Translations under genes and position numbers: made by a program
Shown here: positions 1 through 64,000 of the stretch, piece after piece
How positions within the stretch are numbered: position 1 is the stretch's first letter
How the letters are laid out: every line of letters begins with the position of its first letter
IMG/VR virus record: IMGVR_UViG_3300042507_004023
DNA: 64,000 bases
Strand: one strand, 5' to 3'
Origin: a virus
The notes under the pieces: generated by a model
What the model was told of the DNA's origin: nothing
The model's input: the letters and a program-made list of their open reading frames with translations, nothing else
Database searches by the model: none

Positions 1-265
1 TGGCAGAAAGCGTTTGGTAAATTGGTTGAATCTTGACAAACTGATTCAATCCATGAAACTGTCGGGTTGCACGGAACTCATTATCAACAAATGTGATGTG
101 CTAGAAAAAGTGGGAGTTTTTAAAGTTTACCACAAGGGTTCACTACACAATTTTAAAGATTTAGGCGAACTGAAGGTTTTTATAATTGATGCTATTGGCG
201 ATGCAGGAAACTGCGGTCTACCTGTTCACCAAATCACCTTCTCAAGCCACCAGGAGACGATATGA
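1..265 (+). CDS. purA: Adenylosuccinate synthetase family protein, C-terminal fragment (5'-truncated by the window)
   Basis: The frame from base 2 reads GRKRLVNWLNLDKL...LIINKCDVL, matching the PurA GRxRRxGW...LTKLDVL motifs. Confidence 0.75.
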   Translation, partial: GRKRLVNWLNLDKLIQSMKLSGCTELIINKCDVLEKVGVFKVYHKGSLHNFKDLGELKVFIIDAIGDAGNCGLPVHQITFSSHQETI

Positions 266-396
266 GCGGCAAGCATGCAGCAGGCAAGGGAGATAGATAC
301 CGTAAGGTGGATTACGCTTTATGGTCAAAGAATTGGGACGCAATTTTTAAGAAAAAGAAGAAAGCAAATAAAAAAATTGCACCGAAGGGAAAGTGA
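262..396 (+). CDS. Small basic hypothetical protein (44 aa)
   Basis: MSGKHAAGKGDRYRKVDYALWSKNWDAIF...; ATGA overlap with the purA stop; GGAG upstream; below the ORF-track cutoff. Confidence 0.6.
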   Translation: MSGKHAAGKGDRYRKVDYALWSKNWDAIFKKKKKANKKIAPKGK

Positions 397-405
397 CGGT
401 ATACT
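377..405 (+). promoter_or_regulatory. Sigma70-like early promoter
   Basis: TTGCAC-17 nt-TATACT. Confidence 0.45.
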
Positions 406-470
406 AAACACTATACCTTAACTTTACCAGACTTGTTGGAGCGGTTACAGCAAGTCGCATTCGGAGAAAG

Positions 471-656
471 ATGATGGAGATTGAAGACTTCGCAGCGCAT
501 GCGAATATCGGAGAACTAGCCCGCAAAACTGCTCGTATTGTTGAGTGGGAATTGGAAGGCAAGTTCACCGCATCGCAAGCGTTTGAAGAGATACGAAAAG
601 TTTACTTGTCACTAAAACAATCTACAGAAGAAATCAGGGGAGCCACAAGTGTCTGA
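471..656 (+). CDS. Small hypothetical protein
   Basis: 61-aa ORF with GGAG RBS; resembles small helical proteins of T4-like phages. Confidence 0.65.
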   Translation: MMEIEDFAAHANIGELARKTARIVEWELEGKFTASQAFEEIRKVYLSLKQSTEEIRGATSV

Positions 657-1284
657 ACAAATTGAAACCTATCGAAAAGAATTGATTACAGAAATCTCAC
701 TTGCTCGCGTGTTCTCACATGTTGAGAAGCGACCGTTTGCTTTGCTTACCGCGTTTCGTGGCAGCAATTCGCTGTCGGTGAATCGTGGACTCAACAAGAA
801 GTTGGAGAATGATATTCGTGCAGCAGGTTTTGGTTTTGAGAAAGTTGTTGGCACTTACGAAGAAGACCTTGGTGACGGCAAGAAGCGTCGTGTTACTGAA
901 GAGTCTTTTATGATTATCGGAGATGATGATAGTGCTGCGAAGGTTGGAGCCATCAAAGGCTTTGCCAAGAAGATGGGCGCAAAGTATGAGCAGGATGCTA
1001 TCTTTTTCAAGTCGCCTGCCAATCCACAAGGATTAGTCATCGGAACCAAGGCAGAAGCATGGCCTGGTCTAGGTAAGGAAGAACCTGTTGGTGAGTTCAA
1101 GCCTAACCGACTTAGCGGCATCTATACTGCACTCAAGACCAAGAACAAGGAGCCAATTAGTGGTTTCAAGTTTGAGGAATTCCATCATCCAATGACTGTA
1201 ACTGAAATTTGGGTGAAGCATCTTATGAAGAAGAAAGGTTTAGATAATGATAGACAAAATGAGAGAACTTCGTCGTCGTCGTAA
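649..1284 (+). CDS. Conserved phage hypothetical protein
   Basis: 211 aa, with the LLTAFR...GFEKVVGTY.E...EESF...YEQDAI pattern typical of T4-like hypotheticals. Confidence 0.7.
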   Translation: MSEQIETYRKELITEISLARVFSHVEKRPFALLTAFRGSNSLSVNRGLNKKLENDIRAAGFGFEKVVGTYEEDLGDGKKRRVTEESFMIIGDDDSAAKVGAIKGFAKKMGAKYEQDAIFFKSPANPQGLVIGTKAEAWPGLGKEEPVGEFKPNRLSGIYTALKTKNKEPISGFKFEEFHHPMTVTEIWVKHLMKKKGLDNDRQNERTSSSS

Positions 1285-1411
1285 GCGTCGTTACGAATCC
1301 CGAAAAATTAAGCGTCAGACAGAACTTCTAAATGCGAAGAAGGAAATTCTTCGTAAATTAGAAGATCGTGGTATTCTTCCGCTTTGGATTAAGCGGGAAA
1401 AGCAAATCTAA
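1247..1411 (+). CDS. Arg/Lys-rich small protein (54 aa)
   Basis: MIDKMRELRRRRKRRYESRK...EKQI*; fills the gap before tRNA-Asn. Confidence 0.5.
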   Translation: MIDKMRELRRRRKRRYESRKIKRQTELLNAKKEILRKLEDRGILPLWIKREKQI

Positions 1412-1416
1412 AAAGG

Positions 1417-1488
1417 TGGCTCGTAGCACAACGGTAGTGCGATCCGCTGTTAACGGATAGGTTGCTGGTTCGAATCCAGCCGAGCCAG
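1417..1488 (+). tRNA. trnN: tRNA-Asn(GTT)
   Basis: Cloverleaf: TGGCTCG/CGAGCCA acceptor stem, ATCCG-CTGTTAA-CGGAT anticodon arm, GTTCGAATC T-loop; no CCA. Confidence 0.95.
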
Positions 1489-1495
1489 TTTAAAT

Positions 1496-2401
1496 ATGGA
1501 AAAGCGTTATCTAATCACAGGTGGAGCAGGACTTGTTGGAACTTCAGTTCCTTTTGGATTAAAGCCAACTCGCAAAGAAGTTGATCTAAGTAATTACGAT
1601 CAACTAATTGGTTACATTCGTGACCATAAAATTACAGATATTGTTCATTGCGCTGGAAAGGTTGGCGGAGTTAAATCCAACAAGCAGTTCATCAACGATT
1701 TTCTTGTTGATAACTTAACTATCAACGCAAACATTATCAAGGCTTCTCGGGAAGTTAAACGAGCAACCTTCTTGTTGTCTACTTGCATCTTTCCTGAGTT
1801 TGCTCACTATCCGCTAACCGAAGAACAAATTCATAACGGCGAACCACATCCCACAAATTACGGATACGCTTACGCAAAGCGAATGCTTGAAGTGGGAGCA
1901 AGAAGTCTACGAGAGCAATACAAAGTTAATGCGAAGTGTATTATTCCTTGTAATCTTTACGGAGCAAACGATAATTACGATATGGAAAACGGGCATGTTC
2001 TTCCAAGTCTAATTCATCGTTGTTATCTTTCAAAGATTAACAATCAACCTTTTACAATTTGGGGAGAAGGTAAGGCTCTTCGTGAATTTGTATTTTCCGA
2101 AGACCTTGGTAGAATTTTACAAATGATTCATGTTGACGAACACTCAACTCCTGATATGATGATTGTTTCTCCAGGTAAAGAGTGGAGCATTCGTGAAGCG
2201 GTAGAAATTATAATTTCCGAAATGGGCTTTTCTGGCGAATTGGTGTTTGACAAAACCAAGCCAGAAGGTATAATGAGGAAGCCAACAAACAATACCTTGT
2301 TCACGACTTACTTCCCTGATTTTAAATTTACCGACTTGAAGACTGGTCTAAAGAAAACTATTGAGGACTTTCTAGTAAAATACCCGAATGTCCGAAAGTA
2401 A
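1496..2401 (+). CDS. fcl: GDP-L-fucose synthase / ColC-like epimerase-reductase
   Basis: ITGGAGLVG, HCAGKVGGV, STCIFP, YGYAYAKR, PCNLYG.ND, HVLPSLI, WGEGKALREF are Fcl/WcaG motifs. Confidence 0.9.
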   Translation: MEKRYLITGGAGLVGTSVPFGLKPTRKEVDLSNYDQLIGYIRDHKITDIVHCAGKVGGVKSNKQFINDFLVDNLTINANIIKASREVKRATFLLSTCIFPEFAHYPLTEEQIHNGEPHPTNYGYAYAKRMLEVGARSLREQYKVNAKCIIPCNLYGANDNYDMENGHVLPSLIHRCYLSKINNQPFTIWGEGKALREFVFSEDLGRILQMIHVDEHSTPDMMIVSPGKEWSIREAVEIIISEMGFSGELVFDKTKPEGIMRKPTNNTLFTTYFPDFKFTDLKTGLKKTIEDFLVKYPNVRK

Positions 2402-2402
2402 T

Positions 2403-2475
2403 GGGACTGTAGACCAACGGCAGAGTCAACGGATTTAAAATCCGTAAAGTATGGGTTCGAATCCCATCAGTCCTA
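2403..2475 (+). tRNA. trnL: tRNA-Leu(TAA), short variable loop
   Basis: GGGACTG/CAGTCCT acceptor stem, ACGGA-TTTAAAA-TCCGT anticodon arm, 5-nt variable loop, discriminator A. Confidence 0.85.
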
Positions 2476-2481
2476 CTGTTT

Positions 2482-2567
2482 GCGAGAGTGGCTGGAATTG
2501 GCATACACGGCGGATTCAAAATCCGCTGCCCTCTAAAGGCGTGTGGGTTCGAATCCCACCTCTCGCA
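2482..2567 (+). tRNA. trnL: tRNA-Leu(CAA)
   Basis: GCGAGAG/CTCTCGC acceptor stem, GCGGA-TTCAAAA-TCCGC, long variable arm. Confidence 0.95.
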
Positions 2568-2603
2568 CTTTTGTTCAGATTGTGTTATACGATATCTACT
2601 CAC

Positions 2604-2801
2604 ATGGAAACAATAGCAACAATCTTTTTCATCGTTTCGGGAATTTCCGCACTCGCAGCCTCGCAAATCAAGTTATATACTTGGGCGTATTCTCAAGGAT
2701 ACGGTCACGGCAAGCATGCCGGATTTAGTGAAGGCTTATTTAAAGCCTACGAGCGACAGTCTCGTAGGAAGGAGAAACTATACCATGACGCTACCATATG
2801 A
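2604..2801 (+). CDS. Small membrane-anchored hypothetical protein
   Basis: METIATIFFIVSGISALAASQ hydrophobic N-terminus. The longer ORF-track start overlaps two tRNAs, so ATG 2604 is preferred. Confidence 0.55.
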   Translation: METIATIFFIVSGISALAASQIKLYTWAYSQGYGHGKHAGFSEGLFKAYERQSRRKEKLYHDATI

Positions 2802-3318
2802 ATCTTATTGGGCAGTTGTTAAGACTTCAGAATTTCTGAAGGAACTTATGGGCAACACCAAGATGGGCAAGGATGCAATTCGCAAGCAGGCTCGTGATTT
2901 GCTCAAGCACTATCCGTTTGACTTTGATGTTGAACTGTGGATCAAGAACAACGAGAAGGTGATGTGCGAATGGGGCAAGCCCAAGGCAAGTGAAAAGGGA
3001 TACATTGCTATCGGTCGTCACGATCCTGTAGAGTATTCTCCCAAGCATGGCGGTTGGATTTTCTGGCAAGAAACATGGGCAGACTTTCATGGGCCCTTTG
3101 TTAACGAAGCAGAATGTCAGGCTGCTCTGATTCAATACTGCAAAGAACTTGATGCTGGCGAAAAGTCCAAGGAACTGGCAGCAGAGAAGGCTGAAGAAAA
3201 GCGAAGAAACGATCTGTTGAAGACTAATGCATTTTCTCCACCAGAACTAAAGGAAATGGTTGCCAAGGTTAAGAAGTCTTTGGCAAAGAAGGAAAAGAAA
3301 ACCAAAGTCAAGAAGTAA
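2785..3318 (+). CDS. Hypothetical protein (BPSL0761-like N-terminus)
   Basis: ATG 2785 follows GGAG; MTLPYESYWAV...KQARDLLKHYP resembles the MTLP.ER...RA..LL.HYP family. Confidence 0.65.
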   Translation: MTLPYESYWAVVKTSEFLKELMGNTKMGKDAIRKQARDLLKHYPFDFDVELWIKNNEKVMCEWGKPKASEKGYIAIGRHDPVEYSPKHGGWIFWQETWADFHGPFVNEAECQAALIQYCKELDAGEKSKELAAEKAEEKRRNDLLKTNAFSPPELKEMVAKVKKSLAKKEKKTKVKK

Positions 3319-3324
3319 GAAATA

Positions 3325-3406
3325 GTCGGTGTGGTGAAATTGGCATACACGAAAGATTTAGGTTCTTTTGCCGCAAGGCGTGTGGGTTCGACTCCCTCCA
3401 CCGACA
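3325..3406 (+). tRNA. trnL: tRNA-Leu(TAG)
   Basis: GTCGGTG/CACCGAC acceptor stem, AAAGA-TTTAGGT-TCTTT, long variable arm. Confidence 0.95.
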
Positions 3407-3411
3407 CTAAT

Positions 3412-3484
3412 AGTCCCTTAACTCAACGGCTAGAGTGCTTCCTTTACACGGAAGAAGTTGTAGGTTCGAATCCTATAGGGACTA
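3412..3484 (+). tRNA. trnV: tRNA-Val(TAC)
   Basis: AGTCCCT/AGGGACT acceptor stem, CTTCC-TTTACAC-GGAAG. Confidence 0.95.
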
Positions 3485-3489
3485 CTTTC

Positions 3490-3561
3490 GCCATCTTAGC
3501 ACAGTGGTAGTGCACCTGATTTGTAATCTGGAGGTCGTGGGTTCGAATCCCACAGATGGCT
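3490..3561 (+). tRNA. trnT: tRNA-Thr(TGT)
   Basis: GCCATCT/AGATGGC acceptor stem, CCTGA-TTTGTAA-TCTGG. Confidence 0.93.
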
Positions 3562-3565
3562 TTAC

Positions 3566-4186
3566 ATGCTAAACCTAAACATACCAAATTTTTTCTGTCT
3601 ACTTCGTCGTGAGCATATGTATCAGCACAAGACTCACAAGGGCGAGTTTGATAAAGTTATGGTGTTTGGTGCTCAATCTAATCCTGAGCGAGCAATCCTG
3701 TTTCATGTTCTAACAGATAATGGTTTGGTTCGCAGTCGCGTTCCTATTCACATGCTTTGCCATCGTGAAGACGCACCCGAAATACCACTAGACCATCTTC
3801 AGTTATGGGATTGCTTTTCCATTAATTCAACTGTCACCACATACGAACCTCTTCGTGGTTCTCGTTGTAAGGTTATCCTGAAAGACGGTAAAGCGTATTG
3901 GGGGGATTACATGACAACTTTTGATTGGTATAACAACGCATACAGCGATGAGCCGACTCAATACAAGTGCTTGCATATGATTCGTTTGGATAACGGATGC
4001 TTTGCTCTACAGCCAAACAACAGAATCTATTGGAAGCATATGTCGTTTGTAACCAAGCCATTCCCTGAGAAGCCTGACTACAAGGTTGACGATAAGATTT
4101 TCCGATGCGAGGGAACAAGCGACCGTTGGGTTATTGATTGCGATGATGATAGTTACTACTACGATTTGAAAAATCAAAAGCAGTAA
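3566..4186 (+). CDS. Conserved phage hypothetical protein
   Basis: 206 aa, with LNLNIP...LQLWDCFS...LDNGCFALQPNNRI.W, a widespread phage family of unknown function. Confidence 0.75.
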   Translation: MLNLNIPNFFCLLRREHMYQHKTHKGEFDKVMVFGAQSNPERAILFHVLTDNGLVRSRVPIHMLCHREDAPEIPLDHLQLWDCFSINSTVTTYEPLRGSRCKVILKDGKAYWGDYMTTFDWYNNAYSDEPTQYKCLHMIRLDNGCFALQPNNRIYWKHMSFVTKPFPEKPDYKVDDKIFRCEGTSDRWVIDCDDDSYYYDLKNQKQ

Positions 4187-4189
4187 TTT

Positions 4190-4197
4190 TATAAATA
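4190..4197 (+). promoter_or_regulatory. T4-type late promoter
   Basis: Exact TATAAATA upstream of the protease gene. Confidence 0.7.
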
Positions 4198-4255
4198 ATT
4201 CTGTCCTTCTCAAAAGGCTAGATTAACCAAAAACTAGCCGTCTTACAAGGACAGA

Positions 4256-5125
4256 TTGGAGCCGCGTATGCGTAGACCGAGGAGTTTGGTCATGGCGAGC
4301 GTGCTACTAACGCTCGCAAGCGTGCTTACAGCAGGACAGGTATCCTGCCAAAATAATAAATCAAATTGCGATTGCAATGGTTACAACCAACAGGTTGTGG
4401 AAAGAGTTGTTGGAGCGAACGCTGTTGTTCACTACAACGGATTGCCTCTTGGTTCTGGCATTGCATATCGCAAGAACGGCAAGTTGTATGTGCTCACAGC
4501 AGCACATGTGATTGAAGATGAGGAACAAGTTAAAACTAGAAGATGGATTTTTCCTGATAATTATGTGGAAATAGATTTTATTCCCATGTTTCAAACGCCT
4601 TCTGTTGATAACACTTGTGAAGATAAAACATGGGGAACAAAAAAGATAGAAGTTACTCTGTTTGCGGGAGAGTTAGAGTCTCCAATAAGCAAAGAAACTT
4701 GTAAATTGGTATTCAACGATCCAGAATATGATCTAGCAATTCTAGAAGTGGCAACCGATAAACCATTGACACCGCTCGTTAAAGGATGCGTTTTTGATTA
4801 TGCTACTCCACGAATGGGAGTGCCTGTATACATCATGGGAAACCCATCATCGGATTATATGAGTATTACTCGCGGTATCATTGGAAACAATCACAGGAGC
4901 CGGAGTTCACTATCCGAGCATCTACCCTATTATTATCAAACAGATGCTGATGGTGCTCCAGGCTCCTCAGGCGGCGGATTGTATCGTGCAGATTCCGGGG
5001 CTTGCATTGGTGTAGTGGTTATGCTAAACTGCCAAAACTGGCAGATCTATTCTGTGCCAGCCTCGTTTTTAAAAGAGACGCTGCTACGACACAATCAAGG
5101 AGAATTACTTCCACCTAGTGCTTGA
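4256..5125 (+). CDS. Trypsin-like serine protease with a signal-peptide-like N-terminus
   Basis: LTAAHV (His), YDLAIL (Asp), PGSSGGGL (Ser) triad; hydrophobic SLVMASVLLTLASVLTAG. TTG start after AAGGA (alternative ATG 4268). Confidence 0.85.
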   Translation: MEPRMRRPRSLVMASVLLTLASVLTAGQVSCQNNKSNCDCNGYNQQVVERVVGANAVVHYNGLPLGSGIAYRKNGKLYVLTAAHVIEDEEQVKTRRWIFPDNYVEIDFIPMFQTPSVDNTCEDKTWGTKKIEVTLFAGELESPISKETCKLVFNDPEYDLAILEVATDKPLTPLVKGCVFDYATPRMGVPVYIMGNPSSDYMSITRGIIGNNHRSRSSLSEHLPYYYQTDADGAPGSSGGGLYRADSGACIGVVVMLNCQNWQIYSVPASFLKETLLRHNQGELLPPSA

Positions 5126-5149
5126 CTTCTCCTGAGTTCGTGGTAGTAT
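5122..5149 (+). promoter_or_regulatory. Sigma70-like early promoter for the gp45 operon
   Basis: TTGACT-16 nt-TAGTAT, with TG just upstream of the -10. Confidence 0.55.
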
Positions 5150-5176
5150 ACCACAACCTTTGAAGGAGATTACACT

Positions 5177-5902
5177 ATGAAGATTTCGCACGACACGCTG
5201 GCAGTTCTGAAGAATTTCAGCACTATCAACAGCAACCTGATTGTGATGCCAGGCAACACCTTGAAGACTATCAGCCCAACCAAGAATATCATGGTTGAGG
5301 CGGAAGTTCAGGAGGACTTTCCGATAGAGTTCGGTGTTTGGGATTTAAGCAAGTTCCTTGCAACTGTAAGCATGTTCAAGGAGCCGCACTTCGAATTCGA
5401 AAACAACCATGTGGTAATTAAGTCGGAAGGTAGTCGAGCCAAGGTTCGCTACTATTATTCGAATCTTGAGATGCTTGATCCGCAGATTCTGCAAATCATC
5501 AAGAGCGGCAAGAGTTTCAACATGCCAGAATCTGTTGTGGACTTCACTTTAGATTCCAAGGATTTCAACGAGTTGCAGAAAGCGGCAGCAGTTCTTGCTG
5601 CTCCTGACCTTGCTCTTCGCAACTCTGGCGACCGTCTAACCTTGAATGTGTTTGACCGCAAGGACAGCACAGGACACACCTATTCGATTGATGTGGGTGA
5701 GTATGACGGCGATGATTCTTTTGAGTTCATGTTCAAGTCGGAGAATCTAAAGATGATTCCTGGCACTTACGAAGTTAAGGTGTCCGACAAGAAGGTGGCT
5801 CAGTTTGAAACCAAGAATCAGGCGTTGACCTATTGGATTTCTTTGGAAACTGACAGCAAGTTCACCAAGAGCAAGAAGAAGTCCAATGCTGCCGTTGGTT
5901 GA
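5177..5902 (+). CDS. 45: DNA polymerase sliding clamp (T4 gp45 homolog)
   Basis: MKIS..TL.VLKNFSTIN..L...PGN.LKTISP.KNI...FGVWDL..FL; N.KMIPG.Y.V; synteny with 44/62/regA. Confidence 0.95.
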   Translation: MKISHDTLAVLKNFSTINSNLIVMPGNTLKTISPTKNIMVEAEVQEDFPIEFGVWDLSKFLATVSMFKEPHFEFENNHVVIKSEGSRAKVRYYYSNLEMLDPQILQIIKSGKSFNMPESVVDFTLDSKDFNELQKAAAVLAAPDLALRNSGDRLTLNVFDRKDSTGHTYSIDVGEYDGDDSFEFMFKSENLKMIPGTYEVKVSDKKVAQFETKNQALTYWISLETDSKFTKSKKKSNAAVG

Positions 5903-6818
5903 AAAGTATAGACCAAAAACGGTTGCAGACTGCGTTCTTCCGAAGGCGATTAAGTCCACCTTCGAAGGTGTAGTGCAGTCAGGCGAAATCCCGAACATGA
6001 TACTGTCGGGAACCGCAGGCTGTGGTAAAACAACCATAGCCCGTGCGATGTGTTCGGAACTTGGGGTGGACTACATGTTTATCAATGCGAGCGAGGAGGG
6101 CGGCATTGATACACTACGCACCAAGATTCGAAACTTCGCTTCAACCGTTTCTTTGAATGGTGGCAAGAAAGTTATCATACTTGATGAAGCCGACTATCTG
6201 AATCCACAGTCCACACAGCCTGCTCTTCGTGGTGCTATTGAAGAGTTTGCTGTGAACTGTCGGTTCATTATGACTTGCAACTACAAGGCTCGTATCATTG
6301 AGCCGCTACACTCTCGTTGCACTGTTGTTGACTTCAAGATTCCTGCGAAAGAAAAGCCGCAACTCGCTGGCGAATTTCTTGAGCGAGCCAAGCGAATCAT
6401 GGAAGCAGAAGGCATCGAATATGAAGAGAAAGCAATTGCTGAACTCATCATTCGTTACTTCCCTGACTTTCGCAGAATCCTCAACACGATTCAACGGCAC
6501 TCTGTTTCAGGAGCAGTAAATTCTAGTGCTCTTGCTACTGGCAAGGATGTTGATATCGACCAGTTGGTGAAGGCGATGAAGAACAAGTCGTTTGCTGATA
6601 TTCGTAAATGGGTCGCGGAACACTCGGACACCGAACCTGCAATGATTTTCCGGCGTATTTATGACGGACTTCAAGACAAGATGAATTCGGGATCTATACC
6701 GCAAGCAATTCTTATCTTGAGCGAATATCAATACAAGGCTGCATTTGTGGCTGACCAAGAATTAAACATGGTTGCATGCTGTTTGATGCTTGCTTCAGAT
6801 TGTTCTTTCGATAAATAA
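5886..6818 (+). CDS. 44: Clamp loader large subunit (gp44)
   Basis: LVEKYRPK, Walker A GTAGCGKTT, ILDEAD, SRC motif, FPDFRR. Confidence 0.95.
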   Translation: MLPLVEKYRPKTVADCVLPKAIKSTFEGVVQSGEIPNMILSGTAGCGKTTIARAMCSELGVDYMFINASEEGGIDTLRTKIRNFASTVSLNGGKKVIILDEADYLNPQSTQPALRGAIEEFAVNCRFIMTCNYKARIIEPLHSRCTVVDFKIPAKEKPQLAGEFLERAKRIMEAEGIEYEEKAIAELIIRYFPDFRRILNTIQRHSVSGAVNSSALATGKDVDIDQLVKAMKNKSFADIRKWVAEHSDTEPAMIFRRIYDGLQDKMNSGSIPQAILILSEYQYKAAFVADQELNMVACCLMLASDCSFDK

Positions 6819-6824
6819 GGGTAT

Positions 6825-7538
6825 ATGAATCCCAAAATAAAAAGCCTAAACGATTTAACAATCGCACTTCACGAAGTAAACAAGAAGTATAAGATTGAAG
6901 ATTTCATTGAGGCCTACAGGAAGGCTGTTGGCGATACTAACGATGAAATTTTAACAGAGTTGAAAAATGATGGTGCTTCGAATCCATTTCAAAAAATTAT
7001 CAATGTTTCAGGTAAAATAACAGACGAAATGGTAGAAAAACTGATAGAGTCTACGGCTGATCTTACAGAAACATATAATTACACCGAATATCTTGATGAG
7101 TGTAATTATTTAAGAGATTTGTTTCTCAAAGACAGACGAAATTACTTTTCCTCTAAAGTTGTTGGAAGCAAAAAGAAAAATGATAACAGCAGCATATCCA
7201 GCGTGTTCGAACTAACTGGAACCGCAGATATTATTATTGGGGACTTTTTAGATAAAGTTTTAACAAAAATATACCCAACACACCTTGATATTGTGTATGA
7301 GGATCTGAATGGGGAAAAAGTAAAAACCAAGATTCGCCATCGACCTTTAGCAATAACAAAAGAGCATGTGGAAGCCCCTTTGATTGACCGCCATCACGGC
7401 ATTAACGCTTACGATTCTTTTTTGCTTAGGTCTTTTTACGATATCAAGAAAAATGATTGGGTTTATATTCCAATAAGACTAATTATTAAAATTGATTGTG
7501 ATGCTGATATAGTCGGACTAGTTGAAGGTATACAATGA
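6825..7538 (+). CDS. Hypothetical protein inserted between genes 44 and 62
   Basis: 237 aa, AT-rich; the C-terminal FYDIKKNDWVYIP resembles SH3/WYL-like phage domains. Confidence 0.7.
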   Translation: MNPKIKSLNDLTIALHEVNKKYKIEDFIEAYRKAVGDTNDEILTELKNDGASNPFQKIINVSGKITDEMVEKLIESTADLTETYNYTEYLDECNYLRDLFLKDRRNYFSSKVVGSKKKNDNSSISSVFELTGTADIIIGDFLDKVLTKIYPTHLDIVYEDLNGEKVKTKIRHRPLAITKEHVEAPLIDRHHGINAYDSFLLRSFYDIKKNDWVYIPIRLIIKIDCDADIVGLVEGIQ

Positions 7539-7921
7539 ATCCGTTTGATTTTGTTAAAAGTATAAACGATAAAACCAATAATCTGATAGATCAGGATCCA
7601 GACACCGAAAAGGCATATGTTCCTTTTATTGTGAATCGCGCCTTTTCACAGTTTCCAGACACCGTAATTGCTGCTAACACAACTAATTGTATGCATCATA
7701 TTGATCGTAAATTGCAATACGATTATTTGTATTACACACTAAAACCGCGTAAACGATTCTCTAAATGGATTAAGCCGGAGTGGGATGAGTCTTCAGAACA
7801 ACTTGTTGCAGACTACTATAAAGTGAGCAGGGTTAGAGCCAGAGAGTATCTTTCCATGATGACCGAAGAAGATCGGGAAGAACTAGCAAAACGAACTAAT
7901 ACGGGCGGGGTCAAGAAATAA
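7535..7921 (+). CDS. 62: Clamp loader small subunit (gp62)
   Basis: MNPFDFVKSIN...YVPFIVNRAFS.F.DT...N...LQYDY....L..RKRFSKW.K. Confidence 0.95.
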   Translation: MNPFDFVKSINDKTNNLIDQDPDTEKAYVPFIVNRAFSQFPDTVIAANTTNCMHHIDRKLQYDYLYYTLKPRKRFSKWIKPEWDESSEQLVADYYKVSRVRAREYLSMMTEEDREELAKRTNTGGVKK

Positions 7922-7925
7922 AAAA

Positions 7926-7957
7926 ACTAAATACTCCTTGTAGCACAAATAAGGAGT
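7926..7957 (+). promoter_or_regulatory. Late-promoter-like ACTAAATA with an overlapping anti-SD hairpin upstream of regA
   Basis: ACTCCTTGT (7933-7941) pairs with ATAAGGAGT (7949-7957), which contains the SD. Confidence 0.6.
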
Positions 7958-7964
7958 CTACAAT

Positions 7965-8405
7965 ATGTCTTCACTAATTGATTCGTTTATTGAAATTGAT
8001 CTTCCCGCTCCCGAGAATTTCTTAAAGGTTAAGGAAACCCTTACCCGAATTGGAATTTCCTCAAAAACTGAGAAAAAATTGTTTCAGTCTTGTCACATTT
8101 TGCACAAGAGGGGCAAGTATTATCTCGTTCATTTCAAAGAATTGTTTATGCTTGACGGTCTGCCCACAGATTTTCCTGATGCAGATAAAGCAAGAAGAAA
8201 TACCATTTGTAACTTGCTTGCCGAATGGAAATTGATTACAATTAAAGACCCAAGTAAAACCAAAGAACCAGTTGTTCCAGTTTCTTACTTGAAAATTTTA
8301 CCGTTCGGTCAGAAGAATGATTGGCAATTGGTTCCAAAGTATAACATTGGAAGAAAAAAATCTTCATCAAGTTACGAAACTTACGATCCTGATGCAGAAG
8401 AATAA
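7965..8405 (+). CDS. regA: Translational repressor RegA
   Basis: FLKVKETLTRIGISS...LFQSCHILHKRGKYYLVHFKELF.LDG...RRNTI..LL.EW. Confidence 0.95.
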   Translation: MSSLIDSFIEIDLPAPENFLKVKETLTRIGISSKTEKKLFQSCHILHKRGKYYLVHFKELFMLDGLPTDFPDADKARRNTICNLLAEWKLITIKDPSKTKEPVVPVSYLKILPFGQKNDWQLVPKYNIGRKKSSSSYETYDPDAEE

Positions 8406-8438
8406 CAATAAATAACTACAACCTTTTTATATCATGCC

Positions 8439-8975
8439 ATGAGTGACTTGACCCTAAAGTATAATAAGTTATGGATTGATTCTTTCGATCCCGTATTCGC
8501 AACCGAACAATCTGCCTGTTTTGATATCAAAGCATATTTTGGTAGCAAAACACGGATTGTCGATGCTTACGATAAAAACAACACACCCCACAAACTACTT
8601 GCGGCGTTTGAGCGTTCAGACTCTCCGCCGTTCTTGATGATTCCTCCTGATGGAGTTAGAGTTCTTATTCCCACAGGAATCGTGTTTGATATTCCTGAAG
8701 GATACTCGGTTCGTTTACACGCCCGAAGCGGATTGGCAATTAAAGGCGGCATTGTGCTTGCCAATTCAGAAGGAATAATTGATTCGGATTACACCGATCA
8801 ACTTATGGTAGCGGTTATGAATTTGTCAAACACGCCAGTTCGTGTTACTCATGGCGACCGAATTTGTCAGGGGGAAATGATTCCTGTTTTGAAATACTCG
8901 CTACACCCCACCGATGAGCGAGTTCAACCCAAGACTAGCCGAAAAGGTGGATTCGGCTCTACCGGAGTTTCTTAA
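8439..8975 (+). CDS. dut: Trimeric dUTPase
   Basis: ACFDI, ARSGLA, GIIDSDY, GDRICQG, RKGGFGSTG. Confidence 0.95.
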   Translation: MSDLTLKYNKLWIDSFDPVFATEQSACFDIKAYFGSKTRIVDAYDKNNTPHKLLAAFERSDSPPFLMIPPDGVRVLIPTGIVFDIPEGYSVRLHARSGLAIKGGIVLANSEGIIDSDYTDQLMVAVMNLSNTPVRVTHGDRICQGEMIPVLKYSLHPTDERVQPKTSRKGGFGSTGVS

Positions 8976-8976
8976 A

Positions 8977-9453
8977 ATGACACGCGATGAACTTTTAAAT
9001 ATGCATGAAATGATTTGTGATAAGGGTCGCAGCCTGATGCGTAAAAAGAATGCTGATTACGCTGGCAACGATGGATTGGAGCCTTTTGCAAATTTCACCC
9101 GAGTAGAAGCAATGGGTATTTGCAGCACAGAACAAGGATTCTTGGTTCGCATGACCGATAAGATGAGTCGCCTTTCATCTTTTGTTGAATCTGGAAAATT
9201 GGCTGTTGAAAATGAATCTTTCGAAGATACCATAATTGATATTGTAAACTACTCGGTTTTGATGTATGCTTATCTACATGACAAGAAAGCCCAATCTGCT
9301 CCCCTGTTCATTGCTGATGTTAAGCCTTCTGATGTTGTTCACACCAACGGCAATGGCTGCTGCAAAACCACAATCAAGCAAGACGACCCCACAAGACCTC
9401 TACAAACCTATTACATTTCCTCTCCGTGGAAAGACACCACAAGAAACTCGTAA
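8977..9453 (+). CDS. Nucleotide-modification-associated domain protein (DUF1599/Nmad-like)
   Basis: LMRKKNADYAG...PFANF...RMTDKMSRL...EDTIIDIVNYSVL; its C-terminal tail overlaps the next gene. Confidence 0.75.
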   Translation: MTRDELLNMHEMICDKGRSLMRKKNADYAGNDGLEPFANFTRVEAMGICSTEQGFLVRMTDKMSRLSSFVESGKLAVENESFEDTIIDIVNYSVLMYAYLHDKKAQSAPLFIADVKPSDVVHTNGNGCCKTTIKQDDPTRPLQTYYISSPWKDTTRNS

Positions 9454-9784
9454 GTTCCTTGATGCAATACGCCAAGTAGAAAGTCAAGGAAACGATAAGG
9501 CTGTGGGAGACTACGGCAATGCTATCGGTAGTTATCAGGTTTGGCGGGACTACTGGCAAGATGCGGTAGACTATGACAAAACTATCGGAGGTAAGTATGA
9601 GAACTGCTTTAATCGAAATTATGCGGAGCGTGTTGTTGTGGCTTATCTCAACAGGTATGCTCCTGAAGGCGCATCTTGGGAAACCTTAGCCCGTATTCAC
9701 AATGGTGGGCCTAAAGGTTACAAGATTAAAGCCACGGAAAAGTATTGGAAAAAGGTGAAGCGTGAACTCGAAAAGCAAAAGTGA
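9278..9784 (+). CDS. Invertebrate-type (destabilase-like) lysozyme with an N-terminal signal peptide
   Basis: AIRQVES, G.YQVW..YWQDA, YLNRYA, LARIHNGGP.G...T..YW.KVK; leader LLPCSLLMLSLLMLFTPTAMAA. Confidence 0.8.
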   Translation: MTRKPNLLPCSLLMLSLLMLFTPTAMAAAKPQSSKTTPQDLYKPITFPLRGKTPQETRKFLDAIRQVESQGNDKAVGDYGNAIGSYQVWRDYWQDAVDYDKTIGGKYENCFNRNYAERVVVAYLNRYAPEGASWETLARIHNGGPKGYKIKATEKYWKKVKRELEKQK

Positions 9785-10697
9785 ATCGGTAGACATTATT
9801 GAGCGAACCAAGTCTTACGACAAAGAACATTGTTGGCAGTATGATATACGCTTAAACAATCTTCAACAAGATTTGGCGGAAGCCGACCTGTCTAAAGAAC
9901 AAGCAGCCGAACTGCGTGTTTCCGATTTCATTTTCAAACCGCTTACAACGGAAGCCGAGAAGCGGGAAGCCACAGAATTCATCAAGCGTCACGAATGGCT
10001 TGGCAATCTTTCTCAATACACCACGCATTGGTTTGGGGCGTATTATCATGCTCCAAATCAAGGATTGATAGGCAAAGATATCATGGCGGGAGTTATCCTG
10101 ATGAATTTGCCGAACGCTTTCTCAAAACTGCTTGGCGAAAATACCAAAGAGATTGAACGATTGGTTAGCCGTGGTGCTTGCGTATCATGGAGTCCAAAGT
10201 GTTTGGCTAGTTCTTTTCTGATGTGGAGTATTAATTGGATGGTTAAGAATACGCAGTATCGGTTGTTTACTGCTTACTCTGACCCGACTGCGAAAGAGTT
10301 GGGAACCATCTATCAGGCTTGTAACTTCTATTACCTTGGTCAAGATTCAGGAACCACAACTAGGTATATCAATCCGTATACCGGCAAAGTAGTGAGCGAC
10401 AGATTCTTTCGTGTGCGTAGTGCATACAAGAAGTATGCGAAAGAGTTGGGCATTTCTTGGGAAAAGGATTGGAACAACGACCAAAAGATACTTTGGGAAA
10501 ATATCCCTGATGAGATTGAGCAGCGGTTGCGAGAGCATTCCAAGGAAAAGCAGAAGACATCAATCAAAGTGGAAATGCCTAGCAAACATAAGTATGCGTT
10601 TGTGTTGGGCAGAACTAAAGCAGAAACCAAGAAACTACGGCGAGAGTTTGAGGAGCGTAATCCTCCGAAGCCGTATCCAAAGCAACGAGGCAAATAA
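9762..10697 (+). CDS. Mom-like (GNAT-fold) DNA modification protein
   Basis: FIKRHEWLG...AYSDP...GTIYQACNFYYLG matches the Mom-family (S/A)YAD...G.IYQA.N(W/F).Y.G motif. Confidence 0.65.
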   Translation: MNSKSKSESVDIIERTKSYDKEHCWQYDIRLNNLQQDLAEADLSKEQAAELRVSDFIFKPLTTEAEKREATEFIKRHEWLGNLSQYTTHWFGAYYHAPNQGLIGKDIMAGVILMNLPNAFSKLLGENTKEIERLVSRGACVSWSPKCLASSFLMWSINWMVKNTQYRLFTAYSDPTAKELGTIYQACNFYYLGQDSGTTTRYINPYTGKVVSDRFFRVRSAYKKYAKELGISWEKDWNNDQKILWENIPDEIEQRLREHSKEKQKTSIKVEMPSKHKYAFVLGRTKAETKKLRREFEERNPPKPYPKQRGK

Positions 10698-11098
10698 TGA
10701 GTGAAATTAAACCATTCGGATATTCTTACTATTTGGACATGTATAATTGTCGCGTCGGTGCAGCCGATGATTTGGAGTTGCACTATCGTTTTCTTGAGCG
10801 AGTTGTAGACAAGATTGGCATGACACGCATGAGTCAGCCTGTAGTAATGCACGGCCCAACCAATCACGGCACGGAACTATATCCCGACAAGGCAGGAGTG
10901 AGCGGTTGGGTTCCACTCATTGAGAGTGGTATTCAAATTCACTCAATGGAGCCAAAGCGATTCATCACGCTTGATGTTTATTCGTGCAACAAGTTTGACA
11001 AGGATATCATTTTGAATTATGCTAGAGAATGCTTTGGCTTTGCGTGGCACGAAGAGCAGTTCTTTGTGCGTGGAACCAAATATGGAGATATCGCGTGA
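10697..11098 (+). CDS. speD: S-adenosylmethionine decarboxylase proenzyme family
   Basis: GVSGWVPLIES-GIQIH...FITLDVYSC; the E/S autocleavage site is present. Confidence 0.8.
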   Translation: MSEIKPFGYSYYLDMYNCRVGAADDLELHYRFLERVVDKIGMTRMSQPVVMHGPTNHGTELYPDKAGVSGWVPLIESGIQIHSMEPKRFITLDVYSCNKFDKDIILNYARECFGFAWHEEQFFVRGTKYGDIA

Positions 11099-12042
11099 AC
11101 ACACATCGCATAATTCTTGGTGATTGTATTGCAGGCATGAAGACGCTGCCAGATGGCTGCATTCACACTTGCGTAACTTCCCCACCGTATTTCGGCTTGC
11201 GTTCCTACGAGGGTGGAGATGAGGAAATCGGTCAGGAAGAAACTGTAGAAGAGTATGTGCAGAAGATGGTGGAGGTGTTCCGCGAGGTGCGTCGTATTCT
11301 TCGTGATGACGGAACACTTTGGTTGAATCTTGGCGATTCTTACATGGCAGCAAAGAATTGTGCTCCTCCACCACAAACCATCGGTGGTCAGCGTGGTATG
11401 CCAACCGACTTTGTGCCAGGCAATCGTAAAGACCAAAAGGGATTGAAGACGAAAGACCTGATTGGAATTCCGTGGCGAGTAGCGTTTGCCCTGCAAGCCG
11501 ATGGTTGGTGGCTGCGTCAAGATATTGTTTGGCACAAGCCTAATCCTATGCCTGAGAGTGTTACCGACCGATGCACTCGTGCTCACGAATACATTTTCAT
11601 GCTCTCCAAGAAATCGCACTACTATTATGACCATGAAGCCATCAAGGAGACCGCTGTTAGTGCTCCGCATGCTCCTGGCAACAAGAATCGCACACAACCT
11701 GAAGATAAGGGAGCCCGTGACCCTGCTTTAGAGCCTGAGCGATTGTGGGGTGCAGACGGCAAAAAGAACAAGCGTTCCGTATGGACTGTGAACACCAAGG
11801 GATACAAGGGCGCGCACTTTGCGGTGTATCCCAAGGAACTAATTACTCCATGTGTTCTTGCAGGTTCGCCTGTTGGTGGAACGGTATTTGATCCGTTCAC
11901 AGGCAGCGGCACAACCGCTGTGGTGGCGTTAAACAACGGTAGAAATTATATTGGCACAGAACTGAACCCCGAGTATGTTAAGATTGCGGAAGACCGAATT
12001 CGTGAAGAAGTGGCAAACTCATTACAAGGATTTTTAGCATGA
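11095..12042 (+). CDS. DNA amino-methyltransferase, beta class (N4-C/N6-A)
   Basis: TSPPY, LWLNLGDSY, DIVWHKPNPMPES..DR, DPFTGSGTT, GTELNPEY; GTG start overlaps the previous stop. Confidence 0.92.
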   Translation: MNTHRIILGDCIAGMKTLPDGCIHTCVTSPPYFGLRSYEGGDEEIGQEETVEEYVQKMVEVFREVRRILRDDGTLWLNLGDSYMAAKNCAPPPQTIGGQRGMPTDFVPGNRKDQKGLKTKDLIGIPWRVAFALQADGWWLRQDIVWHKPNPMPESVTDRCTRAHEYIFMLSKKSHYYYDHEAIKETAVSAPHAPGNKNRTQPEDKGARDPALEPERLWGADGKKNKRSVWTVNTKGYKGAHFAVYPKELITPCVLAGSPVGGTVFDPFTGSGTTAVVALNNGRNYIGTELNPEYVKIAEDRIREEVANSLQGFLA

Positions 12043-12302
12043 ACAAGTTGAGACCGATTGGTAAGTGGATTGAAGTGCAGACTGTTGGTGGTGGTGAAAA
12101 GAAGACCTCGGAAGGTATCATCTACACCGAGAAGATTAACTCACAATTGGTGTGGAGCACGGTGATTTCTGTTGGTGATAAACTCACCGAAGATGTCAAG
12201 GTTGGCGACAAGGTGCTGTGGGATATTTCTAAGATTCGTGGACAAGGATACGGCAGAAACAATCTGATTCATCAGGATTGGATTTCTATGGTTGAACGAT
12301 GA
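12039..12302 (+). CDS. GroES-like co-chaperonin
   Basis: LRPIGKWIEV...EKKTSEGII...TVISVG...VKVGDKVL. Confidence 0.75.
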   Translation: MNKLRPIGKWIEVQTVGGGEKKTSEGIIYTEKINSQLVWSTVISVGDKLTEDVKVGDKVLWDISKIRGQGYGRNNLIHQDWISMVER

Positions 12303-13018
12303 GTATCTTCGGCATAAAAAATGCTGACTCAAAACAGATATTAAAAACTCTGCCCTCAGATTGGGCAGATGTTTGTTTTGTAAATCCACCCTGGTGGCGG
12401 ATCGCAAGATATGATGGTAGTCTTGGAACAGAATTAACCTTAGACGAGTATTGCCAGCATTTGATGGAATTTTTTATAGAGGTCAAACGAGTCATAAAAC
12501 CATCAGGATGTGTTTGGCTAACAGGTAATAAAATTAGAAAATCAAATCATCTTCGTTACGCTTCACCAAAGCCTGGTATTGCTAGAACTTTTTCTCGTGT
12601 TTGTGATTATCTTGAAAAAGATGGTTGGACGATTCAGGAGGAAATTGTTTGGCATTTTTCTAAAGGTATGACAGAATCGTTCAAACAAAATGATATAGCA
12701 CCAAACACACATGCTTATATTGGATTGTTGACAAAGAGTAATTACTGCGCTTTTGATCCAAACAAAGTTCATGCAAAATTTAAAGATACAAGTGTTTGGA
12801 CGGATGATGCTCCAAAAGTTTCAAAGTTTTATTCAATATCTCCAAAAATTGCTGAGTCTTGTATTCTAGCCACCTGCCCACCAAGAGGAATTGTGTTAGA
12901 TATCTTTGCAGGAAGCGGAACTTGTGGTATAATCTGTAAGACACACGGACTAAATTATTTGGGTATAGAGATAGATCAAGAAACCGCAAAAATTGCACAG
13001 GATAGGATAACAGATTGA
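12299..13018 (+). CDS. Second beta-class DNA methyltransferase (divergent)
   Basis: VNPPW motif IV, IQEEIVW, SVW, VLDIFAGSGT, GIEID; AT-rich. Confidence 0.8.
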   Translation: MSIFGIKNADSKQILKTLPSDWADVCFVNPPWWRIARYDGSLGTELTLDEYCQHLMEFFIEVKRVIKPSGCVWLTGNKIRKSNHLRYASPKPGIARTFSRVCDYLEKDGWTIQEEIVWHFSKGMTESFKQNDIAPNTHAYIGLLTKSNYCAFDPNKVHAKFKDTSVWTDDAPKVSKFYSISPKIAESCILATCPPRGIVLDIFAGSGTCGIICKTHGLNYLGIEIDQETAKIAQDRITD

Positions 13019-15552
13019 AATTTTACACCCATGTTGCTGTTAGAGGTTCTCATATCCTTTATCGTGGATACGAGAACGGTAAGCGGATAGCCGAAAAGGT
13101 TCCGTTCATGCCTACTTTGTTTGTGCCTGCAAAAGGCAAGAAGACGGAGTGGCAAACTCTTGACGGCAAGTATGTTGAGCCTTTCAAGCCAGGTTCCATC
13201 CGCGATTCCAAGGATTTCATTAATGAATACAAGGGAGTGGCAGGCTTTGAAATATTCGGAAATACGGAATGGTTGTATCAATACATCGGAGAAGCGTTTC
13301 CTGATGAAGTGGAATACGACCCATCTAAACTAAAGGTGGCTTTTATTGATATTGAGACGGAATGCGAGGGAGGCTTTCCGTCCATCAAGACTGCAACCGA
13401 ACGAGTGAACGCTATCACTCTCAAGGTAGGCAACAAGGTATTGGTGTTTGGATTGGGTGAGTTTACGATTCCTGATGCGAAGTGTTTCCAATACGACGAT
13501 GAGAAGCACATGTTGCGAGACTTCCTTGCAGCATGGGAAGCAATGGATATAGACATTGTGACAGGATGGAATGTCAACTTCTTTGATATTCCGTATCTTG
13601 TGAATCGTATCACTCGCCTGTTTGACGAGAAGGAAGCCATGCGTCTTTCTCCTTGGCGAGAGATTCGTTCCCGCGAAGTGGAAGTAATGAACAAGAAGAA
13701 CGAGGTATATGACCTGCTAGGCATCGCTACCTTGGACTACTTTGACCTGTATCGTAAGTTCACTTATGTGACCCGAGAAACCTATAAACTCGACCATATT
13801 GTTTGGGTGGAGTTGGGCGAGCGCAAGAAACACTACGATGGGACTCTAGCAGAATTCTACAAGAATGATTTTCAACGATTCATGGAGTATAATCACCACG
13901 ATACTCTGCTTGTAGGAATGCTTGAGAACAAACTCAAATTGATGGAACTTGCTCTAGCACTTGCATATTCCGCCAAGGTGAATCTGAACGATGTGTTCTC
14001 GCAGGTTCGCACATGGGATGCCATCATCTACCATCACCTGACCAAGAAGCGAATTGCGATTCCCATGAAGGGAAATGCGGAAGACAAGGAAGATAAGTTT
14101 GAAGGTGCGTATGTGAAAGACCCTATCGTTGGAGCACACGATTGGGTTGTGAGTTTTGACTTGGACTCGCTGTATCCGCATCTCATCATGCAATACAATC
14201 TGTCGCCTGAAACCAAGACTAGTGCCGGAACTCGCAACAAGTTTAGTGTGAACGACTTCCTCGCGGGTGCGGGTGCGAGCGAAGGCGCGAGAGATTATCT
14301 TGATAACATGCGAGTCAAGAATCTTAGTGTAGCCGGTAACTGTGTAGCATTTCGTAAGGACATACAGGGATTCTTGCCGAAACTTATGGAAACCATGTAT
14401 GAGGAACGCAAGGCTTTCAAGAAGAAGATGTTGGAAGCCAAAGCCGCTCTAAAGAAACTTGTGAATCCTACACCTGAACAGGAAGCACAACTAAAACTTG
14501 ACATCACCAAGTATCATAACTTTCAGTTGGTTCGTAAGATTCAATTGAACTCGGCATTCGGTGCTTGCGGCAATCAATACTTCCGCTACTATGACCAAGA
14601 GATTGCCGAGGCTATCACCATTTCAGGACAGGTATCCATTCGTTGGATTGAGAACGGCTTGAATGGATTCTTGAACAAAACCCTGAAGACAGCAGGAGTC
14701 GATTATGTGATAGCATCAGATACCGATTCTGTATATCTACGATTAGGTTCGCTTGTAAAGCAAGTGATGCCCAACGAAACTGACCCACAAAAGATTACAA
14801 AGTTCTTGAACAAGTTCTGCAACGAGGTGTTGCAGCCGTTCATCGACAAGCAGTATGCTGCTCTTGCAGAACAACAGAATGCCTATGCTCAAAAGATGAG
14901 AATGAAGCGAGAAGGCATTGCATCTAAAGGAATTTGGACTGCCAAGAAGCGTTACATGTTGAGCATTTGGATGGGCGAAGATGATGTTCTTCTAAGCAAG
15001 CCTGAAACTAAAATCATGGGTCTTGAAACCGCGAAGAGCAGCACCCCTGAGATTGTTCGTGATGCTTTAAAGAAAGCCATCGGTATTATCATGGTGGGCA
15101 AAGAATCTGAATTGCGAGAATATGTTGCCGAGTTTAAGACTGACTTCTTTGCTCGTTCGGTGGAAGAAATTGCGTTCCCGCGTGGATGCAACGGATTGAA
15201 AGAGTATCGGGATGACACCACCATCTATCGCAAGTCTACTCCACTTCATGTTAAGGGAGCCTTATTGTATAACCATTGGCTTCGTGAAAAGGATTTAGGA
15301 AAGCGATATCCTAAAATTGGCGATGGTGAGAAAATTAAGTATGTTTATCTGCGAGTTCCCAATCCGATTCGTGACAAGGTTATTTCTTTTTCAGCCGGAA
15401 TTCCCAAGGAGTTTGGACTAGAGGCGAAATACATAGACTATGACACTCAATTTGAGAAGTCGTTCGAAGAACCTCTGAACGCAATCTTAAATGTAATCGG
15501 GTGGCAGATGCGAGAAGTTAGCAGTCTAGAAGGCTTGTTCACATGGACATGA
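13015..15552 (+). CDS. 43: Family B DNA polymerase (T4 gp43)
   Basis: DIETE exonuclease motif, SFDLDSLYPH, KIQLNSAFGA.GN.YFRYY, YVIASDTDS, KKRY; no intein. Confidence 0.97.
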   Translation: MKFYTHVAVRGSHILYRGYENGKRIAEKVPFMPTLFVPAKGKKTEWQTLDGKYVEPFKPGSIRDSKDFINEYKGVAGFEIFGNTEWLYQYIGEAFPDEVEYDPSKLKVAFIDIETECEGGFPSIKTATERVNAITLKVGNKVLVFGLGEFTIPDAKCFQYDDEKHMLRDFLAAWEAMDIDIVTGWNVNFFDIPYLVNRITRLFDEKEAMRLSPWREIRSREVEVMNKKNEVYDLLGIATLDYFDLYRKFTYVTRETYKLDHIVWVELGERKKHYDGTLAEFYKNDFQRFMEYNHHDTLLVGMLENKLKLMELALALAYSAKVNLNDVFSQVRTWDAIIYHHLTKKRIAIPMKGNAEDKEDKFEGAYVKDPIVGAHDWVVSFDLDSLYPHLIMQYNLSPETKTSAGTRNKFSVNDFLAGAGASEGARDYLDNMRVKNLSVAGNCVAFRKDIQGFLPKLMETMYEERKAFKKKMLEAKAALKKLVNPTPEQEAQLKLDITKYHNFQLVRKIQLNSAFGACGNQYFRYYDQEIAEAITISGQVSIRWIENGLNGFLNKTLKTAGVDYVIASDTDSVYLRLGSLVKQVMPNETDPQKITKFLNKFCNEVLQPFIDKQYAALAEQQNAYAQKMRMKREGIASKGIWTAKKRYMLSIWMGEDDVLLSKPETKIMGLETAKSSTPEIVRDALKKAIGIIMVGKESELREYVAEFKTDFFARSVEEIAFPRGCNGLKEYRDDTTIYRKSTPLHVKGALLYNHWLREKDLGKRYPKIGDGEKIKYVYLRVPNPIRDKVISFSAGIPKEFGLEAKYIDYDTQFEKSFEEPLNAILNVIGWQMREVSSLEGLFTWT

Positions 15553-15716
15553 ATGGAATAATTTTTATAACTAGTTTATGCTTTACAATATTAGTGGTTT
15601 TTCACATAATAACCGAACACATTAAAGATAAACGATACCATGAACATGAACTACGAGAAAAACGGAAAAGAGTGAGGGACGCTCTTAAAAGACTTGACTG
15701 GAAACAAAAAGTGTGA
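15549..15716 (+). CDS. Small membrane protein (55 aa)
   Basis: MNGIIFITSLCFTILVVFHII...WKQKV*; ATGA overlap with the gp43 stop. Confidence 0.55.
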   Translation: MNGIIFITSLCFTILVVFHIITEHIKDKRYHEHELREKRKRVRDALKRLDWKQKV

Positions 15717-15722
15717 TACACT
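15694..15722 (+). promoter_or_regulatory. Sigma70-like early promoter for uvsX and the glycan island
   Basis: TTGACT-17 nt-TACACT. Confidence 0.55.
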
Positions 15723-15742
15723 AATACAATGGAGAATACACA

Positions 15743-16810
15743 ATGAGTGACTTTTTAAAGAGTATGATTCGTGCGTCAGGTAATGAGTTTGCTTCGCTAG
15801 CCGAAGATGGAGTTGAAGGAGATATCACGGGCTTTGTGGATACTGGCTCGTATTCTTTCAACGCTCTTCTGTCAGGCTCGTTGACTGGCGGTATTGCCAA
15901 CAATAAGATTCTAGGTATTGCAGGCGAGTCTGCCACAGGCAAGACCTATTTTGCTTTGGGTATCGCCGCACAGTTCTTGAACGATAATCCCGAAGGAGCG
16001 ATTCTTTACTTTGACTCCGAGCAGGCTGTCACTAGCGACATGATTAAGTCACGCGGACTTGACCCGAATCGCGTTGCCGTATTCCCTGTGGCAACCGTGG
16101 AGCAATTCCGTCATCAGTTGCTGCAAATTATTGATAACTACGGCAAGTTGGATGAGAAGAAGCGTAAGCCGTTCTTTGTGGTGTTGGATTCGCTAGGCAT
16201 GTTGAGCACCAGCAAGGAAACCAACGACACGCTTGAAGGCAAGGAAGTGCGAGACATGACCCGTGCTCAGGTTATCAAGGGTGCGTTCCGTGTGCTTACT
16301 TTGAAGTTGGGTCTGCATAACATTCCTATGATTGTTACGAATCACACCTACGAGGTAGTTGGTGCGTATGTGCCAACCAAGGAGATGGGTGGTGGCACAG
16401 GACTAAAGTATGCGGCTTCAACCATCGTTTATCTTTCCAAGAAGAAGCACAAGGTGGATGACGAAGTGGTTGGCAATATTGTTCATTGCAAACTCTACTA
16501 GGGTCGTCTTACCCGAGAGAATAAGATGATTGATGTTCTTCTAACCTTTGATAAGGGACTTGACCGATACTACGGTTTGGTTGACCTTGCTCTGAAGCAG
16601 GGAGTGTTCAAGAAGGTTTCCACCAAGATTGAATTGCCAAACGGCACAACCGCCTTCGAAAGCCAGATTGTGAAGAATCCAACCAAGTATTTCACCGAAG
16701 AAGTGATGAAGGCTTTGGAAACAGCAGCAGCCAAGGAGTTCAAGTATGGCTCCGACCAGGAAGGAGCAAACACCAATGAACCCTCGGAAACCGTTGAAGC
16801 GGAAGGATGA
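15743..16810 (+). pseudogene. uvsX: RecA-like recombinase UvsX interrupted by one in-frame TAG (16499-16501)
   Basis: [50 protein letters not shown]. The frame continues past the TAG as GRLTRENK...GLDRYYGL, giving 355 codons. Confidence 0.85.
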
Positions 16811-17075
16811 GATAATCGTCTATCCTGAGTTTGAAGCCGCGTTCTTAGGCAACCTGCGTAAGTTTGGTCAGACCATGCCTGTGGCTGTTTATGACTACGA
16901 GAAGTGCTTGGACATTTTGGTGGCGCAGGGTATGGATGTGGTTGATGCCTACGAGTGGTTAGAGGTTAACACTCTAGGCGGCTATCTTGGTGAAGGAACT
17001 CCTGTGCTCGTTAACCGCTGCACTATAGAGGAATTCCACGAGGAGGCAGAACTACATGGCGAAACTTCTGATTAA
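16776..17075 (+). CDS. Conserved phage hypothetical protein
   Basis: ATG after AGGAG; AVYDYEKCLDIL...AYEW.E.NTLGGYLGEGTP family pattern. Confidence 0.75.
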   Translation: MNPRKPLKRKDEIIVYPEFEAAFLGNLRKFGQTMPVAVYDYEKCLDILVAQGMDVVDAYEWLEVNTLGGYLGEGTPVLVNRCTIEEFHEEAELHGETSD

Positions 17076-17745
17076 GTTACCAAGCAGATCGCGTCCGGCT
17101 AAGTTCATGGAGGTATTCAATCTCTATAAGAATATGGCATCCGGCAAGCACGATGTTCGGTTTTTGTGTTCGTTTGATCTTGATGATGCCACTATGAATA
17201 ATCCTGGTATTCGTAACTGGATTGCCAAGCAAGGCGATTCCGTTAAGGCGTTTTGGGGCAATTCAAAAACCAAGATACAAGCCATCAATGCCGACTTGGA
17301 ACACGCAGGAGATTACGATGTTCTCCTGCTAGCATCAGATGATATGATCCCTCAGATGCAAGGCTACGATGATATTATCATGCAGGATATGCAGACCTAC
17401 TATCCTGATGGTGATGGTGTTCTGCACTACAACGATGGTAAGCAGGGAGAACGATTGAATACTTTGTGCATCATGGGCAAGAAGTATTTTGATCGTTTTG
17501 GTTACATCTACAATCCTGAATACATTAGTGTTTATCCTGATAATGAATTTACTGATGTCAGCAGGATTCTAGGAAAAGCCACCTACATCGACAAGGTTAT
17601 CATTCGTCACTTTTGGATAGAGATTGGTGTTGACGCTCTATACATGCGTAACGAGAATCGTGAACTCTACGCTCGTGATGGAGCCTTGTATCAAAAGAGA
17701 AAGGAAGCAAACTTCGGTTTGTCACAACATGCCAACGCCTCCTAA
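17056..17745 (+). CDS. GT-A fold glycosyltransferase-like protein
   Basis: KLPSRSRP.KF, SKTKIQAIN, LLASDDM.P, YNPEY.S...DNEFT. Confidence 0.75.
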   Translation: MAKLLIKLPSRSRPAKFMEVFNLYKNMASGKHDVRFLCSFDLDDATMNNPGIRNWIAKQGDSVKAFWGNSKTKIQAINADLEHAGDYDVLLLASDDMIPQMQGYDDIIMQDMQTYYPDGDGVLHYNDGKQGERLNTLCIMGKKYFDRFGYIYNPEYISVYPDNEFTDVSRILGKATYIDKVIIRHFWIEIGVDALYMRNENRELYARDGALYQKRKEANFGLSQHANAS

Positions 17746-18343
17746 TGAAATCTTACTAAGTGTTCTGATTCTTTCTATTCCCTCTCGTCTTGAGAAGTGT
17801 CTGATTCCAACTTACAATCGTTTGTTGGAGCAGATTGGAAATGAGACCTGCGTTGAGGTTCTAACTCTTGTAGACAACAAGAGCATGAGCATTGGCGAAA
17901 AGCGTCAGGCTTTAATTCAATCTGCTAGAGGTAAGTGGATAGCATTTTTGGATGATGATGACGCGGTATCCGAAGATTATATTGCAACCTTGATTGAAAC
18001 CTTGAAGAATAAGCCTGCCGATGTGATTAGTTTTGAACAGCATTGCTCGGTAAATGGCAGAGAGTTCAAGGTTGATTTCCGTATGGGTAATCCTCACGAA
18101 GGACTTAAGCAGAATCCTGATGGAAGTCTAGGCGATATTAAGCGTCCTCCGTATCACATGTGCGTGTGGGCAACCAAGATCGCAAAGAATATTCCATTCC
18201 GTGCCGTTTCATACGGAGAAGATATTGATTGGTGTATGCGAATGTATCCGTTTGTGACAAGTGAAACTCACCTAGATAAAGTGCTTCACTACTATCAATA
18301 TGATGACAGAACATCGGAAAGTATACAATATGCAAAGCGATAA
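17729..18343 (+). CDS. GT2-like glycosyltransferase
   Basis: LSVLILSIPSR, SIGEKRQ.L...A.GKWIAFLDDDD, GEDIDW. Confidence 0.8.
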   Translation: MPTPPNEILLSVLILSIPSRLEKCLIPTYNRLLEQIGNETCVEVLTLVDNKSMSIGEKRQALIQSARGKWIAFLDDDDAVSEDYIATLIETLKNKPADVISFEQHCSVNGREFKVDFRMGNPHEGLKQNPDGSLGDIKRPPYHMCVWATKIAKNIPFRAVSYGEDIDWCMRMYPFVTSETHLDKVLHYYQYDDRTSESIQYAKR

Positions 18344-19055
18344 GAAGCATCTTCTTTTAAAGTATCCAACTCGTCAGCGTCCATCCAAGTTCATGGCGAA
18401 CTTGAATTCTTACCTTGAGAAATTGTCAGGTAAGCATCAGATAACTTTAGTTGTAAGTATGGACACCGACGACATACTGTGCAACAACGGCGGTATTCAA
18501 AGATTCCTAGACATCAAGAGAAGCGATACGGTTAATGTAATCTACTCTTATGGTGAAAGTAAGGGTAAGATTGCTGCCATCAATCGTGACATCCCGAACA
18601 CTCCTTGGGATATTCTTGTAGCCACAGCGGATGATATGGAACCAATGGAAGACCATTGGGATGATATTATCGTTCAGGATATGTTCCGCGAATTCCCCGA
18701 TCTTTACGGGGCAATCAATTACAATACTGATCCTAGACTAGAAACTAAGATTGACGGCAGACCCGAGGGATGGAAGGGCTTGATTACTCTTCCTGTAATT
18801 GGTAGAAAACTCTACGATAAGTTTGGTTACATCTATCATCCTGATTACATTTCAGAGTCATGTGATGATGAACAAACTATTGTTTACACGCAGTTGGGTG
18901 TTCTAAAGCACATTGACAGAAGACCAATTTTCCACAATTTTAAGCCTTGGCATGATGAGTTGATGATTCGTAACATGCAAATTGGGCAGACCGTTGATAG
19001 AAAAAAGTTTTTGGAAAGAAAAGAAAAGAATTTTGACCTAGAGGTGGCAGTATGA
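18330..19055 (+). CDS. GT-A fold glycosyltransferase-like protein (paralog of 17056-17745)
   Basis: LKYPTRQRP.KF, SKGKIAAIN, VATADDM.P, YHPDY.S...DDEQT. Confidence 0.75.
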   Translation: MQSDKKHLLLKYPTRQRPSKFMANLNSYLEKLSGKHQITLVVSMDTDDILCNNGGIQRFLDIKRSDTVNVIYSYGESKGKIAAINRDIPNTPWDILVATADDMEPMEDHWDDIIVQDMFREFPDLYGAINYNTDPRLETKIDGRPEGWKGLITLPVIGRKLYDKFGYIYHPDYISESCDDEQTIVYTQLGVLKHIDRRPIFHNFKPWHDELMIRNMQIGQTVDRKKFLERKEKNFDLEVAV

Positions 19056-19669
19056 ACTTTTATTCGCAGCAGAGTGAAGATGTTATACTTTGGAAAAAGT
19101 ATTTGAATTATAAGAACGGATTCTTTATTGAACTTGGTGCTATGGACGGAATCAAATATTCCAACACAAAGTTTTTTGAAGATAGTTTGGGTTGGAGAGG
19201 AATACTGATTGAACCTGAAAAGAATCAGTTTCAACGGTTAAGGAGGAATAGACCAAATTGCATCCTTTCCGATTATGCTATTTCGGAAACAGATGGAGAA
19301 GTGGTGTTCAATACTAGAAACGGTGGAGATTCTGGCGGAGGTATTGTTGATACTCACATAGATGAAACTATCCGTGAAGAAGATAATGTTAAACTGATAA
19401 GCAAACCGTTTACAACCTTGCTGAAAGAAGTAGGAAAGCCTGAACGAGTTGATTTGTTTGTGATTGATGTTGAAGGTGGCGAATTAGGAATTCTTAAAAC
19501 TTTTGATTGGTCTATTCCCGTTTATATCATTTGTATTGAAACTCACCCCTCAAACAAGCACTACGAAGAGTGCAAGCAGATTCTAGTAGAAAATGGATTT
19601 GAGTTTGATATGACGGTAGGGATAAACGAAGTTTGGATTAATAAAAACAACAAAAGAGCGGAAGCATGA
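19052..19669 (+). CDS. FkbM-family methyltransferase
   Basis: YSQQSED, FIELGAMDG..YSNT..FE..LGWRGILIEP, IDVEGGE..IL. Confidence 0.9.
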   Translation: MNFYSQQSEDVILWKKYLNYKNGFFIELGAMDGIKYSNTKFFEDSLGWRGILIEPEKNQFQRLRRNRPNCILSDYAISETDGEVVFNTRNGGDSGGGIVDTHIDETIREEDNVKLISKPFTTLLKEVGKPERVDLFVIDVEGGELGILKTFDWSIPVYIICIETHPSNKHYEECKQILVENGFEFDMTVGINEVWINKNNKRAEA

Positions 19670-20325
19670 ATTCTGTTAAACTTAGTATTTGCATTCCTAG
19701 CATTCCTAACAGAATGCGAATGTATCTACAACCTTTATATTCCAAGTTGCTTACTCAGATTGGAGATGCCAAAGATGTGGAAGTTCTGTCTCTAATGGAC
19801 AACAAGATGATGTCTATCGGCAGAAAGAAGTCTCTTCTATTGAGCATGGCAACGGGAAGATATGTGTGCATCATAGACGATGATGACACCGTAGCGGATG
19901 ATTATATTGCAACTTTACGAGAAAAGATTACCGACGATCTAGATGTAGATGTGATTTGCTATAATCAAGAAGCCACAATTCAAGGCAAGACATGGTTGGT
20001 TAAAACAAGTCTGACCCACAATCAAGTTCATCCTTTTGACCAGTTGGCTGTAGATCAAAACGGCAATACAATTCCTTGTAAGCGACCACCGTGGCAATGG
20101 TGTTTATGGAAGCGAGAGATTGCTCAGGCGGTAGCCTTTGGCGATTCTAATTGGGCAGAAGATGCAGCATTTACTCTTGACGCTTGCAAAAAGGCAAAGA
20201 CAGAACTTGTTATTGATAAAGTTATGTGTTACTATAGTTGGTCTCCAACAGTAACTGAAACACAAAGACCGCAGAATCCCGTATCTGTGGAAAACATGGA
20301 AAGAGTGAGGATTAACAATGGCTGA
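19666..20325 (+). CDS. GT2-like glycosyltransferase (paralog of 17729-18343)
   Basis: LSICIPSIP.R, MSIGRKK.LL...ATGRYVCIIDDDD, AEDAAF. Confidence 0.8.
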   Translation: MNSVKLSICIPSIPNRMRMYLQPLYSKLLTQIGDAKDVEVLSLMDNKMMSIGRKKSLLLSMATGRYVCIIDDDDTVADDYIATLREKITDDLDVDVICYNQEATIQGKTWLVKTSLTHNQVHPFDQLAVDQNGNTIPCKRPPWQWCLWKREIAQAVAFGDSNWAEDAAFTLDACKKAKTELVIDKVMCYYSWSPTVTETQRPQNPVSVENMERVRINNG

Positions 20326-21277
20326 AAATGGTGTGATTATTTACATGTCCCGAATGCGGGATGTTCCTCTTTTGTATCGCAGTCTTAGTATGCTTGGATG
20401 GAATTTCAAGCATATCAGAGAATATCCTATTGTGATTTTTCACGATGATATTGATAAGGGAACCATTTCCAATCTTATGGTATCTCTACATCAGAACTTG
20501 GGATTCATTCCAAATCTGAAGTTTGAGCGTTTGGATTTTGTAATGCCTGAATGGGTTTCAGAAGATCCAGCAAAGTATACTGTTCCTTTGGATCAGGCTT
20601 GGATGGGATATCGCCACATGTGCCGTTATCATTCGGGTGGTATTTACCGCGATCCTCGTCTTCTACAATACGATTATTATTGGAGATTAGATTCCGATTC
20701 TTACATCTATTCACCGATCAATTACGATCCGTTTGAATACATGGCAAAGAATGATAAAGAATATGCTTTCATGGCAACCGAAGACGGAGAAGTTCCAAGC
20801 GTTGTTGAAGGACTTTGGGATGAAACTGAGCGGTTTATGAAGACTCACAATATTCCTATGACTAAAGACCTTGAAGACAGCATGGTTGACGGAAAGTGGA
20901 GTTGTCGGTTGTTCTATACAAACTTTGAAATTGCCAAGTTCTCGTTCTTCAGAAGCGAAAAGTATATGGCATACTTTGACCAGTTAGATCAGACAGGCAA
21001 CATCTTCTATAAGAGATGGGGCGATGCTCCAATCCATTGGCTAGGTGTAAAGATGTTGTTAGACCCAAGCAAGGTTTGGGCGGTTAACGATATCACCTAT
21101 CAGCACAATGCTTGGATACGCAACATGAGTGCTTTGCCCAACAAGGAAATCCCCGAGAAGATTATGAACTTGGTTGATGGAAATCTTCAACATCGTTACA
21201 GCCGTCTAGAAAGAATCACTTTTGGTTTGAATAGATATAGAGCAGGCGGTCCTGATTGGTTGAATTGGGGCGAGTGA
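20318..21277 (+). CDS. KRE2/MNT1-like alpha-1,2-mannosyltransferase (GT15-like)
   Basis: GYRHMCRYHSG, YDYYWRLD, FYTNFEIAK..FFRS..Y..YF..LD..G.IFYKRWGDAP: the Kre2-family signature. Confidence 0.85.
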   Translation: MAENGVIIYMSRMRDVPLLYRSLSMLGWNFKHIREYPIVIFHDDIDKGTISNLMVSLHQNLGFIPNLKFERLDFVMPEWVSEDPAKYTVPLDQAWMGYRHMCRYHSGGIYRDPRLLQYDYYWRLDSDSYIYSPINYDPFEYMAKNDKEYAFMATEDGEVPSVVEGLWDETERFMKTHNIPMTKDLEDSMVDGKWSCRLFYTNFEIAKFSFFRSEKYMAYFDQLDQTGNIFYKRWGDAPIHWLGVKMLLDPSKVWAVNDITYQHNAWIRNMSALPNKEIPEKIMNLVDGNLQHRYSRLERITFGLNRYRAGGPDWLNWGE

Positions 21278-21292
21278 GAAAGGATTTATATT

Positions 21293-22186
21293 ATGGAAAA
21301 CGCTGCAATTGTATACATGACCCGAAAGAACGATCTGTGGATTTTTAAGCACAGCATCAATTTCTTGTATTCTAATTTCAACAAGGATGCAAACTACCCT
21401 GTAGTTGTTTTCTATGATGATTTGAGCAAGGCAGATATAGCAAATCTGCTAACAGAGTTTAGTCTTTCCTTTGGGTTCCTACCAAACATAAAGTTTGAAA
21501 AGTTGGAATTCTCTCTGCCTGAAGGAATATCTGAAGATCCGGCTCTCTATACTCTTCCTCTCACTCAATTCCGAATGGGATATCGTCATATGTGTCGTTT
21601 CTATGGCGGTCAAATCTTTAATCATCCCGCTTTGGCAAAGTATAAGTGGTATATGAGATTGGATTCTGATTCGTTTATCATGTCCAAAATCACCCGTGAT
21701 CCATTTGAGGTCATGCGAGTTAATGGATATCAATACGCTTTCATGGAACGAGAAGAATACGATGCTCCTTGGGCTTGCGAAGGCTTGTGGGATAGCACAA
21801 AGAAGTTTATTGAAGCAAACAAATCCACAGTTCTAAATTCAGAATTTGAATGGAACATGGAAGTCTACAATACTAATTTTGAAATTGTAGACATGGATTT
21901 CTTCCGTGACAACAACTATCAAAACTATTTCAATCATATTGAAGAAACGGGCAACATCTTCTATAAGCGTTGGGGAGATCATTGCATTCGTTGGTTGGGC
22001 ATCAAGATGTTTATGAATCCCGAAAGAGTTTGGTGTCTACGCGATTTCTGCTATCAGCATGGCGGAGATATTAAGAATATAGAACTCGTTGATATGGATT
22101 GTGTTGCTCGTGAACCTGAACCGTTTAAGGGAGGAATGGTTAAGGCTTTAGAGCAAAGAGTTCAGGGTCTTGCAGTTAATGGATAA
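21293..22186 (+). CDS. Second KRE2/MNT1-like mannosyltransferase (GT15-like)
   Basis: GYRHMCRFYGG, YKWYMRLDSD, YNTNFEI.D..FF, GNIFYKRWGD. Confidence 0.82.
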   Translation: MENAAIVYMTRKNDLWIFKHSINFLYSNFNKDANYPVVVFYDDLSKADIANLLTEFSLSFGFLPNIKFEKLEFSLPEGISEDPALYTLPLTQFRMGYRHMCRFYGGQIFNHPALAKYKWYMRLDSDSFIMSKITRDPFEVMRVNGYQYAFMEREEYDAPWACEGLWDSTKKFIEANKSTVLNSEFEWNMEVYNTNFEIVDMDFFRDNNYQNYFNHIEETGNIFYKRWGDHCIRWLGIKMFMNPERVWCLRDFCYQHGGDIKNIELVDMDCVAREPEPFKGGMVKALEQRVQGLAVNG

Positions 22187-22189
22187 TCC

Positions 22190-22999
22190 ATGAATCTTGT
22201 ATTAGGCAGCACATCTCAACTGTCTCGTTATTTTCCTGATAACTACGCAAAGGTTTCAGCAAGAGAATTGGATTTAGATGCTCTAACCAAAACTAGGTGG
22301 GATGCAGTATACATTTGTTTTGCCGAGCAAAGAACTTATCTAGCAAATGCCATAGACGAGAATACTCGTAATATGTTTTGGAATACTAATGTAGATAAGA
22401 CTCTACAAATTATAGAGAGACTGCAAGAAGTAACAGATAAGATTGTGTATTACTCTACAGCGGAACTGTGGAACAACACATCAGGCCCTGTGAAGATTAC
22501 AGACCCTGTTTCTTTTCACAAGAACAATTACACCGAGTCAAAGTGGCATATAACGCAAATTCTCAGAGACAAGGAAAAGTATCCTAAAGTTTCCATTCTC
22601 TATCCTTTCAACTTCAACAGCATTCACCGAGGCGATCAATACTTGTTTGGTAAGATTTTTAAATCCATCGTAAACAAGCAGCCCGTCACCATAGGGGATG
22701 TTCAGTATTACCGAGAACTGTTGCATCCTCAAATGGTGGTTGATGCTAGCATAAACGCTACAGCAGGGGTGGATGAGATTGTTGGTTCGGGTAGAGTGGT
22801 TTATGTGAAAGATTTCATAGAATTACTTTACATGTATTCTGGATTGAGTTATAATGATATGGTTACAGAAGATAATACCAGAGAGTCAATCTATCGGAAA
22901 AACATTTTCTACTCTGCTGTGCGAAACGAACAGTATGATGTTGATCGTTTGATTGATCTTACCATAAGCGAATTAACAAACCCGGCGGTGACACAATGA
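22190..22999 (+). CDS. Divergent GDP-mannose 4,6-dehydratase-like SDR
   Basis: STAE and YTESK catalytic residues; FNFNSIHRG...FGKI and IGDVQYYRELLH correspond to Gmd FNHESPRRG...RKI and LGNLDAKRDWGH. Confidence 0.6.
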   Translation: MNLVLGSTSQLSRYFPDNYAKVSARELDLDALTKTRWDAVYICFAEQRTYLANAIDENTRNMFWNTNVDKTLQIIERLQEVTDKIVYYSTAELWNNTSGPVKITDPVSFHKNNYTESKWHITQILRDKEKYPKVSILYPFNFNSIHRGDQYLFGKIFKSIVNKQPVTIGDVQYYRELLHPQMVVDASINATAGVDEIVGSGRVVYVKDFIELLYMYSGLSYNDMVTEDNTRESIYRKNIFYSAVRNEQYDVDRLIDLTISELTNPAVTQ

Positions 23000-24165
23000 A
23001 TAAACCAATAAATCTAGTTCAAGACACTATAGATCAACAAGACATATCATCTTTAATCTCTTGGCTTAACACTAATCCTCGTTTAACGAAAGCCACTAGA
23101 ACCGTTGAGTTTGAGCAGGAGTGGAGCAATTGGTTGGGTTGCAAGTATTCGGTATTTGTAAACTCGGGATCGTCTGCAAACTTGGCAATATTCTATGCTT
23201 TGATTGTAAGCAATCGTTTAAAGAACAAGAAGGTTGTGTTCCCATGTTTGTCTTGGGTGACAACAGTTGCTCCTGCAATTCAGTTGGGGTTAGAGCCGAT
23301 TCTTTGCGGAACCGACAGAGCCAACTTGGGAATTGATGTTGAGGAGTTTGAGGAAATTTGCAAGCGAGAAAATCCTGCTGCTCTAATGGTAGTTCATGCT
23401 TTAGGATTTCCAAACGACATGAAGCGCATTCAAGAAATCTGTGAGAAGTATGGAGTGATACTTCTTGAGGATTCCTGTGAGAGTGTTGGAACAACCGTGG
23501 ATGGCAAGAAAACAGGAACTTTGAGTCTTGCTGCGTCTTTCAGCACTTACTATGGGCATCACTTCTCTACCATAGAAGGCGGGTTGATTTCAACCGATGA
23601 TTACGAACTGTATAATATTCTAAAGAGCATTCGTTCTCACGGATGGTCTAGAGATTTGGATGAAGTTTCTCGTATCAATCTTCAACTGAAGTATGGTATT
23701 GATGACTTCCGTAACTTCTACACCTTCTACTATCCAGGATTCAATCTTCGCTCAACCGATCTGCAAGCGTATATCGGTATACAGCAACTCAAGAAACTTG
23801 ATCGGTTCTGTGATAAGCGATGGAATAATCTTAAACTATACGATAAGTATATCGTAAATCCACATTGGAAGATTTCTGTGGATCAGTTTGAGTATGTTTC
23901 AAACTTTGCCTATCCCATCATTCACCCAAGAGTGCCTGAGATTGTTAAGAAACTAGCCAAAAATTCTGTGGAGTGTCGTCCACTAATTGCGGGTAGTATT
24001 TCCCGACAGCCGTTCTTCTACGAGAGATACGGTTCCAAGAAGCACCCGTTTGCGGATGAGATACACGATTACGGAATGTATGTTCCCAACAATCCTGATA
24101 TGACCGAAGATCAAATTAAGTTTGTATCTGACATAGTAAACACATTTACAGTAAGCAAGGATTAA
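22996..24165 (+). CDS. DegT/DnrJ-fold PLP enzyme, ColD-like 3-dehydratase
   Basis: FVNSGSSANL, EDSCES.G, SFSTYYGHHFSTIEGG (His in place of the Schiff-base Lys), GFNLRSTDLQA. Confidence 0.8.
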   Translation: MNKPINLVQDTIDQQDISSLISWLNTNPRLTKATRTVEFEQEWSNWLGCKYSVFVNSGSSANLAIFYALIVSNRLKNKKVVFPCLSWVTTVAPAIQLGLEPILCGTDRANLGIDVEEFEEICKRENPAALMVVHALGFPNDMKRIQEICEKYGVILLEDSCESVGTTVDGKKTGTLSLAASFSTYYGHHFSTIEGGLISTDDYELYNILKSIRSHGWSRDLDEVSRINLQLKYGIDDFRNFYTFYYPGFNLRSTDLQAYIGIQQLKKLDRFCDKRWNNLKLYDKYIVNPHWKISVDQFEYVSNFAYPIIHPRVPEIVKKLAKNSVECRPLIAGSISRQPFFYERYGSKKHPFADEIHDYGMYVPNNPDMTEDQIKFVSDIVNTFTVSKD

Positions 24166-24168
24166 TCC

Positions 24169-25176
24169 ATGAAAATTGATAAAGTCGTCTTTAGTTGCTC
24201 GGAAACATTCAGTCCATTTTGGAACATACAATCTAAGGTATGGAAGACTAAGTTTGGAGTGGAGCCGGTATGTCTTTTGTTTGGAGATAAAAAGAGTTGT
24301 AAGGTATCTGAAGAATACGGAGAAGTTATAGAACAGAAGTATGATCCTGATCTTCCACAAATCATTCAAATACAATTTTCTAAGTTTTATCATCCAAAGG
24401 TTGAACCAGAAACAACATGGATAATCGGTGACATAGATCAAATTCCTTTGCAGACCGAATATTTTTTAAATGATTTGCCGAATGTTCCTGACGATGCGTA
24501 TGCTCATTTGAACTATACTCTTACTGCTCAGATGCGTCCAGGTATTCGTCCTGATGGCATGCCAGGCATTTCGCCCGACACTTTCTTGAAGGTTGGTGCA
24601 TATGTTAATGGCGGCTATGATCTTCCTGGTCATTATCATGTGGCTAAGGGTAAATTGTATGAAAATCTATTCTTCCGTGATAAGAGTTTCAAAGAAGTTG
24701 TGCAGGGAGTTATTGATGCTCGTAGACACGGTATGGTTACTGAGGATGCAAGAAACACTCTCAATAAAAGTATTCATGGTGATTATTGGGTCGCTGAAGA
24801 AGGATACACATCCGAACAGATTTGGTATGGGTTGAAGTCTAAGAGAATCACTGGTGGTTTCTTCGGTAAAGAATATCACATCTTTGATGGTAAGATTGAT
24901 CGTGTTGGTAATGGAACTTGGTTCGATCCAAATGGATGGACAGAAACCGACATAAAGAATATGGCAGAAAGCAATAAAACTACACCAGAAAATATTGTGC
25001 AATACCTGAAGCAAAACAATATAAAGAAAAGAAGCATGCAATGGACAGGTAAAGAATATCTTTATGATGTTGAAAAATTAAAGAACAAGGGTTACATGGA
25101 TATACATTGTTATCGTCCATATCACGAACAAGAGGGGCCTATGATGCGTATTCTTGAAATCGCTGGCATGATCTAA
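24169..25176 (+). CDS. Hypothetical protein, possibly glycosyltransferase-like
   Basis: MKIDKVV.SC...FW, IIGDIDQIPL (DxD), DIHC.RPY; located inside the glycan island. Confidence 0.6.
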   Translation: MKIDKVVFSCSETFSPFWNIQSKVWKTKFGVEPVCLLFGDKKSCKVSEEYGEVIEQKYDPDLPQIIQIQFSKFYHPKVEPETTWIIGDIDQIPLQTEYFLNDLPNVPDDAYAHLNYTLTAQMRPGIRPDGMPGISPDTFLKVGAYVNGGYDLPGHYHVAKGKLYENLFFRDKSFKEVVQGVIDARRHGMVTEDARNTLNKSIHGDYWVAEEGYTSEQIWYGLKSKRITGGFFGKEYHIFDGKIDRVGNGTWFDPNGWTETDIKNMAESNKTTPENIVQYLKQNNIKKRSMQWTGKEYLYDVEKLKNKGYMDIHCYRPYHEQEGPMMRILEIAGMI

Positions 25177-26588
25177 TGAATTTGTTTTGCATATCAGGAA
25201 GTTCTGGTGTAGGCAAAACCACAATATCTAAGATCATTCAAAGTATTCTTGGGTCAAAAGATTGTGTTTGTCTAAGTGGTGATGATCTTCACAAGTGGGA
25301 AAGAGGCGATCCCATTTGGAAGACCATTACACATTTGAATCCTGATGCAAATAATTTAGAATTGGGTTATTCTCATCTTGTTGAATTAAAGAATGGTAAT
25401 CCTATACAAAGAAGCCACTATAATCACGATACAGGAAAATTTGATTCTTCTGTCAGAATTGATTCTAAACCGTATATCATTTACGAAGGGCTTCATGCTC
25501 TTTATCACAAACCTACTGTTCAAATTTCAGATTTAAACATTTATGTGGATACTGATGAAGATTTAAAAGTCGAATGGAAAGTTAAACGCGATACAACTAA
25601 AAGAGGCCATACTAAAGCCGAGGTTCTAGAAACCATAAAGCGCAGAAAAGATGATGAAGACCGATTCATAAAGCCACAGAAACAGAATGCCGATATTGTA
25701 GTTAAGTTTAGTAAAGATCAGCACTCTTCCATCAAACTGTTATACTTTTGCACTACTGACAAGGGGCAAAAATTCATGGAACTCGTTAAGGGGTTCTACG
25801 AATCAACGAATAACTTTTTACAAATTTGTAAATGGTTGGGATTAGATCCCGCTTTAGTTCAAGGCAGAGGCGGAAATGTTTCTGTCAAGTCGGATGGCGG
25901 AATGATTATCAAATCATCAGGCGCAAAGATGAGTGATATAAATTTGTATCATGGATTTTGTGTTTGTGATATTCGAAAGGAACCTTTACCAAAATTTGCA
26001 GACGAAAAACATTACAATCTGTATATCAAAGGATGTAAAAAGATAGGGGACAGTAATCCTTCTATGGAAACCGGATTCCATATCTCCATTCCAAATAAAG
26101 TTGTTATCCATACCCATCCAATACACCTTAATTCCATACTTTGTAGTTTGGAAGGAGAAGAAGTATTGAAAACTCTTTTCAAAGATATTGCGTATCAATT
26201 TGTTCCTTACACCACACCAGGATATGAATTGGTAAATCGTATAACACCAAATCTGATAAACACCAACATCATTTTTTTGCAAAATCATGGGCTGATAGTC
26301 GGAGCAGAAACTCACGAAGAAGCAATAGAACTAACCGAAAAAATTAACAACCGATGTAAACGCTGGTTGGTTACTCATGTTGACAGTTTCTTGGATTACG
26401 AGGATTCTAAAATAAATATGCCGCTTTTTCCAGATGCCGCAGTTTTTCTAAACGAAATGTCTTCAACAAACAACTACATACTACATCTGATGACTGGAGC
26501 CTGCTTGACTCCAAACTTTTTGAGTTCTGAAGAAGTGAGAAAGTTAAACAGTATGTCGTCGGAACAATTCAGAAAGGCTTTAGTATGA
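25176..26588 (+). CDS. Uridine kinase/phosphoribulokinase-like domain fused to a class II aldolase domain
   Basis: N-terminus: GSSGVGKTT, GDDLHKW, YNHDTG, IYEGLH, KVKRD..KRG. C-terminus: QGRGGNVSVK, PSMETGFH, HTHP, LQNHGL. Confidence 0.85.
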   Translation: MNLFCISGSSGVGKTTISKIIQSILGSKDCVCLSGDDLHKWERGDPIWKTITHLNPDANNLELGYSHLVELKNGNPIQRSHYNHDTGKFDSSVRIDSKPYIIYEGLHALYHKPTVQISDLNIYVDTDEDLKVEWKVKRDTTKRGHTKAEVLETIKRRKDDEDRFIKPQKQNADIVVKFSKDQHSSIKLLYFCTTDKGQKFMELVKGFYESTNNFLQICKWLGLDPALVQGRGGNVSVKSDGGMIIKSSGAKMSDINLYHGFCVCDIRKEPLPKFADEKHYNLYIKGCKKIGDSNPSMETGFHISIPNKVVIHTHPIHLNSILCSLEGEEVLKTLFKDIAYQFVPYTTPGYELVNRITPNLINTNIIFLQNHGLIVGAETHEEAIELTEKINNRCKRWLVTHVDSFLDYEDSKINMPLFPDAAVFLNEMSSTNNYILHLMTGACLTPNFLSSEEVRKLNSMSSEQFRKALV

Positions 26589-27409
26589 AGATAATTGTGC
26601 CAATGGCAGGAACAGGCAATCGTTTTGTCGAGAAGGGATATGCAGACCCTAAGCCCCTTATTCGCGTAAACGGTAAACGAATCATAGAATACATTCTAGA
26701 GATGTTTGATCCAAACGATGAAATTGTATTCATCTGTAACGATACCCACCTAGCAACAACTGATATGCGAGATGTGCTTCTATCTCTGAAGCCAAACGCC
26801 ACGATTGTATCCATGCCTCAACATAAGTTGGGCCCTGTGTGGACGGTTAAGGCAGTATACGAACACATCAAAGATGATGAAGAAGTAATTGTTTCTTACT
26901 GCGACAATCCTCACCTTTGGGACATGGAGCATTTTAAGGAACATGTTAACTACTACAAGATGGATGGTTGCATTCTTACTCACTCTGGATTTCATCCACA
27001 CACCTTGGCTCAAACAAAGATGGCGTTTGTTAAAGATGTGCCGGGAACTCCGTATATTACTGAGATTAAAGAAAAGGCGTGTTACACCAACGATCCGATG
27101 AATGAACATGCTTCTACCGGCATGTATTACTTTAGACGGGGTGCAGATATCAAGAAATATTTTGATCTTGCTATGGAGAGGGGAATTCAGTATAATGGCG
27201 AATTCTATGTTACTTTGGTCTACAATCTGCTGGTTCAAGACGGATTGAAAGTTGGTTATTACGACACTCCGTTTGTTACCGTGTTTGGAACTCCTGAAGA
27301 AGTGGAAAATTTTGAGGCTTGGGCAACCATAGTTAAAGGTAAGCAGGTAAAGTCGGTGGATGATCTAATTAACTGCTATCTGTATTGGGACTCGTATCAC
27401 AATGACTAA
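26585..27409 (+). CDS. Sugar-phosphate nucleotidyltransferase family protein
   Basis: IVPMAGTGNRF...GY..PKPLI.V.GK, SYCD, ASTGMYYF, NGEFYV..VYN, FGTPEE. Confidence 0.85.
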   Translation: MKIIVPMAGTGNRFVEKGYADPKPLIRVNGKRIIEYILEMFDPNDEIVFICNDTHLATTDMRDVLLSLKPNATIVSMPQHKLGPVWTVKAVYEHIKDDEEVIVSYCDNPHLWDMEHFKEHVNYYKMDGCILTHSGFHPHTLAQTKMAFVKDVPGTPYITEIKEKACYTNDPMNEHASTGMYYFRRGADIKKYFDLAMERGIQYNGEFYVTLVYNLLVQDGLKVGYYDTPFVTVFGTPEEVENFEAWATIVKGKQVKSVDDLINCYLYWDSYHND

Positions 27410-27704
27410 AATCATATTTGTTGACATTGATGAAACGATTTGCATTACTCCTGACCATCCTCGGGAGTATAAGAAGTCTAAGCCTATTCTTGAAAACATA
27501 GAAAAGATTAATCGCTTATATGACGAGGGAAACACCATCATCTATTGGACGGCTAGAGGCAGTCGAAGTGGCATAGACTGGTATGATCTAACCAAGCAGC
27601 AGTTGGAAGATTGGGGTGCAAAGCATCACGATTTGAGATGCGATAAACCTTACTATGATCTATTCATTGAAGACAAAAGTTTAAGAATAGAGGAATTATC
27701 GTGA
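27402..27704 (+). CDS. HAD-like capsule-biosynthesis phosphatase
   Basis: FVDIDETIC, IYWTARG, KPYYDLFIEDK. Confidence 0.85.
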   Translation: MTKIIFVDIDETICITPDHPREYKKSKPILENIEKINRLYDEGNTIIYWTARGSRSGIDWYDLTKQQLEDWGAKHHDLRCDKPYYDLFIEDKSLRIEELS

Positions 27705-28168
27705 TTTACATTTCACACCGAGGTAATCTTGACGGAGTTATTCCCGAGCGTGAAAACTCATTGGATTACATTCAAGAAGCAATTGATGCAGGCTATGATG
27801 TAGAGATAGATCTGCGTATGAAAAACGAACAACCCCATCTAGGTCACGATTACGCTCAGTATCCTGTGACCGAGGAGTGGCTTTGGCAACGCCGTGAATA
27901 TCTTTGGATTCATGTCAAGGAATACGCCGCTCTCAAATGGATTTTTCAAAGATCTTTAATGCAGCCTGTTCGATATTTTTGTCACGAATCTGATCGGTAT
28001 ACACTTGTAAGTAATGGTTGGATTTGGTCGCACGATTTAACAAATTCTATGATTTCCAAGTGCATTATTCCTCTTCTCTCTAAAGAATCTGTAGCCGCTT
28101 ATAATCAAACCGGATTTGGAGCCGTTTGCTCGGATTTTATCTACGATTGTCAGAAAAAGTTTGCTTGA
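27701..28168 (+). CDS. PLC/GDPD-like phosphodiesterase family protein
   Basis: ISHRGNL.G..PERENS..YI..AI..GYDVEID, LGHD, WIH.K, VCSD. Confidence 0.8.
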   Translation: MIYISHRGNLDGVIPERENSLDYIQEAIDAGYDVEIDLRMKNEQPHLGHDYAQYPVTEEWLWQRREYLWIHVKEYAALKWIFQRSLMQPVRYFCHESDRYTLVSNGWIWSHDLTNSMISKCIIPLLSKESVAAYNQTGFGAVCSDFIYDCQKKFA

Positions 28169-28192
28169 CTTTTCGGGGATTTGGGGTATACT
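28165..28192 (+). promoter_or_regulatory. Sigma70-like early promoter for gp41
   Basis: TTGACT-16 nt-TATACT. Confidence 0.6.
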
Positions 28193-28213
28193 GATTGTTC
28201 GAGAACCCATCTG

Positions 28214-29638
28214 ATGTCTGCTGACAGAACAGAAATTTTAATTCTTCGTTCCCTGCTCCACGATGAGGAGTTTGGTAGAAAAGTTCTACCGTTCTTGAAG
28301 CCCGAGTATTTCAATGAGCGTGACGAGCGGGTTATCTACGATTGTGTGAGCGAGTTTTACACTCAATACAACGCCAAGCCAAGTGTTGAAAGTCTGCTTA
28401 TCGACTTGGGAAAGCGCGATGATTTAAGCGAAACCGAGTTCAAATCTATTCGAGAAATCATCAAGAGTTTTAAGACACATGATGCTCCCGACACACAATG
28501 GTTGCTAGACAACACAGAAAACTTCTGTAAAGAAAAGGCACTCTATAATGGCATCATGGAATCCATTCAGATTATTGATGGAAAGTCCAAAGACAAAACT
28601 AAAACTGCTATTCCAAGCATTCTTTCTACTGCTCTTGCAGTTAGTTTTGATTCTCATATCGGTCACGATTTCATTGGTGATGCAGACAAGCGATACGACT
28701 TCTATCACACCGTAGAGAAGCGTATTCCGTTTGATCTTGACCTGATGAACAAAATTACCAACAATGGAACTCCATACAAAACTCTGAATGTGTGTCTCGC
28801 GGGCACGGGCGTGGGTAAGTCTTTGTTCCTCTGTCACCATGCTGCAAATTGTCTGATGCAAGGTAAGAATGTGCTGTATATAACTTGCGAAATGGCGGAA
28901 GAGCGTATTGCTGAACGCATTGATGCCAATCTGATGGATACTAGTTTAGATGATCTGAAGGCTTTGCCCAAGGATATCTACGACCGCAAAATGAAGCGTA
29001 TTATGGAACAGACTACGGGGAAACTGATTATCAAAGAGTATCCGACAGCGAGTGCTTCAGTAATGCACTTCAAGCATCTGTTGGATGAACTGCGTTTGAA
29101 GAAGAACTTTGTTCCTGAAATTATTTTTATCGACTACTTAAACATTTGTGCATCTTCTCGTATGAAACAGAGTGCTACAGTAAACTCATATACATTCATC
29201 AAGGCTATTGCAGAGGAACTGCGCGGTCTTGCGGTGGAGACTGGTGTTCCCATCTTTACGGCAACTCAAACTAATCGTTCTGGCTTCTCTAGCACGGATG
29301 TTGAGTTGACAGATACTAGTGAATCGTTCGGTCTACCACAAACCGCAGATTTCATGTTTGCTTTGGTTTCAACCGAAGAACTTCAGGGTCTTGGTCAGAT
29401 TATGGTGAAGCAGTTGAAGAACCGTTATGCTGATCCTGCATCTAACCGACGCTTCGTTGTCGGAATTGACCGCAGCAAAATGAAACTGTTTGACTTGGAT
29501 GAATCGGCTCAACGCGGAATTATTAATATTACCGAGTCCAAGGATACGGATGATGAAGACTCGGGAGAATTTAAAACTTTCCGTGAACGCATGGGTGAGA
29601 AGTTTAATAAAAAGAGAGATTTTGCTGATTGGTCTTGA
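28214..29638 (+). CDS. 41: Replicative DNA helicase (T4 gp41)
   Basis: VLPFLKPEYF, LAGTGVGKS, ITCEMAEERIAERID, IKEYPT, IDYLNI, AEELRGLAVE, SESFGLP.TAD, KQLKNRY. Confidence 0.96.
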   Translation: MSADRTEILILRSLLHDEEFGRKVLPFLKPEYFNERDERVIYDCVSEFYTQYNAKPSVESLLIDLGKRDDLSETEFKSIREIIKSFKTHDAPDTQWLLDNTENFCKEKALYNGIMESIQIIDGKSKDKTKTAIPSILSTALAVSFDSHIGHDFIGDADKRYDFYHTVEKRIPFDLDLMNKITNNGTPYKTLNVCLAGTGVGKSLFLCHHAANCLMQGKNVLYITCEMAEERIAERIDANLMDTSLDDLKALPKDIYDRKMKRIMEQTTGKLIIKEYPTASASVMHFKHLLDELRLKKNFVPEIIFIDYLNICASSRMKQSATVNSYTFIKAIAEELRGLAVETGVPIFTATQTNRSGFSSTDVELTDTSESFGLPQTADFMFALVSTEELQGLGQIMVKQLKNRYADPASNRRFVVGIDRSKMKLFDLDESAQRGIINITESKDTDDEDSGEFKTFRERMGEKFNKKRDFADWS

Positions 29639-29662
29639 CGAAGCCAAACAATAAGATATAAT
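29635..29662 (+). promoter_or_regulatory. Sigma70-like early promoter
   Basis: TTGACG-16 nt-TATAAT; ATG 6 nt downstream (apparently leaderless). Confidence 0.65.
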
Positions 29663-29668
29663 ACATCC

Positions 29669-29905
29669 ATGTTCCGACTTCACATTGATATTCCGCTGAA
29701 CACCGATGAGGCTACCGCAGCAGCCTTGTCAGAAACTATTGTTGCTCAGTTGGCAAGTAACATCACACCGACTTTACGCGACAAGGGAATCACAGAAGTG
29801 AATTACCGATTAGGTAATGATGAGGACAGACAGAAGAGCAACTATCTCATCAAGACGGAATCAGGTCATGTAGCAAACAAAAAGTCTCGCGTGATTTTTA
29901 CTTAA
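29669..29905 (+). CDS. Hypothetical protein (78 aa)
   Basis: ORF directly after a strong promoter. Confidence 0.7.
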   Translation: MFRLHIDIPLNTDEATAAALSETIVAQLASNITPTLRDKGITEVNYRLGNDEDRQKSNYLIKTESGHVANKKSRVIFT

Positions 29906-29906
29906 C

Positions 29907-29980
29907 GGGAGTGGGGGGTCTTTGGTTGGCCCAGATTGGTTTATACCCGATTGGAACAGGTTCGAATCCTGGCACTCCTA
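29907..29980 (+). tRNA. trnI: tRNA-Ile(TAT), atypical
   Basis: GGGAGTG/CACTCCT acceptor stem, GGGTC/GGCCC D stem, ATTGG-TTTATAC-CCGAT anticodon arm, GTTCGAATC T-loop; G8G9 instead of U8A9. Confidence 0.7.
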
Positions 29981-30006
29981 CTAGATACTAAAACAAGGAG
30001 AATATA

Positions 30007-30363
30007 ATGCTTATCCCAAATACTGAATATGTTATTGTGAAGGTTGATCGCAACAAAGTTAAGCCTGGAGAGGCTTTTGAAGGAACTGTATATGCGGTGG
30101 GTCAAGCCCCATTTGCTCCTCAGCCTGTTGGTGGCGACGGTAGAAATTTCTCGTTTGCTCGTCAGCCTGAAGCATTTCCAATTCAAAAGGGAGATCGAGT
30201 GATTGCTGGAGGATACATGACTCTTATGACTGAGAACGATCAAGCATTGGCAATTTGTTTCAAGTCTGAAGTTTACGCCATCATCAAGGACGAACAGGAA
30301 GAGATCAACTTGTTCAACCAAGAGATGGAACAGGACACCAATCCGCAACTGCTGAAGGGTTAA
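30007..30363 (+). CDS. Second GroES-like protein
   Basis: IP..EYVIVKV...GTVYAVG...IQKGDRVI.GGY...KSEVYAII. Confidence 0.6.
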   Translation: MLIPNTEYVIVKVDRNKVKPGEAFEGTVYAVGQAPFAPQPVGGDGRNFSFARQPEAFPIQKGDRVIAGGYMTLMTENDQALAICFKSEVYAIIKDEQEEINLFNQEMEQDTNPQLLKG

Positions 30364-30367
30364 CTCC

Positions 30368-30874
30368 TTGAAGGTTCTCCTCCTCAACGCTAGCGAGGAA
30401 GTCTTAAATGTGATTGATTGGAAGCGAGCGGTTAACCTGCTTTGTTCAGGTCGAGCCGAGAAGCCCTACGGTCACGAAGACTACTATCGCATCCCTACCC
30501 CACGAGGTCACTATCAACTCCCAACCGCTATTGTGTTGGTGGAGTATGTAAATTTGCCGTATCGGGTAAAGGGAGCCACCCGTAAGGGGGTATTCCGTCG
30601 TGACAAGTATGAATGTCAGTATTGTGGGTGCTCGCTGAACGCAGCCAACGGAACAGTAGACCATGTAATGCCGGTAAGCCGTGGTGGTAAGTTTGAATGG
30701 AAGAATCTTGTGGCTTCTTGCCGTAAGTGTAACTACAAGAAGGCTAACCGAACCCCGCAGGAGGCTAAGATGCCCTTAGCCAAGCCCCCAATCGTGCCTA
30801 ACAGGAAGATGATTGTGATGACAATTATTGACCATTTGGGCCCCAAAACTTGGTCTAGGTGGATTGAGGAATAG
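30368..30874 (+). CDS. HNH endonuclease (McrA-like)
   Basis: VLLLNASEE.L, RDKYECQYCG, TVDHVMPVSRGG..EW.NLVASC.KCN..K.NRTP. Confidence 0.9.
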   Translation: MKVLLLNASEEVLNVIDWKRAVNLLCSGRAEKPYGHEDYYRIPTPRGHYQLPTAIVLVEYVNLPYRVKGATRKGVFRRDKYECQYCGCSLNAANGTVDHVMPVSRGGKFEWKNLVASCRKCNYKKANRTPQEAKMPLAKPPIVPNRKMIVMTIIDHLGPKTWSRWIEE

Positions 30875-30882
30875 TATAAATA
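30875..30882 (+). promoter_or_regulatory. T4-type late promoter
   Basis: Exact TATAAATA, 6 nt before ATG 30889. Confidence 0.7.
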
Positions 30883-30888
30883 TGGGGT

Positions 30889-32103
30889 ATGCTATCATTT
30901 TCCACACACGCAACCCCTAATTTTATAAAAGAGTCCAACGGACATATTAGCCATCTTGAAGACGGCATGTTCGAAAATGGTTGGGCTGGCTTACAGACCT
31001 CCATCAAAATTCTGAAAGATGTCGTTAGTGGTATTTCCGCAGGCGGAAAACAAACCGCTTCTCTGAATGTATCCACCAAGTGGGACGGGGCTCCTGCTAT
31101 CATTACTGGTATACATCCTGAAACCAAGAAGTTTTTTGTTGCCACCAAGTCTTTCTTTTCCAAGACTTCCAAAGTTAACTATACTGAAGCCGACATTCGC
31201 AAGAACCATGAAGGCGGCGTGGTAGATAAACTAATCGCCGCTCTGAAACTGTTCAAGCCGTTGAACATTCGTGGTGTGGCTTGGGGCGATTTGCTGTTTA
31301 CTCAAGGCGAAAAGAAAACACAAACAATTGATGGTAGAGACTACATTGTGTTCCGACCGAACACCATCACCTATGCTATTCCCACAGATTCGCCAGCAGC
31401 AGCAGAAGTTGCAGCAGCAAAGATAGGTGTGGTATTTCACACCAAGTGGAGTGGCAGCGGAGATATCAAAGAGCGTGGTTCATGGTCGCCTGGTGTTCCT
31501 GCGATGGGAACTTCCACAGCGGTATGGGTAGTGGATGCGAAAGTTCCAACACTTCCAAAGAACCTGCTTCTTCAAACCTCGGAAGAAAAGCAAATAGTTG
31601 ACTTAACAAAAAAGATTGAAGCCGAAGGTGCAAATCTTAAGTCTGCTCTACTTTCTTTCTTGAAGAGTGAAGCCGCTGAGTATGTTTCACAATACATCAA
31701 CTCCACTGTTAAGGCAGGGTTGAGCAATAATACCACAAACGGATTTTCCGTTTTCGTGCAGGCTAAACTTGCTGCTGAAGCGGAAGCCTTGAAGACTCAA
31801 AGCAAGAAAGACGAAAAAGCGGAAAAGATGGTTCGTATCACGAAGTATCTTAAAGCCTACGCTTCTCAAATTGACCGCCTGTTTGGGTTGCATGCCATGC
31901 TTGCAAAGGCTAAAGGATTGGTCATCTCTAAACTTTCTCTTACCCAAACTGTCTCAACCTTTATTGCAGACAAGGATGGATATCGTCCAACTGCACCTGA
32001 AGGTTTCGTAGCAGTTTGTGGTAAGACATGTAGTATCGTGAAACTTGTTGACCGCAACGAGTTCTCGCGCAACAACTTTAATCTAGCAAAGGAATGGAAG
32101 TGA
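30889..32103 (+). CDS. Conserved T4-like hypothetical protein (DUF6267-like)
   Basis: HISHLED, STKWDGAPAI..G..P..KKFFVATKS.F, GDLLFT, FRPNTITYA, PEGFVA, KLVDR.EFS..NF. Confidence 0.8.
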   Translation: MLSFSTHATPNFIKESNGHISHLEDGMFENGWAGLQTSIKILKDVVSGISAGGKQTASLNVSTKWDGAPAIITGIHPETKKFFVATKSFFSKTSKVNYTEADIRKNHEGGVVDKLIAALKLFKPLNIRGVAWGDLLFTQGEKKTQTIDGRDYIVFRPNTITYAIPTDSPAAAEVAAAKIGVVFHTKWSGSGDIKERGSWSPGVPAMGTSTAVWVVDAKVPTLPKNLLLQTSEEKQIVDLTKKIEAEGANLKSALLSFLKSEAAEYVSQYINSTVKAGLSNNTTNGFSVFVQAKLAAEAEALKTQSKKDEKAEKMVRITKYLKAYASQIDRLFGLHAMLAKAKGLVISKLSLTQTVSTFIADKDGYRPTAPEGFVAVCGKTCSIVKLVDRNEFSRNNFNLAKEWK

Positions 32104-35084
32104 AAAAACTCTCACAACTCATCACCGAAGCCCCGAAGAAAGAAAAGTCAATTGTTATTGGCGTTGGACGCTTTAATCCTCCAACCACAGGACACGAAGT
32201 TCTTGTAAACAAAGTGATGACGGAAGCACAAAAGATTGGTGCAGAGTTCTGTGTTTACGCTTCATACTCACAAGACCCAAAGAAGAATCCGCTAGACGCG
32301 AAAACTAAACTTGAGACTTTAAAGAAGTTCTTCCCAAAGATGAAGTTCCAACTGATGCCAAAGCCTTTTCCAAACAAGGACGGCAAGACAGTTGCAGGGC
32401 CTTATGCTATTGCACAAAAGTTGAGTGATGCAGGATATACTCGCGTTCACATTGTGACTGGCGCAGACCACATCGCGGAATACAACAAGATTAAGCAATA
32501 CATTGACCTTGACCCAAAAAGCACCGAGGGCTACAAGTTCTCAGACTTCAAGGTGATTAGTGCTGGCAACCGCGACCCTGATGCGGAAGGTGTGCAGGGC
32601 ATGTCGGCATCCAAGATGCGTAAGGCGGTGTTTGACGGCGATTACGATGCGTTCCTTAAAGGAGTTCCTGCTCATGTGAGCAAGGCGGATGCCAAGAAGA
32701 TATTCATGGCCGTGAAAAAGGGAATGCAACTAAAGGAAGAATGGCTATGGGAAGAAAAGTCATCTGATGTAACTCTGCTTTGTCTGACTTCCGCTGAAGG
32801 CAGCACAGACGGCTCAAGCATTGAAAAGATGGAAAAGTCTTGCAAGAAAAAGGGCATAGAATTCCATACTGTAAAGATGAAGTATGCTCACATCAATCCG
32901 ATGGAAGCAAACGGAGATAAGATAGTCATTCAGATTACTGAAGGCGAAGAAAAGAAAAAGATTACCATAAGCCCGCGTGACACTCTTTGCTTTGTGCGTG
33001 GCGGTGTAATGAACTCGGAACTTGGAATTGGTCTCGCCACAATTCTACAAAATAACGGTGTGTTCATGGTTAACGAGAAGGGAGCAATGGAGTTGTGTGC
33101 AAACAAACTGCAAACCGCTCTTGCCCTTCAGAAGTATAACCTGCCACACCCAAGAACTGCATTTGTTTCCGATGAAGACTCCGTGGAAAACGCGATGAAG
33201 GCTATCGGCGGCAAGTATCCTGTAGTAGTTAAAACTGTTACAGGAGCAGAAGGTATCGGTGTTTCTATTATTGAAAGCGAGAAGTCACTACGCTCGGTTC
33301 TACAATCCCTGTGGAAGTTTGGTGCAGAAGTAATTCTGCAAGAGTTCCTGCCAGGCTTTAAGAACGATGTTCGTAGCATCGTATTAAATGGCAAGATTTT
33401 TGCTTGTGCAAAGCGGGACAAGGCTAAGGGAGACTTCCGAACCAATATTGCTAGGGGTTCCTCAGGGGGCGCATTCAAGTTATCTCCAGAAGAGATTGAA
33501 CTTGTAGAAAAGGTTGCACTTGTGAGTAAGTGCTATTATGTTGGCGTTGACCATGTTGTAGTTGACGGTAAACCTTATATCATCGAGATGAACGCTTCAC
33601 CTGGTAGCGGTAATGTTTACACGCTATACGATGGAGGCAAACCAACCAAAGAAGTGGAAGGTCAAGGTTTGATGGATGCTTTGATTGAACATGTAGGTAA
33701 TAAAAGTAATTGGAAACTATTCAGTAATGTTGCAGTATCAGAAAAGATTACGGTTGATGGAGTAGAATACAACGCGAAAGTGGATACCGGCAATAGCGGT
33801 TACAATTCTATTGATGCAAAAGATATCAAGATTAACGAAAAGAATCATACTGTAACCTTTAAAATTAACGATAAAACCATAACCAAAGATATCGCTAGTC
33901 GAATCAAGATTAAGCGAGGTGGAACTGAAGAACGAGAAATTCGTCCTGTTGTATTCATGGATGTGAAATTTGGCGGCAGAGAATACAAGAATGTTAAGTT
34001 TTCATTAACTAACAGACAGCACATGGAATACAAAGTTTTGATAGGACTTCGTTTCTTGCGTCAAACTGGTATGCAAGTTGACCCGAAAGATATGGCTGCT
34101 GCAAAACCAGAACCAAAAACAGAGGAGTTCGCAATGATTGAAGGAAAAGCCCCTGCAAGCCCAAAAGATAAAGAAACTGGATTACCAAAGAAATATGTTT
34201 CAGGATTAAGTCAAGCGGATGCCAAGGCTAGAGTTCAACAGTTTGCTGCTCGTAAGGCTCGTTCAGATTCAGACCCAAAGGCTTGGAAAAAACTACCAGG
34301 CGACCCCGAAAAAACTGCTCGCCGTTCCAAGTATTCTGTAGCGTTTGCGAAAAAGTTTGGAACCAAAGCAGAAGCATTTGAACTGCAAGAAATTTTAGAT
34401 GAGGCGGTTCGCTTGGATGATTGCGACAAAATTGCAACCCGAATCGAAAAGGCTCGTCATATGCAGGCTAAAGCAGGAAGCCCTGAAGAACAAACCGCAT
34501 GGGAAGTGTATATCGAAGAACAGAAGCGAGCCATGTATGCGGAACACGCTCCTAAAGTTTCCTCCACTCTAGAACAAGAGTTTGAGTGGATGATGTATGA
34601 GCATACCGATGAAAACAGTTTTGCCAGAAAGATTTACAAAGAAGTGTTGGAAATTGGAACCAACAAGATTCGTAAAACTTACGCTAAAGATACACCCGGT
34701 CAAGTCGCAGAAGAAACTGATGATGAAGAAAAAGATCGTATCTACAAAGAATGGTCTAAACTTGTGAACATGGGAGCCAAAGAACTTCAGAATTTTATAG
34801 ATTCAGAAGATGGGAAAGCGGCAGGATTGTCTCGTAAGGAAGCAGGCAAAGCAGGAACTGGTGGAGGTAAGATTACCTCGGGACGCGATTCGGCTCGTGC
34901 TATTGTCCGAATGCTTGGCAAGAAAAAAGATGATTGGCAGACAGGAGACTGGAAATGGGCAAACAAGCAAATTTCATTTATCAGCCGCATGAAGGGAGCC
35001 AAAGGCCCACTTCGTGACGATAAAGGCGAACCAACTCGTAAACTACTAGCCCTTAAGATTTGGGGACACAATCCGGAGAAATGA
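32100..35084 (+). CDS. Multidomain protein: cytidylyltransferase-like + RimK ATP-grasp ligase + retropepsin-like protease + DUF5824-like + DUF3140-like
   Basis: GRFNPPTTGHE/SASKMR; NKLQT..L...P.T, VVKTVTG..G.GV, QEFL, DVR, RTNIARG, GVD, EMNASPG; KVDTGN...LIG; KETGLPKKY; VNM.A.EL...LKIWGHNP. Confidence 0.85.
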   Translation: MKKLSQLITEAPKKEKSIVIGVGRFNPPTTGHEVLVNKVMTEAQKIGAEFCVYASYSQDPKKNPLDAKTKLETLKKFFPKMKFQLMPKPFPNKDGKTVAGPYAIAQKLSDAGYTRVHIVTGADHIAEYNKIKQYIDLDPKSTEGYKFSDFKVISAGNRDPDAEGVQGMSASKMRKAVFDGDYDAFLKGVPAHVSKADAKKIFMAVKKGMQLKEEWLWEEKSSDVTLLCLTSAEGSTDGSSIEKMEKSCKKKGIEFHTVKMKYAHINPMEANGDKIVIQITEGEEKKKITISPRDTLCFVRGGVMNSELGIGLATILQNNGVFMVNEKGAMELCANKLQTALALQKYNLPHPRTAFVSDEDSVENAMKAIGGKYPVVVKTVTGAEGIGVSIIESEKSLRSVLQSLWKFGAEVILQEFLPGFKNDVRSIVLNGKIFACAKRDKAKGDFRTNIARGSSGGAFKLSPEEIELVEKVALVSKCYYVGVDHVVVDGKPYIIEMNASPGSGNVYTLYDGGKPTKEVEGQGLMDALIEHVGNKSNWKLFSNVAVSEKITVDGVEYNAKVDTGNSGYNSIDAKDIKINEKNHTVTFKINDKTITKDIASRIKIKRGGTEEREIRPVVFMDVKFGGREYKNVKFSLTNRQHMEYKVLIGLRFLRQTGMQVDPKDMAAAKPEPKTEEFAMIEGKAPASPKDKETGLPKKYVSGLSQADAKARVQQFAARKARSDSDPKAWKKLPGDPEKTARRSKYSVAFAKKFGTKAEAFELQEILDEAVRLDDCDKIATRIEKARHMQAKAGSPEEQTAWEVYIEEQKRAMYAEHAPKVSSTLEQEFEWMMYEHTDENSFARKIYKEVLEIGTNKIRKTYAKDTPGQVAEETDDEEKDRIYKEWSKLVNMGAKELQNFIDSEDGKAAGLSRKEAGKAGTGGGKITSGRDSARAIVRMLGKKKDDWQTGDWKWANKQISFISRMKGAKGPLRDDKGEPTRKLLALKIWGHNPEK

Positions 35085-35085
35085 C

Positions 35086-35346
35086 ATGAAACGCTTTAAA
35101 GATTTAAAAACTGAACTAGAATTAACAGAAAGCAAAAAGGCTTTACAAAACAAAGCCAAGCAATCTGGTGTTTCATATGGAATTTTAAAACAAGTGTATG
35201 ACCGAGGTATGGCGGCTTGGAAGGGCGGGCATCGTCCAGGTGCAACTCCTCAGCAATGGGCTTTGGCTAGAGTTAATTCGTTCCTGACAGGTGGGAAAAC
35301 CCGAAGAACCGCTGATGCAGACCTTTGGAAGAAAGCCAAGGGATAA
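35086..35346 (+). CDS. DUF5824-like small protein
   Basis: LQNKAKQSGVSYGILKQVYDRGMAAW..GHRPGATPQQWALARVNSF. Confidence 0.8.
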   Translation: MKRFKDLKTELELTESKKALQNKAKQSGVSYGILKQVYDRGMAAWKGGHRPGATPQQWALARVNSFLTGGKTRRTADADLWKKAKG

Positions 35347-35399
35347 ATTTAACTAAATACTACCTAGCGGCAAGAGTATAAAATTTACAAGGAGCAGCA

Positions 35400-35930
35400 A
35401 TGCACAACTCACCAATCAGCAAAGAATTTTATGATAGCATCACAAATGTTCTCGTTGGCAAGACAACCGTAAAAGTTGAACTTCCCGAGTCGCTAAAAGA
35501 AGCAGCCAAGGCGGCCGCAACCGAATTAAAGACGCTCAACGAAAGCGTTATGGTTGCAGAAACAAGGCGTAACATTCTACGCAAGCACCTGAAAGAGGGT
35601 GCTGCTAAGTGTGGTTGCTCGTTAACACCAGAAATGGTGGTGCGTTTTGATGAGTTGGTAAATGAAGCCGATGTTAAAATGCCAACACAAAAGGCAGCAT
35701 TGGCTACTCCCGCTGAAGTGAAGAACAAGACTGCTCCAAAGGGTGGTGCATCGAGTGCAGAAGCAAGCAAGTTGGCTACTCCCGCTAAAGCCACTGCTGC
35801 CATTAAAACCGCTGGTATGAAAGAAGAAACTCAACCATCACAGATTGAATTGGGTCTTCGTGAATTTTTGACTCAACTTTCTGAAGAAGAAGTTGCAACC
35901 CTTCGCAACATCATCAACGAAACTCGCTAA
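35400..35930 (+). CDS. Hypothetical Ala/Lys/Glu-rich protein, probably virion-associated
   Basis: Preceded by ACTAAATA (35352-35359) and AAGGAG; internal LATPA duplication (TTGGCTACTCCCGCT at 35700 and 35772). Confidence 0.75.
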   Translation: MHNSPISKEFYDSITNVLVGKTTVKVELPESLKEAAKAAATELKTLNESVMVAETRRNILRKHLKEGAAKCGCSLTPEMVVRFDELVNEADVKMPTQKAALATPAEVKNKTAPKGGASSAEASKLATPAKATAAIKTAGMKEETQPSQIELGLREFLTQLSEEEVATLRNIINETR

Positions 35931-35952
35931 ATAACGACAAGGAGAAGCCGAA

Positions 35953-36852
35953 ATGGGAACTTGGAATAATAACGATAGAGAAGAATCAAAACCAACATGG
36001 TTGACAGCAGCCCAAAAGCGTTTCTGTGTTCGCACAACCGCAGGATGGGAACTTCCTGTTGCGAACGCCTTGTCAAATTTGGCTGGTCAATTCGAAGGTG
36101 TAAAAACACTTGGAGCAACTTCAAGTTATCCTCAAATGGAACTGATTGTTGCTATGCCTAACGATCCTGTTGCTCCATTTAGTGCCAACGGAGTAACTGG
36201 CACGACCAATAGCGCATTTGCCAATCGCCTTAGCATTACCGGTGGTTGGACTTCTGGTGATTTGCTAGTAGGTCAAGGAATTACAAACTATTCTCCATAT
36301 ATCACAACCCCATTCAATGGTGATGGAGCAACATCTGGCGGAAATTCAGGTTTAGGGTTAAGCCATTCCGCAACTGCAAATTTCGGGTTAAATGAATACG
36401 GTGTTTCTACCCTGTTCTGGGGAACCACAAGTCTTGGTTTAACTAATTCGGTTCCAACATACACCAATGTTGTCGGAACGGTTTTCCCCGCAGGAAACAC
36501 AGGTTACATTAAAGTTAAAGCAAATGATGTGAATTTCACACAAAATCTTGTTTTGACAGTAACCGGAAACATGACAGGCGGAGGACCTGCTCTTCATAGC
36601 GATTTGAAGAGAATCACATTCGTAACAGGAAGCACACTACTTACTAGTAGTGGAGCAAATGGAATTCCAACAGCAGTCTATGAAGCATTCTTCGGCCCAA
36701 CATCAACATACAACAGTGATATTGGCGTGGTAATTCTTCCAGCAGGATTGACTTCGGGAGCATACGGTTTAACAGCAACAGTATACGATGGTTCAACTGC
36801 TGGTGCTGCTTCAGGAACAGGACATGCTTCCTTCCGTGTAACAGTTCGTTGA
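35953..36852 (+). CDS. Putative virion structural protein
   Basis: MGTWNNND...KPTWL...AGW start typical of T4-like structural proteins; Gly/Thr/Ser-rich; GCTAAATA and AAGGAG upstream. Confidence 0.65.
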   Translation: MGTWNNNDREESKPTWLTAAQKRFCVRTTAGWELPVANALSNLAGQFEGVKTLGATSSYPQMELIVAMPNDPVAPFSANGVTGTTNSAFANRLSITGGWTSGDLLVGQGITNYSPYITTPFNGDGATSGGNSGLGLSHSATANFGLNEYGVSTLFWGTTSLGLTNSVPTYTNVVGTVFPAGNTGYIKVKANDVNFTQNLVLTVTGNMTGGGPALHSDLKRITFVTGSTLLTSSGANGIPTAVYEAFFGPTSTYNSDIGVVILPAGLTSGAYGLTATVYDGSTAGAASGTGHASFRVTVR

Positions 36853-36864
36853 TAGGAGTTTATC

Positions 36865-37410
36865 ATGCGTTTTAAGGAACTAAGAGGTAAGTTAAAAGAG
36901 CAGTGGGGTATGGCTTCTACCGAGGCGGGTCACTTAAATCCTGCTGTGGGGGCACACAATCCTGATGGAGCAGTTGATACTCCAGAAATTAACATTGCTT
37001 CTTTGAACAACGAAGCCCTTGCTAGACTCAACACATTTCTAGGGGCTGCTGTAAGGAAAACTTACATCAATCCGTATAATGTGTTAACTCAAATCAAGAA
37101 CAAGTTGGAAACTGTTGGTTTATTCTTTGAATACCGTATGCCTCCTGCAAAAACAGGACTAGAACAAGATGCTACAGCAAGCATCGACAACAAGAGAGGC
37201 CCTGTAAACGAAATTGGCGAAGGTTCTCATTCTTTCCCGCTAAAGTATCTTGGTGGATCATATGGTCGCTATCCAACAGATCCTGGCTATGACCCTTATC
37301 ACGCCGACAATATTAGCAATAAGACAGGAACTCCTCTAAATCTTGTTGTTGAAATTGCTAAAAATGAAGACGGAACATTCTCCGTTAAGTCACAAATAGT
37401 TCAAGGCTAA
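36865..37410 (+). CDS. Hypothetical protein
   Basis: 181 aa, AGGAG RBS, N-terminus MRFKELRGKLKE. Confidence 0.75.
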   Translation: MRFKELRGKLKEQWGMASTEAGHLNPAVGAHNPDGAVDTPEINIASLNNEALARLNTFLGAAVRKTYINPYNVLTQIKNKLETVGLFFEYRMPPAKTGLEQDATASIDNKRGPVNEIGEGSHSFPLKYLGGSYGRYPTDPGYDPYHADNISNKTGTPLNLVVEIAKNEDGTFSVKSQIVQG

Positions 37411-37444
37411 GGGCGTTCGCTAAAATCCGCATTTCACCGCCCGA

Positions 37445-37469
37445 AGGGAGCCGAAAGGCTCCCTTTTTT
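37445..37469 (+). terminator. Rho-independent terminator
   Basis: AGGGAGCC-GAAA-GGCTCCCT followed by TTTTT. Confidence 0.92.
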
Positions 37470-37521
37470 ATTATAGATACATGTGAGGAGTTTTTGTAAT
37501 GGTAAAATTTGAGATTTTGTA

Positions 37522-37908
37522 ATGATATTTAAAACGCTTAACGATGAAAATTTCGCGCTATACGCGGTGAAACATTACGATAACCCGCAGTGTCATAGCA
37601 TGCAAGAGTTTGAAGAAGATCTGACTCGCATCATCTATTTGAAGCGTTTGTTTAAGAAATACAAAAGAAGCGGGGAATTAAGAGATCGTTTAATTCTTAA
37701 TCATCTTATCACATTCTATAATGTGTTTGGAATTGAACCTGCTACACGAATGCTGTTCTATAAAATGGATGCTGATCTTTTACCCCTGCTCAAAACCTTC
37801 TTGGTTTACCTGCATTATTTGCCTGAAAATACAAAAAACATAGAAGGCATAGATATAGTGGAAATACCACTAGAAAACGAAATAATCGAGAAACTAAGGA
37901 GTCTGTGA
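37522..37908 (+). CDS. Conserved T4-like hypothetical protein
   Basis: L.DENF.LYA.KHYDNPQC....EFEEDL.RI.YLKRL..KY...GEL..RLILNH....NVFG. Confidence 0.85.
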   Translation: MIFKTLNDENFALYAVKHYDNPQCHSMQEFEEDLTRIIYLKRLFKKYKRSGELRDRLILNHLITFYNVFGIEPATRMLFYKMDADLLPLLKTFLVYLHYLPENTKNIEGIDIVEIPLENEIIEKLRSL

Positions 37909-38594
37909 TGAGTATAGATCCGCGACTTGAAGAAATTATGGCAGAGCATCGCTTCCTTCAGATACTCACCACTCCTTGGAAAAAACAAGCCGCTTATAAA
38001 CTTGGTATCATAAGCGAAAATGGTAAAATTCTTCGAAACCGTCACGAGTTAACAGAATCGCACGAACGACAAGCGTATCCTGATATTTTCTACGCATACT
38101 GTTGGAATGTAAAGCGATTGGTTGAACAGGTTTTTGTCAATAGTCTAGACACTAATAATTTTGTTAAGTCGGTATGGGCATTAAAAACACAATACGGCGG
38201 TTCAACCCCTGAAAAGTTTGAAACTCACATTTTGAACTATTTACAAGAAAAAGGAGTATCTTGTGAACAGTTAGGTGGAATGTTGATGGTGGAAACGCCA
38301 GATTTTAAAACCGATAACCCTTTGGTGGATACAATATTTGGAGTTGCGTTATACAAAGCCAACAAAGGAATAGCCACAATTAAAGAACTTCGTAAGATGG
38401 CGGAAGATGGTGCTGCTGTGGCTGCTCCTGCAAATAATGTGGGTGGCGGTCAAATGGCGGGTGTATCTCCGGGACAAGAGCCTCCAATGCCAAAAACCAC
38501 CGCCATGCAGAAGCGAAAGAAGTTGCAGCGTAGGCAACAAGATCGCATACAAAAAGATATTCAAACCATCAATATCATAAAGCCCAAAAACTAA
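37905..38594 (+). CDS. Conserved T4-like hypothetical protein upstream of primase
   Basis: FLQILTTPW.K..AYKLGII.ENGK; C-terminal ANNVGGG.MAG..PG.EPP. Confidence 0.75.
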   Translation: MMSIDPRLEEIMAEHRFLQILTTPWKKQAAYKLGIISENGKILRNRHELTESHERQAYPDIFYAYCWNVKRLVEQVFVNSLDTNNFVKSVWALKTQYGGSTPEKFETHILNYLQEKGVSCEQLGGMLMVETPDFKTDNPLVDTIFGVALYKANKGIATIKELRKMAEDGAAVAAPANNVGGGQMAGVSPGQEPPMPKTTAMQKRKKLQRRQQDRIQKDIQTINIIKPKN

Positions 38595-38763
38595 CTGGCT
38601 ATGTATACGGAAGTTTGCAGAAATTGCGAACACCTGAAAAATAATTTTTCTGGCACAGGAAAAATGTTTACTTTCAACGAAAAGTTAACTAAACCTTGAA
38701 TTCGTAATCGTCTGCCGTAATGACACCACCTGGGCTCTCAAACCGCAAAACTGCGGGTTTTAG

Positions 38764-38792
38764 TTGCATTCCGCTAAATACTAGTGTATACT
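38764..38792 (+). promoter_or_regulatory. Overlapping early (TTGCAT-17-TG-TATACT) and late-like (GCTAAATA 38773-38780) promoters for primase
   Basis: Both motifs are visible; ATG 38799 lies 6 nt after the -10. Confidence 0.55.
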
Positions 38793-38798
38793 TTCGCC

Positions 38799-39818
38799 AT
38801 GAGTTACTTGGATGTGAAGTTCATAAACATGGTTTCCCCAAGGCTTTCCCGCTTTGCTTGGAAGAAAACAAACGCTCTAGCAGTTTGCAGGTGTCCTATA
38901 TGCGGCGATTCCAAACGAAACAAAACCAAAACCCGCTTCTACTTCTACGAGAAGAAGGGTGGATTCTTTGTCAAGTGTCATAACTGTGACTTCGGAACCA
39001 CCTTATCCAAATTCCTTGAACAGTTTGACAGGCGACTCCATGATGAATACACTCTTGAAAAATACCGAGGTGGACTCACCGGCAGAAACGAAGCCGAGCC
39101 TGCCTTCACCTTCGAACAGCCAAGATTTGGAAGACCTGAAGTGGTTAATTCAAACCCGTCCGAGATGGGAATCGGACTGCCCAAAATTTCGGAACTCGCT
39201 CCGACTCATCCTGCGAAAGCCTTCTTAAACGCTAGAAAGATTCCTGAGTCGTCTCACGAACTCTTGTATTACGCCGAAAACTTTGGTGAGTGGGCTAAAA
39301 CCGTAGATCCCGAAAAAGAGTTGGGCGATGAGCCGAGGCTTGTGATACCAATCATTCATAAAGGTAAACTTGTTGGCGCAAACTGTCGTGCCCTTGACAG
39401 TAAAACTATTCGCTACATCACGCTTCGCAAAGAGCGAGGCGAAGAAAGAATGTGGTTTGGTCTTGACCGGGTGGATAAAAGCAAGCCGGTAATTGTGGTG
39501 GAAGGCCCACTAGACTCTTTGTTTCTTCCTAACGCGGTAGCCACAGCAGGATTAGGCAAGTCTGCTGTTCTGCCTGAAGAGTTGGGTGCAAATCCCGTTT
39601 TCGCTTTGGATAACGAACCCCGAAACCGAGAAGTGGTAAAAGTGGTGGAAGGATTGATTGCGGCGGGTAGAACGGTGTGTATTTGGCCCTCGTCGGTCGA
39701 GCAAAAGGATATTAACGACATGGTGTTAGCCGGACTTGATCCTTTGCGTATTATCACAGAAAATGCGGTTCGTGGTGCGGCAGCAAAACTTAAATTCATG
39801 GGGTGGAAGCGATGCTAG
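38799..39818 (+). CDS. 61: DNA primase (T4 gp61)
   Basis: Zn finger CRCPICGDS..NK.K.R.Y.Y...VKCHNC; TOPRIM VVEGPLDSLFL.NAVA, DNEPRN.E, KDINDMVL.G. Confidence 0.95.
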   Translation: MSYLDVKFINMVSPRLSRFAWKKTNALAVCRCPICGDSKRNKTKTRFYFYEKKGGFFVKCHNCDFGTTLSKFLEQFDRRLHDEYTLEKYRGGLTGRNEAEPAFTFEQPRFGRPEVVNSNPSEMGIGLPKISELAPTHPAKAFLNARKIPESSHELLYYAENFGEWAKTVDPEKELGDEPRLVIPIIHKGKLVGANCRALDSKTIRYITLRKERGEERMWFGLDRVDKSKPVIVVEGPLDSLFLPNAVATAGLGKSAVLPEELGANPVFALDNEPRNREVVKVVEGLIAAGRTVCIWPSSVEQKDINDMVLAGLDPLRIITENAVRGAAAKLKFMGWKRC

Positions 39819-39832
39819 CCCTAAATATGAGT

Positions 39833-40213
39833 ATGAAACCATTCCGTAAATTCGTTGAAGCCATCACTACCGATATCGAGTATGTGAAAAAGAATGCAGG
39901 CTCGTATCAGTATCGTGGAGCCGAGTTTGTGTGGGTGGCTTACCAAGGCGACAAGATTGTGAAGACTGGCAAGATGGGTAGTGCTTCTTTAGAAGACGCG
40001 AAAGCAGATGCCAAACAAATTCTTGCTGCTGTAGACGGAGTTGACCGAATTGAAATCTTGGGCAAAGACGATAAAGTGCTGGCTACCGTGGAAGAAACCA
40101 TGACAGAAATTAGCGGCACAGAACCTGCAATGGATTTGGGTGCGTTAACTAAACCAGGCGGTTCAGGTAAAGCCGCGAAAGCAAAAGTAAAACGACCAGA
40201 TAACCCCCGATAA
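39833..40213 (+). CDS. Hypothetical protein
   Basis: CCTAAATA (39820-39827) 5 nt upstream; N-terminus MKPFRKFVEA. Confidence 0.7.
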   Translation: MKPFRKFVEAITTDIEYVKKNAGSYQYRGAEFVWVAYQGDKIVKTGKMGSASLEDAKADAKQILAAVDGVDRIEILGKDDKVLATVEETMTEISGTEPAMDLGALTKPGGSGKAAKAKVKRPDNPR

Positions 40214-40230
40214 TTTAATAGGAGTATATT

Positions 40231-40941
40231 ATGAGTATGGCAAGTGTGAACGATGCTAACACCATTCAGGTTTTAGACAAGGGATTTGTTAGTCTTATTT
40301 CTCACATGGGCAGCGACCTAATGGTTGTGAATGCAGCCCGTGTATCTTTCAATAAAAAATCCACACAGATGACCGAGAAAGATGCAAAACTTATCGGGTA
40401 TCTTGCCACACATAAGCATTGGACTCCGTTTGCTCATCCGCAGATTACCTTGCACATCAAGGCTCCAATTTCGATTCGCACTCAACTTTTCAAACATAAG
40501 CAAGGATTCGTGGAGAATGAAGTGAGTCGTCGCTATGTGAAAGATGAGCCGGACTTCTATACACCCGACTGGCGTTCCGCTCCCACAAATGGAGCAAAGC
40601 AGGGCAGTGATGATTTCATTCAAGATCTGATTACCAACGATTTTGATCGCATGTATAATCGTGTGGCTTTGGATGCTCTTGATACTTATAATGCTCTGTT
40701 ACGCGACGGTGTTGCTCCTGAACAAGCCAGATTTGTGTTGCCACAAGGCACTTATACCGAGTGGTGGTGGACGGGAAGCCTAGCCGCATACGCCAGAGTC
40801 TACGCATTGCGTTCCGACCCACACGCGCAGTGGGAAGTGCGAGAATACGCTGCCGCTATTTCCAAACTGATTGAACCCCTGTTTCCTGTTTCGTGGAAGG
40901 CTTTAGCACAGCCCCTAAATACAGGCGATGGGACAGTCTGA
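40231..40941 (+). CDS. thyX: Flavin-dependent thymidylate synthase
   Basis: GSDL.VVNAARVSF, HWTPF, RTQLFKHK.GF.ENEVSRRY, APEQARFVLPQ, LR....AQWEVR.YA. Confidence 0.93.
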   Translation: MSMASVNDANTIQVLDKGFVSLISHMGSDLMVVNAARVSFNKKSTQMTEKDAKLIGYLATHKHWTPFAHPQITLHIKAPISIRTQLFKHKQGFVENEVSRRYVKDEPDFYTPDWRSAPTNGAKQGSDDFIQDLITNDFDRMYNRVALDALDTYNALLRDGVAPEQARFVLPQGTYTEWWWTGSLAAYARVYALRSDPHAQWEVREYAAAISKLIEPLFPVSWKALAQPLNTGDGTV

Positions 40942-42058
40942 CCGAGAAAACCACAATCCGTCCGATGACCAATTCCTCCGCGAGTTCGGAGAGTTTTTAG
41001 AATCGGATTCCAACCCGGAATCACCTTCGGGTGATATCGAATTGCCTCAAGGAGAACGAGGCATTCGAGGTCTCCGTGGTCTGCGTGGCATTCCAGGCCC
41101 TCAAGGCCCAAAGGGTGAACGCGGAGAACGCGGAGAGCGTGGTGAACAAGGAGTGCCAGGCAAGGATGGACGGGATGGGTGGCCTGGAGATAAAGGAGAA
41201 CCAGGTGTCCAAGGTGAAAAAGGCGAACGGGGCGAGAAGGGTGAACCGGGAGCACAGGGACCGCAGGGAGTCCAAGGCCCACAAGGAGTTCCAGGTGCTC
41301 AAGGGCCACAGGGAGAGAAAGGTGAGAGAGGAGAGCAGGGAGAACAAGGAGCATCCGGCCCTCAAGGCATTCAAGGCCCGAAAGGCGAAATGGGCCCGAA
41401 AGGTGAGCGAGGGGAAGCGGGAGAGCCGGGAGCAAAGGGCGAAAAGGGTGATGCGGGAGAACGCGGAGCAAAAGGCGATAAGGGCGAGAAGGGCGATTCT
41501 GGACTGGATGGACGCGATGGGGCTGTAGGAGAAAGAGGCGAGCGCGGTGAAAAGGGAGATGCTGGAGAACGAGGCGAAAAGGGTGACAAGGGAGATCAAG
41601 GAGAATCTGGTCTTCTCTACGCAAATTATCCGCTTCAATATGACTCAAATAAAAAGTCTCTGAGCATTGATCTAAGCAAAGTTAAAGCAATTGCTGGTGT
41701 TGGAGCAAGCGTTAGTCGTGATGGTGGAGGCGGTGGTATGGATACTGCCTTCAAGGCAATTGCAGTTTCTGGTCAAGCAGGATTAACTTCCATTCAATAT
41801 GAAGCAGAAACTTTAACCTTTGTTGCTGGTGCTAATGTTTCAATAACAACAGATTCTGCAACAAATTCTTTAACCATTTCTTCTTCTGGCGGTGGTGGTG
41901 GTGGTGGTGGAACAGGAACACAAGTTTTCATTGGAGGAACCTCCGCAGTTCTTACAGGACCATTTTATACTGGTGACAGATGGATAGATACAGACAACGG
42001 AAAACTTTACACCTACACAGTTACAGGACTGTCTAGCAGTTGGGTGGAATACAGATGA
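40928..42058 (+). CDS. Collagen-like fibre protein
   Basis: 62 uninterrupted Gly-X-Y triplets, acidic N-terminus, C-terminal GDRWIDTDNGKLY...W module. Confidence 0.9.
   Translation: MGQSDRENHNPSDDQFLREFGEFLESDSNPESPSGDIELPQGERGIRGLRGLRGIPGPQGPKGERGERGERGEQGVPGKDGRDGWPGDKGEPGVQGEKGERGEKGEPGAQGPQGVQGPQGVPGAQGPQGEKGERGEQGEQGASGPQGIQGPKGEMGPKGERGEAGEPGAKGEKGDAGERGAKGDKGEKGDSGLDGRDGAVGERGERGEKGDAGERGEKGDKGDQGESGLLYANYPLQYDSNKKSLSIDLSKVKAIAGVGASVSRDGGGGGMDTAFKAIAVSGQAGLTSIQYEAETLTFVAGANVSITTDSATNSLTISSSGGGGGGGGTGTQVFIGGTSAVLTGPFYTGDRWIDTDNGKLYTYTVTGLSSSWVEYR
41051..41611 (+). repeat. (Gly-X-Y)62 collagen repeat
   Basis: Counted from the translation GERGIRGLR...GDQGESG. Confidence 0.95.
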
Positions 42059-42591
42059 GTGATGTTAGAATTAAAATTAAGCGTGGGTTAACTGCCGGAA
42101 ATGTTCCTTCAACACTGGCATTTGGTGAACTTGCAATAAACACCTTTGATCGAACTCTTTTTGTTGGAGGATCCACAGGAAGCGTTCAAGAGTATCCGTT
42201 ATCAAAAACTTATGTTTACAACACATACACCGATTTTGTTGCGGATATTAATGCTGGAGTATACGGAACAGCCGGAAATGAAAGTTGGTTTCAATACGGT
42301 GATTTGTTTATTGAGAGAAATTCAAAAACACAATACTCTTTCTTACCGTCAACCACAGGCTCAACTTCTGTTGGAACTTGGTTTCCCCTGACATCTACAG
42401 GAGGATCTGGAGGCAGTGCTGTTGCCGCAGGAGATTCTGTCGTTATAATGCAGTCGTATTTGGCTACGAATCTTGCGCCATCACCTATAAATGATGGTGC
42501 TTTATGGTTCAATACTGACACTGGCGTTTTATACACAGGATATTTGGGCCCATCAGGAAATTCTCAATGGGTTCAAGCATCAGTCACCTAA
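42055..42591 (+). CDS. Tail-fibre-associated protein
   Basis: IKIKRG..AG.VP..LAFGELAIN..D..LFVG fibre N-terminal module; C-terminal GALWFNTDTG.LY...QWV. Confidence 0.75.
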   Translation: MSDVRIKIKRGLTAGNVPSTLAFGELAINTFDRTLFVGGSTGSVQEYPLSKTYVYNTYTDFVADINAGVYGTAGNESWFQYGDLFIERNSKTQYSFLPSTTGSTSVGTWFPLTSTGGSGGSAVAAGDSVVIMQSYLATNLAPSPINDGALWFNTDTGVLYTGYLGPSGNSQWVQASVT

Positions 42592-42630
42592 ATAATCCTA
42601 TCAATATTTCACCGCAATAAGGTTTAGATA

Positions 42631-45600
42631 ATGCCCTTAAACTTTCCATCAACAGGATTAACCGCCAACCAAACCACATACTCATATTCGGGGAATACCT
42701 GGATTTGGAATGGGTTTGCTTGGGATTCCGTTTTTGTAAACGGCATAACGGGAACTGCAAACGAAATTGAGGTTACTGGTCTTACTTCTTTAGTTGTAGG
42801 CTTACCTGATAATGTAACTATTAGTGGAAACTTGAATGTTGACACAATTCTTCCGCGAGCATCTGCATCCGAACTTCAACTCGGCAATTCAAGTAAGCCG
42901 ATTAGAATTGGAGATTTTCAAAACAGTAATAATGGTAACTACTTATCCATAGACGATACAGGAGATTCCATATCCGTTATGGCTCTTCATGGTGTTGTTA
43001 GAATAACTTCATCAGAGGGTGAAATACAACTAGGAGACACCGTTGAAGGAAACGGTAGCGGAGCATTAATTGATATACAGCCTTCTCCAATATCGCAAGA
43101 CAATGTGATTTACATTAAGCCTGTGCAAGGCGGCTCAAATTACATAACCATAAATCCATCAGAACTAAATTACGGAACACTAACTCTCACAGGACAGAAC
43201 GCAAGAATTGGCAGTTTGACGGCGGGAAGCATTTACGCTTCCAATATAGTCAGTTCTTGGAATGGTCAAACTGGCGCAGTAGGATTCTCAAACTATGTTT
43301 CTTCAATAAACGGCAGAACAGGTGCATTCGGTCTCACAGGAACGGCAAACGAAATTGAGATTACAGGAGCCACAAGTTTTGTTGTGGGACTTCCCGATAA
43401 TGTGCAAATTGCTTCTAGTCTGTCTATCAACGGTGGAACCGCATGGCACTCAGGAAACGATGGAGCCACAAGTCAGTTGGATGCAGGCTACCTTTACGGA
43501 ATTCCGGGTAACATTTTCTCGTCTAATTTGGCTACAGGACTTCTATACGGCGGAATCTTGTCTATCAATGCGGGAAACAGCGGTCAGTTTGATATCACCG
43601 CAGGCAAGGGGCAAATTCACTTCGCGGGCGCATCACACACCGCTGAACCAAATCCAACACTACAGTTTATAACATGGACGGGTGCTACAGGCGTTACACT
43701 CAGCGGTCTCACTTCTCAAGACACCACATGGTTGTATTTTGACAGCAGCGGCGTGTTGCATCAGCAAGCCACCTACTATACTGATGACCAAGTTGAAAAC
43801 AACATTGTTATCGGTGCGCTAGTTCATCCAACTCGTTCTTATATCTCGCTAGCCAGAACCATCCCAAATGTGGGATACGCTACCGACAAGCAATACGAGC
43901 AGTTTATTCGTGCATTCGGCCCGATGAAGGTGGATGGTCACACCATTCAAGCAAATGGTGCAAATCTAAGTCTGAATCGCACTTCAGGAACCGCATTCAT
44001 TTTGGGTCGTAACTATAAAACTGACCCAAACAATCCTAGCGTAGTTTCGGATAATGCTAAAACTGAGGCTCAAATATGGAGATACTATCGTGGTGCAACC
44101 GCAGGCACTTTCGTAACTCAAACAGGATTTACGGGAATTGACCCCGCGAACTACGATAACGGCAGCGGAACTCTAGCCGCAGTTTCCCCGTCCACGCCGT
44201 TCACCATTCAGCGAGTATTCTTCTACCCCAACACTCCTGATGTGCTTGGTGTCTATTATGGTAGATCACAATACGCAAGTCTTCCTGAAGCAGCCAAGAA
44301 CATCCATCTTGAAGACTTTACAGAAATCACAAACACCAAGACAAACGCTGTGCTTACTGCGTTTGTGATTGCAAAGTATAACACCACAGACCTTGCAGCA
44401 GATATTCTTGCAGACAACGCACGAATCATTCAAGCAGGACAGTTCCGCACCACATCAAGCGGTGGTGGTAGTGTTGCCACAAATCTAGATGACTTGACGG
44501 ATGTTACCATAACAAGTGTTCAAGATGATGATGTTCTAATTTACGATACAGCCACAAGTCAATGGTTGAATACGCCACTTGCACACATTGGTGTTAGATC
44601 GGTTAATGGTCTAACAGGAGCAATCGTAAGCGTAGCCGTAACTGGCTCTAACACCTTCACCGGCTTGCAGACCATGACGGCAGGAATTACTGCAAGTCAT
44701 CTGTATGTCTCTACCGGTGCTACTTTTGCTTCTCTTGCCACATTCTCTAGCGGATTGTCTTCAGGTTCTACTATAACTGTAAACAATGCAATTCAAGTGG
44801 CTCAACCTGCCGCAAACACAACCGCTCTTATTTTAAGAACTCGCGCCACAAACTCAAATTTTATTACCATAAACGCTACGGGCGGTAATGTTACTGTTGC
44901 TCCAGGAACAGGTGTGCTGCGTGTCACTCAAGGTTACGGTAGTTCAGGAACTATTACAAACACTAGCCGAGGATATCTTGCACTACAGGGAACAGATGGG
45001 GATGCTTCAAGTTTTGATGTAACCATAGATCCATCAACAGCACTATCTGCAAGCCGAACTCTAACTTGCCCAAATTTAAGCGGAACTTTAGCAGTCGTTA
45101 ATGCTGCACAAACTTTCTCATCACTTCAGACTTTCACCGCAGGAATTACCGCAAACGCTCTGTATGTGTCTACAGGCGCAACTTTTGCTTCAAGACCATC
45201 ATTCCCCTCAGGATTAACAACAGATAACCTATGGGTAACTAATGGAGTTACATTTGCAGGAACTTCAGTTCATACAGGTCTCGGCACATTCAACGGTGGT
45301 ATTACTGCTAACAATTTGTGGGTTACAAACGGTGCTACCTTTGCTGGTCAGGTAACTGTAACTAATTTTAGAGCAGCAACAATCGGTGGTGATGAAGGCG
45401 GTCAGATTGATTTCGGGTTGGCTGCTACAAATACTACGCTGACAGGCGGAGTTTCTATTGACATATTCCAAAACAAACTTCGCATTTTTGAATCGGGCGG
45501 AACAAACCGTGGTGCTTACATTGACTTAACCTCTGCCGGAGCAGGAGTAGCATCAAATCTTTTGAGTGGTGGTGGAACTGCTGCTGTTTCTTCGGTAACG

Positions 45601-46467
45601 GGTGCAGGAAACGGAATTTTTGTATCACCGACCACAGGTGCAGTTGTTGTTTACAATACTGGTGTTCATAGTGTTAATGGACTAACTGGTGATGTTACAA
45701 TAAGTGCTGGTAGCGGAATGACTTCAACTGTAGCCAATACTTTCTCTGCTCTTCAGACTTTTACAGCAGGAATTACCGCAAACGCCATATATGTGTCTAC
45801 AGGTGCAACATTCGCAGGTGCAAATCTTGTGGGATTCACCACAGGATTAACGGCAGCCAATGTTTACGCAGGTCAAGTTTTAACCGATAGCATATTCTCA
45901 AGAACACAGGGTAGTGCTCTTCAAATAAATTATGATGCAAATACCATAACCACAATTGGAGATGAACCCGGAAATGGTAATAGCACTTATATATCAGTTG
46001 ATGACTCTACTGGAACAATCACACTAAGTGCGCCTGTGGGTGGTATAAACACTTCTTTTTTCAACAATCAAATAACCGCTCCATCGTTTGCCGACACCTA
46101 TTCGTTTTGCGAAACTTTCCGAACCACCACATCTGGAGCCACAGCCAATCAGACTATTGCTACAGTTCCTGGTGTTTATGATGACGGAGAAATCCCCCCA
46201 GTAATGAGATATCCCGCGTTTGAAGTCACAATTTCTGCACGGGATACAGTAGCCAACAAAACAGAAATGCTAAAGATGTTGATAGTGCAGAACGGAACCG
46301 ATACTGTAAACACGCAATACGGCTTGATTCGCACAGGAGCAACTGGCCCTGTGTCTTCTTACAGCACAACCTTGAGTGGTTCACCAAAAGATTTGCTGAT
46401 TCGTGCCACACCATCATCGGCAAACTCCACAAAGTTCATAGTAACCGTTCGTGCTCATAACGGATAA
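42631..46467 (+). CDS. Large tail fibre / adhesin (1278 aa)
   Basis: MPLNFPS....NQ..Y..TW.WNG.AW start; repeats GTANEIE.TG.TS.VVGLPDNV (x2), TF..LQT.TAGITA..LYVSTGATFA (x3), SVNGLTG; CCTAAATA at 42587-42594. Confidence 0.85.
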   Translation: MPLNFPSTGLTANQTTYSYSGNTWIWNGFAWDSVFVNGITGTANEIEVTGLTSLVVGLPDNVTISGNLNVDTILPRASASELQLGNSSKPIRIGDFQNSNNGNYLSIDDTGDSISVMALHGVVRITSSEGEIQLGDTVEGNGSGALIDIQPSPISQDNVIYIKPVQGGSNYITINPSELNYGTLTLTGQNARIGSLTAGSIYASNIVSSWNGQTGAVGFSNYVSSINGRTGAFGLTGTANEIEITGATSFVVGLPDNVQIASSLSINGGTAWHSGNDGATSQLDAGYLYGIPGNIFSSNLATGLLYGGILSINAGNSGQFDITAGKGQIHFAGASHTAEPNPTLQFITWTGATGVTLSGLTSQDTTWLYFDSSGVLHQQATYYTDDQVENNIVIGALVHPTRSYISLARTIPNVGYATDKQYEQFIRAFGPMKVDGHTIQANGANLSLNRTSGTAFILGRNYKTDPNNPSVVSDNAKTEAQIWRYYRGATAGTFVTQTGFTGIDPANYDNGSGTLAAVSPSTPFTIQRVFFYPNTPDVLGVYYGRSQYASLPEAAKNIHLEDFTEITNTKTNAVLTAFVIAKYNTTDLAADILADNARIIQAGQFRTTSSGGGSVATNLDDLTDVTITSVQDDDVLIYDTATSQWLNTPLAHIGVRSVNGLTGAIVSVAVTGSNTFTGLQTMTAGITASHLYVSTGATFASLATFSSGLSSGSTITVNNAIQVAQPAANTTALILRTRATNSNFITINATGGNVTVAPGTGVLRVTQGYGSSGTITNTSRGYLALQGTDGDASSFDVTIDPSTALSASRTLTCPNLSGTLAVVNAAQTFSSLQTFTAGITANALYVSTGATFASRPSFPSGLTTDNLWVTNGVTFAGTSVHTGLGTFNGGITANNLWVTNGATFAGQVTVTNFRAATIGGDEGGQIDFGLAATNTTLTGGVSIDIFQNKLRIFESGGTNRGAYIDLTSAGAGVASNLLSGGGTAAVSSVTGAGNGIFVSPTTGAVVVYNTGVHSVNGLTGDVTISAGSGMTSTVANTFSALQTFTAGITANAIYVSTGATFAGANLVGFTTGLTAANVYAGQVLTDSIFSRTQGSALQINYDANTITTIGDEPGNGNSTYISVDDSTGTITLSAPVGGINTSFFNNQITAPSFADTYSFCETFRTTTSGATANQTIATVPGVYDDGEIPPVMRYPAFEVTISARDTVANKTEMLKMLIVQNGTDTVNTQYGLIRTGATGPVSSYSTTLSGSPKDLLIRATPSSANSTKFIVTVRAHNG

Positions 46468-46482
46468 TCGGTAGGAGATAAA

Positions 46483-47178
46483 ATGCCAGACACCACAGCA
46501 CCATTTGCGATAATAAATGGTTTATCTCTAACAGGTAATGCTGTTGTGAATTTTTCGGGAAGTGGGGTTCCAGATTTTGATGAAATTTTAGTTTCCGCCG
46601 GAACAACCGGATCTCTGACTTGGCAAACTGCGGGAAATTTTGTTCATGTATCGGGACTATCAAGAAGCATATTTCCTATACCTGCAAATGCAATTTCTGC
46701 GTCTACTGCTAGTGGTGCAACAGGAATTATTTTTTATGCACCATTTGCCATACACTCAACCATATCAACAAAATTTTCTGTGTGTAGTGCAGGGACAAAT
46801 CCCACAGCAACAACATACTTAGCCAAGGTGTATGCTTGTGATCCTAACACAGGCGGGCCTACGGGGGCTCCTATTGGTGATTACGGCAACACCACAGTAA
46901 CCACCGCTACAAACACACAATTTCTTTCTTCTTCCGCTGTAACACTAAATCCCGGAATGTATTGGGTGGGGTATGTTCCTTCTATTACTGCATCAACCGC
47001 GTTACGAGTTTATACTGCGGATACTATATTTACACAGAAAACGATGGGTATTCAAACCCCTACAAGTGCAACTTATACCCTTGGTTTTACTGGCTTTGCT
47101 CCACTACCTTCTACCATAGGAACTGTAACTGAATTTCTTTCTTCAACTCCTATTTGTCCACTACTTCAAATTCAATAA
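46483..47178 (+). CDS. Fibre-associated protein, paralog 1 of 3
   Basis: MPD..APF..INGLSLTG start; LNPGMYWVG. Confidence 0.75.
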   Translation: MPDTTAPFAIINGLSLTGNAVVNFSGSGVPDFDEILVSAGTTGSLTWQTAGNFVHVSGLSRSIFPIPANAISASTASGATGIIFYAPFAIHSTISTKFSVCSAGTNPTATTYLAKVYACDPNTGGPTGAPIGDYGNTTVTTATNTQFLSSSAVTLNPGMYWVGYVPSITASTALRVYTADTIFTQKTMGIQTPTSATYTLGFTGFAPLPSTIGTVTEFLSSTPICPLLQIQ

Positions 47179-47181
47179 ACT

Positions 47182-47889
47182 ATGCCTGACATCAACGCAT
47201 CATTCTTTCCTGTAAACGGTTTAAGTATTACCGGTAGTTCGGTTATAAACTTTGTTTCTGCTACAGGACCAACCACAAACAGCGTTCTGCGTTCTTCAGG
47301 AACCACAGGAAATGTTCTGTGGGGATATCCTGCAACGCCGGATCATTACACAGGCGGGTCTCGTTTGCTGATTCCGTGTAACAGTTCCACTCAGTCAGCA
47401 ACTAACACAGGACTGTCGGCAGGAACGGTTGTGTATTTTCCTTTTGTGGTTTACTCAGCAGTTACCGTGAAGGCTGCGGTTTCTTCAACCGCAAGCACCC
47501 CAACCTTAACTGGCCCTGTTTACTGCAAACTGTATGGAACAGATCTAAGAATAGGTGGCCCTACAGGAGCACCCATTTCCGATTTAGGAACTATAACTGT
47601 AAATGCGGTTGCAAACACAATTTCTGTTTCTTCTGGTTCTGTCCAATTAACCCCCGGAATGTATTGGTTGGGTATGGGATTTACTGGAGCCGGTATAAAC
47701 AATATGCGAAGAATTACTGCTGATACAAATCAAATTTCGCATACTTTTGGACAAGCCACTCCGGCAGGAACTCCCACATATTTTGTATATTTTTCTCAAG
47801 CAGGTATTACTGTGCCACCCGATACTGTTGGCGCAATAACCCAAGTAACCTCAGCCGTAGCGGTTGGGCCATTTCTACAAATGCAGTAA
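47182..47889 (+). CDS. Fibre-associated protein, paralog 2 of 3
   Basis: MPDINASFF.VNGLSITG; LTPGMYWLG. Confidence 0.75.
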   Translation: MPDINASFFPVNGLSITGSSVINFVSATGPTTNSVLRSSGTTGNVLWGYPATPDHYTGGSRLLIPCNSSTQSATNTGLSAGTVVYFPFVVYSAVTVKAAVSSTASTPTLTGPVYCKLYGTDLRIGGPTGAPISDLGTITVNAVANTISVSSGSVQLTPGMYWLGMGFTGAGINNMRRITADTNQISHTFGQATPAGTPTYFVYFSQAGITVPPDTVGAITQVTSAVAVGPFLQMQ

Positions 47890-47895
47890 TTCAAC

Positions 47896-48606
47896 ATGCC
47901 AGACATAAACGCACCATTCACAGTTATAAACGGAGTCTCTTTGACGGGAAATTCTTTAAAATTAACTCTTGCTCCATCAAACACTCCAAACACCGATTTA
48001 ATTTTCCGTGCTACAGGAACTACCGGAAATGTTTATTGGTCGTCTCCTTCGCCATTCACCATACTGTCTAGCAGTTTGGGAGGAACAAAATACATTCCTC
48101 ATATGTCGGGATCAACAGTTACTACGGGTGCTGCAAGTTCGGGTTCTAGCACCATAGTGTATTTTTATCCATACTGGATTACCTCTACAGAAACAGTAAA
48201 CGCTTGTGCAATCAGCACAAACACCAATCCAACCGTAACAGGAACAATAACTGCAAAGGTTTATCGTTCGAGTGGAGGCAAACCTGTAGGTCCAACCATT
48301 GGAAATTTTGGAACCATAACCACTACTGCAAATTCGAATACGATATTTGTATCATCATCCTCGGTGACACTCTCACCCGGAATGTATTGGATTGGGGTAT
48401 CGTATAGTGCTTCTTTAACAAATATGCGGGGACATACCGCAGAACCATCTACCATGTATAGAGTAATGGGTCACAGTAATAGTAGTGCTTTTAGTGCGCT
48501 TTATGTTTTACAGCAGTCTGGACCAACTTCTCCTCCAGAAACGGTTGGAACCCTCAATATTCAAACTTCGGCAACTCCTTCTCCTGGAATATGGTTACGC
48601 ACATAA
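47896..48606 (+). CDS. Fibre-associated protein, paralog 3 of 3
   Basis: MPDINAPFT.INGVSLTG; LSPGMYWIG. Confidence 0.75.
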   Translation: MPDINAPFTVINGVSLTGNSLKLTLAPSNTPNTDLIFRATGTTGNVYWSSPSPFTILSSSLGGTKYIPHMSGSTVTTGAASSGSSTIVYFYPYWITSTETVNACAISTNTNPTVTGTITAKVYRSSGGKPVGPTIGNFGTITTTANSNTIFVSSSSVTLSPGMYWIGVSYSASLTNMRGHTAEPSTMYRVMGHSNSSAFSALYVLQQSGPTSPPETVGTLNIQTSATPSPGIWLRT

Positions 48607-48627
48607 GGTGAAAGGATAAATATTCGT

Positions 48628-48951
48628 ATGAAAATTTCTTATACCAATCCTGACGGCTCAACCACTCTAGTAGATAATCGTGAGTTCTATTCTTACAAAG
48701 ACTACTACTTGAAATACATTCGTGAACGCGCACACGATTTGATAATAGCGGATGCTCCAGATTTTAAACAAAGAAACGCGGCTCTTGGATTGCTTTCTGA
48801 TGCAGAAACAAACGCAATTCGAGCACATATTCAAAGTATTCGCACAATTTCAAATCAAAAAGAAGCCGCACTAGAAGCCATCACATGGGATGGCGATCCT
48901 GCAACTCATGCGGCTGCGTGTGACCAAATAGAAACCATTACTTGGGATTGA
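48628..48951 (+). CDS. Putative tail fibre assembly chaperone
   Basis: Helical 107-aa protein ending ..LEAITW...IETITWD, following the fibre genes; GATAAATA 5 nt upstream. Confidence 0.55.
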   Translation: MKISYTNPDGSTTLVDNREFYSYKDYYLKYIRERAHDLIIADAPDFKQRNAALGLLSDAETNAIRAHIQSIRTISNQKEAALEAITWDGDPATHAAACDQIETITWD

Positions 48952-49016
48952 CACACAAATAATTAGTGCTATACTTGTGCGACTCCTCCGCTTTTGGGGG
49001 AGTCGTGTCCTAAATA
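48948..49016 (+). promoter_or_regulatory. Early promoter (TTGACA-16-TATACT), hairpin and late-like promoter (CCTAAATA) upstream of the RNR gene
   Basis: The motifs are at 48948-48975 and 49009-49016; the stem CGACTCCTCC/GGGGGAGTCG lies between them. Confidence 0.6.
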
Positions 49017-49044
49017 CAGGAACACTACAACTAGGAGAAATAAA

Positions 49045-50982
49045 ATGAGTGACTTCAACGGATTGCCTACCCCTTATCAGTCTTTTATCCATCTTTCGCG
49101 TTACAGCAGATGGATGCCAGAAAAGAATCGCAGAGAAACATGGGAGGAAACCGTTGCTCGTTATTTTAATTTCTTTGAGAAGCATCTTGAAACCAAGTGT
49201 GGATACAAGGTGGAAAAGTCGGTTCGCAACGAACTTGAAACTGCTGTTCTGAATCTTGAAGTGATGCCTTCCATGCGAGCATTGATGACCGCAGGCGAAG
49301 CACTTGAGCGTGACCATGTTGCAGGCTACAACTGTGCGTTCGTTGCTCTGAATCGTCTTCGTGCGTTTGATGAAATTCTTTACATCCTCATGTGCGGCAC
49401 AGGCGTAGGCTTCTCGGTTGAGCAGCAGTTTGTAAACAAGTTGCCAACCATTGCAGAAGAGTTCAGCGATAGCGATACTGTAATCGTTGTTGAGGATAGC
49501 AAGATTGGTTGGGCAAAGGCATACAAGGAACTAATGTCGCTGCTTGTTGGCGGTCAGATTCCAAAGTGGGATACTTCAAAGGTTCGTGCTGCTGGCGCAA
49601 GACTCAAGACTTTCGGTGGCAGAGCATCTGGCCCAAGACCACTTGAAGACCTGTTCCGTTTCTGTGTTGATACCTTCAAGAAGGCGGCGGGACGCAAGTT
49701 AACTTCTATTGAAACGCACGATATCGTTTGCAAGATTGCTGAGATTGTTGTGGTTGGTGGCGTTCGTCGTTCCGCTCTCATTTCTCTATCTGATCTGAAC
49801 GATGAGCGTATGCGTGGAGCCAAGACAGGTGCATGGTGGGAAGCCAACGCACAGCGAGCCTTGGCTAACAACTCTGCCGTCTACAAGGAGCGTCCTGAAG
49901 TTGGAACATTCATGGAAGAATGGCTATCACTTTACAACTCTAAGTCAGGCGAGCGTGGCATCTTTAATCGTGATGCTGCCAAGCGAACTGTTGCGAAGTT
50001 GGGTGATCGTCGTGATCCAAACCATGAGTTCGGAACTAATCCTTGCTCAGAGATTATTCTTCGTGATCGTGAGTTCTGCAATCTCAGCGAGGTTGTGGTT
50101 CGCAGAGAAGATACTGAAGAAACTCTGAAGCGTAAGGTTCGTCTTGCTGCTATTCTTGGCACATGGCAGGCTAGTCTTGTAGACTTCCGTTACCTGTCAA
50201 GCGAATGGCGTAAGAACTGTCAGGAGGAAGCCCTGCTTGGTGTATCTCTCACAGGCATCTTGGATAACCCAATCATGCGAGATAATCGTGAAGGTCTACA
50301 CAATATGCTTAACGATCTTCGTGAACATGCCGTAGAAACAAACACAAAGTGGGCGAGCAAACTTAAGATTTCTCCTGCCGCAGCGATTAGTTGTGTGAAG
50401 CCAAGCGGAACCGTATCTCAGTTGACGGATGCGGCTTCAGGCATTCACGCTCGTCACAATCCGTATTATATTCGCACCGTTCGTGCAGATCGCAAAGATC
50501 CTCTGTGCCAATTCATGTTGGACAAGGGCTTCCCCGCAGAGCCGTGTGCCATGAAGCCAGATTCCGTCATGGTGTTCTCGTTCCCAATGAAGTCGCCCAA
50601 GGGCTGCATCACACGAAACGATATGACTGCGGTTGAGCATCTTGATCTGTGGCTCACCTATCAGAATCATTGGTGTGAACACAAGCCGTCAATTACTGTA
50701 ACCGTTCGTGAACACGAATGGGTTGAAGTGGGTGCATGGGTCTACAAGCACTTGGATGCAGTATCAGGCATCTCGTTCCTACCACACTCGGATCACTCCT
50801 ACAAGCAGGCTCCGTATCAGGACTGCACCAAGGAGGAATACGATGCGTTCGTATTGCGTATGCCTAAGGATGTGGATTGGACTGAGTTAAGCAAGTATGA
50901 AAAGGAAGATAATACCTCAGGCACTCAAACTTATGCTTGCTCGGCTAACTCATGCGAAATCGTAGACCTCGTGGCAAACTGA
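49045..50982 (+). CDS. nrdJ: Class II (adenosylcobalamin-dependent) ribonucleotide reductase
   Basis: LPTPYQ.FI..SRYSRW, MPSMRAL, YNCAF, VVVGGVRRSALI, TNPCSEI, CVKPSGTVS, EHKPS.T, C-terminal ACSANSCE; no small subunit adjacent. Confidence 0.88.
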   Translation: MSDFNGLPTPYQSFIHLSRYSRWMPEKNRRETWEETVARYFNFFEKHLETKCGYKVEKSVRNELETAVLNLEVMPSMRALMTAGEALERDHVAGYNCAFVALNRLRAFDEILYILMCGTGVGFSVEQQFVNKLPTIAEEFSDSDTVIVVEDSKIGWAKAYKELMSLLVGGQIPKWDTSKVRAAGARLKTFGGRASGPRPLEDLFRFCVDTFKKAAGRKLTSIETHDIVCKIAEIVVVGGVRRSALISLSDLNDERMRGAKTGAWWEANAQRALANNSAVYKERPEVGTFMEEWLSLYNSKSGERGIFNRDAAKRTVAKLGDRRDPNHEFGTNPCSEIILRDREFCNLSEVVVRREDTEETLKRKVRLAAILGTWQASLVDFRYLSSEWRKNCQEEALLGVSLTGILDNPIMRDNREGLHNMLNDLREHAVETNTKWASKLKISPAAAISCVKPSGTVSQLTDAASGIHARHNPYYIRTVRADRKDPLCQFMLDKGFPAEPCAMKPDSVMVFSFPMKSPKGCITRNDMTAVEHLDLWLTYQNHWCEHKPSITVTVREHEWVEVGAWVYKHLDAVSGISFLPHSDHSYKQAPYQDCTKEEYDAFVLRMPKDVDWTELSKYEKEDNTSGTQTYACSANSCEIVDLVAN

Positions 50983-50999
50983 CCCCCATAAATAATGGG

Positions 51000-51539
51000 G
51001 TGAAAATTGTAGGAATTGACTATTCGCTATGCTCGCCGTGTGTTGCTGTAACCACAGACGGCGGGCTATCCTACCAAGCCCATTATCTTACTTCGACTAA
51101 AAAATTTCTAGGTGATTTTAAATTTGGTAACTTTTTAATAAAAGGATGGGAATATCCTGCTTGGACGACACCCGAGGAACGCTACCAGGGGCTCTCAGAA
51201 TGGGCTATACGCCTCGCTGGTGCGTCCGACCAAGTAATGATAGAGGACTACGCTCTTGGAGCCAAAGGGCGTGTTTTCCATATCGGAGAGAACGCTGGAT
51301 TATTAAAATGGAAACTGTGGAACTCTAAAATTTCTTTTAAAGTTGTAGGCCCAACAGTTCTTAAAAAATGGGCAACAGGCAAAGGAAATGCCGACAAAGA
51401 GAAAATGCATGCCGCATTCCAAGAGCGTTTCGGATTAGATTTGCAAGCCCGTCTAGCAGGCGATAAAGGCAAGATAGGCAATCCGGTAAGTGATGTGGTA
51501 GATGCTGTTTGGTTGTGTCAATACGCTATAGAAAATTAA
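51000..51539 (+). CDS. RuvC-like Holliday junction resolvase
   Basis: IVGIDYS, IEDYA, IGENAGLLK, KKWATGKGNA.KE.M, DVVDA; GTG start 5 nt after CATAAATA. Confidence 0.85.
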   Translation: MKIVGIDYSLCSPCVAVTTDGGLSYQAHYLTSTKKFLGDFKFGNFLIKGWEYPAWTTPEERYQGLSEWAIRLAGASDQVMIEDYALGAKGRVFHIGENAGLLKWKLWNSKISFKVVGPTVLKKWATGKGNADKEKMHAAFQERFGLDLQARLAGDKGKIGNPVSDVVDAVWLCQYAIEN

Positions 51540-51609
51540 ACTGCCACCACATTACCAATAGTAATACTACTGTTGTTTTATGGATTTATTGGACATAATT
51601 TATATTTTC

Positions 51610-51945
51610 TCATATTCTTGTAACTTCAGGATAAACCGTAATCATACCTTGAACAACACGCTGAACTTGTGTTCCATTTGAGGAATGCAATTCCACATCG
51701 TAAAAATAAACACCAGGCTTAACCGCAGCAGATCCTGTTGGGCCTAGAGAAACTATGATGTTTCCTGTTCCTCCTGTAAGGGAAGTTGTTAGGGATATGG
51801 CGGTTTCTGAAGTGTAATATTTACGCATCTGACAATAGGCTGTGCTGCCAGACAAACTGATGGCAACTCCTGCGCTGTCTTTAGCAACAACGCTGAACGC
51901 AAAGTTTGAGCCTTGATCCATATCGTGATTGATTGATACTGCCAT
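51610..51945 (-). CDS. Baseplate/fibre-associated Ig-like protein
   Basis: DQGSNF, A.CQMRKYY, PG.YFYDVEL....G...RVVQG.ITV.PEVT. Confidence 0.75.
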   Translation of the reverse strand: MAVSINHDMDQGSNFAFSVVAKDSAGVAISLSGSTAYCQMRKYYTSETAISLTTSLTGGTGNIIVSLGPTGSAAVKPGVYFYDVELHSSNGTQVQRVVQGMITVYPEVTRI

Positions 51946-52484
51946 TACTTTACCCTCTGTGCTAAGAAGTATTTACACGATACAACATTTCCGTTATAAC
52001 TGCCGCACATACCTCTACTACGCCATTCGCCGGGAAGAGCGGCGTATGCTGACGATTCTACAACATTACCATTGTTCCAGTGAAATACCTGTTTAGTTTT
52101 TTCGTTATCGTCTACACGAACATAGATGTTTGTCATGCTTGAATTGACGGCAGGAGCGTTTTCTAAAAAAAGATCTTGGTTTTCAACAGGCGAACATAAA
52201 ACTGCAACCGATACTATTGTTCCCACAGGATAATCGCAATCGGTTACACTAATAGAATTAGACGCAAGACACGGAAGTTGAACTCCAAGCATTTGTTGCT
52301 CGGTATATCGTTTTGCTTCGGTTAATCCTTCACAGATTTGCTGATCTGTTTTGTTTTTAAAAGCAAGCAACAACTCGTCTACTGTTTTTAAAGCATTTGC
52401 AACTTCTTGTTCTGTGTGTCGCTTTGCTTGAAACAGATACGCTTTGTTTTGAGTGTCAACATGTAATTGTGTGGATACATCCAT
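51945..52484 (-). CDS. Hypothetical tail-associated protein
   Basis: 179 aa; the C-terminal LPGEWRSRG.CG...FLAQRV resembles fibre tip modules. Confidence 0.6.
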   Translation of the reverse strand: MDVSTQLHVDTQNKAYLFQAKRHTEQEVANALKTVDELLLAFKNKTDQQICEGLTEAKRYTEQQMLGVQLPCLASNSISVTDCDYPVGTIVSVAVLCSPVENQDLFLENAPAVNSSMTNIYVRVDDNEKTKQVFHWNNGNVVESSAYAALPGEWRSRGMCGSYNGNVVSCKYFLAQRVK

Positions 52485-52486
52485 GA

Positions 52487-53302
52487 TTAGATAAATTCTA
52501 GTTCATCCACCGTAATGGAAAGATAGAAAGTTCTGTAGTCACCACCAGAATCAGCAGAATCCCAATTGAAACGATAACGAACATTGCCGTCAAGGGTTCC
52601 AGTTCTTCCCTGTAATCCTCCGGCAGTATAATATTCTTCATCAAATCCCATAATGTGAACACCATTTCCGAACGAATTGTTTTGTTCTTCCGATGCGTCT
52701 TGATGAAGAACCAACCAAGTGTTTTTACCACTCAAATTGATTTGTTCCCAAGTGGTTCCACCATCTAAACTTCTAAGAACTATACCATCTCTTTGACTAC
52801 CTTGGGTGTCGGTTGTATTTCTTGTTATGTGACCAGCAATAGTCAAAAACATTTTAGTTCCCGTAGTTTTTCGTGGAGTTACAATCACTTCAACATAAGT
52901 TCCGTCATCGTAACCAATACCAGTGGTTGTATAATCCGGATCTCCGTTTTCAATAAACGAGGCTTTGCAGGCTCTTTGTAAAATCCCACCACTAAAATTT
53001 AATTTAGCAATTTCTGCATCGGTATAAGCATTTGCTTCTTGTTTTGCTGTGGTAATGTCTAAGTTGGTTTGTGTGTTTTGCAGAACATCTTGTTCATCGG
53101 AGTGACGATTTGCTACCGCAACACCAGAATCAACAAGTTCCTGTGCTTCTGCACGACTTATACCACCTGCACCACCACCACCAAGTTGACTAACGGTAGC
53201 AAAGTGATTTGGATCGGTTCCAGGAACTCCTAGAACTTGAGCCTGAACTGTTATCTGACTGCCTGCTGCTGGTTGTATTGTGTTTACTTTTAATTCCGAC
53301 AT
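52487..53302 (-). CDS. Fibre-like structural protein
   Basis: MSELKVNTIQP start shared with its neighbours; HFATVSQL and AKQEANAYTD fibre motifs. Confidence 0.7.
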   Translation of the reverse strand: MSELKVNTIQPAAGSQITVQAQVLGVPGTDPNHFATVSQLGGGGAGGISRAEAQELVDSGVAVANRHSDEQDVLQNTQTNLDITTAKQEANAYTDAEIAKLNFSGGILQRACKASFIENGDPDYTTTGIGYDDGTYVEVIVTPRKTTGTKMFLTIAGHITRNTTDTQGSQRDGIVLRSLDGGTTWEQINLSGKNTWLVLHQDASEEQNNSFGNGVHIMGFDEEYYTAGGLQGRTGTLDGNVRYRFNWDSADSGGDYRTFYLSITVDELEFI

Positions 53303-53305
53303 AGA

Positions 53306-54157
53306 TTATCCTAGATAAAAAATTAGGGCTGTTGCGCCTCGACTAGTTCCAATACTAGGCAAAGATAGTGAGAAAGTATATGTGCCGCTAGAAGATACAG
53401 CGAATTGTGTAGCAGTTGAAGAAGTAATTTCTATAAGTCTTCCGTGTCCAGCATCACCACCTCTATTGTTTAGATGACTGTTTGTTGTAGTAAACGATAG
53501 AGATGTGGCTGATAAAGTTTGTAGTGAGTTTGAATTTTGATTACCGTCATTAAACTGAACACAAGAGGTAAATACTACAGCATATGTGCCTTGTTTTAAT
53601 GTTATGGATTTACTTACTGCACTTGCCGGATTATTGGGAAGAGAAATATACTGAGTATTTCCTTTACTCATATTATCAACATAAGTCTTGTTAGCAAGAT
53701 GATTGCCTATGGTTGGTAATACTGAACAGGTTGGTGGTTGGTTTGCAAAATTAGTTGCTTTCTCAAACGATGCGTCTTTGACGAACTGCGTCTTGTCCAA
53801 GAATCTTGTTGTCTCTGCTGCGTCTATCGTAAGTCGTTCTGTATTATTGACTCGTATACTCAAACTGCTGTCGGATTTGGCGTGTAGTGATGCCCATTCT
53901 GTGCTGCCTTGGTTGTTGGTGAATTGCAGAGTTGAATCGCCAAAACCCGGGCTTGTTGTTGCAGTTAGCGGGGCACGAATTCTAACACCAAAGTTTGAAG
54001 CGGGAACTGTTACCACTTCAACTGAACCTTCCATGTTTACTTTACCTTCAACACTTAAATCATAACCACTTCGGTTAACTCCACCAATCCCTACAGGATT
54101 ATTGATTTTTACTGTGCCGCCAAGACCGCTAATTGTGTTTACTTTTAATTCTGACAT
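53306..54157 (-). CDS. Fibre-like structural protein
   Basis: MSELKVNTISG; NPVGIG...LSVEG; HLANKTYVD. Confidence 0.7.
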   Translation of the reverse strand: MSELKVNTISGLGGTVKINNPVGIGGVNRSGYDLSVEGKVNMEGSVEVVTVPASNFGVRIRAPLTATTSPGFGDSTLQFTNNQGSTEWASLHAKSDSSLSIRVNNTERLTIDAAETTRFLDKTQFVKDASFEKATNFANQPPTCSVLPTIGNHLANKTYVDNMSKGNTQYISLPNNPASAVSKSITLKQGTYAVVFTSCVQFNDGNQNSNSLQTLSATSLSFTTTNSHLNNRGGDAGHGRLIEITSSTATQFAVSSSGTYTFSLSLPSIGTSRGATALIFYLG

Positions 54158-54166
54158 GGATTATCC

Positions 54167-54874
54167 TTATGAAGTTGGCACACGCATGATGTAGCAAAGT
54201 GCGTAGTATGGAGGAAGATTCTTTCCTGTTCCTGATTCGCCAGCAGAAGCAATAGTTACATTTGTTTTGTCTGTGTTACTAGTGCTGTAAAGCCATAGAT
54301 CTCCACCGCCTTGAGAACCACCGCCAGAAAGGCGAGATAGTCTACTCAATCCGGGTTTACCACCAATATTTGTTGGGGATAAACCACCTAAATTATCATC
54401 TGTAACAAAGAAGTGACCGTGACCTGGATCTGTAATTGTATGAGAGTGAGCACCAACAACAGCATCAGGTGAACCGCCGTTTTGATTTACGGTATAAGAA
54501 TCTCCTGCTCCAACTATAAACTTATTAAGCAAGTTTGGTGTGGTGTAACCAAAAACTACTCTTCCATCACACAAAGCCCATCCTGCGGGTATAGAACTTG
54601 CTAGTCCATACCACATAATAATACCACCGAATGGAAACCCTTCAGTCCACACAGGAGGAAGTCCTGAACCTTGAGAGGTGAGAACTTGCTGTGAAGTTCC
54701 AGGCGTGTTATTTACAATAGAACCAACACGAAGAGGGCCAAGAACTTTAATTTCACCAGAACTTGTCACTTCAAACTGTTCGGTTCCAACAGAGTCCTGA
54801 ACCACAACTCCAGGAGTTATTACAATCTTTGTGGCTAGTGCTGGACTAATTGTATCTACTTTTAATTCTGACAT
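54167..54874 (-). CDS. Short tail fibre / tail collar domain protein
   Basis: P.GGIIMW.G..SSIPAGWALCDG...TPNL.NKFIVGAG, HSH...HGH, NLPPYYALCYIMR. Confidence 0.85.
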   Translation of the reverse strand: MSELKVDTISPALATKIVITPGVVVQDSVGTEQFEVTSSGEIKVLGPLRVGSIVNNTPGTSQQVLTSQGSGLPPVWTEGFPFGGIIMWYGLASSIPAGWALCDGRVVFGYTTPNLLNKFIVGAGDSYTVNQNGGSPDAVVGAHSHTITDPGHGHFFVTDDNLGGLSPTNIGGKPGLSRLSRLSGGGSQGGGDLWLYSTSNTDKTNVTIASAGESGTGKNLPPYYALCYIMRVPTS

Positions 54875-54882
54875 GGTTTACC

Positions 54883-57800
54883 TCATAGAATCTTCCAAAC
54901 AAATCCTGCGTCAACGGTTACTATTTTTCCGCTCACTATACTTATGCCTGATCCAGGATCAATTGTATACACTCCGCTTGGAGTTTCTGGGAAAACTTGT
55001 GGGTTAAGATTTATAGTTGCATTAATTGTGGTTAACCCTGTGGAGTTGAACATACCGCCGTAGAACATGCCTTGAGTTGGCACAGTATTCCATGCAGGAG
55101 CAGCACCCGTGGTGTTTCCTGCAAACATGTGTGGCCCAATCTTGATGCCCGAGCCACGAACTTCAAGCGACATGGTTGGATTGTTGGTTCTGATACCAAC
55201 CATACCACCACTATTTCCTGAACCGCCTGCCACATACACACCCCAATAACGGTGAACCCCTGTTAGACTTTCTACAGTTAGGTGCAGATCTTTGCTCACA
55301 CCTGCAACAACTACCGCAGCATCTCCGCTACCTGCGCCTGTGGTGTATCCACCCATCAAGCGAAGATCATACGATTGTCCTGTCCAACCTACATTTGATG
55401 GGAATGGAGACACAAGATCTATCATGCCGCCAGATGCGCCACCTACAGTTAGTTTACCCCAACCGTATGGATTTTCTAGATCTACAAATGCTCCCTGAGA
55501 AGTAGCCGATCCTGCAAAGAACCGATACTTGCCCATGCCTGCAAAAGTTAAACCAGCATTCATCACAGGACTGTAGTGCGTATCTCCTGTTTCACGAGAT
55601 AGAGCCTGCATGTTGTAACGAGCATTGGCTCGCTTCTGTGCAGTCATACCGCTGTCGGTATGCAATTCCTTCTGTGGTTGAATGTCGTGACGCACATAAC
55701 GCTCATCGTGATTGTGCCCCGTCAAGATTAGAGCATTAACATTTGGTCTAGCACGAATGATCCAATAGGTTACTACTGCTGGTGGATACAGATAATCTCC
55801 GTAAACTCTTACAGTTCCTGTGGCTCCGCAGCCAGTGCAACCTTGGCAACCCGAGCATCCAACGCAATCAAAGATGCCGTCAATACGGTAACATGGACGA
55901 GATGCATCGCAGCATCCGCAACCTGTGCAACCCGGAGGCTGAACAGGCTGACAAATGTTGTCTTTCATCCACGCACAGTCTACTTGACCGAACGGATCTG
56001 AAGGCGGAGAACCCACCCATCCTTGAGCCGCGCACTCTTGGCAAAGAGTTCCACCTTGACGGCACAAATCGCAGTCTGTGCAAGTCTTAGACCAAGAAAC
56101 TCCTGTGCAAGTGTTGGTTCCTGAAACTGTTCCTTGGCAACCATTCTTGACACATTGCCAACAAGCGCAACACTGTTGTCCCACGCAATCCGTTGCAGGA
56201 TTTACGCAATCCGCAGTTCCGCAACCGCTGTCTTCAAAGCCTGGAATACAGACTCCGCACTCGGTTTCTGGTGTTCCAGGAACTAGTTCTGCAATAGGAG
56301 GCTGAACATCTATCTGTGTTGATACATTTCCTGATCCTTTGGAAGTTCTTCCATCACCAACACCAGATCCTGTTGTGAAGAAGGTTGGAGACGCAAGATT
56401 TACTTCAATCTTATAATCAAGAGTGTGCAACACATCGCCAAGCACCATTGTCGAGCCATTATCAAATCCTGTGATTCCTGAACCTGCACCAAATATGGTG
56501 CGGTTTCTGAGATCGGGAATTAGTAGAGTTCCCCATGTGCTTAAGGAGTCGGTTCTATGTCGTCCATATAGACGAATCGAGAAATCTTCGGTTTGTTGTC
56601 CTGCTTGAGCAAGCAGAGTGATGAATTGAGTTCTATCGTAGCCGCTTTGAACAGGATTGCCGTTTATCTGCTCACGCAACGCTAGAGTCACTTCATAATC
56701 GCCGCTTGCTGAATAAACGCGAGCATCGCGTTCTGCCACAACAGCGTTAATTATCTTGGAGAAGATAACAATCTTGACAAGATCTCCTTGAGAAGTGTTT
56801 CTACTTGCTGTTGGTGGGGCTTGTAGACTTCTGTTACCACCCTTTACATACACATCAACAAGAGTTTTGCCGCCACCAGAACCTGCTTGATTGCCGTCTT
56901 CGTCGGTGAATGCTTGCGCTCTAGTTTCCAAAACCTTAAGGTCGGCATAGTATTTCTGACTATCAACTCTTCCGTCTGAAGTTCCTATGACATTGTAAAG
57001 TTCAGGATACAATCCTGGTCGAACTTTCTTGCCATCACACAACAACCATTCATCTGTTAGTTCGTTCAGTAGTCCTGTGTAAGACATAACTGAACCAACA
57101 GGAACTAGACCACGAGGATAAATTTCGTCGGAAGCAGAACCGCCAACAATCATGCCTGGTTCTGTTAGAACTATGCCTGTAGCAAAACGATTTGACGGAG
57201 TTCCTGTTAGTGATACAGGAATAAACACATTCTTTTCAATGTAGTATGGATCACCAAAGGTTGCACCAAAATCGGTTGTAAGACCTCCGCTCAATCCAAG
57301 CATCAGGGCAATACCTGGTGTTACATCGCCAGGAACTGGAATTGTTGCAAGACCGCTGTGGGTATACAAGAACTCGTTTGCGTTCAATACTTCGGTTACA
57401 ATACCAAGAGTGTCTGCAAGATCTACCGACATTGGGCTTGCTTTAATATACTTCGCAGCAGTTGCCCCTTGAACAATAGAAACTTCTCGAATAATAACAT
57501 TGCCTGCGGTTAAACCGTGGTTGGTCTGAAACACACGAATTCTGTTCGAATCCGAATCCAACCAGTTGGCATTTATGCGACCACGATAATCGGAAATTGC
57601 AATGCTGTATGCTGTGGAGCCCTTGTTGCCTTCGTTTGGTTCGGCTGCTCCACCGTAAGCATATCCTGTGGTCGCTCCTGCACCATCCAAGTAATCAGCA
57701 TTGAATCCCTTGGCAAACATGTTGGCTGTTCCGCCAACAGTTGTAGAGAATGCAAATGGGCCGTTTGTTAAACCGTAAATTGTTGATAGTGTATATTCTG

Positions 57801-60114
57801 TGGCAGACTGACCTGTTCCGTATTTCAGGTAAAGCGGAGCACCCGAAGCAGTATAGCCGTAAGAAACCGACCAAGCACCCTTTGCATCATATGTGAGACG
57901 AATCGTTGGATCTACGGCTTGTCCGCTTGTTCCTATAAAATTAAAATCATTCTTGGAATCGCCTGCTGTGAGTGATTTATTTCTGTAATTCCTTGCGGTT
58001 ATAAATCCAGTTTCTGTGTTTACTCCTAAGTTATGAGATGATACGAACGCACCGCTCGACAACTCCCAAGTAAACGATTTATCGCCACTTGCACCCTTAA
58101 CAACAAATCCTGCACCATCTAAATTTGTATCGTCAAAGTATTCTGTGGTAGCACCATCAAACGAGATTAGACTGAAAGTTGCTCCTGTTACTGAGACAAA
58201 TCTGATGAATCCGCCTGTTTGGAAATCTTCTGATCCACCAGCGGTAAACATTGAACCAACGCGAACTTGTGCTGTTAACCCGTTTACAGGGCCTGTAATC
58301 GACTTTACTACACCAATAACTTCTGCGGTAGTGCCTGGTGAATTTGCGTTATCATCATAGAACGCAGATGCACCCACAATTCCTATGGAATACAGTTGAA
58401 GAATGCTAGCCGATGGGCCTGTAATTGTAATCGTGCCAGCAGTTTGGTAAGCAATTTCAATTTGTTTATCTTCAATACGAAGATCGTTGGACGCAACAAA
58501 ACTTTGATTTCCACCTACCAATAAATTTCCGTTAATCAACACATTACCGTCAAGTTCAAGATTTGTGAACTCAAGTTTAGGTGGAAGCATGTGTCTAGCC
58601 TGAACGGATTTTGGTGTTCCGTTGTATACGGTAGACACATCGCTCATATCCTTGAAGATGAACAGATCGTTTCCTGTTACACCATTGAGTCCTGTTGAAG
58701 GTGGTAGTGTTCCAGGATCAACGAACATCTTGCCACGGAAATTACTTCCCGCTAGGGTTGTATTTTGATGCCCCCAAGTAATTCCAGGGCCATTCTTAAA
58801 TCCGATTCCGACAACACCATTATAATTGCAGTTACTCTTACCTGTTACTAGTTCAATACCTGTTAAACTAGCAACTTCATACATGTTTAGCGGATTAATC
58901 GCATCAATAATTTGGTTGGTTCTGTCATACCATGTGTGGAATGTGTCAGAAAGAACTAGACGCTGAATGCTGACAAGATCATTGCATCCTGCTCCTGTTC
59001 CACCTGCTCCTTGCAAAGGATCACAACATGTTGTGCAAGCACACCCAGGCCCTGTTGATCCTAAAGTTCCATCTGCGCCTGTTGCACCTGGAGGGCCGAC
59101 AACACTTCCCGCATTAATATTTGTTCCATCTGAAAGAACAAGAATCAGGTTGCCGTCAGGAACGGAAACATAAGCGTTTACAACCGATGAACCCGCAGAA
59201 CCAGAAATACCTGTAGCACCTGTCGGGCCTTGAACACCGGTGGTTCCTGGAGCACCAGTATTACCTGTTGGGCCTACTACAGTTCCTGCATCAATATTAA
59301 ATGTTATGCCGGTTCCATAGTCTTGAATTGTCAGATAAAGTTTATTTCCTGATACAATTGCTTGAACAATTGAACTACCGGTTATACCTCTAATACCTGT
59401 AGCACCTGTAGCACCTGTGGTTCCTTGAGCACCAGTAGCACCAGTAGAACCTGTGGCTCCAGTTGCGCCTGTTCCGCCTGCTACGCCTGTAGCACCCGTT
59501 GCGCCTGTAGAACCAGTTGCACCTCCATTATATCCAGGCTCTCCTGCTAAAGAGAACAACCAATCTGACGCTGGTGTTGAGGTATTAGCGTGATTACTCT
59601 TTAGATCTGGAATAAATGCAAAGTTTGCTTGTGTTGCGTTGGTGACAACACCTTCAATCCAAACCGTGGTTGGATTAGCCTCACTCTTAATTCTTATACG
59701 ACAACCAATTTCAAACGCCCAATACGAAGGACTGGGCGGAACTGTTGGTTTTAAAGAATACCCAACTCCTAGAGTTATAGTCGATATGGTGTGTGAGTCT
59801 GTGCTTTTTACACCACAATATCCACATCCCGTTGCGCCAGTAGCACCTGTTGCGCCAGTAGCACCTGTTGCACCTGTTGCACCTGTTGCACCTGTTGCGC
59901 CAGTAGCACCTGTTGCGCCAGTAGCACCTGTTGCACCTGTTGCGCCAGTAGCACCTGTTGCGCCTGTGGGGCCAGTTCCGCCGCCTGCGGTGTCAGTGCA
60001 GACATAAACGCCACCGCCAGTGTCTACACAATCGCAATCTGTGACACAACGATTATCGGTGCAGTTTGGGTAGCACGATTCGCAGTCTGTGCAATCAAAG
60101 GTCATTTCTGCCAT
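54883..60114 (-). CDS. Giant tail fibre with (GAT)n collagen, Cys-rich segments and a tail collar domain (1743 aa)
   Basis: GAT repeats; SDTFHTW..RTN; IEDKQIE; ADYLDG; PVGSVM.Y.G...EWLLCDG...YPELY.VIG; IPDLRNR..FG; YWIIRA. Confidence 0.88.
59830..59964 (-). repeat. 15 x 9-bp tandem repeat encoding (Gly-Ala-Thr)15
   Basis: Units such as GGT-GCT-ACT/GGC-GCA-ACA, read directly from the sequence. Confidence 0.95.
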
Positions 60115-60338
60115 TATTGGGTATTCCTGTCAATTAGGCGGGCTAGTAAATTTTTAATCTCGGAAATTTCAGTCTTCAGGTTATTTATCTCATTTTTTAC
60201 AGAGTCTTCTTTCGCCTTGCGATTTTCTCGTTTTCTGTGGTATTCTTCAATCTCTGAACGATTAGTGAACAACAAGGCTCCACTTTCGGTGTCACGAACT
60301 ATGGGTTCATTTTTAACTTTTAATCGGTCGGGTGTCAT
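60114..60338 (-). CDS. Small coiled-coil protein of the T4-like tail module
   Basis: [13 protein letters not shown]...Y...[17 protein letters not shown]. Confidence 0.8.
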
Positions 60339-63300
60339 GTGGCTATCACTCTCATGGATTGAACAACTGGAACCACATTACCTAGCGAAGAATACATCAC
60401 AAGTTTGACTGCAAAGGTTGAGAATTTATCTTTATCGGTCAACTCTAAGGTGTATCTGACTTCTTGGAATTCGCCTTCTGCCGTATTTGCATCGGTGGAA
60501 GCCGTCATCTTTTGATAACCACGAGTCTCAAAATAAGTGTTTGAATCCGACTCATCAGGCAGAGTTCTAGCAAACACTTCAATTGAAGATGGTGTAGGAT
60601 TGCTGATCGTTAAGAACACATCCAAACGAGTAGCCGGATAATCCAAGTTTACTTTCTTGCTAATATAGCGGGACTTCGATCTTACCGAAGAGTCAACGCT
60701 TCTATTATCCGAACTAATTTCGCCGTTATCGTTTTGAGAGCCAACCTTGTTGTTGTTTACCAAATTCTCAACAGAAACGATACAACCACGATCTATATCA
60801 ATCATCGGAGAAACATACTTGTTTTCTGTGCTCATGTAGCAGAACACAGAAGTAAATTTAGTGTTTGGATTCAAGTCGGTGGTATCTCTTCTATTGATAT
60901 TCTTGTTTAGAAGAACATCTGTAGCACCACTAGGCTTCATAATACCTTCTTCTTGCACAGTTACCGAAGTTCCTGGTGGAGTTACAGCAGGAATTTGGAA
61001 TCTTACAACCGCTGGATTTATGAGCGAAGACCCGTAATATGTGTTTGGAATGTTTGATAGTCGAAGAACCGAAGTTCCTGAAGTTTCAAATTCACAGATG
61101 TTTAGCGCAAACTTCAAATCTTCATTATCAATCTTGGTTAGTGTATTCTGACCTTGTGCAGAATACAGAGAACCAACACCAGGTTGATTGGTTGAAGAGT
61201 ATATCGGTGAACTTTCACTAGAGCGGTATAAAGTGTCTCCAATCTTGGCTGTATGCACCGAGAATTTATCGCTGCTTGTCTTCAGTGAGAAGCAGTATTC
61301 GTATCCTGGTGCGAGATACACAGGAGATGAGAATTTAAATTTGGTTCCCGAGTCTGTGGCATAATCGCTAACAGTTATTGAGTTTGAATAAACTGTTGAT
61401 GTTGCCAAAGGTAGAACTTTAGATGGGTGCGGATAGCCCCCGCTCATCGGTTTAATCGACATTGTAATTGGAACATTATAAGCCGAGTCAACCGTCTTAA
61501 ACCACAAAGAAACGCTGTTTGCAAACACCCCATAAGGATATAAAACAGGATCAATGTAGAAGGATTGTGATAGTGGATCAACCTTTCCAACACTTGATGC
61601 AGAATTTGAAGTGCTCTTCGTGAACACATTAGATTCTATGTTTGGTGAATTTACACTTACTCTGTAAGAAACTGGCTTACGAGTGCTAATTATACCTGCA
61701 TCAAAATCTTTGGATTCGTTACTGCCGTCAGCATTAAAGGTTTTATCTGCTGCGGTTGTGATTGCAGTTATATCGTTTGTGCTGCTATCGCACAAACGAA
61801 TTAGTTTAGCACCAGTCTTTACTTTACCAGTTTCGTTTAACAGTATTGCGTAATTGGTTGCGGTTGCCCCAACTCCAATTGAACCCGAAGGAGATGTGGT
61901 TATTGAAGCAGCCGTAGCACCTATATTGTAAACTCCTGCTGTAAATCCTGGAGTTACTTGGTAGATTGTTGATGGAGTTGTGCTGCCGTCAACAAACGCC
62001 CAAACTTTGGTTGAGGGTTTCAATTCTTCAGCAACAATAAGTGTGTAGATGTTTCTTGCGTAAAAATCTACATCCTTGTTTGCTTTACTTCCCAACTTCT
62101 TGTTAACAATTGATTCCGGTGTTATTGACTTTGGCGACAAGATGCCAGAGAATCTAGCAAAATTTGCATTTACCGACATTTCATCGTTTTGCTTGTTAGC
62201 CAAAGTTTGACTTGTTTCGTCTGTATATGCTTTACCGAACCAGTTTGTTTCCCAGTCATTCCATTGTGTTCCGAATCCTCCAATTTGACCGGGGCCTGTG
62301 CCTCCCTCAGCACCCAAACTTCCTCTTACAGAATACGACCAGTTATCATTTTCTCCCGAAACATTAACACGGACAGATGGAGACTGTGTATCTGCCATCC
62401 AGAAATCTGAATCAGGATAGGTTTTTAGTGAACCCATGAAATTAAAGATGCCGTATGGATTTACTTGACGAGAAGATGTTGCCAACGGTTGATTTACTCC
62501 AGCAACCTCATTCTTAATGCTGATAGTATAAATTCTATCAGCAGTAGGGCCCGGAAGTGCGGATGGCGAAATTAGAGAGGATGCTGGCAAACGAGTGTCG
62601 ATATCCACTCTATAAATTTTACTTCTAAATGCAGGACGAAGCACGGTAGTTTCAGGATCAATTGCCGCATTAAACATCTTACTTTTAACATCTGCAATAT
62701 TGTGACCACGGAAGGTGTCTACGAGAATTCCCTTCTTAGGAACAACATTACCGTCCACATCCTCTATAACAGTATTTTTTGCTTCTTGTTCTAGCAAATT
62801 CAAGGATGTGTAGTATTCTACCGCATCAATACGCTTCTCTAAAATGCCAATGTCTTCCATTGTGTAACGCTTGTTGTTTTGAATTCTTACCGAAACATCA
62901 TCCTTGGTGTTTGTGTAAGGAGAATAATTCAAAGTGTAAAGCGTCATTGCATTAGCATCATCTGGTGGTGTTGGAGCAGAAATATCAGCAATACCAGACA
63001 CCAACTTGAATTCTTTGTTTCTTGTTAGAACAATCTTATCTGTTCTAGGCAAGTATCTCTTAACATTCAAATAATTTACGCTGTTGTCTGACGGCAAAAT
63101 GTTTGGCATGAATGTGCCATCAGGCATTTTGTCTGGACGGAAATCTATCACATCAGAAAGTTTATAAGACTTTCCTGTATCTGGACTGCTGTATGATGGA
63201 ATTTGCTCTAGCGGCAAGTTGTAAGAATTTACAGTAAACGGAGCGGAGGTTGCTCCGGCTACAGGACGAGCAAAGTAAAGCATATTCACGGTTAGTCCTG

Positions 63301-64000
63301 AAGTTATTCCACCAGGAACTGAGCCTGCGGTGTAACCAGGTGCTAGCACCAACTTAGACCAATCGTAATAGTTGTCTCGCTGCCCCGTATCTAAAACAAA
63401 GTAATTACTTACATCTCCTGAAGCACTCGTAATACCAGACACACTTACAACATCAACATATTTGTTTAGGTAAACAAATTGTCTTCCATTAAATGTGGAG
63501 CCTGTTGGGCCAACTTCGTATTCAATTGGGCCTGTTACTGTTATTGCGGAAGAAGTTAAAGTTTTTGCTCGGTAAAGATAACTGCCACCTACTCCCTTTA
63601 GAGCAACTTCAAAGTTTACTGTTGCAGTTACCCCTGTTGGGCCGGCAGTTATGTAAAGAACTCCATATGTGCTGCTATCACCTTCAGCCAAAACATTGGA
63701 AACCGAATTGCCTGAAAGACTTATAACAGAGAGTGTGTTATCTGGCGAGTAAACTCCTGAAGCGTAATCAAAATACGCTTTTGCTGGATCCGCACCAAAA
63801 CCAATTGAACTTATAGAAATTTGAGCAGAACCTGTTGCACTAAATTCTACCTGTTTGCTCATTCTAACTTTATAGTCCACATCGCTTATATCATAGGTTC
63901 CAATTCCTGCGGTGTGTGGATACAGTAAAGTATTGGTAAAATCTTTTAGTTCTGATCCGCCTGTTGGAGAATAAGTTTCAAAGAGTTGTTCTCCTGTTCC
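60335..64000 (-). CDS. Large virion structural/baseplate protein (VrlC/DUF4815-like), start outside the window
   Basis: The frame is open to base 64000; F.LDTGQRDNYYD, DVIDFRP, YTMEDIG.LEKRI..VEYYTSL.LLE, GILVD.F.GH, DPLSQSF, SPVYL, RYISKKV.L, FAVKLVM. Confidence 0.85.
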   Translation of the reverse strand, partial: GTGEQLFETYSPTGGSELKDFTNTLLYPHTAGIGTYDISDVDYKVRMSKQVEFSATGSAQISISSIGFGADPAKAYFDYASGVYSPDNTLSVISLSGNSVSNVLAEGDSSTYGVLYITAGPTGVTATVNFEVALKGVGGSYLYRAKTLTSSAITVTGPIEYEVGPTGSTFNGRQFVYLNKYVDVVSVSGITSASGDVSNYFVLDTGQRDNYYDWSKLVLAPGYTAGSVPGGITSGLTVNMLYFARPVAGATSAPFTVNSYNLPLEQIPSYSSPDTGKSYKLSDVIDFRPDKMPDGTFMPNILPSDNSVNYLNVKRYLPRTDKIVLTRNKEFKLVSGIADISAPTPPDDANAMTLYTLNYSPYTNTKDDVSVRIQNNKRYTMEDIGILEKRIDAVEYYTSLNLLEQEAKNTVIEDVDGNVVPKKGILVDTFRGHNIADVKSKMFNAAIDPETTVLRPAFRSKIYRVDIDTRLPASSLISPSALPGPTADRIYTISIKNEVAGVNQPLATSSRQVNPYGIFNFMGSLKTYPDSDFWMADTQSPSVRVNVSGENDNWSYSVRGSLGAEGGTGPGQIGGFGTQWNDWETNWFGKAYTDETSQTLANKQNDEMSVNANFARFSGILSPKSITPESIVNKKLGSKANKDVDFYARNIYTLIVAEELKPSTKVWAFVDGSTTPSTIYQVTPGFTAGVYNIGATAASITTSPSGSIGVGATATNYAILLNETGKVKTGAKLIRLCDSSTNDITAITTAADKTFNADGSNESKDFDAGIISTRKPVSYRVSVNSPNIESNVFTKSTSNSASSVGKVDPLSQSFYIDPVLYPYGVFANSVSLWFKTVDSAYNVPITMSIKPMSGGYPHPSKVLPLATSTVYSNSITVSDYATDSGTKFKFSSPVYLAPGYEYCFSLKTSSDKFSVHTAKIGDTLYRSSESSPIYSSTNQPGVGSLYSAQGQNTLTKIDNEDLKFALNICEFETSGTSVLRLSNIPNTYYGSSLINPAVVRFQIPAVTPPGTSVTVQEEGIMKPSGATDVLLNKNINRRDTTDLNPNTKFTSVFCYMSTENKYVSPMIDIDRGCIVSVENLVNNNKVGSQNDNGEISSDNRSVDSSVRSKSRYISKKVNLDYPATRLDVFLTISNPTPSSIEVFARTLPDESDSNTYFETRGYQKMTASTDANTAEGEFQEVRYTLELTDKDKFSTFAVKLVMYSSLGNVVPVVQSMRVIAT

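Follow-up and report, generated by a model that had tools for sequence, protein, structure and literature searches.

Clusters of glycan genes are already known, as yet uncharacterised, from marine cyanomyoviruses. The one in the sequenced virus ACG-2014f contains Gmd, an SDR, a ColD-type enzyme and glycosyltransferases, and published work takes clusters of this kind to modify the surface of the host cell (PMC12801897). The locus described here is a variant on these, and because ACG-2014f has a comparable cluster, it is less unprecedented than the first-pass annotation of the sequence implied. The main claim of that annotation, a system for a multi-sugar, methylated glycan that reaches far beyond the DNA glucosylation of T4, is supported by the enzymes present, which make up a self-contained set. 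The source is an uncultured T4-like lake phage, in which the island is wedged between the replication genes uvsX and gp41; "the window" below means the whole stretch of 64,000 nucleotides that was analysed.

Fourteen intact open reading frames on the + strand fill positions 17056-28168, neighbours either overlapping by 1-44 nt or lying 3-15 nt apart. When the short orf109 is included, the uvsX-gp41 interval holds the fifteen tightly coupled genes originally counted. The features are as follows, with the letters used in the text.

16746-17075, + strand: orf109, short and conserved, placed after uvsX and before the first transferase (ORF list)
17056-17745, + strand: A, a GT-A fold glycosyltransferase of a family without a Pfam model, paralog of C (model, Foldseek)
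17729-18343, + strand: B, a GT2 glycosyltransferase, paralog of E (PF00535, 1.7e-8)
18300-19055, + strand: C, a second member of the A family (40% identity to A, alignment A3)
19052-19669, + strand: D, an FkbM-family SAM methyltransferase (PF05050, 7.3e-18; TIGR01444, 7.6e-12)
19666-20325, + strand: E, a GT2 glycosyltransferase, paralog of B (PF00535, 3.1e-6; alignment A4)
20318-21277, + strand: F, a GT15 (Kre2/Mnt1-type) glycosyltransferase (PF01793, 6.2e-49)
21293-22186, + strand: G, a second GT15, of the G subtype (PF01793, 4.4e-41)
22190-22999, + strand: H, a short divergent extended SDR, Gmd/Rmd-like (weak GalE match, 5.5e-6)
22996-24165, + strand: I, a ColD-type PLP/PMP-dependent GDP-4-keto-6-deoxymannose 3-dehydratase (PF01041, 5.9e-63)
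24169-25176, + strand: J, a GT-A fold transferase with a DxD motif (GDIDQ), from a mainly viral, GT6/GT8-like family (alignment A2, model)
25176-26588, + strand: K, a PRK-type P-loop kinase fused to a class II aldolase/epimerase-type metal enzyme (PF00485, 8e-41; PF00596, 9e-21)
26585-27409, + strand: L, a sugar-phosphate nucleotidyltransferase (PF12804, 5.5e-11)
27402-27704, + strand: M, a 100-residue HAD-type phosphatase with a DIDET motif (TIGR01689, motif)
27701-28168, + strand: N, a 155-residue protein of a mainly viral family with GDPD-like N-terminal motifs (motif)

By sequence or fold, seven of the products (A, B, C, E, F, G and J) are soluble GT-A-class transferases and D is an FkbM methyltransferase, so that the four GT-A/GT2-like enzymes, the two GT15-like enzymes, the further DxD protein and the methylase of the first-pass annotation are all present. 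A and C have no Pfam match, and A has no NCBIfam match either. The AlphaFold model of A (pLDDT 90.8) has a GT-A fold and was matched by Foldseek to the fucosyltransferase WrtF, SpsA, TarP/TarS and PcManGT (TMq 0.53-0.62, probability 1.0), and D41/D44 and D95-D96 are invariant (alignment A3). In some relatives C is fused to a GT2 domain, as in a 530-residue protein of phage L001, where PF13704/PF00535 match the C-terminal half. B, whose start at 17729 was picked from comparison with relatives, has the motifs R...DDDD...ED, with R20, D75-D78 and E164-D165 invariant (alignment A4). F matches Kre2p (PDB 1s4n, 1.1e-33), keeps the motifs YRHMCR, RLDSDS, NFEI and RWGDAPIH, and is soluble, having no hydrophobic segment or membrane anchor. 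In G an Arg replaces the His of the RWGDxxxH motif (alignment A5 for both); the G-type subclade has a support of 100/99 in the tree, and G varies between relatives. J has no Pfam match; its model (pLDDT 71) gave Foldseek matches to alpha-1,3-GalT, GlyE, LgtC and CpsY, and its atlas neighbours are the GT8, GT6 and Nucleotid_trans clusters. D is probably a sugar O-methylase; GT15-FkbM (P0208) and GT15-methyltransferase fusion proteins exist. It is a variable cassette gene, found in L003 and L008 and missing from L001, L006 and L011.

Among the deoxysugar enzymes, I matches ColD/WbdK (PDB 2gms) at 6.5e-60, and the Schiff-base Lys is replaced by His-His, its GHH aligning to the SHH of ColD (H188), which bears out the ColD-like assignment. 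The Gmd-like enzyme was over-called: H is indeed a Gmd/Rmd-like SDR that keeps STAE and YxxxK, with a degenerate GxxGxxG, but it has no Pfam match, and its profile search against the PDB gave Gmd as the best match at E 0.006 and GDP-6-deoxy-D-mannose reductase at 0.077. It is short and divergent, and not a canonical Gmd. It accompanies I in L006 and probably works with I as a 4-keto reductase. The fcl gene reported elsewhere in the window is real:

1496-2401, + strand: Fcl/ColC-like GDP-sugar epimerase-reductase, outside the island (NF047922; PF01370, 1e-38)

The match to the GDP-L-fucose synthase model NF047922 (1.2e-61) is full length, though below the cut-off, and the gene may possibly provide the last step to GDP-fucose or GDP-colitose. 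In relatives a true Gmd, above the TIGR01472 cut-off, lies about 4 kb further left.

K, L, M and N form a fixed four-gene cassette, whose order persists in unrelated viral contigs, where J often precedes it, and which is also found in Bdellovibrionota, Rickettsiales and DPANN genomes. K has a phosphoribulokinase-type kinase at residues 1-190 (cyanobacterial PRK, PDB 9qko, 2.8e-37) and an aldolase/epimerase-type part at 215-400, with E298, H312, H314 and H371 invariant (alignment A1); it has more than 377 unnamed homologs. L comes after K both in phages and in the genomes of bacteria and archaea; GlmU, RmlA and models akin to them match it weakly, and PDB 4evw matches at 1.8e-11. Both the kinase-aldolase fusion and the nucleotidyltransferase are thus upheld by Pfam. 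M, whose place between L and N is the same across many contigs, is HAD-type, on weaker evidence than was first stated: the TIGR01689 capsule biosynthesis phosphatase model at 3.3e-5, PF25109 at 0.024, and the DxDxT motif. The phosphodiesterase was an over-call, N being recognised by motif only. Its motif set HRG, EN, ExD and HD is invariant (alignment A6), PF03009 matches only at E 0.064 and the GDPD profile against the PDB at 0.3; its atlas neighbours are viral hypotheticals, with GDPD as a lead at 0.86. J is directly upstream of K in most loci, an adjacency that recurs in unrelated contigs, and J is therefore the probable user of the cassette's product.

Comparison with relatives confirms the insertion among replication genes. 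In about 60 more distant relatives uvsX directly adjoins gp41, with a gap of 9-740 bp. In the island clade, with gp41 identities of 46-99%, the gap is 6-17 kb at exactly the same junction, which makes it an old insertion. The core order A-B-C-E-F...J-K-L-N is retained down to 46% gp41 identity and the island is intact; it is therefore not a host O-antigen locus captured recently and now decaying. The inner cassettes are exchanged between near-identical phages, as where an RfbH/dehydratase/thiamine-enzyme set replaces genes of the window. L001 (gp41 99% identical) has a 5.2-kb cassette where the window has 18917-20318, and an FkbM gene instead of H-I; F is closest to the L001 copy and G to that of L006.

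Transmembrane segments are found neither in the 14 island proteins of the window nor in 146 island ORFs of 10 relatives, and an initiating phosphoglycosyl transferase, flippase, polymerase, ligase and transporter are absent from 10 island variants. The first-pass annotation, having noted the lack of flippase, polymerase and hydroxymethylase, favoured cytoplasmic protein glycosylation. The observation holds across these variants and, for a ThyA-type hydroxymethylase, in a 98%-complete relative. The preference is reasonable and has circumstantial support from the solubility of all enzymes in 10 island variants, and from the fibre and the GT2 of a relative described next; the acceptor itself is an inference. 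The leading candidate is:

54883-60114, - strand: tail fibre of 1743 residues, carrying collagen-like Gly-Ala-Thr repeats and a tail collar domain (PF01391, 1.1e-14; PF07484, 5e-5)

In this fibre 52 G-x-T-[G/A] motifs were counted where 6.8 were expected, and 0 of 200 shuffles came to as many; Thr is at the Y position in 17 of 18 and 13 of 17 repeats in its repeat runs. Enrichment extends to three more proteins of the late region, large or adjacent, whereas no replication or island enzyme has more than one of these motifs and most have none. The enrichment may merely reflect the repeat structure of the fibre. Relative G002 encodes a 397-residue GT2 with a helical-repeat tail, between ORFs that look fibre-like from sequence alone. 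Collagen-like proteins are also encoded by relatives without the island (fragmentary records), so the two do not strictly co-occur. That the acceptor is the phage's own virion proteins, above all this fibre, is a tentative view to which we give slightly less than even weight. The island lies in the replication gene block, not among the structural genes, which speaks against a virion acceptor; the virion glycosyltransferases of mycobacteriophages reportedly stand beside capsid and tail genes, a finding attributed to Freeman et al. in 2023.

Our best explanation is an old, vertically kept and internally recombining locus of a clade of freshwater T4-like phages for cytoplasmic assembly of a glycan on virion proteins, giving lineage-specific fibre glycans; taken whole, we put it at an even chance. 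All steps would take place in the host cytoplasm. From host GDP-mannose, a phage Gmd, placed by synteny just left of the window, would make GDP-4-keto-6-deoxymannose; I would take off its 3-OH, and H or the Fcl-like enzyme would reduce the product to a GDP-3,6-dideoxyhexose (colitose-like). F and G would add mannose from GDP-mannose. K would phosphorylate and rearrange a ketose phosphate, M would take off one phosphate and L would activate the result with an NTP, an order of kinase, phosphatase and nucleotidyltransferase that shares its logic with the heptose route and with UDP-arabinose synthesis in phages. J would transfer the unit made by the adjoining cassette, N might trim or process a phosphodiester, and D would methylate a terminal sugar. 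The chain would be started by a separate GT2 with a helical-repeat tail, located among structural genes. If so, cassette swapping between near-identical phages would give each lineage a different fibre glycan.

Remodelling of the host envelope is the rival that survives best, although we consider it rather unlikely. The soluble enzymes would act on undecaprenyl- or core-linked intermediates at the inner membrane face, and host flippase, ABC transporter and ligase would export the products, for example 3,6-dideoxyhexose or methyl-mannose caps, altering the LPS, O-antigen or capsule of the infected cell; superinfection would be blocked, or progeny kept from sticking to debris. Both uses have long been proposed for the "LPS" clusters of cyanomyoviruses, and the published reading of the marine clusters, ACG-2014f included, points the same way. 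The gene content is O-antigen-like (ColD/RfbH-type 3-dehydratases, 4,6-dehydratases, GT2, FkbM methylases), and the reading fits what is usual in the O-antigen loci of bacteria, namely 3,6-dideoxyhexoses and FkbM enzymes. The exchange by cassettes resembles that for which serotype loci are known. In bacteria the homologs of the K kinase carry, as a fusion, a domain of 7-8 transmembrane segments, which couples the pathway to the membrane in cells; the phage forms of K, however, have lost this domain, and the island variants lack the membrane and export partners listed above. The stable core, shared by phages probably infecting different strains, also sits badly with the lipid-linked acceptor of one host. 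These points are not decisive.

Improbable, in our view, is some other soluble product, such as a free oligosaccharide, a glycosylated small molecule or glycolipid, or a modified host cytoplasmic protein. All the enzymes are cytoplasmic, and K-L-M-N occurs elsewhere, in unrelated viral contigs without GT15 genes or the A/C family and in cellular genomes, and so functions independently of the other island genes. However, the fixed order of seven conserved transferases suggests an ordered oligosaccharide on a defined acceptor, and they are accompanied by neither a transporter nor a regulatory gene.

Attachment of an oligosaccharide to a modified base in the phage's DNA, as protection from restriction, has some precedent in T4, RB69 and phages with 5mYOX-linked glycosyltransferases. 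The island lies next to gp43, uvsX and gp41, Mom-like, DUF1599 and two DNA methylase genes stand upstream of gp43, B and E have the R...DDD...ED pattern of GT-A enzymes that glycosylate phage DNA in other systems (bioRxiv 10.1101/2023.12.21.572611), and K-L-M resembles the isomerase, kinase, phosphatase and nucleotidyltransferase steps of phage UDP-arabinose synthesis (PMC13326640). The idea is nevertheless highly improbable: the 98%-complete relative and two partial ones contain only ThyX and no ThyA-family hydroxymethylase or 5hoC synthase, a search without positive control gave no Tet/JBP match, the window methylases are of N6/N4 and not C5 type, no enzyme making a hydroxyl acceptor adjoins the island as in known DNA glycosylation clusters (bioRxiv 10.1101/2023.12.21.572611), seven transferases and a methylase exceed any known DNA glycan, and the uvsX-gp41 junction is an apparent insertion site without sign of a functional link.

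A conspicuous late promoter signal is missing, which is a further point against a virion acceptor: TATAAATA is as frequent as expected by chance and occurs nowhere inside the island. As for orf109, family searches gave no match, and its true start may be further downstream, because its 5' end overlaps the 3' end of uvsX; it is 86-97% identical in L001, L006, L011 and L014.

The phage carrying the island is a T4-like myovirus, its gp43 polymerase (13015-15552) being about 50% identical to the gp43 of marine cyanomyoviruses. The uvsX-gp41 interval holds 14 genes on the + strand, either overlapping (1-44 nt) or set 3-15 nt apart, and the island has a G+C content of 0.37-0.40, a slight dip from the ~0.43 of the flanks.

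Predicted genes of the uvsX-gp41 interval (window coordinates)
15743-16810, uvsX
16746-17075, small ORF between uvsX and A
17056-17745, + strand, A: GT-A fold transferase matching neither Pfam nor NCBIfam models, paralogous to C
17729-18343, + strand, B: GT2 transferase with a PF00535 match, paralog of E
18300-19055, + strand, C: second member of the A family
19052-19669, + strand, D: FkbM methyltransferase (PF05050, 7e-18)
19666-20325, + strand, E: GT2 transferase with a PF00535 match
20318-21277, + strand, F: GT15 transferase, motifs kept, without membrane anchor
21293-22186, + strand, G: GT15 transferase with Arg for the His of RWGDxxxH
22190-22999, + strand, H: divergent SDR of 269 aa
22996-24165, + strand, I: ColD-type 3-dehydratase with His at ColD H188
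24169-25176, + strand, J: GT-A fold with an invariant GDxD, closest to GT6/GT8, of a mainly viral family
25176-26588, + strand, K: fusion of a PRK-type kinase and a class II aldolase-type domain, with invariant catalytic Glu and metal ligands
26585-27409, + strand, L: nucleotidyltransferase
27402-27704, + strand, M: HAD phosphatase of 100 aa (E 3e-5, DIDET motif)
27701-28168, + strand, N: 155 aa, GDPD-like motif set
28181-29638, gp41

The uvsX gene has a single in-frame TAG at 16499-16501. This codon is AAG (Lys) in 11 of the 11 relatives examined, three of them about 99% identical in that stretch, so that the TAG is one A-to-T substitution peculiar to the present assembly, by mutation or sequencing error.

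The site was compared across 80 viral contigs fetched by gp41 and 19 fetched by GT15. About 60 relatives, their gp41 at 57-65% identity, have 9-740 bp between uvsX and gp41; the GT15-bearing clade has 8-17 kb at this junction, and one further contig (L036) has 6 kb of other genes there. Three contigs (L017, L016, L008) whose gp41 is 46-69% identical to that of the window keep the core order A-B-C-E-F ... J-K-L-(M)-N, with all island ORFs intact, and the identities of A, L, M and N roughly follow gp41, which suggests vertical descent of the flanks. On this comparison the island is an old insertion. The first-pass annotation had named a decaying recent capture of a host O-antigen locus as the alternative that would overturn its reading; the intact ORFs and the core order conserved at such gp41 distances go against it. 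A near-identity DNA search with the island against GenBank phages gave no match.

The seven glycosyltransferases fall into several groups. A and C are 40% identical, with D41/D44 and D95-D96 invariant in their family, and DD or DxD motifs are invariant in the family alignments of A/C, B/E and J alike. Distant kinship of A/C or J with B/E was considered and rejected at a profile-profile probability of <1%, and for this reason A/C and J were placed by means of fold models. These were made for A and J, C being assigned to GT-A through its homology to A. The model of A (pLDDT 90.8) matches WrtF, SpsA, TarP/TarS and PcManGT at TMq 0.53-0.62, and that of J matches GT6, GT8 and GT31 structures at a weaker TMq of 0.3-0.41. 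The window copy of J also has an insertion of about 30 residues (~258-287) that is missing from all aligned relatives.

F and G clearly belong to the family of the fungal Kre2/Mnt1 alpha-1,2-mannosyltransferases and are predicted to be GT15 mannosyltransferases. They match PF01793 with 167.6 bits (6e-49) and 141.8 bits (4e-41) respectively, the gathering cut-off being 25, and the sequence of the Kre2p structure 1s4n matches F at 1.1e-33. In the family alignment F keeps the catalytic-domain motifs YRHMCR, YWR(V/L)(E/D)xD, NFEI and RWGDxxxH, whereas G has Arg at the final His, which from Kre2p we take to be the Mn ligand. G-type proteins read RWGDHCIRW here, with the Arg at the position of the metal-binding His of Kre2p and of the F type; the His three residues earlier might substitute as metal ligand. 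Unlike the fungal enzymes, which have a type II anchor and a stem, F and G begin at the catalytic domain, with no type II membrane anchor or Golgi stem (maximum 19-residue hydropathy 0.61 and 0.85).

In the tree, the GT15 proteins of phages group in a single clade (support 100/99) comprising an F and a G subtype, and they are nearer to rare archaeal and CPR proteins (Methanoperedens, Parcubacteria; 37-40%) than to a fungal one (32%). The tree does not settle whether the source was eukaryotic or prokaryotic, since it contains a single fungal sequence on a very long branch. GT15 was found in 0 of 50,697 GenBank phage records, and in a pattern-seeded search of one genome for each of 185,579 prokaryotic species it occurred at only 14 loci, mostly in archaea, Verrucomicrobiales and CPR bacteria. 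A literature search returned no paper pairing 'bacteriophage' with 'glycosyltransferase family 15'.

The sugar donors encoded beside these transferases can be predicted in part. I aligns over its full length with ColD entries (6.5e-60 to 1.2e-58), and less well with E1/RfbH (1.8e-38) and with aminotransferases (1e-31 at best). Its GHHFSTIEGG aligns with the ColD segment SHHIATMEGG, which reads SNH in the entry of the H188N mutant, and I is accordingly predicted to be a ColD-type enzyme, in which His replaces the PLP Schiff-base Lys. Its neighbour H had been called Gmd-like, and a resemblance is present: H keeps STAE and YxxxK, and its profile shows weak similarity to Gmd (E 0.006) and to GDP-6-deoxymannose reductase (E 0.077). 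A canonical Gmd it is not, as it matches no Pfam model, PF16363 of Gmd included, is 269 aa long against ~340, and has a degenerate glycine motif, GSTSQLS, where Gmd has GxxGxxG. The weak profile similarity, the conserved STAE/YxxxK and the aberrant glycine motif together lead us to read H as a candidate Gmd/Rmd-like reductase. An Fcl/ColC-like gene lies outside the island at 1496-2401 (1.2e-61), and adjoining it in relatives is a Gmd above the TIGR01472 cut-off, which by synteny would lie about 4 kb to the left of the window start.

Gmd, as seen in the relatives, and I would together take GDP-mannose all the way to a GDP-3,6-dideoxyhexose, the stereochemistry of which would be set by the finishing enzyme, either H or the Fcl-like protein. 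The closest known counterpart is the GDP-colitose pathway (Gmd, ColD, ColC; E. coli O55, Yersinia), with which the phage shares a full-length ColD homologue bearing the diagnostic His, the Fcl/ColC-like gene in the window and Gmd in relatives, although here the three genes are not contiguous. Because the SDR adjoining I is Gmd/Rmd-like and not Fcl-like, the pathway may lead to a 3,6-dideoxyhexose of the D series instead of L-colitose.

Internally the island is a mosaic. Three contigs (L001, L002, L004) have gp41 and gp43 that are 99% identical to those of the window and yet a different island interior. Their DNA is colinear with the window only up to 18917, where 1.4 kb of the window (the end of C, D and E) gives way to 5.2 kb; the H-I pair is replaced by an FkbM gene, and J and K are only 60-65% identical. 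The nearest copy of F is in L001 (97%), and those of G, H and I are in another contig, L006 (94-96%). Given such swapping among near-identical phages, the locus has two or more exchange slots lying between conserved transferases, and in this it resembles a serotype locus. The alternative cassette that replaces the end of C, D and E (L001 4201-9999; also in L006, L011 and L014) encodes an A/C-family protein fused to a GT2, an RfbH-type 3-dehydrase (471 bits, above the NCBIfam cut-off), an SDR resembling dTDP-glucose 4,6-dehydratase, another SDR, and a split transketolase-like thiamine enzyme (206 + 158 aa). Its product might be a branched-chain 3,6-dideoxyhexose. Enzymes for 3-deoxygenation are encoded in both alternatives.

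The last four genes of the island, K-L-M-N, are also found as a cassette away from it. K has >377 unnamed full-length homologs in metagenomes. In viral contigs L204-L221 the four genes keep this order and are often directly preceded by a J homolog, and the fetched flanks are without a uvsX, gp41, GT15 or A/C-family match; one free-standing example is L207 2318-5247, from a contig of 297,894 bp. K-L-M-N looks like a mobile four-gene module spread over phage lineages. In cellular genomes, too, the kinase lies beside an aldolase-type gene and one or two nucleotidyltransferase genes, among them genomes of Bdellovibrionota, Rickettsiales (Candidatus Megaera), Cytophagales and DPANN archaea. At the two cellular loci where the kinase fusion was examined (L103 6750-8888, a Cytophagales MAG contig, and L119 6765-8873, a Bdellovibrionales MAG chromosome) the K-type kinase is the C-terminal part of a ~700-aa protein, the N-terminal part of which (~410 residues) contains 7-8 hydrophobic segments and matches no Pfam model. 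The proposal that J corresponds to this N-terminal domain was discarded, BLASTP finding no similarity between them. The fusion-bearing cassette was present in 0 of 50,697 GenBank phage records, J and the K fusion being essentially absent from isolate phage genomes, and no paper was found that combines phosphoribulokinase, class II aldolase, nucleotidyltransferase and glycosyltransferase, so that the pathway is undescribed in the literature searched.

N had been annotated as a phosphodiesterase. The motif set behind this stands, HRG, EN, ExD and HD being invariant, but the family assignment is not significant (PF03009, E 0.064 over 44 positions; profile against PDB, E 0.3), and N has 155 aa compared to the ~240 aa of the full GDPD TIM barrel. 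No family could be assigned to it by Pfam at relaxed thresholds, by a PDB profile search or by the Atlas.

Ketose phosphates are the usual substrates of PRK-type kinases and also of enzymes of the class II aldolase family, and since both domain classes of K favour such substrates, our guess, by analogy, is that K-L-M-N makes a nucleotide-activated pentulose- or pentose-derived unit. K-L-M comprises the same enzyme classes as the NDP-heptose routes (GmhA-HddA-GmhB-HddC), likewise in a fixed operon with an adjoining transferase, and as the phage UDP-arabinofuranose route of RB69 and DLP3, which follows a kinase/phosphatase/nucleotidyltransferase logic (PMC13326640). It differs from both in that its kinase is of the PRK type and not GHMP or APH, in that a class II aldolase-type domain takes the place of the SIS isomerase, and in an extra GDPD-like gene.

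Three kinds of acceptor could be considered for the resulting glycan: the host surface, DNA and the virion. For the first, the components of an O-antigen or capsule locus (phosphoglycosyl transferase, Wzx/Wzy or ABC transporter, ligase) are missing from the island, and no transmembrane segment was found in its 14 proteins in the window or in 146 ORFs of 10 island variants. The lack of a flippase or polymerase noted in the first-pass annotation is therefore borne out, and extends to an initiating transferase and a ligase. As for DNA, the ThyA family (PF00303), to which the hydroxymethylase noted earlier as missing would belong, had no match in a 98%-complete relative or in two partial ones, in searches with working positive controls; the 98%-complete relative encodes ThyX. 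Tet/JBP (PF12851) likewise had no match, in a search without a positive control, and the DNA methylases of the window are of the N6/N4 type. On these grounds the known DNA-glycosylation routes would be without their first step here, in which a base gains its hydroxyl acceptor through a ThyA-family hydroxymethylase or 5hoC synthase, or through a C5-MTase plus 5mYOX.

For the virion, G-x-T-[G/A] motifs were counted in all large ORFs of the window and compared with 200 shuffles. The replication and island enzymes have 0 or 1 motif each, and the excess is found in the following ORFs.

ORFs with an excess of G-x-T-[G/A] motifs (window coordinates)
54883-60114, - strand, 1743 aa: 52 observed against 6.8 expected, reached by 0/200 shuffles
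42631-46467: 19 observed against 4.5 expected, reached by 0/200 shuffles
60335-63880, - strand: 9 observed against 1.0 expected, reached by 0/200 shuffles
46483-47178: 4 observed against 0.7 expected, reached by 1/200 shuffles

The 1743-aa protein is a tail fibre with collagen and tail-collar domains, and has Gly-Ala-Thr runs at residues 45-98, 198-248 and 281-310, with Thr at the Y position in 17/18 and 13/17 cases. In the spore exosporium of Bacillus and Clostridioides (e.g. BclA with rhamnose-anthrose), Thr-rich Gly-X-Thr collagen repeats serve as the substrate, and methylated deoxy or amino sugars form the caps. Thr-rich repeats of this kind are present in the window's fibre, and a GT2 with a helical-repeat tail occurs in relatives (397 aa in the relative G002, where the flanking ORFs, judged on sequence alone, look fibre-like). 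However, the island's own transferases are not homologs of the Clostridioides SgtA that acts with BclA3, and the island is not beside the fibre gene, which follows some 27 kb further downstream in the window. A second precedent is chlorovirus PBCV-1 (A064R, A111/114R, A075L, viral GMD and GMER), in which soluble GT-A transferases and a sugar methyltransferase glycosylate the virus's own structural protein; the glycan, methylated and rich in deoxyhexose, is made in the cytoplasm and does not depend on the machinery of the host. In its gene content the island matches the same logic, although PBCV-1 is a eukaryotic virus with N-linked glycans on its major capsid protein, and beyond the fold there is no sequence relation. 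Among phages, phage-encoded transferases are described as decorating the virion of mycobacteriophages (Freeman et al. 2023, as cited in PMC12801897).

Island and fibre together fit a spore-collagen-like or chlorovirus-like model of virion glycosylation, but the fit is circumstantial. Collagen-like genes are also carried by island-less relatives, with no strict co-occurrence, which is why collagen was rejected as an indicator of the island; the surplus of motifs may reflect the architecture of the fibre; and the island sits in the replication block with no detectable late promoter, the late-promoter motif TATAAATA occurring in the window at chance level. Scans for sigma-70 promoters and terminators were also at chance level, and are uninformative on the timing of expression.

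Marine T4-like cyanomyoviruses (P-SSM2, S-SCSM1/S-SCSM2R, ACG-2014f) have 'LPS / cell-wall' clusters that, as here, combine several glycosyltransferases with NDP-sugar enzymes. To our knowledge, such large glycan clusters have been known in aquatic T4-like phages for about 20 years without a demonstrated function, and because they are so well known the island is best regarded as a variant of an established type of phage locus. In S-SCSM2R the glycosyltransferases number 13 (PMC12801897). The cyanomyovirus clusters differ from the island in being at another genomic site and in using other transferase families, GT15 and the A/C and J families being found in no or almost no isolate genome. Also in contrast to marine cyanomyoviruses, psbA was not found in the relatives. 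The ACG-2014f cluster contains Gmd, an SDR, GT11, GT6, GT25 and an unannotated ColD-type enzyme: the 'hypothetical protein' between the SDR and GT11 (8968-10161 in L222, KJ019141.1, a Synechococcus phage) has the His-His motif and is 33% identical to I. This cultured phage probably encodes a GDP-3,6-dideoxyhexose pathway as well.

Taken as a whole, these comparisons allow a reading that we offer tentatively, thinking it rather unlikely to hold in full. K-L-M-N and J would make up a so far undescribed route to a nucleotide-activated unit derived from a ketose or pentose, common to hundreds of aquatic phages and to some predatory or intracellular bacteria. In this clade it would have been joined to phage-specific GT15 mannosyltransferases and to exchangeable cassettes for 3,6-dideoxyhexoses, and the outcome would be a methyl-capped O-glycan, different in each lineage, on tail fibres of the Thr-collagen type; in other words, a phage 'serotype' locus under diversifying selection.

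The island is an unusually clean case, with a fixed insertion site for which relatives supply an empty-site control, a conserved core and exchangeable sugar cassettes resembling bacterial serotype loci, and a plausible acceptor, the Gly-Ala-Thr collagen fibre, encoded in the same genome. It brings GT15 into phages and brings to light the widespread K-L-M-N cassette. If virion glycosylation is true, a trait of mycobacteriophages and giant viruses would extend to abundant freshwater myoviruses, with a bearing on host recognition, grazing and particle stability. The island enzymes are in addition candidate catalysts for the production of rare sugars of the 3,6-dideoxy and methylated kinds.

It is worth adding that the window encodes a second collagen-like protein of 376 aa (40928-42058), with charged G-E/P/D-K/R triplets and not Thr-rich. 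Its gene adjoins ThyX (40231-40941), and is conserved in island-bearing and island-less relatives. Two further genes in the window are one of the SAM lyase family at 649-1284, near the window start, and an HNH endonuclease at 30368-30874, about 0.7 kb downstream of gp41.

What the first reader, a model, noticed from the sequence alone, without database searches (positions are those of the whole stretch)
20318..22186. Tandem fungal-type KRE2/MNT1 (GT15) mannosyltransferases in a bacteriophage
Both proteins carry the Kre2 signature series (YRHMCR, Y.WYWR, NFEI, FY.RWGD). GT15 is known mainly as fungal Golgi alpha-1,2-mannosyltransferases that extend O-mannose on Ser/Thr using GDP-Man. These copies lack the type II membrane anchor, so they are soluble. 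This suggests eukaryote-like O-mannan extension on phage proteins and raises the question of the direction of gene transfer.
Basis: partly seen in the sequence, partly recalled or inferred. Interest (0 to 1): 0.75.

Follow-up and report, generated by a model that had tools for sequence, protein, structure and literature searches.

The report
Soluble GT15 mannosyltransferase pair in phage
An uncultured T4-like lake phage carries two adjacent, intact genes of the GT15 (Kre2/Mnt1) sugar-transferase family, which the literature treats as fungal. They belong to a rare anchor-less prokaryote/phage branch and sit in a conserved 11 kb phage gene island that probably builds a methylated, mannose-containing glycan in the host cytoplasm.

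Summary
ORFs 20318-21277 (319 aa) and 21293-22186 (297 aa) are 45% identical paralogues. Both match Pfam Glyco_transf_15 far above threshold. The model of copy 1 matches only GT15 crystal structures at high score, and the Kre2p catalytic and metal residues are present. Neither has a membrane anchor.

"Fungal-type" is misleading. The genes carry a canonical DSD motif where fungi have E-P-x. They form one phage clade whose nearest relatives are prokaryotic genes in cell-surface glycan clusters. Nesting within crown fungi is rejected (p-AU 9e-10). Deeper relations between domains stay unresolved.

GT15 is rare outside eukaryotes. It gave no hit in 50,697 phage records, matched one giant-virus protein in BFVD, and was found in 2 of 201 genomes of one archaeal class.

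The pair lies in an all-soluble island (seven GT-A enzymes, an FkbM methylase, a ColD-like GDP-sugar dehydratase, a kinase-aldolase fusion and a nucleotidyltransferase). The island sits between uvsX and gp41 in every related phage contig. FkbM and GT15 are also adjacent or fused in archaea and bacteria.

Best reading: these are GDP-mannose-dependent retaining mannosyltransferases that extend a phage-made glycan. The target is most likely virion proteins, less likely the host envelope, and is untested. First readers of this scan had already noted the island in this genome.

The parts
20318..21277 (+). GT15 copy 1 (319 aa, 'A' lineage). Soluble Kre2/Mnt1-family GT-A glycosyltransferase with a DSD motif.
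   Evidence: Pfam PF01793 E 6.2e-49. PDB 1S4N E 1e-33. AF2 pLDDT 91 and Foldseek to 1S4O at E 4e-24, TM 0.75. dN/dS 0.045 against the L006 orthologue.
21293..22186 (+). GT15 copy 2 (297 aa, 'B' lineage). A paralogue that lacks the C-terminal tail of about 25 aa found in copy 1.
   Evidence: Pfam PF01793 E 4.4e-41. 45% identical to copy 1. Falls in a separate starred sub-clade inside the phage clade.
19052..19669 (+). FkbM-family methyltransferase, the probable functional partner of the GT15 enzymes.
   Evidence: Pfam PF05050 E 7e-18. FkbM lies next to or within three genes of GT15 in Methanoperedens, the sister-group contig and Parcubacteria. Fusion proteins FkbM+GT15 (P0088) and methyltransferase+GT15 (P0092) exist.
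17056..17745 (+). GT-A-like glycosyltransferase of a phage-only family (GTA_unk1). 18300-19055 is its paralogue.
   Evidence: No Pfam hit. Atlas clusters are 100% Uroviricota, and some are labelled glycosyltransferase. Distant tblastn hits fall on annotated glycosyltransferases of Streptomyces phages and on HTVC008M.
17729..18343 (+). GT2-family glycosyltransferase (GT2a). The start codon is inferred.
   Evidence: Pfam PF00535 E 1.2e-8.
18300..19055 (+). Second phage-only GT-A-like protein (GTA_unk2).
   Evidence: Conserved in all related loci. It shows the same sequence pattern as 17056-17745.
19666..20325 (+). GT2-family glycosyltransferase (GT2b). Its stop overlaps the start of GT15 copy 1.
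   Evidence: Pfam PF00535 E 3e-6. Overlap seen.
22190..22999 (+). Short-chain dehydrogenase/epimerase-like protein (269 aa).
   Evidence: Weak NCBIfam GalE match, E 5.5e-6.
22996..24165 (+). ColD-like PLP/PMP enzyme (GDP-4-keto-6-deoxy-D-mannose 3-dehydratase type). A marker of GDP-sugar chemistry in the island.
   Evidence: PDB 2GMS/3GR9 ColD at E 6.5e-60, against 1.8e-38 for the CDP-sugar E1 enzyme. G-H-H aligns with the S-H-H of ColD where aminotransferases have Lys.
24169..25176 (+). GT8/GT6-like GT-A protein of a phage-only family (unk335).
   Evidence: Atlas feature and structure neighbours are 100% Uroviricota clusters; the nearest named families are GT8 and GT6.
25176..26588 (+). Phosphoribulokinase/uridine-kinase domain fused to a class II aldolase/epimerase domain.
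   Evidence: NCBIfam PRK match E 2.8e-57 and aldolase matches. Pfam PRK plus Aldolase_II in the orthologues.
26585..27409 (+). Sugar-phosphate nucleotidyltransferase.
   Evidence: Pfam NTP_transf_3 E 5.5e-11.
15743..16810 (+). uvsX (RecA-like), the left border of the island. It has one in-frame TAG at 16499-16501.
28181..29638 (+). gp41-type DnaB helicase, the right border of the island.
   Evidence: PHROG 19 at E 3.6e-124. It borders the island in all loci.
54883..60114 (-). 1743-aa fibre protein with about 45 Gly-x-Thr collagen-like triplets. A speculative acceptor for O-glycosylation.
   Evidence: Runs of G-A-T at residues 45-98, 198-248, 281-310 and 340-357. Pfam Collagen and Phage Tail Collar. 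There is no direct link to the island, and the pure G-x-T run is absent from the complete relative G002.

Best explanation
The two genes encode soluble, cytoplasmic members of glycosyltransferase family GT15. This is a GT-A fold, metal-dependent, retaining family. They belong to a prokaryote/phage branch that keeps a canonical DxD motif. Most likely each uses GDP-mannose, or a GDP-linked manno-configured sugar, to add an alpha-linked mannose to a sugar acceptor. They would then act as two successive or alternative elongation steps in an assembly line encoded by the 11 kb island between uvsX and gp41. That island holds seven GT-A enzymes, an FkbM O-methyltransferase, a ColD-type GDP-sugar dehydratase and a sugar-activation module. 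Shown here: family membership, fold, conservation of catalytic residues, solubility, purifying selection, conservation of the island, and GT15-FkbM linkage across domains. Inferred: the donor, the linkage, and the acceptor. I favour phage virion proteins as the acceptor (about 45%), with fibres carrying Gly-x-Thr collagen-like repeats as one candidate. Host lipid-linked envelope glycans come second (about 25-30%).
For: Family and fold are supported. The Kre2p residues Tyr220, Arg245, Glu247 (Asp here), Asp361 and His388 align to copy 1 residues Y98, R123, D125, D236 and H263, and are invariant or nearly so in a 16-sequence alignment. Their roles are taken from PMC11077754. The guanine-contacting Arg and Asp (CaMnt1 R118 and D149) align with R12 and D43 of copy 1 and R11 and D42 of copy 2 at the same 30/31-residue spacing. 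A ColD-type enzyme next door shows that GDP-mannose-derived chemistry runs in the infected cell. Relatives without ColD still keep GT15, which points to plain GDP-mannose as the donor. None of the 15 island proteins has a transmembrane segment. The island lies at the same place in all 24 related loci, with a constant core and variable accessory enzymes. Copy 1 has dN/dS 0.045. GT15 is adjacent to or fused with FkbM in cellular glycan clusters. Three of the seven GT families are virus-only in the Atlas and recur in phages of unrelated hosts, which favours a phage-borne acceptor. A fibre rich in Gly-x-Thr lies in the window, and Thr in such repeats is O-glycosylated by a cytoplasmic GT in C. difficile BclA3 (PMC7157674).
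Against: There is no biochemical data for any prokaryotic or phage GT15. Asn148 of CaMnt1, a guanine contact, is His in copy 1 and Tyr in copy 2, so donor specificity could differ. The island lies in the replication module with no exact T4 late-promoter motif, and the promoter and terminator scans are at chance level, so timing does not point to virion assembly. The pure G-x-T run is missing from the 98%-complete relative G002, which has the island and two GT15 genes. In cells, GT15 sits in clusters with ABC or Wzx exporters, which fits a lipid-linked acceptor equally well. The host is unknown.
Confidence: 0.6

Rival explanations
1. Host-envelope remodelling. The island enzymes, including the GT15 pair, act at the cytoplasmic face on the host's undecaprenyl-linked O-antigen, capsule or S-layer glycan precursors. 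The host's own exporters then display an altered surface glycan that blocks superinfection or stops progeny being trapped on debris.
For: The nearest cellular GT15 genes sit in surface-polysaccharide clusters with ABC-transporter or Wzx genes or in an archaeal glycan cluster. LPS-type genes in aquatic T4-like phages are usually interpreted this way (PMC7029224). The island lies among early/middle replication genes with no late-promoter motif.
Against: The island has no initiating phosphoglycosyltransferase, flippase, polymerase, exporter or any membrane protein. Three GT families are virus-only and shared by phages of very different hosts. A fixed island conserved across a whole lytic lineage is unlike known seroconversion modules, a comparison that rests on my own knowledge.
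Confidence: 0.27
2. Recent capture of a fungal (eukaryotic) Golgi KRE2/MNT1 gene by the phage, followed by loss of the anchor. This is the literal 'fungal-type' reading.
For: The solved structures and named sequences with best scores are fungal. The literature treats PF01793 as fungus-only (PMC5225481).
Against: Nesting of the phage clade in crown fungi is rejected, with delta lnL 121 and p-AU 9e-10. The phage proteins have DxD rather than E-P-x. The nearest sequences are anchor-less prokaryotic proteins. The FkbM-GT15 gene pair is shared with archaeal and bacterial clusters.
Confidence: 0.03
3. DNA hypermodification. The GT15 enzymes extend sugars on modified bases of the phage DNA, as T-even glucosyltransferases and other phage DNA glycosyltransferases do.
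For: The island sits in the replication module, and phage GTs that decorate DNA with glycans are known (Pyle et al. 2024, cited in PMC12619734).
Against: The 98%-complete relative G002 has no thymidylate-synthase-family gene (PF00303), the family that makes hydroxymethyl-pyrimidines. Seven GTs, a methylase and a dideoxy-sugar pathway are far more than any known DNA glycan needs. An earlier follow-up on the same genome found no DNA-hypermodification pathway (note e1-5859457; I did not re-test it).
Confidence: 0.03
4. Same family but a different reaction. The enzymes use another donor, such as GDP-6-deoxy-manno sugars made in the island, or act as mannosyl-phosphate transferases like yeast Mnn6/Ktr6, which is also GT15.
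For: The guanine-contact Asn is replaced by His or Tyr. The island makes modified GDP-sugars. Mnn6 is listed as GT15/PF01793 in PMC5225481.
Against: Relatives that lack ColD and the SDR keep GT15. All residues that hold the donor mannose and the metal are conserved.
Confidence: 0.15

Closest known systems
Saccharomyces cerevisiae Kre2p/Mnt1p (PDB 1S4N/1S4O/1S4P) and Candida albicans Mnt1, GT15 alpha-1,2-mannosyltransferases
   Same: They share the Pfam family and the GT-A fold (TM 0.75, 28-29% identity). The Tyr, Arg, acidic, Asp and His active-site set is conserved, as are the SNFE and RWGD motifs.
   Different: The phage proteins have no type II anchor or stem and would act in a bacterial cytoplasm rather than the Golgi lumen. 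They have D-S-D where the yeast enzymes have E-P-D. A guanine-contact Asn is replaced by His or Tyr. Their acceptor is unknown.
Aspergillus fumigatus CmsA/Ktr4 (PDB 7BOO/7BOP), core-mannan synthase, and S. cerevisiae Ktr4p (5A07)
   Same: They are GT15 enzymes with equally strong structural matches, E about 1e-23. CmsA/Ktr4 is titled a core-mannan synthase in its PDB entry, so GT15 enzymes are not restricted to protein O-glycans.
   Different: They are eukaryotic, membrane-anchored and have E-P-x.
Uncharacterised prokaryotic GT15 genes (Candidatus Methanoperedens, Hermodarchaeota-labelled contig, Parcubacteria, Verrucomicrobiales, Planctobacterium marinum)
   Same: They are anchor-less proteins of about 300 aa with a DxD motif, 35-42% identical to the phage proteins. 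They are adjacent to or fused with FkbM methyltransferases, next to GT2, SDR and DegT genes. They include the sister group of the phage clade.
   Different: They sit in a cellular context with exporters. No activity is known for any of them. They are rare and patchy: 2 of 201 genomes in the Methanoperedens class.
Virus-encoded cytoplasmic glycosylation machineries (chlorovirus and mimivirus capsid/fibril glycans; mycobacteriophage capsid and tail-tube O-glycans, Freeman et al. 2023)
   Same: In each case the virus brings its own soluble glycosyltransferases, and in giant viruses also sugar-nucleotide and methylation enzymes, to decorate virions independently of host secretory pathways (PMC9614988 listed; PMC12619734; details rest on my own knowledge).
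   Different: As far as I could find, none of these systems is reported to use GT15. Virion glycosylation is not shown for this phage.
LPS-type gene clusters of aquatic T4-like phages (cyanomyophages, pelagimyophages)
   Same: They are sets of glycosyltransferase and sugar-nucleotide genes in T4-like aquatic phages with unproven targets (PMC7029224).
   Different: Those clusters lie mostly in the hypervariable host-recognition region and are dominated by GT8. This island has a fixed position between uvsX and gp41 with a conserved core and contains GT15.

Membership tests
CAZy GT15 / Pfam PF01793 Glyco_transf_15 | A sequence match to the family HMM above the curated threshold, over the whole catalytic domain. 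| tested here: met
   Scores are 167.6 and 141.8 bits against a cut-off of 25, covering HMM positions 55-324 of 325.
CAZy GT15 / Pfam PF01793 Glyco_transf_15 | A GT-A fold that is closest to solved GT15 structures rather than to GT8, GT24 or GT6. | tested here: met
   For the copy 1 model (pLDDT 91), the top 11 Foldseek hits are all Kre2p, CmsA/Ktr4 or Ktr4p (E 4e-24 to 9e-22, TM 0.73-0.76). The next hits are UGGT and GT8 at E 1e-8 and TM about 0.4. Copy 2 was not modelled; it is 45% identical to copy 1.
CAZy GT15 / Pfam PF01793 Glyco_transf_15 | Active-site residues of Kre2p: Tyr220, Arg245, the metal ligands Glu247 and His388, and Asp361. | tested here: met
   Y98, R123, D236 and H263 are invariant, and D125 replaces Glu247 conservatively. 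All are present in both copies. Their roles come from PMC11077754.
CAZy GT15 / Pfam PF01793 Glyco_transf_15 | Non-canonical E-P-D metal motif in place of DxD, a hallmark of the characterised fungal members. | tested here: not met
   Both copies read D-S-D. Of 116 rows in the prokaryote/phage clade, 102 read D-x-D/H. Of 53 rows in the fungal clade, 39 read E-P-x.
CAZy GT15 / Pfam PF01793 Glyco_transf_15 | Type II membrane topology with an N-terminal anchor and stem, located in the Golgi lumen. This is a feature of the fungal members, not of the CAZy family as such. | tested here: not met
   The domain starts at residue 2-3, and the highest 19-residue hydropathy means are 0.61 and 0.85.
CAZy GT15 / Pfam PF01793 Glyco_transf_15 | Retaining transfer of mannose from GDP-mannose, forming an alpha-1,2 linkage. 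| not testable with these tools
   Only indirect evidence is available: conserved donor-binding residues and GDP-sugar enzymes next door.
Phage seroconversion / O-antigen modification modules | Membrane-embedded components such as Gtr-type transferases and flippases, Wzy-type or acyltransferase proteins, or an initiating phosphoglycosyltransferase. | tested here: not met
   None of the 15 island proteins has a hydrophobic segment at transmembrane level, and no such Pfam families were hit.
T-even-type DNA glycosylation | A hydroxymethyl-pyrimidine synthesis gene of the thymidylate-synthase family, plus a DNA glycosyltransferase. | tested here: not met
   PF00303 is absent from the 98%-complete relative G002, while it was found in 10 of 14 control genomes. 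The window's own full genome is not held, so this test is indirect.
Virus-encoded virion glycosylation systems | Glycan demonstrated on virion proteins and dependent on virus-encoded GTs. | not testable with these tools
   Only candidates are available: soluble phage-specific GTs and a Gly-x-Thr fibre.

The most novel reading that the evidence does not exclude
A whole lineage of T4-like lake phages builds, entirely in the bacterial cytoplasm, an O-methylated oligomannose-type glycan capped with dideoxyhexose on its own virion fibres, using GT15 enzymes. That would be the first case of phage virion mannosylation and the first activity assigned to the prokaryote/phage DxD branch of GT15. This branch, rather than fungi, may then represent the ancestral form from which the eukaryotic Golgi KRE2/MNT1 family arose. 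A sister relation of the phage and fungal clades is not rejected (p-AU 0.50).
Probability: 0.15. Interest if true: 0.8.

Novelty: new variant of a known kind. Interest (0 to 1): 0.55.

Why it matters
GT15 is treated in the literature as a fungal Golgi family; PMC5225481, for example, found PF01793 only in fungi among the plants, animals and fungi it surveyed. This finding shows a coherent, anchor-less, DxD-bearing branch in archaea, bacteria and one phage lineage, coupled to FkbM methyltransferases, and no member of that branch has been characterised. In the phage the pair is part of a large, conserved and self-contained glycan factory. If the product decorates virions, phage virion glycosylation would extend from actinobacteriophages to T4-like phages of freshwater bacteria, with a eukaryote-like mannose chemistry. 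If the product alters the host envelope, the island would be the best-defined case of the long-suspected LPS genes of aquatic myophages. Either way the two soluble enzymes are easy targets for expression and would give the first activity for non-eukaryotic GT15.

Tried and rejected
- **Phage record searches.** tblastn of both copies against 50,697 phage records gave nothing, even at E 0.01. Megablast of the island also gave nothing.
- **Own assembly.** It is not held, so searches in the phage's own genome were impossible. I used the 98%-complete relative G002 instead.
- **Late promoter.** The T4 late-promoter motif TATAAATA occurs only twice in the window, at chance level, and not in the island. 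The sigma-70 and terminator scans are at chance level. Expression timing is therefore undetermined.
- **Cyanophage host.** No psbA was found in three relatives. The host stays unknown.
- **DNA glycosylation.** Set aside because PF00303 is absent from G002.
- **G-x-T fibre co-occurrence.** A pure run of five G-x-T triplets is present in the window and its nearest fragment G001 but absent from G002, G003 and G004. This candidate acceptor is not supported by co-occurrence.
- **Other collagen-like protein.** The one at 40928-42058 has Lys, Arg or Gln at the Y position, not Thr.
- **AU test of phage plus all fungi.** Uninformative, p 0.50.
- **Literature.** Searches for GT15 or PF01793 in phages, viruses or archaea found no relevant report.
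- **Census limits.** The prokaryote pattern scan used only two peptide patterns, so its count of 13 loci is a lower bound.
Full report
**Observation.** Two ORFs lie at the stated place on the + strand: 20318-21277 (319 aa) and 21293-22186 (297 aa). The first ATG overlaps the stop of the upstream gene. The second follows 15 bp after the first stop, behind an AAGGA site. The next gene starts 4 bp after the second stop. The pair is therefore part of a tightly coupled operon. Both proteins match Pfam PF01793 (Glyco_transf_15) at E 6.2e-49 and 4.4e-41, against a gathering score of 25 bits. Both matches run from HMM position 55 to the end and begin at residue 2-3 of the protein. The two proteins are 45% identical (E 5e-92).

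**The window is a phage.** It encodes T4-type DNA polymerase (50% identical to gp43 of cyanomyophages), sliding clamp, clamp loader, primase, gp41-type helicase, ribonucleotide reductase, tail fibres and seven tRNAs. Close relatives are metagenomic contigs of 177-189 kb.

**Family and fold.** phmmer finds yeast Kre2p/Mnt1p (PDB 1S4N) at E 1e-33, then A. fumigatus CmsA/Ktr4 and yeast Ktr4p. An AlphaFold2 model of copy 1 has mean pLDDT 91.4.
- Its eleven best Foldseek matches in the PDB are all GT15 structures, with E 4e-24 to 9e-22 and TM about 0.75.
- The next families (UGGT/GT24, GT8-type xylosyltransferase, GT6) follow only at E 1e-8 and TM about 0.4.

**Active-site residues.** I derived the PDB chain numbering from the printed alignment, with an offset of 94 that places Glu247 in the E-P-D motif. 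On that numbering, Kre2p Tyr220, Arg245, Glu247, Asp361 and His388 correspond to Y98, R123, D125, D236 and H263 of copy 1. All are invariant or nearly so in an alignment of phage, archaeal, bacterial and fungal members, and all are present in copy 2. Their roles (metal ligands Glu and His; Arg and Asp at the donor; Tyr at the reaction centre) are taken from the C. albicans Mnt1 paper PMC11077754. The same paper names Arg118 and Asp149 as guanine contacts. Bridged through a Lipomyces GT15 sequence with identical 30/31-residue spacing, these align with R12 and D43 of copy 1 and R11 and D42 of copy 2. Asn148 is His in copy 1 and Tyr in copy 2.

**What differs from the fungal enzymes.**
- Neither protein has an anchor or stem, and none of the 15 proteins of the surrounding island has a transmembrane-grade segment.
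- Both copies read D-S-D where characterised fungal enzymes read E-P-D, a motif the fungal papers stress as non-canonical.
- In a 239-row tree, 102 of the 116 rows in the prokaryote/phage clade read D-x-D/H. Of the 53 rows in the clade holding the named fungal sequences, 39 read E-P-x.

**Distribution.**
- A word-indexed search of 5.8 billion proteins found 143 relatives. The closest 60 or so are unnamed metagenome proteins, followed by proteins from Candidatus Methanoperedens, an uncultured archaeon and Parcubacteria. Fungi appear only at the bottom of the list.
- An exhaustive HMMER search of 1.84 billion cluster representatives found 2,885 proteins at E <= 0.001. They include long proteins with two or three GT15 domains, and fungal and animal entries.
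- No phage record out of 50,697 matched either copy.
- In BFVD only one viral protein, from an environmental Megaviridae genome, is clearly GT15-like.
- A pattern scan of one genome per prokaryotic species confirmed 13 loci. This is a lower bound, because only two patterns were used. The organisms include Methanoperedens, a Hermodarchaeota-labelled contig, Verrucomicrobiales, Chlamydiia, Kiritimatiellaeota, Lysobacterales and Planctobacterium marinum.
- An HMM search of 201 genomes of the Methanoperedens class found the family in 2. It was found in none of 14 control genomes.
- IMG/VR holds 19 loci, all syntenic with the window.

**Phylogeny.** The trees were a FastTree of 239 domains and an IQ-TREE (LG+C20+F+G4 by PMSF) of 64 selected domains.
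- All phage-context sequences form one clade with support 99. The selected 'phage' group also includes nine metagenome proteins whose context I did not check.
- Both window copies lie inside this clade, in different starred sub-clades.
- Some relatives carry two 'A' copies instead of A plus B, so duplication happened more than once within the lineage.
- The sister of the phage clade (support 99) is a small group that includes the Hermodarchaeota-labelled contig and a contig where GT15 sits with FkbM, GT1, an ABC transporter pair and an acyltransferase.
- Holding the phage clade together with four crown fungal sequences costs 121 log-likelihood units (p-AU 9e-10). A recent capture from fungi is therefore rejected.
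- Holding the phage clade and the whole fungal clade on one side of a branch costs only 0.37 units (p-AU 0.50). The deep backbone, and with it the direction of ancient inter-domain transfer, is unresolved.
- The groups for the AU tests were named after the tree had been seen.

**Genomic context.** The pair lies in an island of about 11 kb between uvsX (15743-16810) and the gp41 helicase (28181-29638). Its genes, in order, are:
- a phage-only GT-A family member (17056);
- a GT2 gene;
- a paralogue of the first gene;
- an FkbM methyltransferase;
- a second GT2 gene;
- the two GT15 genes;
- an SDR;
- a PLP/PMP enzyme;
- a GT8-like phage-only GT-A (24169);
- a phosphoribulokinase-type kinase fused to a class II aldolase/epimerase;
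- a nucleotidyltransferase;
- a 155-aa protein.

The PLP/PMP enzyme matches ColD, the GDP-4-keto-6-deoxy-D-mannose 3-dehydratase, at E 6.5e-60, against 1.8e-38 for the CDP-sugar E1 enzyme. It has G-H-H where ColD has S-H-H and aminotransferases have the Schiff-base Lys. This agrees with first-reader note e1-5859461.

The same island, at the same position, is present in all 24 related loci. The constant core is the two GTA_unk genes, GT2a, at least one GT15, usually FkbM, unk335, the kinase-aldolase fusion, the nucleotidyltransferase and unk155. The second GT15, GT2b, ColD and the SDR are variable.

**Selection and allele exchange.** Copy 1 is under strong purifying selection, with dN/dS 0.045 against the L006 orthologue. 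For the other pairs dS is saturated, with dN 0.13-0.22. Copy 1 is 97% identical between the window and L006, but copy 2 is only 70% identical between the same two phages. Gene order around them also differs, which suggests allele exchange at the variable end of the island.

**A conserved partnership.** In a Methanoperedens chromosome segment flanked by ribosomal protein L11 and SecE genes, the gene order is DegT, TPP enzyme, SDR, DegT, GT2, GT2, FkbM, GT15. In the sister-group contig, FkbM is the immediate neighbour of GT15. In Parcubacteria it is three genes away, inside a Wzx-type cluster. Single proteins fusing FkbM or another SAM methyltransferase to GT15 exist, P0088 and P0092. The pairing of GT15 with a methyltransferase is thus conserved from cells to the phage, and it predicts O-methylated mannosides as products. 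The phage island looks like a cellular surface-glycan cluster stripped of every membrane step.

**Mechanism.** Shown here: membership of GT15, the fold, an intact active site, solubility, selection, conserved context and FkbM linkage. The following steps are inferred.
- **Donor and reaction.** The enzymes are probably retaining, divalent-metal-dependent transferases that use GDP-mannose. Supporting points are conserved guanine, mannose and metal contacts, a GDP-mannose-consuming ColD next door, and GT15 retained in relatives without ColD.
- **Role of the two copies.** They may add successive or alternative mannoses.
- **Acceptor.** I favour phage virion proteins at about 45%. No membrane component is present. 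Three of the seven GT families are seen only in viruses and recur in phages of hosts as different as Streptomyces and Pelagibacter. The window also encodes a 1743-aa fibre with about 45 Gly-x-Thr triplets, the kind of repeat that a cytoplasmic GT O-glycosylates on Thr in C. difficile BclA3 (PMC7157674).
- **A related lead.** Another agent's note (e1-5859487) reports a late GT2-TPR gene beside a fibre gene elsewhere in this genome. I could not reach that region.
- **Counter-evidence.** The pure G-x-T run is absent from the complete relative G002, which has the island. No late promoter lies in the island. The cellular relatives work in exporter-linked pathways. Remodelling of host envelope glycans, the usual reading of LPS genes in aquatic myophages (PMC7029224), therefore remains a serious rival at about 27%.
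- **DNA glycosylation.** This is unlikely, because no thymidylate-synthase-family gene is present in G002.

**Comparison and novelty.** The proteins are GT15 members by sequence, fold and active site. They fail two features of the characterised fungal members, the E-P-D motif and type II topology, and neither of these defines the CAZy family. I found no paper that mentions GT15 or PF01793 in a phage, and none that characterises a prokaryotic member. One comparative study reports PF01793 only in fungi among the eukaryotes it surveyed (PMC5225481). JGI's automatic annotation already labels some of the phage homologues 'alpha 1,2-mannosyltransferase', so the similarity is visible in databases but has not been discussed. 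I class the finding as a new variant of a known kind. It is of moderate interest as it stands, and of high interest if the glycan proves to decorate virions or if the DxD branch proves ancestral to the eukaryotic family.

Noticed in passing
window 15743-16810 (+): uvsX is interrupted by a single in-frame TAG at 16499-16501. The frame then continues to a full RecA-like length of 355 codons. Orthologues in relatives are an uninterrupted 350 aa. Another first-reader note already flags this.
   Followed up: partly
window 21293-22186 versus L006:11702-12592: Between the window and its close relative L006, GT15 copy 1 is 97% identical in protein but copy 2 only 70%. Gene order around them also differs (ColD, FkbM and GT2b are shuffled). 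The outer part of the island seems to exchange alleles, much as O-antigen loci do.
   Followed up: partly
window 54883-60114 (-): A 1743-aa fibre protein has a Cys-rich N-terminus followed by about 45 Gly-x-Thr triplets, including 16 consecutive G-A-T, and a Phage Tail Collar domain. The same repeat is found in the nearest fragment G001 but not in G002.
   Followed up: partly
window 22996-24165 (+): The PLP/PMP enzyme is ColD-like (E 6.5e-60 to PDB 2GMS) and has His in place of the Schiff-base Lys. This implies a GDP-colitose-type 3,6-dideoxyhexose branch in the phage.
   Followed up: yes
P0088, P0092; L038:9156-10951; L040:2093-4088: Metagenome proteins fuse an FkbM or SAM methyltransferase domain to GT15. 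FkbM is also the direct neighbour of GT15 in Methanoperedens and in the sister-group contig. This is a conserved but uncharacterised two-enzyme module.
   Followed up: partly
P0132, P0133, P0136, P0140, P0165, P0200 (metagenome proteins of 1000-1500 aa): Very long proteins carry two or three GT15 domains each and form their own clade together with an annelid (Owenia) sequence. Their origin, whether protist, animal or giant virus, is unknown.
   Followed up: no
window 25176-27409 (+): A phosphoribulokinase-like kinase fused to a class II aldolase/epimerase is translationally coupled to a nucleotidyltransferase. The pair is conserved in nearly all related loci, and the activated sugar it makes is unassigned.
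   Followed up: no
L039 (Verrucomicrobiales contig) 10001-13149: In a Verrucomicrobiales MAG a 465-aa GT15 is followed by a second, weak GT15-like gene and a FUT8-like (alpha-1,6-fucosyltransferase N-terminal catalytic) gene. All are embedded among transposases, so this looks like a small island of eukaryote-style GTs in a bacterium.
   Followed up: no
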